DNA of 55,707 nucleotides, the filler included, from Porpidia crustulata (taxonomy: Eukaryota): the NCBI GenBank assembly GCA_964255105.1. It is 5 parts of 5 records of this genome, joined end to end, with 100 filler letters (N's around TTAATTAATTAA, not from the genome) between each part and the next. Parts side by side here need not be neighbours in the genome. Positions count along the whole stretch, not along the records: positions 33,490 to 44,550 come from CAXUWE010000703.1; 4 more parts are not named here. One strand, 5' to 3'. Of this stretch, positions 1-55,707 are shown piece after piece. Both the position numbers and the translations under genes were made by a program. The notes below the pieces were generated by a model. That model saw nothing but the letters and a program-made list of their open reading frames with translations. It was not told where the DNA came from and searched no databases. Every line of letters begins with the position of its first letter. Position 1 is the stretch's first letter.

Positions 1-1097
1 GGATTGGGGCGGTTTTGGGGTTTGGAGTTTAGGGGTAAAGGGTTCTGAATGGCCTGGGGAACAGAACTGCTTAATTCATGCATTAGACGGAGATTGCGCC
101 TGGGGAAGAGAGACGGGCGAGGTAATGACGATTGAAGCAGTCGATCCCCCCCCCCTGGGAGGATTCCTTACAAACGGGATCGACACAGGAATGGGAACGT
201 GAAATCGACGGATGGAGGAAATATAAAAGAACCTGACCACATGGTATTTTTGGTTGAGGAGACGAAAAATTCGAGTAAGAAAGATCCTACTCTGCAGCGG
301 AATTAATGCTAGCTGACATGATGTAATTCCAAAAGAAAAAAAAACCATCAGGGAATAAAAGCACCAAAGCGAGTGGTCTTTTACTACAAAGTAGTAGATA
401 TTCGCTATGATTGGATCTTTTTGGATAGAGAGATGACGTGGGGTCTGAGAGTGAGAGAATTTCTGAGATGGATAAATGGAGGGGGGTAGGTTATATCTAG
501 GATCGTGAAAGATAAGATTTCGGGAGGCGCTAGGGGTGAGGGATGGACTGCGTATGAAGAAATCGTATCATATGAAAGCGAAAGATGGTTGGCTGAGTCC
601 AGTTGCTGGGGAAGATTCAAAGGGAAAGGGAGAGAGTATGTATCATCCGCAACAAAGTGGAAAATCGGGATGACTCGCGGGAGAAAGCAGCGATTGAGCG
701 AGATTTTCCGCTTTCCGTATCTTCCCTCCTATCATGAAGACATCGAAGCCGTGCATGGGTTGCATGTGGCTCGAAAAGTCCGTCCGATGATGAGGCAGAA
801 TTCTACTCCCCCCCAGTCTCTAGATATAAGCAGCTAGGAAGATAGTCCTTGCGCGAAACGTCGTGTATATATTATAAGTATTCTTTAAAGGTTCCTTCTA
901 TGTGGTTTTATATCTATATTGCCAAACTTTTATGGTTTCGTGCAATTATTAAACGGTCCTTTGGAATTGTAGAGACGGTAGATTATATCCGAAAGAAGAA
1001 ATGGTGGAGTCGCACCACTAAAATCGATAGGATCACGCTACCGATCATATCGAGAGCGCGTTCATTCATCCAGTCGGTGTCGCAAACGGTTTGTTGA

Positions 1098-3980
1098 TCA
1101 AGGCGCCCAATCCCTCGTTGCCAAGTTTGCTTTGTTCCCCTGGGCGTAGGGGATACAGGTATGAACCGTCCGCTGATTCAAAACACTCGGCGTGTTGGTG
1201 GTGAAGAAGGGGCAATACCCAGACTTTTTGGGACACACTTGATCAGGGTTATTCTGACATGGGGCGTTCCTGGTCAATTCGGGGAGGTAAAGGCAATAAG
1301 CTATGGCCGGGCATGTCGACTCTGCCTTGACATAATTGTTGCAGGGAAAAGCGCATTGTCCCTTTGGGAAACACTTGAGCCGGCGACCTGGGATTGAGGC
1401 AGCACAGCTGTAGGGATCGGTTGGGTCGCACTGATCGCCGGGGTTCTTGGGCACTTTATCCATGCATACTTTTGAGTCTTGTTCTTGGCCAGTCATGTTA
1501 GCCGTGAAAGGAGCACTCGTCGCGTTCAATGCCTTGGCGCTCGGCGAATCGACCGTTGGGGGCGTTGGTACTTTAGCAACGACTCCAGCGGGCGGACCTT
1601 GAATATCCGTAAAGGTTCCGTTTGTCGCGAAGCGGGTTGCACATAGCTCCGGATGCGAGTAAGTCGCATTCACCACGTACCTCCATAAGCTGGTATAGTT
1701 ACTCCAAGTCTGGGCGGTATAGAAAATCCGACAGTTGGCCGCCTCGTATGCGAATTGCAAAGGAATGCTTTCGCCCTTGCGAATTTAGTCCCGAAGGTTC
1801 ATGGAGGCGGACGCCACCATATCCTGCAACCGGTCTGGTAAATAACCTTTGGTTGTGGTATTTATGCTTTCGGTAATTCGTATATCGAGGTCAATGCCTA
1901 GCACATTTGCAAACTGTGCTCCACGAGTTTCCCCAGGAGCCTGCATTGGGCCATATTCAGGCCGGCCTCCCACAACGACAGTATGTACTCCAGCCTCGTG
2001 GTGCATCAATTCAAGAAATACCGCACAGGTTGATGCACAAAGCGCATCAGTAAGCTGAGTGGCCGTGTGAGTTTCGAGGACAAGCATGATAATTGACACC
2101 ACTTACAATCGTAATATTCTCCGCGGGATATAACGGGGCCTCTGTTGCTGAGCGGTTACCAAATCCGTAAACACTGATTCCCAGGGCTCGATCGTCGAAT
2201 ATGGTACCGGACAGGTTCTCTCGTTCCTGATCAATGGTAAGTGATGTGTTGAACGACTTGCCGTGGACAAGAAACGTACAGTGGCCGTAAAGCTGTCCCC
2301 ATTGTAAAATTGAGGTCCAAAGAATTCGCCCCACGACGTAAAATTTGCCCCAGTAGCGGCATTGATGCGGTCTGTTGCGACAAAATTGCTTGCCGAGAAA
2401 TAGAAGTCGTCTGAATCGACCGAAGTATCGGGGGTCAGGGAGTCAAAGTATTCCGTAAAAGTGTTTCCGATCACGTCTGCTAGAGGATGGGCACGAAGTC
2501 TACTTCCTCTGAAGGGGTCACGTGTGGGAAAGAACTGGATGCAAGTCAGCGGATGGTTTACAGACTCGAAGTTACCAAGTACTCAACGTGTTTGAAAGTG
2601 TCCTCTGCCAAAAGCGAATCGCCACCTGAATTTTGTTGCACATCGATCACGATCCTGGTCAACCCAGCTGCGTAGCTCTGACGAAGAAATGAGCCAACAG
2701 TGGTGGAGAAGGAAAGTATATCGTCTCCGTACATCTGGAAAGTCGGGATACTGAGTACAGCTGTTGATACGTCCTTTAGAAAATAACCAGTCAGGAATCC
2801 ACCCCCGCTTGGATAAAGATTGGGCTGGTAGATATCAGCATTTTCCGGATAAGCAGAATCAGGCCACGAGGTAGGAGTCGCTGCCACTTCGACCGGAATA
2901 CTGCCTGTTGAGCTCGTTGTGGAAGAGCTTACGGGAGAGCTAATTGGCACATCCGTGATGAGAGCTTGTGAGCACGGGTCGGAGCCATTGAATCATACGA
3001 AGCAGGATACAAGCCGAGGACGAAGAAGTTGTAGAAATCTCCTCCTGTCAAGAGCGGTCCAGTGGGCCCGAAGCTTTTGTAAAACGCTCTCCACGGAACC
3101 GGATTGTTTTTGGTGCCATTCTCGAAACTTACAACCATATTTTCTCCGGGATAAAACTTCACATAGCCTTCGAGTATGCTGGACTCATCTTGGATATACA
3201 AACCATAGCTCGACATCAATTGATTCCAATCAGTATTGGATTCTAGGCCACCGATTGCGTTCGTCGCCGCAAAATGTGATAGGTAAGCCTTCACATCCTG
3301 GTCGTTGATGGTCTTTATCGCAGAAGCTTGCCAGGTTGGATCTTTGGCCATGATATCATCTTCCCAACTTTAGCATCGGAGACGGATTCTCGGAAGTCAG
3401 AACGTTACCTGTAACATACACCTTGGGCTCTTGAAGACCATCGGTCGACAACGATACGAGAGCATACGGACTTGCAGATGAAAAAATAGAAAAGAGTCCA
3501 GTTTCTAGTTGAAGATGAGAATCACGGGTCGACACAACCATTTTTTGCAGATTCGCCTCAAATTCGTATTGGCTGTTGATAGTGCCCGCTACTACGTCTT
3601 GGTAAATGGTGTTGATTCGCCCAATGACGTCGACTGCAGGTTGCTGATAACTCGACGGCGGGTTTTTGAGATAGGCCAAAGTGCTTTGAAACTGCAATGT
3701 GTCGTTGTAGTATTTCAAGAATAGCTTTGCCACTGCTCGGTCCAAGGGCACGCTTGTGAGACAGTCGTATGCCTCCTTAGATGTAAATGTAGTGTCTAGA
3801 CAGGATGAGCAGGGTTTTCGGTTGACATCAAGTACAGCACATACTACATGAATTTACAATATCGCCACATACGGTTGACTGAGCCACTTGAGCAGTAGAG
3901 ACTGCAGAAGGGCTAGAATCTACTGCCATGGCGAGTGACATGCCCAAGAACAAGCACGTAGTGACACGCACATAGAACAT
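1098..3980 (-). pseudogene. Secreted peptidase S41 family protein (CPAF/UstP-like) with Cys-rich C-terminal extension; disrupted by one frameshift and one in-frame stop
   Basis: Signal-peptide-like start MFYVRVTTCLFLGMSLAMA at 3980. Exons join across about 5 GT-AG introns. S41 motifs: AYDCLTSVP, FQSTLAYLKNPP, RDSHL, IVIDVQQNSGG, LTDALCASTCAVF (catalytic Ser region), VVVGGRP, QFAYEAANCRIFYT. Frame change near 2982 (YDSMAP/DPCSQ) and TAA at 1785-1787 inside NLRD*IRKGESIPLQF. Confidence 0.8.
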
Positions 3981-5540
3981 GGTGGTGACTATTACGAAAA
4001 CGACAGTAATGTAGAACAGCGAGGGAAAGTAAGTAACAGTGAAAGACAACAGGTTATGGCTCTAAGGGAGACAAGAAGTCAAAGAACCTGGCGGCTTTCG
4101 AAGGATTTCAGCCCTGAAAAGCAGAAGTAACGTCGGGCAGGACCAAGAACAATGTCTAGTAGGATGGAAGGTCATGACGAGAAGCTCGCGCGGTTTTTGC
4201 AGCTCAGGTGGCTGCGCCGCAAGGCAAACGTCGATCAAGGAGCGCAGATTACACTGGCAGAATAATCCGAAAGCAGCTTCTCAATCTCTTCTCATCTACC
4301 AAGGACATGCAAGCTCCTGCGTGAGCAAGTAGTTTAGTGATAGTATGTTTCGCCTCAAATCCAGCCTGCATCTCTTAGTCACTCGAACTTCCTTGACGAT
4401 CGCTGGAGATCTGTCGTTCTATCACGACATGCCCGCATGCCGATGTGACTGCAGCGGCGCAGAGCAAGCATGGGCAGAAGTAGCAGGGCCAGAAGCCATG
4501 CTTGTATACTGACACGCTATGTCAAGGTATGGATTGGTGGATCCGTCCTATGCGTGGAGACATGAGCGGCTGAATAAGATGGACAATCTTAGACTTTCGG
4601 GAGACGCTTCCCCCTGGTACGATGCCACACGTGACTCAACAGGTAATCCCGTTCATCTCGTCTTCCATTTACAGGCCCCTGGCATGTTATACTTTGGATG
4701 TTCGGACAAAGAAGGTCAGGTATCTACCTACCCACGCAGGCAGCAATCAGATTGCATCTCCGTTAGTTATTACCCACTGAGCCTCATGATAATGGTAATC
4801 CGAAGGGCTTTTGCACAACTTTGACCTGTGTCTGAGAATGATTGGTAGCGTGATGGTGGAGAGGTAAGGTAGATAACTGGATTTGGGATCACGCCGCATA
4901 ATGATTCCTTCATCTCCTGCCGACAAATGGACATATCGCTGGTCTAGCCCGTTTAAGCTATAGGGTTGGCACGCCAGCCACCCAGCCCCTTAGCGTAGAC
5001 AGGCAGTCTCGGCTCTGCCGCACGTTACCCTAACAATTCGATACTGTAAAGTCCTCGCTCTCCTTCAAATTGGATGATCCAGTCGAGTAAATTACTAAGA
5101 TTGTCTTCCGAAGAGAGTGTCGGCGCGACAGCAAGTAATAGGTCGAACGTAGGCCTATTTACTTTATACAACAGAGAATTCCCACATCAACGGCACAAAA
5201 TGCAAATAAGGCAAGCAAGGCAAACAATGCAATCGAACCAAATGTCTAAGGTACCTAAGCCCCGATGGCACTGTAACGCTGTCTGTTTCCGCGGGTATAG
5301 TCATCTATTGGCCCCATCCACCAAGGGGCCTGTACAGCTGAACAAGGTTCTGTGTTCGGGCACAGGAGGAATACTACGTTGGTTTTGATATTGGTATAGA
5401 TCGTTTCACATTCTCGTTGTCATATTCTCGTTGCACGCCTGTTCTCCGCCTTTGTAAATATTATGCATTGATGTTGCTCTCGTTCCGTGAATCTTCCCTG
5501 CTTTCTCACCCAAGCATTTCGATGCGCCTGCGATATGGTC

Positions 5541-8500
5541 ATGGACCCTCTAAGTATCTCAACCGCAATTCCCGCGGTTCTCGGTTCTGTCCCCACGGTG
5601 GTCACGATCGTCAGCAGTGTCAGAGAAGCCCTTGATAAACGTAAAAAGCTATTAGACAAGCTTGAGGTATTTCGATATGCGCTTGAAGGCCTGAACGAAC
5701 ATGTGCGGCGTTGTTCACCTGGTGACCCATGGCTCGATGGACTGCTATACCTTCGTGAACCGGTTGTCGACCATAAAGATCCCCGGTCAGTAGTCGAATA
5801 TACTCGCAAAGGACTTATACCGCAGCTCGAGCGGGTAATTGGTGAAATGAATCTGATGCTGAATCCAACGAATCGGATTAAACAATATCACATCGTTCAA
5901 CGCACTACATATCACTGGGACAAGGACAAATTTGATGAGACGATCAAGGAACTCAACGAATGCTGTACAATGATTACCCTTTTCATATCAGGCGGCTCGA
6001 AGAAAGATGCCGAGAGATATTTTGAAAGAAGCTTGACCCAGGGGCAAAGACATGAACTCCAATTAATTACCCTCAGCACAGAATTTAGTAAATTTATAAT
6101 AGAGCTCAGAGATGAGACTGAGAATGAAGGCACAAGAGCCTGGCTTTCACCTTTCGACTTTTTGGCCAAGCAAGACGCTTTGATTGAGGGAAATTTTGAT
6201 ACCGGTGAGTGGTTGTTGAACTCCTTTCAGTTCAGGAGCTGGCTTGAGGGCCGCCCGTGGTACCTGAGATGCCTTGGAGAACCAGGATCTGGCAAGGTAT
6301 GCAGACAGTCATCACTTAGAGGTTCTCGATTGACGTTTCCCGCAGACAGTTCTTTCAGCGATTGTGGTCGACCACCTCCAAAGACACTACCAATCTCCGT
6401 CTGTCCCTGTTCTCTGTTTATACCTGAGTTATAAAGCCGCAGAGCTTCAAACACTAGGAAACATCGTTGGGAGCCTACTTAAGCAATTAGTACAATTAGA
6501 ACAACTCCACCCTATCTTAGATGATCTGAGGAAAACATATCGAAAAGCAAAGAACATTCGATCAAAGCCGAAGCTGCGAGAACTATGCAACTTGTTGAGT
6601 GAGGTAGTCGCAAATTACGAGAGAGTTTATATCGTGGTTGACGCACTCGATGAATCCAACGAAGTAGTCCGACGTGATTTGCTTCGGGAAATTCGGAAAC
6701 TCAATGTAGCAAAGATAAGTCTGATGGTCACCTCTCGATCTACGACTGGAGATGTTCGAAACGACGACATTATCAAATGTGACCGATGCGAAACCGAAAA
6801 TATCACTTTGTATTTCCGCTGCCAAATATGTGATGGGGGAAACTATGACATTTGTTACAGCTGTAAAAAGAATAGTACCACGTGTCTGGATGTTTTGCAT
6901 GTATTAGTCGAACCCTACAGTCGAATCGAACTCGATATCCGCACTCCAATTGATGTGATAGAGCGGTATATACGACGCGAGATTGGTACAAAACTCGGAG
7001 ACGAAGACTCAATCATCAGAGATGAGCGTCTCCATCCAGAGCCGCTTGACACGACGAGGTTTCAAGACATGTGTAAACAAAATCCGAAGCTGATAGAAAA
7101 GATCCCCCGAGTTATCAAGGAGAGAGCAGATGGCAAATTTTTGTACGCAAAACTCTATATAGACTCGCTGAAGGTATTGCCAACGGTCCACCATATCAAA
7201 AAGGCATTGGAGAAATTTCCGCCCGAATTGGACGGGATTTATGCGGAAGCTATGCAGCGCATTGGAGCTCAAAGAAGTGAAGATAAGAAGCTTGCCTTCA
7301 GAGTATTGGCTTTTATGGTTTGTGCTCATCAGAATATGGACTTGCTAGAGTTACAGGAGTTATTGGCAGTTGAGGAGTTTGGCCTTGAATTCGCTGAATT
7401 GATGACAGCGATAGCGACAGTGAGGTTGACTACGATAGGGCCAAGGCCTCCCCGTACCCTAAAAAGGTTATCCTCGACAGCACTGCTGGGCTTGTCGCTA
7501 TTGACCGTGATGAGAAGTTTGTGGGGCTAGTTCATACAACCCTGCAGGATTATTTGAATGTTGAATTGGGTACTTGGAAGCCAAATGCCGAGCCAGAAAT
7601 AGCCATTGCATGTCTCAATTATTTAAATGTAGCTGGTGTCGTCAAACCGTGTGGTGATGAAGATCTTGCTCTTAAGTTAAAGAAATATCCCCTGATCTCA
7701 TACGCTTCGCAGCATTGGGGAGATCATGTTTGTCGTGGCCTGGCCGATTCGGAAGTTCGAACCGCTGTGATTGAGACCCTCAACGACCCCTATCGACTCT
7801 AAGCGTATGTTCAAGCAGCCTGGTGGTCGAGTAAAGGTGGATACAGATGCTGGGATGTTTATAAAGGCGTTGATCGCCTTCATGTATGTGCTTGGTATGG
7901 GCTAGTTGCGATATTCCTCACCATCGATTCGGAAGAACCCACGATCGAACTTGATGTCACCGAACCAAGATATGGACAAACACCCTTAATGTATGCATGT
8001 AGAAATGCGCACGTCGACACTGCAGCGCGGTTGCTAGATCTTGGGGCCTCTTTAAACATATTGAGCGGACAAGGCCGATCAGCTCTGATGGAAGCTACTG
8101 CGAGAAATCACACAGAGGTTGTTCAGATGCTTATCAGCAGAGAGACCCCAGTACTGGATATCAACGCTGTGAATCCCAAAGAGTTCAATCGCACATCGCT
8201 CATGCTAGCTGCACATCTGGGATATACTGAAATTGTAAAGCTACTAATGCAACATTCGGATGTGGATTTGAACTGTCAGGACGAATTTGGATATTCTGCG
8301 CTGTCCCTTGCAATAATGGAGACTCGTGATGAAATTCTTGATCTTCTGTTGACCTGTTACGATACCGAAGATGGAACCAGGACGAAGGCCGACGTCAATC
8401 TCTTCGAATCTCTTGGAAGGCGAACACCATTGATATTAGCGGCAGAAAGAAACAATAGTACAGCCGTGACCTTATTGCTTCGAGACCGTGGTTTGGAACA

Positions 8501-9614
8501 ATCGTCTCATACAGATCTTCTTGGCGGTACTGCGATGCTGCGCGCAATAGATACTGGAAGCATCGAAGCTCTCAAAACCATGCTGGCGTATGGAGTCGAC
8601 TTGCGGTGCGTCGATGACGACAAACGAAGTCTTCTCCATGGAGCAAGTATAGGTGGACATGCTGAAATTACACGCCTGCTACTCAGAGAAGGTCTTGATC
8701 CAGGGCTCTTGGACAACAACAACGTAACTCCACTTCATGATGCATGCCGTAGCGGTAGCATTCAGACGGTACAGGCGTTGCTAGATTTCAAAGCTGATCA
8801 GACAGTGGAAGATAATTTTGGCCGGACGCCTTTGCAAGTCGCATGGCAGTATGGCCACCCTCGAATTATGACTTTACTCGGAGACAATCGAGGCAGCTCA
8901 AGCGCAAAGGAGTACACAGATATCCCCAACGCAGAAAACTTACCAATATGGGCACATGCGCGATTAGGATTCAAAGAGCTTATCCAGCAAGCTCTCAAAG
9001 TCAAGAACGAGGACATCTCTCAATTAGAGCCTACTAGCAACAACACAGCGCTTCATTGTGCTATCCAAGGCGGCCACATCGAGATTGTCAGTATGCTACT
9101 TCATAATAACCAGGTAGCCTCTACCGGGCGCAATGTCTACCTTCGTACTCCTTTACATCTAGCAGCCCTGCTAAACAACCACCCAGCAGTAATCCTCCTA
9201 ATCGACCACTACGTAAGGCTCGACCCTTCGGAGCTGGATGTGAAAGACCGATGGGGCTACACTGCTTCATCTCTTGCCTGGTGGCAAAACCACCGCCGCG
9301 TCACCATTACCCTCGTAGGAGCAGGCGCCCAAATCGACACGCACAAGGTCAATGTGCAAAAGTTATTCTTCGTTGCTGTCAAGGCTGGGAGCGTCAAAGC
9401 CGTCGAGGCGGCGATTGCACACGGTGCTGATGCGGCTGCGAGGGACGACGATGGGATGACGGGAGTACAGGTAGCGATAGCGGCGGATGATGAGGACATG
9501 GTAGTCTTGTTGAGGAGTAATCAGAGCTTCTACTATTCTGTGGGCAGCAAGGAAATAGAGGACATATCTGAAAGGAAGAATGCGGGAAGAGGAGTGATAC
9601 TTGCAGCTTCATAA
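5541..9614 (+). pseudogene. Fungal NLR-like STAND protein: HeLo/SesA-like N-terminal helical domain, NACHT with inserted ZZ zinc finger, winged helix, ankyrin repeats; disrupted
   Basis: MDPLS start typical of fungal STAND N-terminal domains. Walker A GEPGSGK|T is split by intron 6297-6345. Walker B YIVVDALDE; ADGKFLYAKLY; winged helix ILDSTAGLV..LVHTTLQDY; many ankyrin motifs (GQTPLMYA, RTSLMLAA, TPLHDAC, TALHCA, TPLHLAA). Frameshift near 7399 and in-frame TAA at 7800-7802. Confidence 0.82.
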
Positions 9615-10320
9615 TCGTTTAAACAATCTATAAAATACCTACGCCCTTTATGTTCAGTTGCACTAGCCTGGTTACTGCCAACTCGCTATTACCTTACATC
9701 TGTTAGTATTAAAGATCTTTGGCAAGCTACTCTAGCAGTCCATTTTGATTCATGAACTTGTCGAAAAAATGATTTGCTATCCACGGCAAAGTTATGGTTT
9801 GTCGCTCAGAATATTAATGAAGGTTGAGAGTAGAAACAGACATGCCTCAAACAATATATCAACCCCCACAGCCCTCAATCTCTCTCCCTCCCCATCTTTC
9901 ATTTTCAATCCATGGAAAAAATATCGTCTCCCCGCATCCTAAGCCTGTGCTCCAGATTTTTCAGCCTTGACCTCCGTATGACCAAATCAGCAGACAATAC
10001 ATCAGGGATTGTTCTCTGATCTTCTTGTCTTCAAGCGGGAAAATAGCAGCATGTCAAGATCTCCACGATCCGATGGGAGTACAACGATGTGCGTTAGAAC
10101 GGATATCTGAGGTACAAGTGGATCGAGATTTATGACGGACAGAACGAAGATGAATAACTATAAGCATTGTGATTTAAATGCACTGAATATCACTCGTGTA
10201 GATATTTAAAAATAATACATCTAAAGGTATGTTTGGATGATCAGACGAAGAAAATACAGAACAGTTTGCCCTGAATTCGTGCGAAAAACCATATGCTCCC
10301 CAAGCGGATACCATAACCAC

Positions 10321-10406
10321 TACTCGTTTCCACCCCTCATGGGGCCCGCCACAACAAAAAGACTAAACGCTAGGTGTAGTGGGCCGATGAGGGGTGGAAA
10401 CGAGTA
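10321..10406. mobile_element. Miniature inverted-repeat element (MITE-like), TA-flanked, Tc1/mariner-pogo type
   Basis: CTACTCGTTTCCACCCCTCAT (10320-10340) is a perfect inverted repeat of ATGAGGGGTGGAAACGAGTAG (10387-10407), with imperfect inward extension. TA at 10321-10322 and 10405-10406 could be a target-site duplication. Confidence 0.55.
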
Positions 10407-10645
10407 GGCTATCAAGGATGTTTCATGGAAAGGATGGATCTGGAATAAATTCTATCGTTTATCTCAATAACAATCGCAAAGTCTCCATTCGTCCCGGCAT
10501 TACACAGACAGGACGGCTAATAGAAGCGGCGGTGCAAAGCGGAAGCGTAACACCGGACTAGCGCCTTCAACCTCTCCACTTTCGTCTAACCTCCACCTGT
10601 GATCGTCTTGTGCTCAGCACAATTTTGTCGGAATAAAATTGCAGC

Positions 10646-11064
10646 ATGTCGGGCAATAAGTTCTGCCCCTCTGTTGCTCTGCTGAGGTGCTTCAGACAAC
10701 GACCAAACTCGGGGCAATGCCTCCAACAAATCACTATAAAACCCCGCAGGGCCATCCACAGCTCCAAACCTCTCCACGAAGCTCCCAAGGACGAAGCTCC
10801 CAACGATCTCAAAAAAGATTTCAGAGGTCAATTGTATGAAAGTACAGCACAGAGATTGCAGCGTGAGCGAGAGGAGCAAAAACGTTTTGCTGAAGCACGT
10901 GGAGAAAGCAGCGCAGGTCGCAATTTTGCTGTTACCTTTGGTAGCTTTTCTTCGCATGATTGAGTGATCATCACTGACATCAGACAGTAATCCTTGCATC
11001 TTCGCTGTCATGCTACATTTTTGGCACTTTGAGGCCTGTCCCCCCAACCCCAGACTCGACAGCC
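10646..11064 (+). CDS. DLD1: Probable mitochondrial D-lactate dehydrogenase (cytochrome), 5' fragment cut by contig end
   Basis: Arg-rich mitochondrial presequence, then FRGQLYESTAQRLQREREEQKRF, an intron at about 10941-10987, and a TM segment VILASSLSCYIFGTLRP..PDSTA. This matches my recollection of Pezizomycotina Dld1 N-termini; the catalytic domains are not in the window. Confidence 0.55.
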
Positions 11065-11164
11065 NNNNNNNNNNNNNNNNNNNNNNNNNNNNNNNNNNNN
11101 NNNNNNNNTTAATTAATTAANNNNNNNNNNNNNNNNNNNNNNNNNNNNNNNNNNNNNNNNNNNN
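11065..11164. other. Artificial contig spacer (N44-TTAATTAATTAA-N44)
   Basis: 100-bp N-run with an all-frame stop linker. Confidence 0.98.
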
Positions 11165-11866
11165 GTACATGATTGTATCTATCGTTAGTGGAGCTATATA
11201 ATCAGGTACAGGTGTGGCCCGTGTTTGATATATTTCTCTGCTTTTCGCTCGGAAGCGTTTGCCGCAGGGAAAATATTTCACCGTCTTCACAATCGATCTC
11301 AAGCCTTGCGCGTACTCGCAACTACCATCTGGCCTCATCGGCGAAGTAACCCGTTCAATCCCAGATCCGTTTAACGGTAGATTGCGAGTCCAAGACCCCA
11401 AGAATTTTCTACAGACCACGCTCATGTGCCAGCAGTCGCATCATCTTATGTATAAAATACATAGGTACCGAAGAAGCTATGGCGTAGCCGTCAAAAAAAC
11501 ACACAAGGAAGCTCCCTCCCAGTGGCAAAAAGTATTGGATATCCCTCTTGAAAAATCTTGATACTCTTCGTGTCCATCCATACCTTACCCAACCCCCTCG
11601 AGTCGCCACCTATGTTGTGTTTTTGGCCCGCCTTAATTTTGACAGATCGTCCCACTCCAAAGATACATGTAGGTAAAAGCACCAGAGGATATGCCAGCAG
11701 ATTCCCTAGGTTTGTCGTGGTGTGGAGAAAAAAATATGAGATTCGTTCAGAAAAGAATGTTTCGCTGGATATCACGCCAGCCACAGAAGACACGGGGCAG
11801 AAGTAAATGATGTACAGATATTCGTATTTCCACAAGATGTCGTCTGTGATGGCGGATGATGCATTT

Positions 11867-14800
11867 TTAGCGCTGCTAAGAACAAGTTAGCGTAGGTTTT
11901 AAGGACTGTCTGGATGTGAAACTGACCCGTCCACGTCTCCCACCATTCTGTTGCTGCATCACATGTTGTTGCTGCGGGAAGTATTGCATTGGGTACTGGT
12001 ACGCACCAGCCATGCCGGCGTTGGCCATTAGCGGATTAAAGCCCGGTGGAGCGGCAAATGGAGATTGCTGCAGCATGGGGCTCGGGCTCATCTGCAGCGG
12101 CCGCTGTGGCATAGGCGAGTGTTGCGTCTGCGTGTTCCTTGGATCGAATTGGGTAACAGAGCCGTAGCTAGGCAAACCACTGGGGGTCATGCCCGGGTAA
12201 AAGTCTGCTCCGGACATACCGCGCGCCGATGCAGCGAGAAGCGCTTGTTGCACTTGAGTGTTTATGGGGTTGGGTGAAAATGGAGTGTTAAACTGTTCGT
12301 ACGAGGCGAGGGGATTTGGGTCCATGGAGGACGTCGCGGGTACACTTGCTTGGATAGGGTATTGCTGCTGAGCCAAAGGCTGCCAGTACTGGCCGCTATA
12401 TTGCCTTTCCATATCCGGCTGATTTTGTCGACTATTATTCGATCCTTTTGAACGATTTCGTTCCTGATGAGGCATGTGACCTACGCTTGCGCCCTGGCTG
12501 TCCCGGTCACCTTTTCCCACCCTAGCAGAAAGACCCACCTCATCCATGAGTCTTTTATAGCCTTGCGATGGCGATGCCTTGAGCCGACAGAGTACATTAC
12601 GAACGTTCTGCACAACTTCGGAACGCAGATTCTCATCAAAAAACGGCGTTGTCAGGATTTTGAAGATGAGCGTCGCACCGCATGCTTGGTCACTGAGAAT
12701 GTCTTCCAGAACCTGGTCGTTCTCGGAGAAGAAGAGGGCTTTGAGAATTATGTCCCTCGCCTCAGGCTCGTTCCGTTGATTGATTACCTTCAGAACAGTA
12801 AGGTATGCTACTTTATGTGTGCACAAGTGAGCCAAGTGTGGAACGAGGCGAGGTGCAAGGACCACTCGCCGTTGTGGGAATGCGCAAGTGTCCAAAAACC
12901 ATGTGAGAAGAAGCGCACCGTTGGCATTTGTGGCAAGCTGTACGCTATGCATAGCAATGGCTGAAGCCAGCATCCTTTGTTGATCCTTGGTGGCCATGTG
13001 ACTCTCGAGGCAAGCTCGCATGGCTCTGGCGCCGAAACGACCTTGAGCAATTTCCCACATCCGGCTGAGCATAGTTTCGAAGATGAAGTTGGTCCATGGA
13101 AACCCGAATCGGAGGCAGCCTTGTAGAACGTAATTGCCATACTGGTCAAGAAATAGGGCAACGGTATATGGTCGAAGGCTGTCGACAATCATCCCGATTT
13201 GTCTCGGTATCTTGGACACGTCGATGATTTTCTGTGCAGCCCAAGTGCCGTTTTTGTGAACACCGATCTGCGCCAGATAAGGATCAATTTGTCGCAGCAT
13301 CTCCTCCTTGACCGCTTCACTACAGAATTCGAAAAGTTTTTGTACGACAGTGTTTCCAAGATAGTCTGAAGCCAGCTCGGAAATTTCTGGTAGCATGCCT
13401 AAGGCAATTTCCTCGATTTCTGTCTGTGATATGGCGTTGTTATCAATCCTCTTCCTGATCTCGCGCAGCTTAGGAGCATCGTGAACTCGGGCATGGCTTG
13501 GCTCGGGCACAGGCGAGATTTCGGATTCGAACTTAGTAAAAGCTATGGCGGCATCGATACTGCTCGCAATCTGCACCTGTTCCTGATTGGTAGCTCCAAG
13601 CTCTTTTACTATCAGCAACATCTCATCTCGGAGGTCCGGGAGATCGGCTACCTCGAGAGCAGCGGCAGTGCTCTGAGAATGTACTCCATTGACATCACGA
13701 ACGCCGTTAGTGCCATCCACGTTCTGGGAATCGCGATGGTCGGTTTGACCATTGCCGTACGGATCTGGAGTACGTGACTGGTAACCTGCGTTATTACCTG
13801 GCGTACCTGCAAGAGAGGCTGACGGAGCCTTTGCATAACCAATTCTGACAGGGCCTGCGCCAGGGAAGATCTCGGTCCCATTGGCTTCATTCTTGGCTTG
13901 AATAGCGCTCTCGACATTCTCAAAATTGACGAACCCACAATTCTTGTGCACCAAGACCCTAGTTGACTCGATCTTCCCCCATTTGCTGAAAATCACCTGG
14001 AGCGATGAAATTGTAGTGGATGTGGGTATATTGCCAAGCCAGAGGGCACGAGTAGGTCCTTCCTGGTTGTTCTCATCCGTGCTTTCGAGACCAGAACGAA
14101 CCCCACCGAGGTCGTTCAGGTGCATTGCCCGTACAGCCTCTGGAAGTCCGGCGTACTCGAGACTTTCCGACATACTCGTCTCAGTAGCAAGCATAGAGCT
14201 ATCCAGGCGACTAGGCATTGCCAGATAGCTTCTACCTCCCCCGTTTCTCAGAGGCGAGTCAAGCACGCCAGCCGTCCGGGCCCGGGGTCGGCTTGCAGAG
14301 GCTTGACTTGCAAACGCTTGGACGGCAAGGTTGTGTTGATGAATTTGAGCCTGTGTAGCTGCCATGGCGGCTGCTGTAGATGCTTCCAATGGGGTTAAAG
14401 CACCACTATGTTGGCCAGAATATCGACCATCCGGCAGATACTCCTCGTCTTCCTCTTCAGCATATTTTTCCTTTGCATTCACAGAATAGGACCTGAAGCG
14501 GTTCATGTTCTTGTTAAATCCAGCAAGTTCGGTTAGGAATGGCTGAACTGCCAGCCTCTGCAGCGCTGGCTGCGCAAGCGTTGCTTGACTTTGCTGTGGT
14601 GTTTCTGCAAGTCCCAGGTAATCAAGTGTTCTAACGTCGGTGTCGGCTAAGCTGTCTCGAGAAAAGGTTGACTGCGCGGGAGACTCTGGGACATCCGAGG
14701 ATCGAACACTTGCCAATGTCGATGCTCTGTCCCGTCCGTTGGCCCAGCTGGTTGAGAAAAGTGCGGAACCGAACGGATTCGATGTGTCGATGTAGCTTGC

Positions 14801-15505
14801 ACGCTGAGGCAAAGATCCTGCTCGCAGACGTGACAACAAAGCTGAAGTAGAATTCCCGGGCAGTATATTCATATTCCCAAGATCGCTAGATGCTAGTGAC
14901 GATGCATTAAAGGGACTCGACGACGGCGTAGGCCTTGATGTCTTCGGTAAAAATGGTTGTAAATTGATCATACCGGGGTTATTGGCTCCAGGAGAGAATC
15001 TGGAAGGTACCGTTCCTGCTCTCACGCGTCGCTGCGGTCCTTGCGTAGTGTTTTCCGGCGGCGGCATAAAGTCAGGAAACCCGTCCTGGCTTGGGGACTC
15101 AGGGATGGTTTCTCGTAATGGGGTAGAACCACCACTGGCAGGCGGTCCCCACATGTTGGGAGTCAGGCCCTCTTGAGCTTTGATTTCCCGAGCACTGCAT
15201 CGTGGTTAGATTCTATCAGCCTAACCGCAGAACGGGCGAGAATTTTCCTACCGTTTTGAATACAGCCTGCCACCCAGTTCACCAGATGGGGAGCCAGCCC
15301 CAGATCTTACATTCCCCTGCGTACTTCCCACGCCATTCATACTGGTAGGATTACCAAATGGTGACCGTACTGCACTTCCTGTACCCGACGGCGGTTCGAT
15401 CGGAGATGTATTTGCAGTCGAAGACCCAGATCTTGATCGAGTTCCTGATATCTGGGGCAAATAATCCAGATTGATGTGATGATCTAGCTTGGCTAAGGGA
15501 GCCAT
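11867..15505 (-). CDS. JSN1: Pumilio/PUF-family RNA-binding protein with RRM (Jsn1/Puf1/Puf2 type)
   Basis: RRM (TRALWLGNIP..KNCGFVNF..VRIGYAK) followed by PUF repeats (LASDYLGNTVVQKLFE, HKNGTWAAQKII, DQYGNYVLQGCL, GRFGARAMRACLE). Introns 15195-15251 and 11876-11926; Q/P-rich C-terminus. Confidence 0.9.
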
Positions 15506-16284
15506 TATAAATTATCAACAACCCAGAATCCTTCGACACTTGACGTGAGACGTCTGGATTCGTCGGCGAGCGTTCGTGCTGGGACCGACAAAACCTCAAT
15601 CTGGAGATTCCGTGTATTGTTTTCACAAAATATCAAGCTCGACGTTGGGCTGATCTTGACTCCTTTACGTACCTGAACGGTGCCACGTCCAGTTCCGTAT
15701 TCTACACCAAGCTTAGACAATATTTTGAGTTGTCGGACAACACTTCGGGTATCAAATTTCTCTGGATTGCGACCTCCTACAATCAAGGTTCGTCGTAAAG
15801 GTGGGGATGTTGATGAAACGAATTTCTAGGTTATACTGGGTTTTGCTGACGGTCCTTGACTTGGTTGATGTACACGATTGGGATATCTAATGCCGTTCGA
15901 CGTTGCTGTTCAATGATGCTGTAGGATTTCAAAATGTTTCCGAAAGGCTGATATGATGATGTTTCTTCTCGTTAATGAAAGTCTTCGAATGGCTGGAGCT
16001 TGAAACGATGTTGTGCGGCGCGGGACCCAACCGCCAAATCTTCGTCTAGAAGATGAGGAATCAATTTCCGTACTGCAGAATTGGGCAGCGGTAGAGAAGG
16101 GAAGAATTATTAGAGAATTAGATATCGATGATGGGTTGGGTACTGGAAAGTAATAGAGTGGAGGGCAAGTGGAGAAGATGAAAAGAGAGGGTCGAGCAGA
16201 GTGTAGGGCAGTGGTGTCCGCGTAAGGCGCAGTAAGTTCGGCGATCCAAAAATTGTTCAGGAGTCGGAGACGTCGGGTTCGGAT

Positions 16285-16323
16285 TGACTGACTGACTGAC
16301 TGACGGGCGGATTGACTGACTGA
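16285..16323. repeat. Interrupted (TGAC)n microsatellite
   Basis: TGAC x5 at 16285-16304, then about 2.7 more units after GGGCGGAT; lies upstream of JSN1. Confidence 0.8.
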
Positions 16324-17178
16324 TCCTGGGCGATCGTGCAAGCGGACTAATCCGTGGAAACAATTCTCGCTAGCGGCACACTTCTGAGAAGAACCTCCAG
16401 TCTTCTTCAGTCTCCTCTTGTACGGAGTGATGTGTTGGAGTACAGGACGGTGATGTCAAAATGCTCTCGAGACTACAGTGGGAATGTGGAATCATCTTCT
16501 ACAGACTTCTTCACCCGAACAATTTTAACCAAGTACCATCGGGTGCCCGCAGCTGAGGCCTCAGAATCTTGATAGGAGTCAGAGAGTTCTGAGGATGCTT
16601 CACGTCAGTTTAAGTGTTACATGGATTTATGCACTGCTTTCAAAGAGCGATAGGCTTAATCCCACATCATTAGGTCGTGGGTTTCCCTAGGTGCCTTAGG
16701 TGCCCCAGGTGCCCTTCGACTGCTGAACGTCTTACACGCACAATAGACTCTCGAAAAGGGCACACACAGAGGGGGTTTCAGATTATTCCTAAGAGATGCA
16801 TGGACGCTAGGTAATTATCCCATTAATTTATCCCCCCACCCCTGAGACGATGAAACGCTCCGTGGCTCCGTTCTATATTTAAGCGAATCTTTCTAGCAAG
16901 CTCAGTCCAGCCCTATAGTAGCGGAAGTGTGAGAAAGTCTTCCGCGTGCTGCATGTATTTGTACGCTTGCTAGACGGGAGATGGCCCTGGGATGCTCGGC
17001 CGCCGAAAGGTACAACTACATTGATGCCTCATGTGAATCCAGTATGAAGCATCGGCCAACACATCACATCGACACAGTCGGCTTCACGGTCGGAAGGCGT
17101 TGTGTGATGACCTCTAAAAGCTACTCCGCATTGCTAATTACATACTCTTAGGGTTAGCACCCTGTTTACCAACTAGCA

Positions 17179-18854
17179 ATGTCTATGGCTACAGATGAAC
17201 CTACGTTTGAGGGGCGTGATGGTGAGAGCTCCGCAGCCGATAGCGAGGAAGAAAGAGAAGGAGAGGAAGGAGAAGAGGCGCCAGTGGAATCATTAGTCGT
17301 AGGGAGATCAAAGCGCGTGACAGCTGGCAATCGATTGTCGGCTCTTTTGGCGCAAGAGGCTGATGATGTTGATGATGCCGATGCTGATGATGATTTGGGG
17401 CTGCTGTTTGCGGAGGTTGACGAGGAAGAGGATATGGAGTTTGAGGAGGGCGAAGACGAGGATGCAGCAGATGCTCAACTCGATTCGTCGTCGGATGAGG
17501 AGGATCCAGGCCCTGCCAAAGGGAACGATGATCTTGAGGGCGAGAGGGAGCTACAAAGGCAAGATCGGGCAGAGCGGAAGAAACGTAAGGCACAGGAGAC
17601 AATAATAAGGCCTGGGCCAGCAAGAAAGAAAGCCAAATTTGACCACACTGCGACCGGAGCTCAACAGACGGCGCCTACGCCACATGCAAGGAAAAAGTCG
17701 GAGCGGCTCAATTGGCTACCGGGACCTGATGAAGGTCCCGTCCGTTCATCGTCGCGGAAGCAGACGGTAGAGAACAAGACGATCATACATGAGAGGATGA
17801 AGGAAAATGAGCAGCGTCGAGTCAAGCTGATTGAGACCATGGAAGCTGCAGCGAAACGCAAGGAAGCCTCGAAGCCGAAGGCTATCACTCAAGCTGGTCG
17901 AATGGCCGAGGCCGCCAGGATAGAGAAGAAGAACGCGAAGAGCCTGAATAGATGGGAGGAGACGGAGAAAAAAAGAGCAGAAGACCAACGGGCTAAGCTG
18001 GAAGCTTTACACAACCGGCAGCTCAGCGGTCCTGTCATCAGTTGGTGGAGCGGGATCGCAAGATGGGTTAACGGCAGGCTAGGCCAAGTGGGTGTTGAGG
18101 CTGTCAGGGAATCCGAAGCATCTGAAGGGGCCGTGACGAGAGGCAGTGATGAGAACATTATACCAGACAGCCCGACTGCAGATCGGTCAGAAGGCATTCA
18201 GCACCAAGATTCCGTGATGGCTGACATGGCCGCCTCCGTGCCACAACCCGCAGCTTCAGATCCGCAGCGGCCAGATCACGCTGAAAAATCCGAGCAGGTT
18301 GGATTTGCATCTCAGCAAGGGTCTCTAGGATTTCTTGATGGTATACATTTCTACGCTTCCCTGCCTGCGCCGCCACCACAACCGAGAGAACCCCCAGAAC
18401 CCAAATCACCACCCAGACCTACTGAAGACATTCCACCAACCCAGACAACTTTGAAGCCTCCAGCTGATGTTGTCGAATACTCGGTACGAAACCTTGTGCA
18501 GTTAGAGAACATTGACGCAAATGCGTTGAAATTGCCCGAATTACAAAGTCATATTCTACTGAAGAAGCGCAACTGTAGACCACCGAGTAAGTGATCATTC
18601 AGACCAAAGAGGTCAGCGGATTTGACTAAAATCGTACCACAGAACCTCTACAAGAGCAATGTGCCATCACCAACCAGCCGGCTAGATTTCGCGATCCCAA
18701 GACCGGGCTCCCCTACGCGGATTCCTACGGTTATAAAGAGATCCAACGACTCCAAGAGGGAGGATCCCGATGGAGCAGCCTCCTCGGCTGCTACGTGGGA
18801 CCGGTCGCCAGTGCTGCTCGAGGCGTGCCGGAAAGGTTCTTGAAGCCTGCATGA
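17179..18854 (+). CDS. VPS72: SWR1 complex subunit Vps72/Swc2/YL1
   Basis: YL1 N-terminal motif GRSKRVTAGNRLSALL, acidic tract, RSSSRKQTV, ITQAGRMAEAARIEKKNAKSL. After intron 18587-18642 comes the YL1-C motif CAITNQPARFRDPKTGLPYA; TGA at 18852-18854. Confidence 0.9.
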
Positions 18855-20602
18855 AAGGGCACTGCCGGGGGCCATTCTCCAATACCAAAGGCCACCAAAG
18901 TATCCCGGTCCCCGTGCAAGCAAGCAGCCTTGCAGAGATGAAATACTACTTATAGTGCTTGACACAGCGGCTATGACTCGCAATGTACCTTGGAGTGGTA
19001 TCTGGCGCATTTTGGGTAAGCGCTCCATATCAATACCAATGGACACGTCATCAAACCAGAGAAGCGACACACGACCATGCACAACCCCATTCCCACAGTG
19101 TCGGGCACTTCAACATCAGTGCCTGGCGTGCCTGGTAAGGCGACGGGCAAGATGTACCAATGGCAAGCTAATGCGGCAAATTGAGGCATACCCGCCCCCC
19201 CCTTCCAGTTGCGAGACCGCACGGCTTCTCCTTTAGATTCGTAGGCTCTAGTCGGGATTTGGCGGCTGATTGGCGTTGGACTGGCGATCTGCCGCTACAG
19301 GCATTTGATGGCTGGCGGATACACGCATACAATAGTTGTAGTATTGATACAAATCCCATTCAATCCATCTCTATTGACGCTATGGGTTAACGTACGAAGT
19401 AGTGATGGGGAATCTGACGAACCATGCCCTATGCCCGTACCGTTCAGTCGTAAGTAGTAAGCTATTGCACGGGTACTCCAGCAGCCAGCCATCCATTCAG
19501 CGACACGTTCGAGTGATGAGGATCGAAGAATCAACAGGATGTTCACCTGCTGCATGGCGGATGGTGTATGGCGTTGAAATAGCTGGTGGGAATGGCGTGC
19601 TGAAAACGTGATGCGCGTGGTGATGGTGTGATCGATGCGTGGTGAAGGTGATCTGAGATGAGGATTGTGAATACGAAAGAAAATGATGAATATGGGTGGT
19701 GAATGAGATGCTCCATCGACACCGACATCGATCAGCCGATCAGGCAGACGCGTACTCTATAAAACATTCATCTCATCCTGCTTGACATTCATCAATTCAT
19801 TCACATCCGTCCATTACCCTATCGTTGATTGTCATATAAGAGACATCCAACACCCACCACCCAACTTCTTACCCATCTTGACTGGAAATATCGATGTGTT
19901 GTATGTCATGTATAATTGTCCATCATACGCTATTTGATACACGTCCCAATGGTATCTACAAATATCTGCAGGCTATAAACATTGTCTAAGGTATCTGTTG
20001 TTATCGGACGCTATCAGGGATCCATTGTCTGCTAAGAAGACTATCTATCAGTCCATCCCCGCTATTTCTTTATCTCTCAATCGCATCAACAAATACTCGA
20101 CCAGACCAGATTTTCACTCTCCACCATCACTAGTACTGGATCCTGAGAGATTGCAGTCTCTGCCGACTCCGGACATCGGAGTCATACAGCCTTCTACTTG
20201 CGTCAAATCCCTTCACCCTTCCAAATTTAGGCCAACATCTCCCACTTCCATCACCACCAACATCCGTGGGGTGTGTCTGCACCGATCCGCTTGAACGTGT
20301 GCGTGACAGTACATCACAAACGTTGAACGCATAGATCCGATAGAAAGCCCATACACATCAATAGATCGGCACGCCGCCGCGGGAAGAAGTGGCACGGCTA
20401 TCCGATCCAAGACCCGCAACATCCTTCGACGTCGGTTACACACAGATCTTCTGTAGACGCCCGCTGCTGCTGGTGCGAAACTCGGAGCCTATGCACGGCC
20501 AAGTACCGCCATCACTCTGAACATTGAAGCACGGCTTCGACGGAATCAGAGCATCCCTATAAGTCTAGACAGCGCACTGCTGTCTTAGTCTCGTCCTTTT
20601 CG

Positions 20603-21685
20603 ATGTCCTCCACCAATCACAGCCATGGCCAACCACGTCCCTCTCCGCCTTATGTAAGGAAGACAGCGGTGAGAGCTGCACGGTCTGTTCCGTCGGTCAA
20701 AACTACAGGGGGGCCCAAGGTGACCTTCAAGGTTGGCAAGCCCAAGCAATCCAAGGAAGAAAGCGAGGAATCTGAGGAGGATAAAGACGACATGGCTACC
20801 AGCTTTTTGCAATTCTGGTCCGTACTCCATTGGCCTACAATTTTCAATATATCATTTACTGACTGTATCTTAGCGCAATGTGCGAGAAACAGATTGTCAT
20901 CCCCAATAATGCCATCCTCTATTGCTCGGAAAGGTGTGTCTTCATCTCTTCAACCCGCCTATATGCCACAACCCTTGACTGACCACTGACCTAGCTGCCG
21001 CCGCAAAGATGGATCCTCCACAATACAAACCTCCTATGCCCCCCTTGTTAGTCCCATCACCATCACTCCCCCTGATACAGACGACGCCTTCGGTTTAAAA
21101 CCTCGTACTATCCTCCCCGCGCACCTACCGACTCCCCGTCCCTTTCCCGCCGCCAGGATATCTCCTCAGGCGCACGAGGGCAAATCGGATCTTGATCCAA
21201 CCGAATGGAAGCCCAACTTGTCCCGCCGCGACAGCTCCGATGCATTTCAATATCTGAGTCAATTCCATCGATCAGGCTCCTCTTCCCTGACGCCCACCAG
21301 ACGTCCCGTCATGGCCAGATCCGTCCACGGCGCCACAGCTGCCGCCATCACCACCCCCGGGCTATCCTACACCCCGACCGCCAGCACATCGTCCGACGAA
21401 AGCCTCGCAAGCACCCCCTACGAGTTCGTACCCCGTCCAATGGCGCCAGCAGCGTACCCCCTCACCGCTGCCGCCAAGCCGGACGACCACACGGCTCCTC
21501 ATGTCGTCGAACCCGCTTCTAACACCTCGTTCCCGGGAAAACGCGCTGCGGATGCGAAACCCGCCCTGAAAGCCAAAGAGACGGTGACGCTGGGCGATCT
21601 CAGCTACGAGAAGAAATGGGTCGTCGAGAGCGGCAAGCCCGCGGCCGGGAGCCTGAGGAAGCTTTTGGATGTGCGCGGGATGTGA
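20603..21685 (+). CDS. Ecl1/2/3-family (life-span regulatory factor) zinc-binding protein
   Basis: Splicing two introns (about 20818-20872 and 20933-20993) gives FLQFCAMCEKQIVIPNNAILYCSESCRRKD, the Ecl1 Cys motif, followed by a Ser/Pro-rich tail ending LSYEKKW..GSLRKLL. Confidence 0.8.
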
Positions 21686-22034
21686 AGAAGGAACGATCGG
21701 GGCTCGGGTTGTGGAGCAGTACCTACTTGCTCCATCGCTCAATCCTCACTTATCTCCTCGCTTTCCCGTCGCATTCTCGCTCCTCATTTCTCTTTCATTT
21801 TTTGGATTATCCACCATAGTACCGAGTCCCTTTGATTTTCCGTCCCATAGGCAAACCAGATTAGCGCACCTCAAAAAAGATAGACTACCACAAAAATGGA
21901 AATTGTCAAAATTTGAAAAAGCCGCGATCTTGTAGATTTTTGGAGGGTTCTGAAATGAATTGGTTTTTGTGACTCGCGGGTGGATGCATAAGTGGGTTGT
22001 TGGAGCTGGGTTGATGAGAGATGAGAGAATGATG

Positions 22035-22052
22035 AGAAGAAGAAGAAGAAGG
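22035..22052. repeat. (GAA)n microsatellite in a purine-rich tract
   Basis: GAAGAAGAAGAAGAAGGA. Confidence 0.6.
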
Positions 22053-22227
22053 AAAGAAGACGATATCGAACAAACGAATCGGAATGAAAGAGAATCACAA
22101 TGACACAAGAACCCAAAATTGAGACTGCGAAAAGGCCGTAAACGCCTCAAAATATCTCGCTGTCCCCGCGCAGAAAAAAACGCCCAAATTCCCGTCCCTA
22201 ACATACACATCCCTCACAGCCATCCCC

Positions 22228-22327
22228 NNNNNNNNNNNNNNNNNNNNNNNNNNNNNNNNNNNNNNNNNNNNTTAATTAATTAANNNNNNNNNNNNNNNNN
22301 NNNNNNNNNNNNNNNNNNNNNNNNNNN
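22228..22327. other. Artificial contig spacer
   Basis: N44-TTAATTAATTAA-N44. Confidence 0.98.
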
Positions 22328-22887
22328 CCGCCGGGTTCGAGTGGGGTGCAATCACGCCTTTCTCAGCGGATTGCGGAAGGCTTTCAAATGACGTTCCAAT
22401 TGTAACAAGGTGTTTCGATCGAATTCGAACAGCGTGTAAGCGCTCGATATTTCCAAGAATATACCATGGGGAAGCGATTTGATAAAGGATATATTTATGA
22501 CCCTGAAACGTGAATTCCCGTGGATCCCAAAATAACGATCGTTTTTTTGCTCCAGTCTCTCGGAGTGCTGTGTATCTTCCTACCCACAAAACCCCTAGTC
22601 AAGCTAATCACCATCGCAAGCAAAACGCAGAAACTTCCGTTCAAAACCCGTTTCGCGCCATCCATCCACGAAACCATCTGCAAATTGGCATCTCGTATAC
22701 AGTATCTCTCTGTTCGCTACACCTGATGACTTGCATGCGCCTACCTATACAGATCCATGGGTAGGTAGAATAGTCGTAGTAATATGAGGAATTTTAACCG
22801 GATGTTGGAGATCGATGACTGTTGGAGTAATACTGCTGTCGGGGTACATACGGTTAGCAGCGGCTTTCGATACATTTGGTTCCCGGA

Positions 22888-22959
22888 AAATCGGGGAAAC
22901 GGCGGAGATTAGGGGGATTTGGTAAGCAATCACCCTAATCTCCGCGATTTCCCCGATTT
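22888..22959. repeat. Near-perfect 32-bp inverted repeat (hairpin/cruciform) upstream of the MFS gene
   Basis: AAATCGGGGAAACGGCGGAGATTAGGGGGATT and AATCACCCTAATCTCCGCGATTTCCCCGATTT are complementary at 29 of 32 positions, with an 8-nt loop. Confidence 0.85.
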
Positions 22960-23283
22960 GCTCCAACCGTTGTCCAGCGCACGGTAAATCGATGATCCTT
23001 CGATTACCATCAACACTTTCAGCATGTCAAGCATGTCACACCGGAAATCTTCTGTACACTAGTCAAAGCACGACGAAGCTCTATCGTTGACTGACTAGAC
23101 ACGCGTGATGAGCTTTTGTGACGATCAACCCTAATTTCCTAGTTACTATTGGCAACAAAAGTTTGGTGTAGAATCAATCAATCATTTGATTTACAATGTT
23201 GAGGGCAAATAATTAAAACAGCGCTGCACCCAAGATCGTTATCTAGTAAAACAGCATCATGTCACTTTGCTAGAATTCTCGTC

Positions 23284-25031
23284 ATGTCTGTCCATGACAT
23301 TGAGAAAGATTCGAGTAGACCTGGGCATTCATCGTCTCAGCAGTCTTCGACGAAATCTAGCCCAGATGTTATTCCGATGCATAGTCCTGAAGATCCGGGA
23401 AAATCTTCAACGCCCCAGGATTCTGAAGTATCTGCGAAACCTCCGCTGTGCCCCAAAGCCAGCGCGATAGGGACTAACAATCCCGACTTTGAAGTGGATT
23501 GGGACGGCGAGGATGATCCCATGAACCCAAGGAATTGGCCGTTGTGGTACAAAGGCATGACCATAGGCTTCGTATCGTGGAATACCTGGGTCGTCGTTGT
23601 ATATTCCACATCGTATACGTCAGGGATAACCTTTATGATGAATGATTTCGACATCAAGTCCGAACCCGTCGCCACACTGGGCGTCACAACATATCTCATC
23701 GGCCTCGCCGTCGGTTCCGTTGTTCTTGCTCCTGTCTCTGAGATATACGGCCGACGTCCTGTGTATGTCGTTAGTCTGCTGATATCTATGCTTCTCATCA
23801 TTCCGTGCGGTCTGGGTAATTCTCTCACAGAAGTGGTCGTTGTCCGCTTCTTTGGCGCCATTGCTGCGAGTGCTATGGTTGCCAATGCCCCGGGGACACT
23901 CACTGACATCGTCAATGACGAGTATCGAGCACTGGTTTTTTCCATTTGGTCAATTGGACCCTTTAATGGCCCTGCATTTGGACCAATCATCGGTAAGCAA
24001 GCCATCAGTCGTTAAAGAATGTGGCTGACATCATGACAGGTGGCTTTTCAACAGAATATCTTGGTTGGAGATTTACTAATTGGATTGTGATGATGATTGC
24101 CGCTGTTGGATGGATTTTTGTCTGTATCCTGAAAGAGACCTACGCACCAGCATTGCTAAAGAAAAAAGCCAAAATCCGCAGAAAAGAGACAGGCGATGAA
24201 AAGTACTGGTCCCGCTATGATGATCACAAACTGTCCTTCGTGCAACTCATGAAGACTAATTTAAGCCGTCCCTTCGTCATGATAGTGACCGAGCCGATTT
24301 GCATTTTTTGGGATGTATATATCGGCATCATCTACGGCATCCTTTACCTTTGTTTTGTGGCTTACCCGATTGTGTTCACCGGGGTTCGCGGTTGGTCCAT
24401 TGGATTATCTGGTCTCTCATTCACCGGCTTGGCCGTTGGGTGCTTTTTTGTAATCTGCTCGGAACCTCTCATTCGGCGCATGATTAATGCGCATAAAGTC
24501 GATCCTGAGACTGGACGAGTACCCCCAGAAGCCATGGTTAGTGTGGTGTGTATTGCAGCCTTCTTGGTGCCCCTTGGTGAAATATGGTTCGCTTGGACTT
24601 GCACGCCGCCTGTTCACTGGATCTGGCCGATCTTGGCAGGTATACCTTTTGGGGCCGGGAATACCGCGGTTTTCATCTATTCGTCCAATTACTTGGCCCA
24701 GAGCTACGGGATATACGCTGCCAGCGCTTTGGCTGGAAACGTAGTCATAAGGTCCCTGCTGGGCGCAACCTTACCGCTTGCAGGGCCGGCAATGTACGCC
24801 AAGCTGAATCCCCATTGGGCAGGAACTTTACTGGGACTTCTCCAGGTGGCGATCATACCAATACCATTGGTATTCTATAAATACGGACATAAGATCAGGA
24901 TGCGAAGCACCCTAATTACGGCCATGCGGAAGGAGAGCGAGAGGCTGGAAGGGAAGCGAATTAGCGGGACTGTTGAGAGGGATAAAATGGAAAGAGAGGG
25001 GTTGGAAAAGGTTCCTTCGAACCTTGTATGA
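23284..25031 (+). CDS. MFS drug:H+ antiporter, DHA1 family (Tpo1/Flr1-like)
   Basis: VDWDGEDDPMNPRNWP, LAPVSEIYGRRPVY (motif A), GPAFGPIIG|GFSTEYLGWR across intron 23993-24039, ETYAPALL, LSRPFVMIVTEPI; about 12 hydrophobic segments. Confidence 0.92.
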
Positions 25032-25799
25032 TAGTTGAAAATCAACTCCTGCACCCCCTTGTGGAGCTTTCTGTCAAGCAATGCATTAGACCAAACATCA
25101 TAGCGCCAGAGAGCAGAACTGGATACTACATCCACCGATCTGATCGCACTACCATCCGGCACATTATTTACAAGATCTCGCAGAGGATTCTAATCACTCC
25201 AGGATGAATGACCATCCAGGTCCCCGCCCAGGCAGATCCGATCGCTTGTTCTATGAGCTTCCTACGATAGGAAAGCTCTAGCTTTTGCCGATATTGGCAA
25301 TCTTGACAGACCCTTCAGACAAACGATCTAGATGTCCAGTATTGGCAATAAATAAGGATCGCTCCAGCCACCAACAACGGCGACAGCTAAGCTCTTCCTT
25401 TCAGTCTCATCGCATGGCTTTTGAGATGTTACACGAGACTTGAGACAGGTAGCTCGACTTCTCAACGCAAGCTTTTGTCTCACTGCACACAAGCAACAGG
25501 TTGAATGCCCAAGGTATGAACTGTTAAGTTCGATATAAAGCTTCATGAGGATTACGTCTGGGACTTGTATTGGTTAGAAACAGTATACTGGAAATGGAAG
25601 AGAGGTAACCGTATAAACAGTACAGCGCTGGTATCGAAGACTGAATCCTACGATTAATTACCTGGTGATGGAAGTTGTCAAGGTATTAGGTACGGAATTA
25701 TACTAAGAGGAATTTAATTGTTGACATGCGTTTTGGTATTAGTAGTCCGAATCAAGGATGACGGACTCCGCTGCGATTCGCAGTCATCCCAGGATGCTA

Positions 25800-25809
25800 G
25801 TCACGTGAC
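25800..25809. promoter_or_regulatory. Palindromic E-box GTCACGTGAC (possible Cbf1/bHLH site)
   Basis: Perfect 10-bp palindrome about 350 bp upstream of the ATG at 26157; a TGACGT (CRE-like) site lies near 25891. Confidence 0.3.
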
Positions 25810-26156
25810 CCATGCCCCAGTCGTACCTTCCTCTACCCCACAAAAGAACATGGCCCGAGCTTACCGGGCCCAAGCTAATGCTTATCGTTGATGACGTCTG
25901 TGAGCCGGTGTGGTCGCGTTGCGCCCAATCGAGGTAAGCCTGTCGTGCCTGGATTGTCCCCGGCCACGCTTAGAAGCAATGCTGGATCCTGCGTCAAACT
26001 TGTCCTTGCTCACCCAATTCCATCATTAAATTCAGCATCCTCAATCAAGTTTTGTTTTCCAGGAATCCTTAACTGCCAGACATACCTCTGCCATTGATGT
26101 AAAAACTCCCTTCATTGAATACAATTCCTCTTTACCATCTCTATCTGATTTTCAAC

Positions 26157-27706
26157 ATGGCCGGCACAAGATCATCTGCGCGACAAGCCGCTGCTGCGGC
26201 GCATACAGGCTCCAGTACCTCACAGAGCCAATTTCCTGCCAAAGCTGGTGCCGCTGGGAGTAAGCGCAAGGGGAGCACAGCTTCTAGCCCCAAGTCGAAG
26301 CGAGGCAAAAAGGGCGATGGGAAAGAACAAGCCACCATTGAGGCGACCATGCCGATAGAGAATACTGAGAGTTCCTCAAAAGATGTCGAAATGAAAGACG
26401 ATGTATCAACATGTCAGGGAGCCGGAGATGCAAACGACGCGAAGAATGGGGTAGAACAGACTGGCAACGGTGGCTCAATTGATAGCGGCGAAACATTCAA
26501 GACCGAGAATAATCTTCCGACCGAACAGGAAAGCCAGCGGAAAGATGACAGGACTGAAGCCGAGAATACTAAACCAGTCAATGGACATACCCAAAGCGCA
26601 GGCGCAAAGGCGCAGAGTGGCGCAGAAACTGACCAAAACGGAGCCACCTCGAAAATTGACGGCATTGACACGACCAAGAATGGAGACAATCCAGCCAATG
26701 AAGGCGGTGCCATCGCACCAGAAGTCGACGACGCAGTCGAAAAATCTAGCAAAAGAGAGGAATCTACACCATCTAGCATCCTAGAAAAAGGCATAATATA
26801 CTTCTTCTTTCGCGGCAGAATCAACATCAATGAACCCTCTGAGGTCAACGACATCGCCAGGAGCTACATCGTTCTGCGTCCCTTGCCTCATGGCGCAAAA
26901 CTTGGGGACGGACCGATTGGTGATGCGGGCAATAATCGTCTCCTCGCACTTCCCAAGAAAGTCTTACCAGTAAGCCCAAAAGACCGATTTATGGTCTTCG
27001 TTGAGAAACCGAAGGCAAGTCTCGAAGAGATTAAGAATGATCTGGCGTCTTCTGATTACATGACTAAAACTGCCGGCTCTCGTCATACACCTGCAGCCGC
27101 ACCTATTGGGGAGGGAGTGTACGCTATTACTACCACTGGCCGTGAATCGCATATAGCTTACATCCTGACCATACCGTCCGAATTGAGTGCGGTGCAGCAT
27201 GACGTTGGCTTGAAAGAGCGTGGCAGCTTTGTGACAAGCGTGAAGAACCCACAGCATCCTGGTCCGGCAAACACCAATCTCCCGAAGGCGGCAGAATATC
27301 CCCAAGAGTATGGCGCTACTGGTGAAAGTTACATGATTGGAATACTGACGTGCCATGTATAGGATCATCGAAGAGTTTCGCAGTCTCAGATGGATGCCTT
27401 TACAGCCAAAGGTTCTAGACTACGTTAATACTCAGATCCTGATTATCGGACACAAAGACAATCCTATTGAGAAAGCAACAGTTCCTCAAGAAGACGACGA
27501 GGAAAAGGACAAGGACACGCCTATGGAAGAGATGGAGAAGCTGGAACACGAGGACGAACTGCGTGTAGAGCATCTCAAAGGTCAGTGACTTCCTCGATGC
27601 AACGTGGACATACAATATATACTAACGCTGGCAAGGTGACGACTCCGTTTTTGAGGACCTGGGTATGAGCTCCAAAGAGTATCCAAAGTTACAGACGACC
27701 TGGTGA
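26157..27706 (+). CDS. Conserved fungal hypothetical protein (family often auto-annotated 'BTB domain transcription factor')
   Basis: Disordered N-half, then conserved SSILEKGIIYFFFRGR, RLLALPKKVLP, GEGVYAI, GSFVTSVKNP. Introns at about 27309-27362 and 27581-27635; ends PKLQTTW-TGA. Confidence 0.75.
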
Positions 27707-28701
27707 GGAAATTTCGGTTCAAACGGCGGAGGCATCTGGCTGTTTAGCACGCAAGGTTTAAAAGCAATGATTTCTGGCGGACGCATTTGCAGTATTGATT
27801 CTGTGGAGACCACATGGCGATATGACTACTGAGATGGGGTTATACACTGACAAGGACCAGGCACCTTGATTAAGTTCACTCTTAATGACTTTGGTCCCTG
27901 TGGTTAACTGTCCTCGTCCATCTTTTATAAATGATGCTGAATCGTTTGGTTGAATGTATGATAATGGTGCTTTCTTCAGTGGTGGTAGGATATCAAGGGG
28001 GGTAAAATGGAGGAGACGTGTGGCATTGACGTATCATACTCAGTTTCGTGGTGTTTGGCATGTGGCAGGGCAAGGTAGACTAAGGTAACTTTCGCAGTCA
28101 ACCTATCAGTACCGTAGCAAGCACAGATCAACCTTAGCTTTAGGGCTATGTGCTCCTGCTGGTCGCTAGCCGATAACGGCACTGATTTTGTGAATTGCAC
28201 AACACAAGCTCTCTATCTGCCCACCTACCTACTATACGGCGAAGTACCTACTACTCGTCCAGTCTCAACATCTTGACCATAAGCCACACGCATTGATAAG
28301 TCTATTCCACTCTGTTGGAGTGCTACGTACGAGCCTCCGAAGCTGGAGAGCAGATCACTTTGCACAGTCCGCAGATTCTTGTCTGCCGTCACACTCGAAG
28401 GAGCTCACTTGATCCAGCCTACTCCGACTTGCTACGCACTACCTTGAACCTATCCGTACTGCGTTTTGTCTGTAGCTAGCTCGGTAGCTCGTGCTTCAAC
28501 GCAGCTCACTACTATTGACTGGATATCGGGGTCGAATCACAATTCACTATTCCTAGTCAACACCGAGCCAAATCACCCTCTCCCTATAGGCCATTGCATT
28601 CTCTCTGTGATCATATTGGTCATTTGCACGATCTCCTATCATTGGCTACCATACATACGATAATTACAGCCTAGATCTCTGCTCTACAACCTTTGGTTAC
28701 A

Positions 28702-30463
28702 ATGGCCTCGGCACTCACAGAGCAGCTGAGCAAGACCAAAATTGGGTCAGTCATCGCCAGTATCTGATATAGACTTTCCTTCTGATACAGCTTTACAGTG
28801 ATGGCCCCTCAGACAATAGTTGGAAGGAGAAATTGAAAGCCCCTCGCAAAGATGCTCGACCGCAAACAGAAGTGCGTGCATCATCACCTACCGGAAAGGT
28901 TGTGTTAATCGGCATTGCAGGATGTCACAAAGACCAAAGGTCTCCTGTTCGAGGACTTCGTCATCAAACGGGAACTACAGATGGGCATATTCGAGGCTCA
29001 ATGGTACGATCCTTCTCCAATTCAAGAGGAAACCATACCAATTGCTTTGGCGGGTCGTGATATACTAGCACGAGCAAAGAATGGTACAGGAAAAACTGGT
29101 GCTTTTGTCATACCTACGCTTGACAGGATCAACCCTAAGAGCAACAAAATACAAGCACTCATCCTGGTCCCAACCAGGGAACTCGCTCTCCAAACCTCGC
29201 AAGTCTGCAAGACTCTGGGCAAGCATCTCGGCATTAATGTCATGGTAACGACTGGCGGCACAGGACTCAAGGACGACATCATACGGCTTAATGGTACAGT
29301 CCACATTGTTGTGGGTACACCAGGCCGTATACTTGACCTTGCCAGCAAAGGTGTAGCTGACCTGACGGAATGTCCCCACTTTATCATGGACGAGGCGGAT
29401 AAGCTTCTCTCTCCCGAATTTACCCCAGTCATAGAACAACTACTTGCATTTCACCCAAAAGACCGACAAGTCATGCTTTTTAGTGCTACCTTTCCCATGA
29501 TTGTCAAGACTTTTAAGGTAAGCTGAACCTCCTATTTGGTCTCTTTGCAAGTTTTAACAAAAACAGGATAAACATATGAATGACCCCTATGAGATTAATC
29601 TTATGGAAGAACTTACGCTGAGGGGCATTACGCAATACTACGCATTCGTCGAAGAGAAGCAAAAAGTCCATTGCCTCAATACTCTTTTTTCAAAACTCCA
29701 GATTAACCAGTCTATTATCTTTTGCAACTCGACAAATCGAGTGGAGCTCTTAGCTAAGAAGATCACCGAACTTGGATACTCGTGCTTCTACTCCCACGCA
29801 AAGATGCTGCAGAGTCACCGAAGTCGTGTGTTTCACGATTTCCGTCAAGGCGCTTGCCGTAACCTTGTCTGTTCCGATCTTCTGACCCGTGGTATCGATA
29901 TTCAAGCGGTCAACGTTGTCATCAACTTTGATTTCCCGAACAAGGCTGAGACCTATCTTCATCGCATCGGTCGGTCTGGACGTTTTGGCCACATGGGTCT
30001 CGCCATCAACCTGATCAATTGGGAAGATCGATTCAATCTCTACAAGATCGAGCAAAAGCTTGGAACCGAGATTGAAGCGATTCCATTGAATATAGACAAA
30101 GCGCTATATGCCTATGATTCGCCCGATAATATCCCTCGTCCAGGCCCTCAACCTGGTCCAAGCAATGCAAACCAACGCCAGACATCAGGCCAGGACCAAC
30201 AAGCAACCAGAAACAGCCAACGAAATGCCCGGGGTACTACCAATGGCTCGCATGCAGGAAATTCTGGTCAGGGACGCGGTCAAGGTAGTGCAAGAGGCCA
30301 AATTCAGCAACATAACGCGTCCAGCTATCGAGGCAATCAGCGTAACCAGAACCAGCCACATGGCCAGCAGAAGGCACCTACCAAAGATCATGAGCAACAA
30401 AACCGACAGAATGGTAAGGTGCTACAGCAAGCAACCCCAGTGGTTGCCGCAGAGACCTCGTGA
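28702..30463 (+). CDS. DHH1: DEAD-box RNA helicase Dhh1/DDX6
   Basis: [60 protein letters not shown]. Three introns (two 5', one at 29518-29567); Q/N/G-rich tail. Confidence 0.93.
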
Positions 30464-31725
30464 TATCATATATGGGATCGTTCGTGGCATATTTGGAATT
30501 ACCCGAACGGCCCAAGACGGCGTTGGAACTAACATCTTTTTTTTCGCTCATCGTTTAATTCAGCACTCTGGTTCGCACGGCTCCTATACGTGGAAGAGGA
30601 CGGCCCTATCACCCCCAATACGACATCAACATCGGACTCACTTTGAAAGAAACGACTTAAAAGAGCCTACTTTCGGACATTTGCTACATTACCTCACGAC
30701 GTATTCAATCTGCAATTTGACTCCCATCAAATGGTGCCCATCTCGATTCTCTAGCGTTACAGCATTTATCCTTGGAATGGCGGCTTCATGCGGCAAAAGT
30801 CGTTTATGACCAAGGTTTTGTATTATATCCCGGCGTTACAATTAGGCTTGATTTTGTAGTAATGGCGTTTGGTGCCCTTAGCGGCTCCTGGTCCTGGATC
30901 ACGCACTCGAAATCAGCAGCAGCACGCCCCTCTCCACAACCCTCGAAAACAGCAATACCTTTGAGGTGATTTTCTCCTTGCTTCACCTTCATCGTTACCT
31001 CGCCGCACCGAAAGACCTAGTCACACTTCTATATCTCTGGATCACACGTCTCCCTATCTGGCCACATATCCCAACTTCTTCGCCCGAAATAGGCCTTGCA
31101 GAACCGACCTCATTGACCTATAATCTTTTTTCACTCCGCGTTCATTTCCGCTCCATGGGTCCGCCGCTCCCGAGGTCGCCATGAAAACCTGGCACAGTGC
31201 GAGTCCAAGAGCTGTGGAACTTTTCTCACTAGCTTGGACTCCTTCTCTCAGCACTCTAATAACTTTAACACAATCTTTCGCGAGCGAGGCGCTACCTTCA
31301 TGGCCTCAAAGTCAGGCATTTTCTTAGATCAAGTCCACTGGAAATGGTTCGCATCAACTGAAATCCTAACTACCGTCAAGCTTCATCCATTCAAAACGGA
31401 TACACACATATGATCAACCTCGCCTTTCAATTAAGCCATTTGGTCATTTGACTGCCAGCAGGAAATAATAGAAAAAAGAAGAAAAAACAAAGTAGGAGGA
31501 ATCGGGTTTATTGCTGGACAGTTCAATCTTAGGAAGGAAGGATTACTATAGCTTAAACCAGATAACATCAACGCATTCTCTGAACATTGTTCATCCTCAT
31601 GGATTATCACATGGAAATTTCGACCCTGTGGCTAAACGGACCCTTGCAGTGACGTTGGAGCACCGTAGGGCTGATTGTAGATCGACTAGAACGCGGAATC
31701 AGTGCAGCTTGAGAATTATTTCAGT

Positions 31726-33129
31726 ATGGCAACCTCAAATCCAGAGTACAGGAAGAATGTGCGTACCATACTATGGACCCATTGCACAATAGACCTCCAG
31801 CTACTGACGCTCTTAGCCAAGTGCATTGAGATCTATAATTGCAGGTTCCTCCGCCGGCGCGGTTGAAATCGGTACTCTTCCCCACAGCGCACATCTCACT
31901 GCAAAAAAGATCTAGGGCTAAAAGAAGGACAACAGCTATCACATACCCAGCAGAATGTTTGTTTCTCACTTTCCGCACTCAAGCAAATCCTAGGAAATTA
32001 ATTTACTCTACAGTCGCAAAAACACGGACACAGCTCAACAGGCGATTACCGGATGGCCAGAAGTTAGGATGGCCGCCCTTTGGGAAGGCTTGGTATGCAG
32101 GATGTACGACACTGATTATCGGGAACTCATTGAAAGCGGGCATACGTAAGCAGCACTCAACGAAGCAGCAGGCGCCCCGAGCTAACATAGGCATAGGATT
32201 CGTTGCCTTTGACACCTACAAAACCCTCCTGCAAGATGAAGCAGGCAACATCTCCGGACCGAGAACTGTCATTGCCGGATTCGGCGCCGGTATCACAGAA
32301 TCATTACTCGCAGTCACGCCCTTTGAGAGCATAAAAACCACTCTGTATCTCCCAACTCCATCACTCCCTGCAAACAGCACACCAGACCCACTAACATCAC
32401 GTACCGCAGAATCGACGACCGCAAATCCGCCACCCCCCGCATGCGCGGCTTCCTCCACGGCTCCGCCATCATCTTCCGCGAACGTGGCCTCCGCGGCTTC
32501 TTCCAAGGCTTCGTCCCCACCACCGCACGACAAGCGGCGAATTCCGCGACGCGGTTCGGCAGCTACACGACACTGAAGCAATTCGCGCAGGGCTACGTGG
32601 CGCCGGGCGAGAAGCTGGGCACGGCCAGCACATTTGGGATCGGCGGCGTCGCGGGCTTAATCACTGTGTGAGTAACGAGCGAGGAGCAGAGCTTTTCCAT
32701 GAGGTTGTGAGAGATTTTGGGAGAAAAGGGTCCTGATAGAAAATGGGGTGTATAGATACGTAACGCAGCCGCTGGATACGATCAAGACGCGGTGAGTCGC
32801 ACATCTGGAAAAGGCTTACAACCGCTGGAAAGACCGGGCTGGGACTGATGCAAGGGGGTGAATAGGATGCAATCCATCGAAGCCCGAAAAGAATACAAAA
32901 ACACCTTCGCCTGCGCCGCCAAAATCTTCCGCGACGAAGGCATCCTCACCTTTTGGTCCGGCGCCGTGCCACGGCTCGTACGCTTGGTCCTCAGCGGCGG
33001 GATCGTGTTTACTATGTAAGCTTGGATGCCTCGCCAGGGTTCTTGAAGAGGAAATACTGAGTTCTTGCTAGGTACGAGAAAACAATGGAGGGACTGGATA
33101 GGCTGGATCCGGAGAGGCGGTATGTATGA
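31726..33129 (+). CDS. CTP1: Mitochondrial citrate/tricarboxylate carrier
   Basis: Eight introns join to MATSNPEYRKNPSALRSIIAGSSAGAVEIAITYPAEFAKTRTQL..GNSLKAGIRF..TPFESIKT..RQAANSATRF..QPLDTIKTRMQ..YEKTMEGLDRLDPERRYV. Three Px[DE]xxK carrier signatures; includes a 21-nt exon at 31936-31956. Confidence 0.9.
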
Positions 33130-33389
33130 GAAAGCCGCTCGCGCATATGCTCAAAACAAATGTTCATGTTTCTGTGAGATTGTTGGTGATTCGGCGCGAT
33201 AGTAGTCATGGTGTGCCAGAACGCGCCGTCGCTCATGCTTTCTTTGTTCTGTACGGATATTCTACTGGTATGGATATCATAGGTTGAGCACCTACCTATC
33301 GCGAGCTCCCTCTGCTTTTTCTACTCTTCGAATTTGGCTCTTCCCTACATTACCTTCCTTGATCCCTAAAACCCCCTCCCTCCATCCCC

Positions 33390-33489
33390 NNNNNNNNNNN
33401 NNNNNNNNNNNNNNNNNNNNNNNNNNNNNNNNNTTAATTAATTAANNNNNNNNNNNNNNNNNNNNNNNNNNNNNNNNNNNNNNNNNNNN
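33390..33489. other. Artificial contig spacer
   Basis: N44-TTAATTAATTAA-N44. Confidence 0.98.
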
Positions 33490-34220
33490 AACTGGATCCA
33501 TTCTACGGCGAGGGCTCGGCCTGGGCGGTACGAGGGGGTGTTAGTGTGGGATAGAGGGTTACAAGCGGGTAGGGAAAGGGCCTTACACAATTGCACGACC
33601 CCAGCCTTTGCGGTACAGTACGCCGCCGACAACTCCGGATGATCGACGATTCTCGCGCTGATACTCGCCGTCGCCACGAAAGTGCCGTACGTGAAACCTT
33701 GCAGATTTCCGCCGTTGGCATCCGTACCCTCGGCCTTCTGGCGGCGCCAGTGCGATGCGGCCGCGCGGGCGCAGTAGAAGACACCGTCGAGGTTGGTGGC
33801 GATGACAGTGCGGTATTCGTCGAGAGAGCGGTCGAGGATGGTTCCTTCCTCGGGGAAGACGCCGGCGTTGGCGACGAAGATGTCGAGGCGGGCGTTGAGG
33901 TCGTGGACGGCGGTGTCGACGGCGGCGGCGACTTGCTGGGCGGAGGTTATGTCGACGCGGTAGGCTTTGCACTTGACGCCGTATTCTGTTTCGATCTCGG
34001 CGGCCCGGGCCGGAGCGGAGGGGCTGCTGTGGTACCAAATGGCGATGTTGGCGCCTGCTTCGGCCAAGGCATGGGCGACGGCGAGGCCGATTCCGGAGCT
34101 ACCACCGGTGATGATGGCGGTTTTTCCTTTGCAGAGGAAGAGCGGTAAGACTTTTTCTCCTTCGGGAGCGACGGTGTTGTCGTGGGCAAAGGCCGATCCG
34201 TGCCATGGTGAGCCTAGCAT
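33490..34220 (-). CDS. Short-chain dehydrogenase/reductase (mannitol dehydrogenase/sorbose or L-xylulose reductase-like), 3' truncated
   Basis: TGGSSGIG Rossmann motif, FVANAG, ATASIS, catalytic YCTAK, LAVEW. In-frame 66-nt intron 33521-33586; start position uncertain. Confidence 0.85.
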
Positions 34221-35120
34221 TAGATTAGTTGCTACGAGGAAATGTAGCAAAGAGATGGCTGATGGCGATGGACCGTAAAGTGGTAGGAATTGGTTCTGAT
34301 AGCTGAACTATCATTGAGCCCCGAATAACATCATTGAACTAGTGTGTAAAAGACAATTTACCTCTTTATCCCCGATTCATTTTTAACCAGTTATCGAACA
34401 TTCTCGCTTTCGACTGATAGAACCGCATTCAAGATAGTGCCATTACAGAATGAGTTTTGTCCATCCTGACTTTTCCAGGTCAGCTATTCCGAAGCTGCCC
34501 CTCAGTAAAACGCGATGCTGCATCATGCATCTGACTGGGTCGTAGATGCAGGAAAATGTATGCACATACAAAGATGTGCGAGAGTGCTCTCGCTATCCCA
34601 CGGATTGAAAAGTTTCTGCATTTGCCCGAAGAAGTCCGTTGGTTCACCTTCGCTTTCACGCATGTGAGTTGTAGAGAACCGCATTAGGATCCCCTAAATA
34701 TTACTTATGTAGACTAATGAACTCAAAGTGTTCCAATCTTCCTCTCGTGATCAACAATACAATATTTGGTAAGCTGAGGATTTAGTTCCTGCAAAGAAAT
34801 TCATCGTCGCTGAAGTGCTCGTGAATTACCAGAGGATGGTTTTTCAATAAAGAAAATCAAACTCTACTCTTACCTTCCCTAGACTGCGCAGGATATTGTC
34901 CATGTAATGCATCGAAGATAGATAAGGTTTGAAAACTCTGAAAGAAAGATTCCTTATGAGGGGTCCTGTAGTAACATATCACACTTTCTGTGGCATTGAG
35001 ATTTCGCACCGTCTCACGTATGTTTTGGTTTTCGGAGCTGATCACTATCTTGAAAATCATAGAAGTTTTTGCTCAAAATCTAATTCTTTTCTATAGCCAA
35101 GCGATCGTCTTCTAAGCAGC

Positions 35121-36149
35121 ATGGCTCCCTCAGCTATGCCGACCGAGCTAGCTAGTGACAGACATCTGGAGAAACCTACCAATGGCAATACACCATGTAC
35201 CGCATCAATAAGTTACTTCGATGCTACCACGGCTACGAAGGACGAAGTAGTCCGTTCGTTGATCAGAGCAGGTGGCTGTATTGTGCAGGGCATGGTATCT
35301 CCTCAGGACCTGACACAAATCGAAAAGGACGTTCGCCCGTTGCTGGATGCCGACAAACCCTGGGCGGGTTCATACTTTCCACCAGAGACTCGTCGAGCAG
35401 GTGGCCTTGCTGGCCGGTCTCCTACGTTCTTGAAAGCAATCATTCAGCATCTCCTCTATCAAGAGGTTTGTACAGAGCTCCTGACGTCAAGGGTCAAAAA
35501 CTGGTATGGTGCTGAGGCCTTTGAAAACGTATCTGCGCCACAAATGAATTCCGCGTTTGCTATATCCATCGGACCTGGGGCGGCACGGCAAGGCCTACAT
35601 CGTGACGATGGAAATTATCACAACCAATTACCAGCAATCACGGCGGAAGAGTACAATATTGGTCGGGACACGTCCGTCATACTCTTCGTGGCGGGGAAGA
35701 AGGTCACAAAAGAAAACGGGACCACGCGATTTGTGCCTGGCTCCCATCTGAAAAGTTCGACAGAAGCACCTAACGAAAGCAAAGTCGTGTTTGCCGAGAT
35801 GGAGCCAGGCGATGGGTTCATCATGTTAGCATCTACTCATCACGGTGGATCGGCAAACACAACACAGGATGACGAGCGCTTGATGTACGGTACCTGCATG
35901 GTCAAGGGCTTCCTCCGACAAGTTCGTTCCCTCTATCTCTGAGACCATGCGACGTATAATTAATCGGTGTCCCAGGAAGAGAACCAGTACTTGGCCTTGA
36001 GCCTAGAAACAGTCATGACGTTCCCCAAGGAGACCCAAAGGCTGTTAGGTTACGGCGTTAGCGACCCATGGACGGGTTGGGTAGACTTCAAAGATCCAGT
36101 TGAGCATATGCTCTCGAACGACGGGACCGAGAAGAAGGCCATCTGGTGA
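35121..36149 (+). CDS. Phytanoyl-CoA dioxygenase (PhyH) family Fe(II)/2OG dioxygenase
   Basis: FPPETRR, IGPGAARQGLHRDD (HxD), TKENGTTRFVPGSH, HHGGSAN, ERLMY, GFLRQ|EENQYL across intron 35922-35975. Confidence 0.9.
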
Positions 36150-37017
36150 TGTGCTACGGTTGTCATAAAACCCAGACAAATCAATGGAGCTTATCCAACT
36201 TCAAAGCTACCAGGCAGCTCTTCCACGTTCGATTTTCAACAATACCATTCAGCAGAGTGCGCTGTGCCATGCATAGTTGGAAATTCGTACTAATGCGGTT
36301 GAGACATAGTGCTTAGATGGGTACATAGGTAGCTTTGACTGTGTAGGCTCTCGGTGAGTGATTCCTAGTGGTGCTGGTATAGAGTAGGGTTGGTAGAGAT
36401 GCGCTGGCTGGCTTCTTCTGGAGAAAAAATCGTTAGTTGAGGGAGAGATTGAAACGCTAGTGACAGGAGAAGCTCGGTAAGCGGGAGGAACGACTGCGCT
36501 AGAGTAGGATACCTGTAATTTACGAGCAATGTGACAAACAGCAATGGTTTTTCGACTGCCGGAGTGTGTATTATTATATGAAAAGAGTGAGTGGGCAAAA
36601 ACCCTCTGCTCAATTCCAAGCAAGGGAGATGAAGATGGTAGGAACCTTCTAGAACATAAGGACGAGGATTTGATGCGAATCCGAGTGTTTGATCACACTA
36701 GATGGGGCAACGACAATTTTAGGCGTGGGCAAACAGAATCCTCAGTATCATACGCCGCAGTGTAACTATATGAGCGACTAAGCGAGAGATAAAATATCGG
36801 GAGCATAAGGATCTATTCGTGTGGCATTGGAAGGGACTTTCTACATAATATGATAGGTAGAGAACCCTGCTTCCGTCGTACTAGGAACATTTCAGCATCG
36901 GGAGAAAGACTTCGGTCCTCCTCCCTCATACTGACCAGGTCCCTCACATTCAACAAACAACATCTGAGGCTAAAGATCTAATTGCCGTGGTATCCGTAGC
37001 ATTCCTTGAGGAGGAAA

Positions 37018-38052
37018 ATGTCTTACAAACAAGACCTACCAGAAGCAGTTTCCGTCGCGATTATTGGATGTGGAAAACTTGGGACTGCACTGATACGTGG
37101 CTTCTTATGCCATGGTGAACCGCTGCGGAACGTGACACAATTGCCTCATCTGCCAGCGGTAGTCGCTCCGCTCGAGATTAGCCATATCTTTGCTACTGTC
37201 AGACAACAGTCCAGTCAAGAACGTGTCCAGAATTCAATCAAGATAGAACAAGCATCCATACTGGACTCAGGACACCGTGTGATGCAGGTAACCGTCCAAT
37301 TGCAGAGTCAAAACTGCCAGGCCATCAATGATGCGGATATCGTTATCCTGGGATGCAAACCCAGTGCGTACAAGGAAGTTCTTGGTAAGAAGGGAATCCG
37401 TAAGGGGCTTCTTGAAGGTATCAAAAGAAAGATTTTCATCAGCATCTTAGGTGGCGTCACTACCCATGACCTGGAGAACGCAATCTTCCAAGTGAGCCAT
37501 CAAGCATCCCTTAGTAATCAATATCCTTCGATATTGAGTAACTACCGAGATCGCTGCCTCGTCATCCGTGCGATTCCAAATATTGCTGCACGCATTCGGG
37601 AATCTATGACCGTCCTTGCACTTCCGGCCTCGTTCGATAATAACGAAGATGGGAAACATCGAAGAAGCATCGTTGATTTGTTGTTTCAACGCGTAGGTCT
37701 TACAAAATGGGTTGCAGAGAGTCAGATGAATCATGCGTCTGCTCTGTGCGCCTCAGCGCTTGCATTCTACACAAATTTGATTGCAGCAGCTGCTGAAGGA
37801 GCTTTGGGTAATGGGGATGGTTTATCCCAGGCAGATGCGCTTCAAATATCGGCCCAAGCTGCACGAGGTGCTTCTGGGCTCATTCTCTCCGGGGAGGATA
37901 CTAAGCACATCACGGATGAAGTAGCCACAAAGGGTGGATCTACAATGGCAGGGTTAAAAATCTTGGAGCAACGAGACTCTATCGCAGCAATTCGAGATGC
38001 CATTGAGGAGACCGCGATTGCAACAAAGGCCCTGGCATCATCACTACGGTAG
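37018..38052 (+). CDS. Pyrroline-5-carboxylate reductase-like (ProC/Pro3 family), divergent paralog
   Basis: IIGCGKLG, ADIVILGCKP, FISILGGV, VIRAIPNIAARIRESMT, ALCASALAF, VATKGGSTMAGL; intronless, with insertions relative to canonical Pro3. Confidence 0.88.
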   Translation: MSYKQDLPEAVSVAIIGCGKLGTALIRGFLCHGEPLRNVTQLPHLPAVVAPLEISHIFATVRQQSSQERVQNSIKIEQASILDSGHRVMQVTVQLQSQNCQAINDADIVILGCKPSAYKEVLGKKGIRKGLLEGIKRKIFISILGGVTTHDLENAIFQVSHQASLSNQYPSILSNYRDRCLVIRAIPNIAARIRESMTVLALPASFDNNEDGKHRRSIVDLLFQRVGLTKWVAESQMNHASALCASALAFYTNLIAAAAEGALGNGDGLSQADALQISAQAARGASGLILSGEDTKHITDEVATKGGSTMAGLKILEQRDSIAAIRDAIEETAIATKALASSLR

Positions 38053-38616
38053 ATATCGAGGGGCGATAAGCAGAGCGTAAGGGAGACTTAATTTGTTGCG
38101 CCATAAATGACCTGATGAGAAGACTTTCTACTTTGACAAAGTGTCCTGTGGTCTCAAAGCAACGTTTCTTCAGATAATCTGCGCTTGGAAGGGATGGTTC
38201 TTTACAGCTCCCTAAAACGCTGCGGAAAAAATGGGTCCTCAACAGCATTTTTCTGAAGATAGATTTCGGATTCCGAATTCTCATGGCAGCAAACGAAGGC
38301 CGACACAACGTCCACAGAACATCGCCTTTGATAGTCCGCGTTTGGTCAACGCTACAAATAGTTGTAGGCCATCTTAAATATAGTTCTCCGCCACAGTCGC
38401 TAAGAATTGAGCCATTGAGAGGAGGAAATTGGCCGTTGAGAATCTCCTACAATAATGAGCACTGTGACGCCGGGAAACAGTTGTTCCTAGTCATACTGTT
38501 GTGCTACTACAGCAGGATAACACGGAATTCCGATCCAAACTAATAAATTCGTTACCGCAAACTTTTGTTATATGCAACGAAACCCAAGTACATCAATTTA
38601 TGGTCCCCGAGGCCTT

Positions 38617-39739
38617 CTAATATGCCGAGAGTAACCTTTGCTGGTGGTACTCTATAGCCGTCACATCCTTATACTTTGCGCTCATATCTTGAGAAACAAA
38701 CTGCCTCAAAGGCCCAACAGAAGCATTTCGATCTGCCTTACAGAAATATGCTATCGAATATCTCTCAGGAAGTGTACCGGTCTCCTGGCCCTCCATGTTG
38801 CTCGGAATATTGACTCTGTGAAGACCAGCGGGCAGACGGTCGTTGGTCAACCGCTGCAAAGTCTCGCTTACGTTGACGACCATCTCGGAAGGGGCGCCAC
38901 ATTCAACTCGTTGAAAAGTTCCCCGTGCCTCTCGATCTTCAAATTCGAGGCCGCCCACCTTATCCTGGAACAAAAGTGTGATGACCCCTAAATCAAAGTG
39001 TGGCCAGATACGACTTACGCGGCCGCTTTTGATTGTTTCAATGTCAATGGCTGGATAATGATTGAATCGAAATTCACTGGCGTTGTGGTTGTGCGTAATC
39101 TTATCCAGGAATGTCCCGTGTGGTAGCTCTAGAGCCATTTCCAATGCTTTCATAATCTGCGTACTGGCCTGTTCCATCTTCCCGAACGTGTCCTCCATGA
39201 AAGAGCGAAAGCCAGGCAGTACGTCGTCACTGGGCCATTTATTCGGATGTTCAGTATCAGTCGTCGCTCCTTGATCAAAGTGTTCCTTCAACTCTCAACA
39301 AACGATGACCGCGAGGCTTTCATTCGGCATGACTCACCCTCGCATCACTCAATTCTTCCGTCGATTGGCACTTTAGTAACCCTTTTCTGTACAATTTAGA
39401 GCTATTCTCAGCCCCGACTCGACTCCAACCCCTTTGTGGATCAGGCCCGGGATGGTGTGCAATTCGGAGTTTCTCTTCTGTCTGGATACGGAAGAAGGAT
39501 CTGTTCTGTCGTACCCAAAGAATCTGTGATCAGCTTTTGATCACGTCGTGTTTCTATTCGAAACATATTGGGCATACCCATTCAAACAGGTCGGCAACGG
39601 CCTCGTCCGAGATTCCATGATTGACGAGTTTAACAAAGCCGTGTCTAGACAAGCTCTGAAGTAGGTCTGAAGCTAGTTGCGCCTGTTGTGAAGCATTGCC
39701 CCTGGTGAAAAGCGATAAATCGAGTGTAGGTAAAGTCAT
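38617..39739 (-). CDS. IPNS/DIOX_N-type Fe(II)/2OG oxygenase (resembles the HtyE/GloF proline-hydroxylase type)
   Basis: LPTLDLSLF..HGFVKLVNHGI, HHPGPDPQRGWS, EHFDQG, NKWP, FNHYP, HFD (HxD) GVITLLFQD, LHRV, RYSIAYF; two introns (about 39506-39577 and 39288-39338). Confidence 0.88.
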
Positions 39740-41044
39740 TGTGAGATGTGAGTATCGCGAAAAGCCTAACATCAAAGAACCCGACAACTCATGACGCTGG
39801 TTCTCCTAAGCTTCTACGAGCCCCTGATATATAAGGCACGATAGCGCAGAGATCGCCGACATGGTCCGGACTTGTCCCTAATTGAATATACTTTTCGTCA
39901 AAGCATCGTGAGTGGAGAAGCAATGCTAGAACCAATTTCATCCTCAAAAGCCTGCGTTGTGCAGACGGCTCGCTTCTGTTGTAGCTCCCCATTGTGTGGA
40001 CTGCGTCTTTTTCCCCATATGCGTGGATTAAGCTTCAGACGGCGGCCTGGTAGGCTACTTAGCTCAGCATGTCCGAATTGCCACAGTATCGGACTCTAGG
40101 AGGATGTACGCTGCAAGATACAGTTCTGCTAAATTCCGCTCCTCACATCGGATCAAACGCCGAGAAGGTTAATTGTTCTCTTCGAATTATCTGTTGCATT
40201 TATCTGAACCAAATGTCGTGCAACTTCTGACCGGAAGATTATGCACTCTTCAGCTATGATTCAATTTAAAAGACTTATATGCATAGTTCTCCTAGTACTG
40301 CTGATTAAAGCAGCTAATTCGGTGATGTTCAGTCCCAATAGGCTCTGGGGGGATCTCGGTCTTACTCGGACAAAGATAATCGACACGAATTCTAAGCTGT
40401 ACCTGGCACTAGTATGCAACATATAACCCTATTTTACGCGCTCAGTGGAAATCTCAAGTTGAATGAGGGGTTTTAGTGATCCTCGCGAAAATGTCTGTCG
40501 GAGCTGCGATGCACAATGCGGAGCAGGCCAACGGACTCAACTTCAAATTCTCATATCAGACTCTACCTTGACTCATCAGGCCTCTAGGTCGACCGAAGAC
40601 GCCCGCTACTCATTGCTTTTATCGGCCTGATGACCCAATGGTAGTTATTTCTGGTAGCCTGCGCAAATCCACAGTGAGCATCTTGAGAGAGAAGTATCGG
40701 CTATCAAATGTATGATGGCCTAGCACCGAGGCTACGATCGCGTCAAGCCTTCTCAGCCAGGATTCATGTGCACAGAAAAGCCATCAAATTATCTCAGCTT
40801 CGGTCATTGCGTGATTGATGCTAGGATGATAATCGACAGGATGGCATATGCTTTTCACGATCGCATCTGCAGTTGGGAGGAGGTGTGCCTTCCGCTTGTG
40901 TAGCAACGTATCGTTTTCTAAGCGTGAGGCTTGATAGACCAGCTTTGGGGCACTGGCAATATTTCTTATTGGCCTCGAGTCAACGATTTTGACACCAAGA
41001 GATTCGACTGTAATTGAACTTCTCACGGGACGTTGTCCCTTATT

Positions 41045-44000
41045 ATGGGTTCTCTTTCACAGGACATCCCAGACTATGTGCTTGAGCATTGCCACTTGCA
41101 CACTTCTGCAAGACGAAATACTAAATCCCATCATTTCGAGGTTGTCAATCTTTTTGTGGACGGGAGCGTTTTCGTGGGTCTGAGAGAACCGCCGAAATGC
41201 TTCGAGAAGTTGGTTCAAGATGCTTGGGCACTCCTTCTACGCAGATATCTTGGGAATGACACCGTCTCTTTTGCAGTATTGGCTAGTCAAGGAAACGACC
41301 TCCAGGGCAGAGGCCATGCCAGGTGCATTGCTGCCGTTGAAGGCTCCGAATCTCGGATACTGCAGTATCACATTCCCGCACAATGCCTGTTGCAAGACAT
41401 CCGTCCAGTGATATTTCGAGCATACGCTGGACACGTAGGTGAAAGACTACCCATAAATACAGCAATCCGTTTATCAAATTCCACGTCCTCAAGGCGTGGC
41501 CAGCGAAACAGGGAGACAGCTACCTGCCCAGACTCCAATGATGATAGAATAGGGCCCCTTGTGAGTCTAACACCAAATATACCCAGTCTTACAATGCCGC
41601 CTCCAATAGCAGCATTGATTACATCTCCCAAGTCTCGACTTTAATTCACATGAACGGATTTGAAAAGAAAAGTAGTAGCTGTGCTGTTTCATTGTTGCGC
41701 TGATTCTACCTGAAGGTTGCTAAGTGGAGATTCTTGTGTTTCTTTCATTTTTATCTTTGCTGTCATATGTAATTCAGCATGCTACAAGTATTGTATGAAG
41801 GACTTCTGGAGCCATATCAACAAGTGAAAGAGTGACTTTCAGTGAAAGAGCATATTTCATAGAAACTAATGAATTTGCAAGCTAACCTTTTGCTGCAGTT
41901 CCATATTATTTTGAATCTAAGTACCTCTACTAAAACGCCTCCTACGTTATCCGTCAGCTATGTTTCTCCAAAGATTTCTGAGCAATATGCAAACTCGGTT
42001 GTGCGTACTTTTCAAAAGATCCTAGCAAGCGTAGTCCTTTGCGGCGACGGAGAGGTGGGTCGCCTCGATTGTGTCGACGATGAAGACAAGCAGAAAATGG
42101 TAGCTTGGAATCCAAAGTCTCCATACACCCAGATGACCTGTGTGCACTACCTCGTTGAAGCTGTGGCTCGCGCGATGCCCAGCTCTGAAGCAGTGTGTGC
42201 CTGGGATGGGACTCTAAGCTACTCCCAATTGGATGCGCTGTCATCTATTGCTGCCCAGCGATTGATAAGCGCCGGTGTTTGTTCGGGAGTATATGTGCCG
42301 TTTGCGTTCGAGAAGAGCGTATGGACTGTGATAGCTACCTTGGCAATACTAAAAGCAGGGGGTGCATTTGTTCCGCTCGATCCCACTCATCCAAGGGTGC
42401 GGCTCCAAGAGATATTAACAAGTATACGAGCAAATGTTATCGTCACCTCGAACACCTTTTCCTCGACATTCAAGGGTATTGTGAAAAATATTGTCATTTT
42501 ATCTGCGCAGACGATTCTGCTAGACAGAATTGCAGACGGGAATGACACTCACCTCCCTGTTGTCCAACCGAGTGATCCTATTTTTGTCTTGTTTACCTCG
42601 GGGTCAACTGGTCAACCCAAGGGAATGATCCACGAGCATGGGGCCATTTGCACTCACGCTATTGCCCATGGAAAAGCCATGAATTATCAAGGAGCTCGGG
42701 TGTTACAATTCGCTGCACATACTTTTGATGTTGCCATCATGGACATCTTCACCACACTGATATATGGCGGGACCGTTTGCATCCCATCAGAGGAGGATCG
42801 GCGGAACAATATCACCAGCTTTATTTGCGATATGAGAGTCGACCATGCAATTTTAACTCCATCATTCGCAAATCTCATTGACCCGGTCGATGTCCCAACC
42901 CTTAAAACTCTCGCCATCGGTGGAGAGGCTCTTACGCGAGATCGCATACAAAGATGGGCCCATAAGGTCTCGCTGATCCAGATTTACGGTCCTGCAGAAG
43001 TTGGAATTTGTTTACTAACTCACATGCATCCAGAAGAGACCCTCCCTGAGACTGTTGGGTACTCGCTGAACAACTCTTCGTGTTGGCTCGTAGATCCTGA
43101 AAACGCTAATCTTCTTGTTCCAATCGGTGCCGTTGGGGAACTGCTTATCGCCGGTCCCAGCTTGGCCAAAAGCTATCTGAACGACGATGCCAAAACCCAC
43201 TCGTCCTTTCTTACTAATCTTCCCTGGGCAAATGCACTTGGACTAAAATATCAACGCTTCTATAGATCTGGAGATTTACTCCGGCTTAACGTGGACGGTT
43301 TCGATGGTTCTTACGATTTCATCGGTAGAAAAGACACTCAGATTAAACTTCGTGGCCAGCGAATAGAGACTGGCGACGTCGAGCACCACATAGCTAGCAT
43401 ACCGGGGGTGGCGGTCTCTATGGTCACACGACCCAAAGATGGATGCTTCACTGGTGAACTGGTCGCGGTTGTAGAGATGCGTAGCTCACTTTCATCGCAA
43501 GTCCGCAATGAGCCCATCACTTTAACCCCAGACCCAACCCTATCCATAGAGACGATCAAGGAGCATCTTGCCAAGACCTTACCGGCTTACATGTGGCCAG
43601 TTGCGTGCCTCGTAATCACTAGCATGCCTTTCGTGGCATCTATGAAGATCAACCGGAGATTGGTCGATACCTGGTTGCAAGAGATGAGATCACGGCCCTC
43701 CGAGGTAGTAAACAATACACTACAAGATTTGAAGAATGTGCCACTCGATCACAGTGAGGTTACAGCGAATGCAATCAGTGTCAAATATGCCGAGCTAGTG
43801 GCATCTAAGGACGACAGCTGGCGGCAGAAACTTGAAGGTTCGGACTTTTGTCTCCAGAAGGCTGGGATAGATTCCATCCAGATCATCTCGCTATCAATCT
43901 TCTTGCAAAAGGAGTATTTGGTGAAGATACCAATGTACCGGCTTTTGAGCCCAAAGACAACGATTCGAGACTTGTCATACCTGGTCGATCATCATGATGG

Positions 44001-44550
44001 GAAATCCGCCGTCTGCGATGAACCGATATCATTCAATGTTCTTGAAGAGTCACGGGTCCTTGGTGAAAATTTGTTCAAAGAACTCGAGTCCTATAATTCA
44101 GGGATGGACCTGTCGTCACGGCCTGCAACCCGCAACATCGTGCTGACGGGTGCGTCTGGGTATCTAGGTTCGGCGATCCTACAAGCCCTCATGAAAAAGC
44201 CAGACATTACGGTATTTGCACTAGTCCGCTGCTCTACTGAGTCCAAAGGACTTCAACGTATCGTAGATGCTGCTGTCGAAACTGGCTGGTGGCAGGACGC
44301 CTATGCCTTAAGGATCCAGGTCTGGAAAGGAGATCTCACTGCAAGCAATCTCGGGATTTCCGACCAGCAACTGCGACAGCTTCATGGCACAGACATGGAA
44401 CCCCATGCTTGTATCCACGCCATCATCCACAACGGAGCCAAAGTCCACTACAGCTCCGACTATGAAACCCTCAAATCCACAAACGTCCACCCCACCCTCA
44501 CCCTACTCACCCTCACCGCCAACGCCCCCAACCTCTCAACCCTCATCTAC
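41045..44550 (+). CDS. NRPS-like enzyme: vestigial C-domain fragment, adenylation, thiolation and thioester reductase (R) domains; 3' truncated
   Basis: Exon 1 has AWALLLRRYLGNDTVSF (C-domain remnant); phase-0 intron 41561-41898. A domain: LSYSQL, LKAGGAFVPLDP, FTSGSTGQPKG, FDV, YGPAE, GELLIAGP, YRSGDL, GRKDTQIKLRGQRIE. T domain: GIDSI. R domain: LTGASGYLG, HNGAKVHY. Confidence 0.92.
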
Positions 44551-44650
44551 NNNNNNNNNNNNNNNNNNNNNNNNNNNNNNNNNNNNNNNNNNNNTTAATT
44601 AATTAANNNNNNNNNNNNNNNNNNNNNNNNNNNNNNNNNNNNNNNNNNNN
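44551..44650. other. Artificial contig spacer
   Basis: N44-TTAATTAATTAA-N44. Confidence 0.98.
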
Positions 44651-46491
44651 GTCTTTCTTCTCGGGAGGGGGTTTGTGGGTGAAGGAGTCGGTATTGATGT
44701 CGCGGTGGATCCCTTCGGCGACGAGGACTTTCTCGATAGGATTGCGGTCGTCGGTGTCGAGGCTTCGGGCTTTGTGGGTGTGGGGGGTTTTGCCGCGGCT
44801 CAGCATGCTTGTTGGAGGTTGGACCATTCGCGATTCGCGACCTAGGATTCCGTCCATGTGGAGAGGTCTTTTGTGCGCGATGCTGTTTTTGAATCTCTTG
44901 ACGGCTTTCATCTGTGACGCTTTAGAGAAATCCTTGTGTTTCTTAGAAGCATACGTACGAGTACGAGGATGTTGCTTAGGTTTCCCGTGATGGCGTTGTC
45001 CTTTTCTGCCTCTGTGGGGGGCTCAACCAAATCTGACGTATTCTCTTCTTCTGAGAGCAATGGATCGGTGCCCTGTCTGGTAAGCCATGGGTGGTCCTTG
45101 CGCGTTCATTAGTTGGGATTCTTCACTTAGATGGCGAGTCACCTACGCGGAGCTCTGGCATTGTGATCCTCTTTGTAGGATCTTTCTCTAGTAATCTGTA
45201 GATCAGATCCTTGAAGTCCTCAGGACAGTCTGGGGCCAGATCCACTTTGTCGTTCTTGATAGACTCGTACAATTGCAAAACACCGGCTCGCTCGAAAGGA
45301 ATTTGACCGAAACGTAAACAATATAGCGTGACTCCCATGGACCAGATATCAGCGGCTCTTCCGGAGATATCACCGTGCTTTGCAACACATAGTTCTGGTG
45401 GAAGAAACGCAGGCGAACCAGCCGATTTAGCCGTCTTCATTTCCGACTTCTTTTCAAACATCTCCGATACGCCAAAATCGGAAATCTTCAGAACATCATC
45501 CTCTGTCAACAGCAAGTTATCCGGCTTAATATCCCGATGTACAACGCCTTGCGCATGTAAATACTCAATGCCCAAAACCAAATCTCGAAACCAACACCTG
45601 CATCTTTCATCGTCATACGGGTCTGCTTTTTCGTCCATGCCGACCTTCATTATCACACCCTTTTTGCACATTTCCAGAACCATGTAAAGAGAGTCTTCGT
45701 CCGGATCGTCCAAAACCTCAATCAAGGAGACCAAGTTATCATGGTTTAGCTTCTTCATGATCGCAATCTCTTCTTTGATGAGGTAGAGGGGGTTGCCGTC
45801 CTGCTCTTGGTCATGAACTTCCGACGCCAAATGCCGATTCGTTGGAGAGCCAAAGCCCATACTGGCACCTAAATGGCCTGTCCTTCGAGCTGCATGCGGC
45901 CTTCGTAGTATATTGGATTGGGCACGCTTTCGCAGCCGCGACTTTGAGAACTCCTTAACGGCCTAGCAATGGCTGGTTAATCATAAGATTCTAAAGATAC
46001 TAGAACTCTTTTACAGCTATGATTCCACAAGAGTAAAGCAGGTACTCTGAGCATCATCTGGGAGTTCTTACATATTCGCTGCCGTGCTGGTCCACTGCCA
46101 GGTGGACAGCTCCGTAGGAACCCCTTCCAATTTCTTGCTTAATGCTATATTGATTAATCCTATGGACAGCGCCGCCGTCATCCTCACTGTTTGAATACTC
46201 CGAGTGCGCGTGCAATGTCTCCTTGACTTGCCTTGCGCTTGAATGTTTGCGGTGATGGTGCCTTAAAGGACTTTCGTAGGCGGGGGACGACCTATCAGGC
46301 CCGACCATGTTTTAGTCAATGACTAGCACTGGAGACTTTGGATCTCTTTGCCCGTACATGTGTCTTATATTTGGCGGTCGAACGCCGTCTGCTGTGCTAG
46401 CTATATCGAGCTCGATGCCATGGGATGTTAGGATTCCCGCCTTTGCAGCCTTTTCGTCAATGGAGTCTTCCCTTCCGAGGTTGGTAGCCAT
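44651..46491 (-). CDS. Calcium/calmodulin-dependent protein kinase kinase (CmkC/Ssp1-like), 3' truncated
   Basis: IGRGSYGAV, AVKEFSKSRLRKR, EEIAIMKKL, HRDIKPDN, DFG, GSPAFLPPE, DIWSMGVTLY, basic CaM-binding-like MKAVKRFK; about 4 introns. Confidence 0.9.
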
Positions 46492-46859
46492 TGTAGTGTA
46501 GCGCTCCCTTTGTGGCTGATGTATTGAAGCTGGCTAGTGTAATTGCTGCAGACACTCATACAAGGCTATGTATACATGAGAGTTGAAGCTGAGGTTCAGA
46601 ATGGAGGGCTGTTATCGATACGGCACAGGAAGGCTTGGCATTATGGGTTATTCCTTCCTCGTTCTTTTGATCCAGCCCTGTACCATAGAGTACTTAGTAT
46701 ATGGTCCGTGCGGCACAGGGACGTCAGTTCTTCAAATCTACCATTTCTATCAAAGTTTGGGTTCAACATATTAGGCATCACAAAAGAGCGTTCATAATAC
46801 ATTGACCAGCCGTCTTTACGCTAATTATCTAGGCTAATTCGAAATCAGCACAGACATTT

Positions 46860-47345
46860 CAGTGAGCTGATCAGAGGAGCAAATAGAGCTAGATCAAATG
46901 TGAACGACATTGTAGAATGGGGCCGGATTGGTTTGATGGTTTTGAGCTGAGCTGGTGGGATTGAGCTGATGAATTTGAGGTTGTAGGACCCGATTGTTGA
47001 GGTAAAGCTGCTGGAGTTTGAAATACTGAGGTTTGAGCTGCTCGAGGCGAAGCTTCTATGTTGTAGCCTTTGAAGAGATAAGCTGTGAGCTACTGAAGGT
47101 AGAACTTCTATGATTGTAGCTTCTAGGAGTAGAACTACCGAAAGTAAAGATTACCAAGATGGGGCCGCTCCTCGTAGAACTACTGAGGGTAGGACTGCTG
47201 GAAATCGAGCTGATGAAATGTCGATTGTAAAGGTGAAGTTACTGAGTCGCAGCTCTTTAAGATCGAGCTTCCGAGAACAATCTGATACAGAACTACTAAG
47301 ATATAGCCCTTAGCGGTAGAATTTTCGGAGGCAAAGTTGTTAGGG
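46860..47345 (-). repeat. Degenerate 15-bp tandem repeat array (plus-strand consensus about GARCTRCTGAGGGTA)
   Basis: Consecutive 15-mers, e.g. GAGCTACTGAAGGTA, GAACTTCTATGATTG, TAGCTTCTAGGAGTA, GAACTACCGAAAGTA, and further on GAACTACTGAGGGTA, GGACTGCTGGAAATC. Confidence 0.7.
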
Positions 47346-47778
47346 CCAAACATCCGATGTATCTAGTAGCACATGGGCTAAGTCTAATAACTTAGTATTT
47401 CGCCTTTTGAGGTGCAATGGGGTTGGGTCCCGCCCCCCGACTTCCCAATCCGGGTATACATGTGGCCCTGCGGCCGGTCGTAGCAAAAGCCGCTGATGGT
47501 GAAGCTGCCGAAGCTAGAGTGGGCTGAGATCGACATAGTTGGCAAGAGCGAACTGATGCGGAAGGACCGATGGAACAGAACCAGTGAGATAGCCAGTCAA
47601 ATAGAACCACGGAGGTCAAGCCGAGGCAGAGGACAAGACGATTTAAGTCCAGCTGGCCTGATCGAATCCCAATTGAAGAAGGTGCAATAGATAATCTTCA
47701 TCATCAGGCCAAACTTCCCCAGAAGCCACGCCCACGAGAACGCAGCAGGCCTCAGCCGCAACGTTGCCGCTTCGAGCC

Positions 47779-49083
47779 TTACGCTCGATTCAAGGACCCA
47801 TGCAGCTGCGTCGCCGCCTTGGCCCGCTCCTCGGCCTGCTTCTTGGCCCGCTCGACGTGCGACCGCTTGACGAAGCCCGGCTTGGAGTAAACCCGGCCCG
47901 TCGAAGTCTGGGCGCGCGCGGCGGAGAAGCCCGGCGCCTTCCCAGCACGACGCTGGTTCGTGCGCACCATGTTAGTGAGCTCCAGCTTCGGCACCTGGAG
48001 CTGCCTGGCAGCGGCGAGCTTGAGCCGGTCGGCGGAGGCGTCGGAGGGATTGGGGATGGCACTCTCGTGCGCGCGTCGGGTCTCAGCGGCCACAAACGTC
48101 TGGGACGCGGCGAGGCCGCCGGACCAGCCAACAACCTCGCGCTTCATGCCCTCGTAGGCGGAGTCCTTGGCCTCGCCAAATCGGATCTGAGCGCAAGTTA
48201 GATTGTTGATCTCTTGCCGTGGAGTGTTTTGGTGGTAAATACCCCATACTGCTGACGGATCCCGAATTCCTCCTTCTCTCGGAGGCAGGCCAGCTGCTTC
48301 CACTTGAGATTGTCCCTGGCCTCGATCTCGGCCAGCTTTCTCTCCAGATTCTTCTCCATATCGCGCTTGAAGGCGCGAGCTTCCGGCACCGCCTCGTGGT
48401 CGAGTGCTCCTGACTCCAGGAAGCTTCTCGTCCGCTTCGCGATCTCGTCATTCATAGGCTTTGCAGCCTTGGTGATGGCCTGGTTGTGTTTGCAGTCAGC
48501 ATCGGCTTGAGAGTTCATTGAGACTAAACGAGGCCTTAAAGATAACCAAACACGTTCCAGATATACTTACGTTCCAGTTCGCCTTCACCGCCATCATACG
48601 TCGCCAAATCGCAGCCGCCTCTGCATTCTTGCCCGAAGGCCAATACCCACGCCCACGACTCGACTTCGGCTGCTGCACCACTGGGGCCCCGCCAGCGCGA
48701 CCTCGCCCACGAGTCGCGGGCCGCTGTGGAGCTGCCTCCACCTCAGCAACCTCCTGCGGCGACTCACTGCGACAGCTTGTCAGTAAGATCCCATACGATT
48801 GAAACGGCGATACCTACGCCGGCACCGCCTCCTCATCTCCATCAACTTCCTCCACCGCCGCCTCCAGAGTTCTAGCCGTTGAGGCTCCTTCATCCACAAC
48901 ATCTTTCGCAGCGGGAGCCGCCCCCTCGTCGGCGACCACTGCACCAGACGGCGCCGCCGACCTGGTTCGACCTCGAGTTCGCATGTGAAAGGCCTCGCTC
49001 GGCGCAGTCGCATTCGAGCGAGATTTCTTCGAAGGACCAGCCAACAAAGAAGCCCCGCCGTCTGCCTTACGCTTTGGAGGCAT
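47779..49083 (-). CDS. Hypothetical protein, 4 exons, basic NLS-like N-terminus and central coiled coil
   Basis: ORF pieces 48814-49083, 48496-48741, 48198-48518 and 47779-48303 join in register through three GT-AG introns with CTRAC branch sites; GC-rich coding bias; starts MPPKRK. Confidence 0.65.
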
Positions 49084-50022
49084 CTGTTTGAAAAGTTAAT
49101 TAGGCGAACTTGAACCGTGAATATCATAAGAGCGATAGGATAGTAAAGGTAATAACGAAGGGTGAGGGAGGCCGGCTTTGGAGAGTAGGAATAGACGATC
49201 GCTATGGAAAGCCCGGTAGATGCAGGTCTCGAGGCGAAAGGTTAGGAAACTGGACGAGGTAAGGTAGGATGAAGGCAGCAATCGGTCTTGCATGAGCAAT
49301 ACACACAGCAACACCACTGATAGAACAGGAAAAGCGAGCCATGCGATACATGACCTTACCAGCACCGAGCTCGAGGTGCAGTTCTTAAAACTTAGCAACA
49401 ACAAGGTCAAAAAGGACAACATAGCAGTGACAAAAGCTGCTTCGATGCGGGGCCAAACGAAAGCAGCAATGCAAGCTCGCTAGCACAAGGATCAAGGAAA
49501 AGAAGATCAACCAACCAAAATAGACTGAGAGGCAAACGCAAGAACGGAAGAGATCACTCACGCTATGGATCTGATGAAATTGTTTTCGATATAGGTGAGC
49601 AAAAGAGCTTGGTGGGGAAGCTATTGCTTATTGAAAATGTGGTTGCAATGTGTGATGGTGTAAGTGTGATGTATGTGTGCAAAGCGATGAGAGGGAAAAC
49701 AAGAAAAGAGAAGAGGAAAGAGAGGAAGAAAAGGAACGATTATATACTTGGTGTTCTTGGTTGAATATGATGCTGTAGCGCTTCTGTGCTGTTGTATTCT
49801 ATTGAATACAGGGGTAAATAGCTATCAGAGGGCTGCCACTAGCAGACACGACAATAGCAACATTCACTCTTCACTGTAAACCTGAAACGCTTCATCAAAC
49901 AGATTCGCACCCATCCCTTTTAGTGTTCCGTGAGGATTATTGCCATCGTTCTACCTAATACCTATTGTGCAATCGTAGCAAGTAAATTCATCATTGGATT
50001 CATAACCTTTACCATTATCATG

Positions 50023-51390
50023 TCAATTCTCCCGAGGTGAAGTCGAGGGCCGACTGTTATTCACCCCCAGCCCAAAATTCGGCGACGTAGGAGAGCGCGC
50101 CGTAGGGAAGTGATCGAAACTCTCGGAGCGCACAAGCGGGCTCTTGGGACTCGAGGAGGGCAAACTCCCGGAGCGCATACGCAGCAGCATACTTTCGTTG
50201 ATGATCTGGCCCGCGCTGGGTGCTGCGGTGACAATGGTATTCGAAGAAGCAGTGGGCGGAGGGGTCGGACTGCACGTTCGAAATAAAGGATGGATGTGAT
50301 CTTCGCTCGACCCTGATCGAGGTGATGTCGGTCGCGAGAAACTGGGCTGTGGTAAAGGACTCGGAGGCGAGCTTTCAGGTGGGCTGTTGGTTTGGAAAAA
50401 GGGGCCTTCAAGCGCTTTGGCGGGGGATGGTGAGCGGGATCCGGGGATGGGTTCAAGAATGGGAACAGCCATTGAAGGGGAGGATTGAAGGACTGTCTCT
50501 CGAATATGGGAGCCAACTCCGGATGTGTCCCAGGAGTCGAAAGCTTCATCCTGAGAGACTCGACTGGATGAGGGACTGTCGGACGAAGGATTTTTTGAGT
50601 GGCGAGGAAATGAGTGATGGCGGCCGTGTAAACGGGCTCGGGATAGTGAGGGTCGTCGGACCGTAGAGAAGGATGATCGGAGGGAGCTTGTGCCTTCTGA
50701 AGCTATCAGGGAAGGTGGTGTTGAGTTTTCCGAGCCTCGAAAGGGGTTTGACTGGATCGTAGTCGACGTTGCTGGTCGACTTTGCTCTGCAATCTGCGTT
50801 ACCGTTTCGGAAAGCGGTTCCTGAGTGCTGGCCAGCGGCATCGGGACATCCTTAGGACGTGGCTCTCTTGTCAAAGCTAGCAATACATAGAGGAAAGCTT
50901 GGGCCAGGACGCTGAAACCCCAGGTAGTGAAAGCGATGACCAGATACGTCGTTGCTGTCCGTCCCAGAATCTGTTTGGACACTTCGACTAGACTACCTCT
51001 ACTCCATCCCAGAGTTGTCGCTACGAGCACAGCGGCTAATGTCGACGGCAGTAAACCCACACCGAGAATGAACCAATACCGCCTTTGCTTGACATGGGAC
51101 TTTTCGTCCGAGGGATTAGCCCTTCCTGAGTAGGTGTGACAGACTACGAGGCAACAAAGTGTGCAAAGCGAAATGGCTTGCGTTATGGCCGCCACAACGG
51201 AAAGGACGAATGGTTTCGAAGGTCCAACACCAAGAAATACGGCCAGAGCGGTGACCAGGAACGTGGTGGCCAGCGTCAACAAGACGGCAAGGCCAGATAC
51301 GACGAGTAGGGCTAGACGTGTGGAAGCTTTTCGGGACCAATTCCTTGTCCTCGGTCCTGCGTTTTGCGAGGTCACCGGATGGTATTCCAT
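50023..51390 (-). CDS. Fungal hypothetical membrane protein (about 4 TM helices plus Ser/Pro-rich tail)
   Basis: Long uninterrupted ORF with four hydrophobic segments, then FDSWDTS, LEPIPGSRSPSPAKALEGPF, HIHPLFRTCSPTPPP; first ATG at 51390. Confidence 0.75.
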   Translation of the reverse strand: MEYHPVTSQNAGPRTRNWSRKASTRLALLVVSGLAVLLTLATTFLVTALAVFLGVGPSKPFVLSVVAAITQAISLCTLCCLVVCHTYSGRANPSDEKSHVKQRRYWFILGVGLLPSTLAAVLVATTLGWSRGSLVEVSKQILGRTATTYLVIAFTTWGFSVLAQAFLYVLLALTREPRPKDVPMPLASTQEPLSETVTQIAEQSRPATSTTIQSNPFRGSENSTPPSLIASEGTSSLRSSFSTVRRPSLSRARLHGRHHSFPRHSKNPSSDSPSSSRVSQDEAFDSWDTSGVGSHIRETVLQSSPSMAVPILEPIPGSRSPSPAKALEGPFFQTNSPPESSPPSPLPQPSFSRPTSPRSGSSEDHIHPLFRTCSPTPPPTASSNTIVTAAPSAGQIINESMLLRMRSGSLPSSSPKSPLVRSESFDHFPTARSPTSPNFGLGVNNSRPSTSPREN

Positions 51391-53729
51391 GACGTGCACC
51401 TTCTCGGCCACAGATGTCCTAGGCCACAATGCTGAGCTATTCCGCGGCTCAGTATGCTCCGCCTAATCGAGTCTTCTTCTTCTGGGTATGATAGACGTGA
51501 TCAAGGCGACGATGCCCTCTCTCTGCTGAGTGGCCGTGTTGAAGAAGCGGTAACAGGGATTCGGTTTGCTACGGTGTGAATGAAGTGTGAAAACGTAGAC
51601 TCGTGACAAAATTATTAGCTATCGAACGAGGGAACGTTGCTTCGTTATCTTTAGCCAATGGCAATGATTGTGAAGAAGGTAGTCGTGGGGGGAGGGGTGG
51701 TTCGAAGAGATAACGAAGGAGACGAGCTGAAGACAAACGACGCGTCTCGGTCTCAACCGATACGGTGGAGTAAATGGATGTTTAGAAGTTGTCAAGTGAC
51801 ATAGTTGTACACTCCTCTCACACATGGATGACGTTCAAGGGCCAATTGAGAACTCGGATTATACAAAACTAGACTTTAGGTAGGTGGATTGGATTGGTAG
51901 TATGGTGGGCAATGGTAAGGCTGGTGAATAGCACTCGGTGAACTAATTTTGGGAATGAGTAGGTATGAAGGCACAATGAAGAGAATTAAACGTGATCTGC
52001 AACGGTAGGTAGAATTGAAATTCACAAAATACTGAGGCAATGGGAGGAATTGGGAGAGGGGGAAAAGGGAAAGAGAAGAGGGGAGAAGAGATGCTGTTAC
52101 ATGGGATGAGGGAGCGTGTTTGCAAGCGCAATGTTTATGAGGATGGATGAGGGAAGAAGCGGGATATGATGCGAGTGGAACGCGAAAGCAGGGTTCGGGG
52201 GTGGATTGACATGCTCGGATGCCGTTGGTCAAGGATGATGGCGAATAAGTGAAGACGACACGCTTCAACTTCGCGACAAGGCGTTATCCACAGTCGGTTA
52301 AAAATACTCTGCTACATCTGTCAGTCCGGCCGACTAGACGGCCTAGTCAGATCTAAGGGTCCAGCACTGTGGAAGCGAGATCCCATATCCCTGCCGCCGA
52401 TCGGCCACAAATATGACCCAATCAGGCTATCAAATCTATCACCTCTGGATGACATGACCATAACAATACACTCGATTCAAGTCATCATCAATCGAGCGAA
52501 TGCGGAGAACAGAGCATCTGAGACTTTCACAATGGTAGGTATCCTACCTCCGAAGAAAATATGTGATCTTATACGAAATACGGAAGCAGTCTCCGGCGAG
52601 ACAGCCGGATGGAGAAGCCCCACTGTTAGCTTGTCAGATGAGAGACACCGCGTCAATTTGTGACCGGACACCGAAAGTGAGCCTCGAAGACTTGATACCG
52701 ATGAATTAAACAGATAGGAACAATTGTCTTGCTTGCTGTTATTCTTCCGGATAGATTTGAATGGCGTAGGCACTCTGCTCGGCACTTGAGCTATCTGATG
52801 ATAAGGTAGTTCAATCACAGCGGCCAGCGAGTAGATCAAACGATGGAATGGCGAGTCGAATAGTGATCCATCAGCAGAAGGTAAGACTGTAGAGACAGCA
52901 AAAGTTGGTGATCATAATCGCATTGGTCGAGGCGCCTCTGAGATAATCTTTGATCATGTCGAACCAATCACCATCTTGTAAACATAGTCGGCCATCAATA
53001 GAAGTGATACGTCCCACCTGCAGTCGTGCGTCCACCCATCCATCGGGTTTTCTATCCATCGCTTCCGTTATGTTTGTGGCTGAGCTCATCTGGTCTGTGG
53101 CCAGAAGAAGGTATCTTAATCGCTTGCTACGTCCCTGTGCGATGCTTGTGTGACGAACATCTTTGACCTAGAAATACAGAAAAACAAGGTGCTGCAGTAA
53201 GAACGTTGAAGATGAGATGTACTCACCATTTCCAGAACGGACTGGGTACCTCTGGAAGATTCATTAGAAACGGTGCTTTAGATATTTGGTGCGGAAACGA
53301 GAAGCTCAGAGGCTTCCAGTGCTGTAGAATAATTTCGTGTATTCCTGTATTCAGTCCCTACGTGGCTCTCATGGACGTGAACACTTCCTACTTCAAGCCA
53401 TCTGTTGCTGTAATGATTGTAATAATTGGACGAATGTGCTCAACAATCTCTTGATTGATTCACTAATCTGGAATCACCGCGAGCTGTGGCTGTTGAGCGC
53501 TAGAGTAGCCGCTGCCGCCTGGCCGCCACATTGGAATCATGTTTACGTACGTAGAGCAGTCGTTTGTCAAATGCTTACCATCGTTCATAATAATCATTAT
53601 CGAGATTTCCGTCTACGTCACAAAGTGATACACTCGTTAGCTCTTTGTATTATCTACAGCCAGCATATCTACGAGAATCTATCGCAGTGACGTTACCATT
53701 TCGACTGCTGGAGTAAGCAGTGGGGCAAG

Positions 53730-55329
53730 ATGAAGCTTACTTTCAAGGTATGTTGATTATTCCAAGCCGAGACCATCAAATAGATGCTAATACCTCTCCT
53801 CTATCCAGGATCTGAAGCAGCAGAAGTTCGTCGTTGAAGCTGAACCTTCTGAAACGGTATGCTCTTATAATCCTAGAAAGTTTCCCGGAACAGAACGGCA
53901 GCAGAAGGTACGAGGCAGATCAACTAACTGCAACCGCCGTAACGCAGATCGGAGAAGTAAAGGGGAAGATTCAACAAGAGAAAGGGTGGGAAACTAGCAC
54001 GCAAAAACTCATATACTCTGGTATGTGCTCATACATTGGATCTATGATGGATCTTAGATCCGCTAACCAATCTGTCTCTCTACAGGCAAAATATTACAAG
54101 ATGCAAACACCGTGGAGTCATACCATATCGAGGAGAAAGGGTTCATAGTCTGTATGACGTCAAAGGTTTGAAATCCAATCTTCTTCAGCATGTGTATCGA
54201 TGTTCTGATCGAGGAGAATAGCCTAAAGCAGCCCCTGCCAGTTCCTCGGCTGCTTCCTCCGCCAAGGCTCCTTCAACTCCTGCTCCCCCTCCTATTCCCG
54301 CTTCCACACCCGTACCACCAGCCGCGCCAGCTCCTGCATCAAGTACCACTCCAAACGCCCCAGCTACACCATCACCTGTCCCCGCAGCGGCGACCGGTAC
54401 AGAGGAAGGGAATTTCAACGGCCCATCAGCTCTCACTCTTGGTGCACAACGTGACTCCGCAATCGCGAATATGGAGAGTATGGGTTTCCCGAGAGCAGAT
54501 ATCGATCGAGCCATGAGAGCGGCGTTCTTCAATCCGGATCGTGCTGTAGAGTACCTTCTCAACGTTGGTCTTTCTGAGATTCATCATCAATGAGTAAAAT
54601 CCGCTAAACAATCCCAGGGCATTCCTGAAAACATCCAACAAGAACAACGGCAAGCCCGCGGTGGCGCAGCCCCTGCCGCCCAAACCACCACAGCTGGCAC
54701 CCTTCCCACCCAAGCTGCAGCCGACTCTTCTACCGAACCTGACCAACCCATCAACCTCTTTGAAGCCGCGGCCCAAGCCAATCGCGGATCCGGAGCTACC
54801 GGAGGCTCCACTCGCCCTCGCGGCCAAGCCTCCGCCGCCGCCGCCGGTCTAGCAGGTCTCGGAACTGGCGCCGCCGCGGAAGGAGCAGCGGCCAATAGCC
54901 TCGGCAACCTCGATTTTTTGCGCAACAACCCTCAGTTCCAGCAACTTCGCCAAATAGTACAAACGCAACCGCGGATGCTTGAGCCGATTTTGCAGCAGGT
55001 GGGCGCGGGAAACCCGCAGCTGGCTCAGCTGATAGGACAAAACCCGGACCAATTCTTGCAGCTGCTGAGTGAGGATGCGGATGGGGATGCCCCGATGCCG
55101 CCGGGAGCGCAGGAGATTAGCGTCACGGAGGATGAGAGGGCTGCCATCGAGAGAGTATGTGTCACCTCTTCCCACCAACACGTTCATGCACAAGATTGAC
55201 AGTGAGCAGCTGTGCCTTTTGGGATTCGAGCGCGACCTTGTCATTCAAGCATATTTTGCATGCGACAAGAACGAGGAGCTGGCGGCGAACTTCTTGTTCG
55301 ATCAACCTGACGACGGCGAGGAGAATTGA
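53730..55329 (+). CDS. RAD23: UV excision repair / proteasome shuttle protein Rad23
   Basis: UbL (MKLTFK|DLKQQKF..QKLIYSG|KILQD), UBA1 ([35 protein letters not shown]), XPC-binding ([18 protein letters not shown]), UBA2 ([27 protein letters not shown]); six introns. Confidence 0.95.
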
Positions 55330-55707
55330 GATGGGATAGTTGGTCCCCTTGATCGATGGGTTCTGTTTTTATCCGTAGCTATTTACATGGTTCGGAGAGG
55401 GAATGTACTATGACCCTGCCGCCTCGATTCCTGATAGAGCATGCGAAAGGCAAATGGTAGTCTAGCGCCCAGAACCAATGCATGCAAATAATGAAACGAA
55501 TGGCGATGCATATGCGGAGAGTGACCGTGGTGCAGGTGGGCCCAAATTTCCGATGACGAAGAATTAATATTAAATTAGTGATTACCACATCTCTTATCAT
55601 ACCGCCATCCCCACAATCTCAGCCGTCAACCTCGCAAATCTCCGATGGATGAAGGTAGAGAGGATCAAGGACCCACGAGCTTCATGCTCCATAATTACCC
55701 CCCACAC

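Follow-up and report, generated by a model that had tools for sequence, protein, structure and literature searches.

A single 11,061-bp contig of the lichen-forming lecanoromycete Porpidia crustulata carries five neighboring genes, all with intact reading frames, that probably make a methylproline from isoleucine and also yield an aldehyde or alcohol by reducing an amino acid. Our favored reading, to which we give a probability of about 0.4, is that a methylproline cassette here stands beside a single-module amino-acid reductase in a small secondary-metabolite cluster, and that the methylprolinal or methylprolinol formed is then tailored by a PhyH-family dioxygenase and a short-chain dehydrogenase/reductase (SDR). 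The locus varies on fungal alkaloid pathways already known and is itself uncharacterized; it does not represent a new type of system.

By analogy with characterized homologues, a UcsF-type dioxygenase would oxidize L-isoleucine (or L-leucine) at its delta-carbon, giving an aldehyde that would cyclize to methyl-delta1-pyrroline-5-carboxylate, and a dedicated pyrroline-5-carboxylate (P5C) reductase paralogue would convert this to 3- (or 4-) methyl-L-proline. A truncated C-A-T-R enzyme would adenylate the hydrophobic imino acid, load it onto its carrier domain, and release it reductively with NAD(P)H as methylprolinal or methylprolinol; the SwnH1/NvfE-like PhyH protein and the carbonyl-reductase-like SDR would then hydroxylate and reduce the pyrrolidine product. 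An earlier note on this DNA had proposed an imino-acid-derived metabolite, an idea that holds together with the gene content and layout described there. One of its two routes, in which the oxygenases and P5C reductase make a hydroxy- or methylproline that is then reduced, is the one we favor, with the UcsF-like oxygenase and the P5C reductase as the methylproline makers; methylproline as the substrate of the reductase, and the roles of PhyH and SDR, are guesses from the logic of the cluster.

Organization of the locus

The window, 55,707 nucleotides in all, consists of five pieces joined by N spacers; the locus analyzed is the piece at 33490-44550, which is one whole contig. Pfam recovers exactly five gene types from it, all five of those named in the earlier note (SDR, PhyH, P5C reductase, IPNS-type and NRPS-like), grouped around two divergent intergenic regions where two divergent promoters had been proposed:

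33490..34223, minus strand: SDR, classical short-chain dehydrogenase/reductase (Pfam adh_short, E 1.8e-30), cut by the contig end
34224..35120, no strand: divergent intergenic region between SDR and PhyH genes, delimited by the gene starts
35121..36149, plus strand: PhyH-family Fe(II)/2OG dioxygenase, 324 aa (Pfam PhyH, E 5.5e-21)
37018..38052, plus strand: divergent P5C reductase paralogue, 344 aa, one exon (Pfam P5CR_dimer and F420_oxidored)
38617..39739, minus strand: UcsF-type (IPNS-type) Fe(II)/2OG dioxygenase, 332 aa (Pfam 2OG-FeII_Oxy, E 2.8e-15, and DIOX_N)
39740..41044, no strand: divergent intergenic region between UcsF-like and NRPS-like genes, delimited by the gene starts
41045..44550, plus strand: NRPS-like reductase, truncated C-A-T-R (tblastn of full-length relatives covers both exons; the contig stops inside the R domain)

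All five reading frames are open to wherever the contig stops, and about 80 C-terminal residues of the SDR and about 230 aa of the NRPS-like reductase lie off the contig. Two ORFs scanned in the oxygenase/NRPS-like intergenic region (40208-40426, plus strand; 40784-41056, minus strand) have no Pfam match at E≤10, and the SDR/PhyH intergenic region (34224-35120) has no k-mer in common with the other two upstream regions above shuffled expectation.

Since the contig is only 11 kb long, a further core synthetase may lie past either end. The contig would then be a piece of a larger cluster in which the cassette feeds an off-contig PKS-NRPS or multimodular NRPS, as for UCS1025A, paraherquamide or destruxin, and the truncated C-A-T-R has a separate role. 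Genes are indeed cut at both contig ends (the SDR at one, the NRPS-like gene at the other), Pfam finds no regulator or transporter on the 11-kb contig, and the known UcsF-type cassettes described in PMC8233208 supply large synthetases. We nevertheless regard this arrangement as quite improbable, since relatives of the P5C reductase recur on the same contigs as the NRPS-like family (see below) and the other four window pieces contain neither a continuation of the locus nor any synthetase.

A UcsF-like dioxygenase beside a divergent P5C reductase

The UcsF-like gene has three exons (39739-39578, 39505-39338 and 39285-38620, then a stop codon) in a splice model scored against a relative, P0266, and the DIOX_N match lies on the two upstream exons. 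Its product matches UcsF (PDB 9ktp) with an E-value of 3.5e-65 and 223 bits, whereas the next solved relative, a thymine dioxygenase, reaches only 95 bits; by bit score, UcsF would place in the top ten of the protein's 3173 library matches. Identity with UcsF is about 52% (116/224 counted on the alignment), and the HxD...H iron triad and RxS 2OG site align in the two proteins (WPHFD, GLHRV, RYSIAY). Either UcsF or DetxE, together with a P5C reductase, converts L-isoleucine to (3S)-methyl-L-proline in vitro, and the two enzymes catalyze this same reaction at only 42% identity, as described in PMC8233208. The IPNS-type oxygenase is a close UcsF relative, more likely to make the ring than to decorate it; the earlier proposal that both oxygenases decorate the ring is not supported for this one.

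The P5C reductase gene stands tail to tail with the UcsF-like gene, with 0.56 kb between them. Its product combines a Rossmann with a dimerization domain (F420_oxidored, PF03807, E 1.9e-09; P5CR_dimer, PF14748, E 4.6e-17). With the proC model TIGR00112 it scores 162 bits, under the 196.75 cutoff and so below the level of a housekeeping ProC equivalog, and a word-based search found only 23 relatives, ten of them at E<1e-30 and the best at 54% identity. The protein is a rare, specialized and divergent paralogue, not a housekeeping enzyme. Its GxGxxG motif and GG(S/A)T loop can be aligned with those of human PYCR1, where the loop belongs to the substrate site and binds the carboxylate; its retention points to a pyrroline-carboxylate and not to a pyrazine as substrate. 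Cluster-encoded P5C reductases are described next to methylproline-using synthetases, namely phqD (preprint 10.64898/2026.01.29.701693) and UcsG (PMC8233208).

The NRPS-like reductase and its predicted substrate

The NRPS-like gene begins roughly 850 bp 5' of its large ORF, with an extra 5' exon of 172 codons: exon 1 (41045-41560, 172 aa) and exon 2 (41899-44550) flank a 338-nt intron (41561-41898) with a GTGAGT donor, CTAAC branch site and CAG acceptor. The product has an AMP-binding domain (Pfam, E 7e-59) that scores 334 bits with the amino-acid adenylation model TIGR01733, over the cutoff of 317, and contains the A3, A7, A8 and A10 motifs. The PP-binding match is weak (16.7 bits, E 0.0087, below the 20.8 cutoff); a GIDS phosphopantetheine-site motif can be read in the translation, and PF00550 is found in many relatives. 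NAD_binding_4 matches with an E-value of 6.8e-26, positions 1-133 of its 258 lying on the contig, and the R-domain YxxxK motif is seen in the consensus of relatives. The profile of the N-terminal region matches condensation domains over their final ~240 of 430 residues, the C-terminal half (best domain E 2.2e-17), and Pfam Condensation has no match on exon 1 at E≤10. The catalytic His motif of a condensation domain sits in the N-terminal half, the half absent here. A canonical C-A-T elongation module was ruled out, as a full condensation domain with its N-terminal half was not found. The enzyme had been described earlier as an A-T-R; with the extra exon and N-terminal half condensation domain it is not a bare A-T-R.

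At the ten pocket positions, assigned by GrsA numbering, the A domain reads D-V-M-I-A-G-I-I-C-K. Asp235 and Lys517 are kept and the rest are hydrophobic, with small residues at 299 and 301 and no basic residue for a second or distal carboxylate. A hydrophobic pocket with Asp235 argues against glutamate or aminoadipate, and the residues point to a hydrophobic amino or imino acid as the probable substrate. This bears on the other route of the earlier note, in which the A-T-R reduces glutamate or alpha-aminoadipate to a semialdehyde and hence P5C or P6C, and the P5C reductase makes proline or pipecolate for hydroxylation by both oxygenases. The architecture, including the N-terminal truncated C-like domain, is Lys2-like, and P5C reductases can reduce P6C. 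We consider the route scarcely credible, however, given the lack of a basic residue for the distal carboxylate, a UcsF-type enzyme that would already provide the cyclic imine from isoleucine, and a cutoff of 1030 bits for the Lys2 model TIGR03443, far above the 225 bits scored in the window or the 290 bits reached by the full-length relative P0010; identity as a Lys2 alpha-aminoadipate reductase was rejected on this score.

The I-C-K ending is of a kind usual in aromatic or aliphatic codes, and the code as a whole is unlike the bacterial proline codes known to us. It is near-uniform across the NRPS-like family (84 of 121 rows have one of four variants), including the sister clade and Leotiomycetes/Xylariales members in which no linked P5C reductase relative was seen; a common proteinogenic substrate therefore fits at least as well as methylproline. 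On such an account the reductase would take ordinary Leu, Ile, Val or Phe and the amino aldehyde would give a cyclic imine, dihydropyrazine or piperazine, with the P5CR-like protein and SDR as imine and carbonyl reductases and the 2OG enzymes tailoring the product or making a second building block. Fungal enzymes of the LnaA, HqlA and AsaC type release alpha-amino aldehydes that cyclize or dimerize, and the hydrophobic pocket, with its small residues at 299 and 301 and a code conserved whether a P5C reductase relative is linked or not, would suit such a substrate, as would the SDR, whose solved relatives reduce carbonyls including a cyclic amine ketone, 3-quinuclidinone. We think this account credible but unlikely, as it leaves the tight similarity to UcsF and the dedicated P5C reductase without a known joint role, and the GG(S/A)T loop speaks for a pyrroline-carboxylate and not a pyrazine.

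Relatives and linkage in other fungi

The NRPS-like family spans lecanoromycetes and leotiomycetes; among lichen-forming fungi, relatives are found in Circinaria, Toensbergia, Icmadophila and lichen metagenomes. Linkage in other assemblies was judged indirectly, from relatives of two genes on contigs of identical bp size. On this basis, relatives of the NRPS-like gene share a contig with a P5C reductase relative in three other assemblies and with a PhyH relative in one. Three of the five closest P5C reductase relatives (P0122-P0126) lie with close NRPS-like relatives on contigs of 230504, 13279 and 10611 bp, and for Circinaria calcarea the locus tags of the pair, Q9187_003247 and Q9187_003249, differ by two. 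In a 75-row FastTree tree, a single 26-row clade (support 97) holds all four NRPS-like rows linked to a P5C reductase, and its 43-row sister clade holds none. Xylographa NRPS-like relatives (61% identity, on 727-kb and 39-kb contigs) have no P5C reductase relative among those found. One PhyH relative (P0238) among the 119 listed shares a contig with an NRPS-like relative, and none of the 119 is on the three P5CR-linked contigs; the synteny expected of the cluster in other genomes thus extends to the P5CR/NRPS-like pair and once to PhyH/NRPS-like, but not, among the matches listed, to all three together. A full-text literature search found no published match to the five-gene set.

The lack of conserved linkage for PhyH and SDR, like the lack of a common promoter motif, would be expected if the five genes were chance neighbors or a decaying remnant with no joint product. 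This is very unlikely, given that every reading frame is intact, that the P5CR/NRPS-like linkage is repeated in three other assemblies, and that 0.56 kb separates the tail-to-tail genes of two rare specialized paralogues known to function as a pair.

The PhyH gene has exons at 35121-35921 and 35976-36149 around a 54-nt intron (35922-35975), both covered by alignments to relatives P0146 and P0147. Among solved proteins it is closest to NvfE (116-119 bits) and then to SwnH1 (111-112 bits), with which the HxD motif and distal His align, and the relatives listed are widespread in Ascomycota at ~50-56% identity. The SDR model, with a splice read by eye, starts at an ATG at 34223 and has exon 1 to 33587, an intron at 33586-33521, and exon 2 running off the contig. 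Its translation contains TGGSSGIG and YCTAK motifs, and the solved proteins that match it best are yeast carbonyl reductases and a 3-quinuclidinone reductase (106-113 bits). The favored methylproline reading can be carried further, to a clade of lichen fungi that keeps its own compact pathway, with a reductase of Lys2 architecture acting on Ile-derived 3-methylproline and SwnH1-like hydroxylation giving a hydroxylated methylprolinol, an iminosugar-like pyrrolidine alkaloid; we hold this extension to be speculative and rather doubtful. To our knowledge, no compound of this class has been reported from lichens.

Lichen fungi are known chiefly for polyketides; slow growth and difficult manipulation have left their nitrogen-containing metabolites and NRPS-like clusters almost unstudied. 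The contig offers a small, defined gene set that could be expressed in Aspergillus, and bears on whether a UcsF/P5CR cassette can supply a stand-alone reductase, on the role of the truncated C-A-T-R enzymes that form a large, conserved family in Lecanoromycetes and Leotiomycetes, and on SwnH1-like hydroxylation of simple pyrrolidines, useful toward glycosidase-inhibitor-like scaffolds. Should the substrate be an ordinary amino acid, the locus would be one more piperazine- or pyrazine-type cluster.

Comparison with known systems

In the LnaA/LnbA, HqlA and AsaC systems a single-module A-T-R gives an amino aldehyde and an SDR is nearby, features that the present locus would share; we know of no methylproline cassette in those clusters. 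Lys2 and fungal adenylate-forming reductases share the N-terminal C-like extension before A-T-R, and the Lys2 model aligns near full length, but the score (225 against 1030 bits), the hydrophobic pocket, the clustering with tailoring genes and the place in a lecanoromycete and leotiomycete family set the present enzyme apart.

Swainsonine (SWN) clusters are similar in a PhyH protein, SwnH1, to which ours is about one-third identical (by eye on the alignment; 111-112 bits), and would also share the loading of an imino acid, its release by reduction, and imine reductases. In Xylaria, a P5CR-like gene is part of some SWN-like clusters (PMC8403587). However, NvfE, an unrelated meroterpenoid enzyme, matches PhyH as well as SwnH1 does, and the contig has neither the KS/AT/KR domains of SwnK nor SwnN/SwnR-type reductases. 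A swainsonine cluster was rejected for want of the SwnK KS and AT domains, within the limits of a short contig. That the genes match none of swainsonine, loline and peramine, as noted earlier, agrees with what is found in the contig, yet SwnH1 is the second-best solved relative of PhyH.

The paraherquamide cluster resembles the locus in placing a dedicated P5C reductase (phqD) in an alkaloid cluster terminating in an NRPS with a reductase domain. PhqB, whose domain order ends in a reductase domain, is dimodular and couples beta-methylproline, derived from isoleucine, to tryptophan, whereas the present locus has a single A domain, lacks a functional C domain, and shows neither a prenyltransferase nor indole chemistry.

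The UCS1025A system (UcsF with UcsG, which is of the P5CR type) and the destruxin/isaridin system (DetxE with housekeeping P5C reductases) are alike in the UcsF-type dioxygenase, found here beside a cluster-encoded reductase. In both, the imino acid enters a PKS-NRPS or a six-module NRPS, whereas the sole synthetase in sight here is a single-module reductase; a ucs-type cluster was rejected because no PKS-NRPS core was found next to the methylproline genes in the contig, and neither it nor the other four window pieces contain PKS domains. The UcsF and DetxE pathways lead from isoleucine through 4-methyl-P5C to 3-methylproline, as set out in PMC8233208, and the same chemistry would be expected of the cassette described here.

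Gene content and layout of the contig

The region studied, fourth of the pieces in the window (33490–44550; 11,061 bp), is a whole assembly contig with true contig ends on both sides, since the window's own P5C reductase (P5CR) and PhyH proteins are listed on a longest contig of 11061 bp. The window of 55,707 bases joins five separate contigs of ~11 kb, with joints at 11065–11164, 22228–22327, 33390–33489 and 44551–44650, each made of two 44-N runs flanking a TTAATTAATTAA linker; because the pieces are separate contigs, features are not readable across the joints. Gene models were derived from stop-to-stop open reading frames (orfs), tblastn with relatives, and inspection of splice sites. The five gene types named in the earlier note are each confirmed by Pfam, and the frames are open in all five:

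34223 down to the contig end, − strand: SDR; one intron; ~80 residues missing
35121–36149, + strand: PhyH dioxygenase; one in-frame 54-nt intron; 324 aa
37018–38052, + strand: P5CR; intronless; 344 aa
39739–38617, − strand: 2OG oxygenase, UcsF-type; three exons; 332 aa
41045–44550, + strand: NRPS-like reductase; two exons; the contig end falls within the reductase domain

There are two divergent pairs, SDR with PhyH and the oxygenase with the NRPS-like gene, each reading from one intergenic region, and the P5CR and oxygenase genes are convergent, with 0.56 kb between their 3' ends. Among the matches listed, the closest named relatives all come from lichen-forming Lecanoromycetes. The three upstream regions have one 8-mer in common (shuffled mean, 1.4), no common 9- or 10-mers, and a single CGG-N-CCG site. 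The contig sequence is present in one sequencing run, probably its source, and absent from two others of the same study, and no RNA run carries it among the sequencing runs listed.

Neither the cut reductase domain nor the SDR continues in any of the other four pieces, where 80 orfs compared with Pfam gave matches to unrelated families only, mostly of housekeeping types. Features identified by Pfam on these other contigs, all unlinked to the cluster, are:

11879–15205, − strand: Pumilio/RRM protein
17158–18591, + strand: YL1 nuclear protein
23203–25028, + strand: MFS transporter
28909–30460, + strand: DEAD-box helicase
45126–45962, − strand: protein kinase
54222–55196, + strand: Rad23-like UBA/XPC-binding protein

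Another contig also carries, at 6334–9611, an orf with an NPHP3_N (NACHT-associated) domain followed by a 603-aa ankyrin-repeat orf, a fungal NLR-like layout.

A putative methylproline cassette

The last exon of the oxygenase was compared with all PDB sequences, and the top match is the fungal dioxygenase UcsF (9ktp; E 3.5e-65, 223 bits); the next solved match is thymine dioxygenase at 95 bits, and isopenicillin N synthase scores 38 bits. Identity to UcsF is 116 of 224 aligned residues (~52%), and the iron-binding His-x-Asp and His match up, as does the Arg-x-Ser site. A search of 1.84 billion representative proteins returned 3173 relatives at E≤0.001 and just 91 at E≤1e-30; because of this small number, and because UcsF, by its bit score, would rank within the ten best of the 3173, we assign the oxygenase by sequence to a small subfamily that includes UcsF. 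One relative, P0342 (1371 aa), was considered as an oxygenase–reductase fusion and ruled out: it comprises a UcsF-like oxygenase, an MFS transporter and DUF6604, and is probably a merged gene model, which hints at a transporter gene adjoining a UcsF-like gene elsewhere.

UcsF is described as converting L-isoleucine to (4S,5S)-4-methyl-delta1-pyrroline-5-carboxylate, and DetxE, at only 42% identity to UcsF, as catalyzing the same reaction and yielding (3S)-methyl-L-proline in vitro when paired with a fungal P5C reductase, two of which worked (PMC8233208). The P5CR of the contig has both Pfam P5CR domains and the glycine motif for dinucleotide binding, and its GG(S/A)T loop lines up with human PYCR1. 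On the proC equivalog model it reaches 162 bits, below the cutoff of 196.75. In a word-based search of 5.8 billion proteins it had just 23 relatives other than itself, ten of them at E<1e-30 and the best, from Icmadophila ericetorum, 54% identical; a metagenome scan gave 44 pattern matches, of which none was confirmed. The P5CR is a specialized paralogue; a housekeeping P5CR should have many nearer fungal relatives. The best interpretation of the UcsF-type oxidase and the dedicated P5CR, tail to tail, is a methylproline cassette. Its substrate would be either isoleucine, giving 3-methylproline, or leucine, giving 4-methylproline as with EcdK; sequence cannot distinguish these.

Our preferred reading of the whole contig, to which we give a probability of roughly 0.4, extends from this cassette to the remaining genes. 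The UcsF-like enzyme would oxidize isoleucine or leucine, the oxidized product would cyclize, and the P5CR would reduce it to a methylproline; the NRPS-like enzyme would then reduce the methylproline to an aldehyde or alcohol, which PhyH and SDR may tailor. Alternatively, the contig, whose two ends both cut genes, is a fragment and its cassette supplies an unseen synthetase; we consider this alternative unlikely.

The best solved relatives of PhyH are the meroterpenoid enzyme NvfE (116–119 bits) and the swainsonine dioxygenase SwnH1 (111–112 bits), followed by SwnH2 (77 bits); identity to NvfE and SwnH1 is about one third, judged by eye on the alignments, and the iron ligands line up. A preprint (10.1101/2024.09.26.615303) describes SwnH1 and SwnH2 as hydroxylating an indolizidine and participating in iminium formation. 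The PhyH family is not specific to this cluster, because relatives at 50–56% identity are widespread across Ascomycota (best 120 of 308 matches). The SDR is classical, and its nearest solved relatives are yeast carbonyl reductases and 3-quinuclidinone reductase.

Architecture of the NRPS-like reductase

Of the parts recognized in the earlier note, the adenylation (A) and reductase (R) domains are present and the carrier (T) is probable; tblastn and the splice sites reveal a first exon of 172 codons, beginning at 41045, that it had overlooked. A 338-nt intron follows (GTGAGT ... CTAAC ... CAG), long compared with the 52–72-nt introns of neighboring genes; exon and intron together span 41045–41898. 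The exon encodes most of a truncated condensation-like N-terminus, and P0001 and P0002, the nearest database relatives among the matches listed, are annotated without it. The closest named relatives among the matches listed are proteins of Toensbergia leucococca (71% identity), Circinaria calcarea (62%) and Xylographa (61%); full-length relatives have 1250–1330 aa, so the window protein is short by ~230 residues. The A domain scores 334 bits on the NCBIfam amino-acid adenylation model (cutoff 317), the carrier domain is a weak Pfam match with its GIDS site present, and the reductase domain starts with the glycine-rich nucleotide motif expected there, with 133 of its 258 model positions present before the cut.

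Pfam finds no match in exon 1 of the window gene, and two relatives have weak Condensation matches (model positions 379/387–455). An 8-row NRPS-like alignment, run against metagenomes, returned 14 loci, all at only 33–43% identity; by tblastn they are multimodular NRPSs that lack a neighboring SDR, PhyH, P5CR or UcsF-like gene, and they were used as condensation-domain references only. A profile was built from the window protein and 13 full-length relatives, taking the first 220–350 residues (one of 14 candidates, lacking the anchor motif, was left out), and searched against six-frame orfs of these loci. It matches the stretch immediately upstream of A domains (domain E up to 2.2e-17), which in locus L011 is the last ~240 of 430 residues in the Pfam condensation domain. 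Because the profile matches the C-terminal part of condensation domains, the architecture is A-T-R preceded by a truncated C remnant that is presumably non-catalytic. The N-terminal extension of Lys2 is similar.

Five near-identical metagenome loci (L002–L006; 35–39% identity to the window enzyme) have two A-domain matches ~1.5 kb apart, the second running into an R-domain match. With T and C presumed, they are consistent with a dimodular A-T-C-A-T-R synthetase. Such an enzyme may look like the ancestor whose shortening gave rise to the truncated C-A-T-R family.

Substrate pocket

Pocket positions were read in GrsA numbering, anchored on core motifs. The ten residues are D-V-M-I-A-G-I-I-C-K. 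Asp235 and Lys517 are kept in 121 of 121 aligned rows (the window and the best 120 of 3243 relatives), and 84 of the 121 have one of four code variants, whose differences are confined to position 239 (I/M/F) or 331 (C/V). This near-invariant pocket spans Lecanoromycetes, Leotiomycetes and Xylariales (same 120 relatives); we found no characterized member of the family, and no paper in the full-text literature with the codes as ten-residue strings.

Because Asp235 is its sole polar or charged residue, the pocket points to an alpha-amino or imino acid of hydrophobic character as substrate, and away from glutamate or aminoadipate. The earlier proposal that the enzyme makes a cyclizing semialdehyde, which would come from either of these, is thus disfavored; the enzyme scores 225 bits on the Lys2 equivalog model (cutoff 1030), and we regard this route as very improbable. 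The pocket does not single out methylproline, and its constancy, including in clades without a linked P5CR relative, is the main evidence against the preferred methylproline reading. Reduction of a common hydrophobic amino acid instead, with formation of a cyclic imine or piperazine-type product, is a possibility to be taken seriously, though we think it less likely than the preferred reading.

Recurrence in other assemblies

Co-occurrence was judged by comparing contig bp figures and locus tags among the results of three protein searches (best 120 of 308 PhyH and best 120 of 3243 NRPS-like matches compared). Three of the five closest P5CR relatives share a contig figure with an NRPS-like match ranked in the top nine:

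P5CR and NRPS-like relatives with equal contig figures
P0123 (P5CR) and P0007 (NRPS-like): 230504-bp contig
P0126 (P5CR) and P0003 (NRPS-like): 10611-bp contig
P0125 (P5CR) and P0009 (NRPS-like): 13279-bp contig

The two on the 13279-bp contig are the Circinaria calcarea proteins Q9187_003249 and Q9187_003247; a single gene separates them, and the same holds in the window. Co-occurrence elsewhere, a check proposed earlier, is thus found in part, for P5CR and the NRPS-like gene. Of the 119 PhyH relatives listed, none shares a figure with these three contigs, and one (P0238, 61% identity) shares a 25093-bp contig figure with the NRPS-like P0023. FastTree was run on 75 rows (the window, P0001–P0070, P0097, P0098, P0101 and P0114; the other 46 matches omitted), and the tree places all four P5CR-linked rows within one 26-row clade (support 97), which includes two Xylographa sequences for which no P5CR relative was detected. 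The 43-row sister clade (Lepraria, Stereocaulon, Cladonia, Teloschistales), with many long contigs, has no P5CR-linked row.

From this linkage pattern and tree placement, the recurring core is the NRPS-like gene and P5CR, the intervening gene being presumably UcsF-like; PhyH and SDR seem to be accessory genes that vary. That the five genes are adjacent merely by chance, as the lack of listed PhyH relatives on the P5CR-linked contigs might suggest, seems to us quite improbable.

Comparison with known systems

In the full-text literature (subscription journals and MIBiG lie outside this scope) neither this combination of genes nor a stand-alone reductase fed by a methylproline cassette was found described. 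A P5CR is present in a Xylaria SWN-like cluster (PMC8403587) and in a Monilinia HC-toxin-like cluster, and the paraherquamide cluster was retrieved, through phqD, in the search for the combination; none of the three matches the gene set of the contig. All the parts come from known families, and the cluster logic recombines known modules, so this is not a new kind of system.
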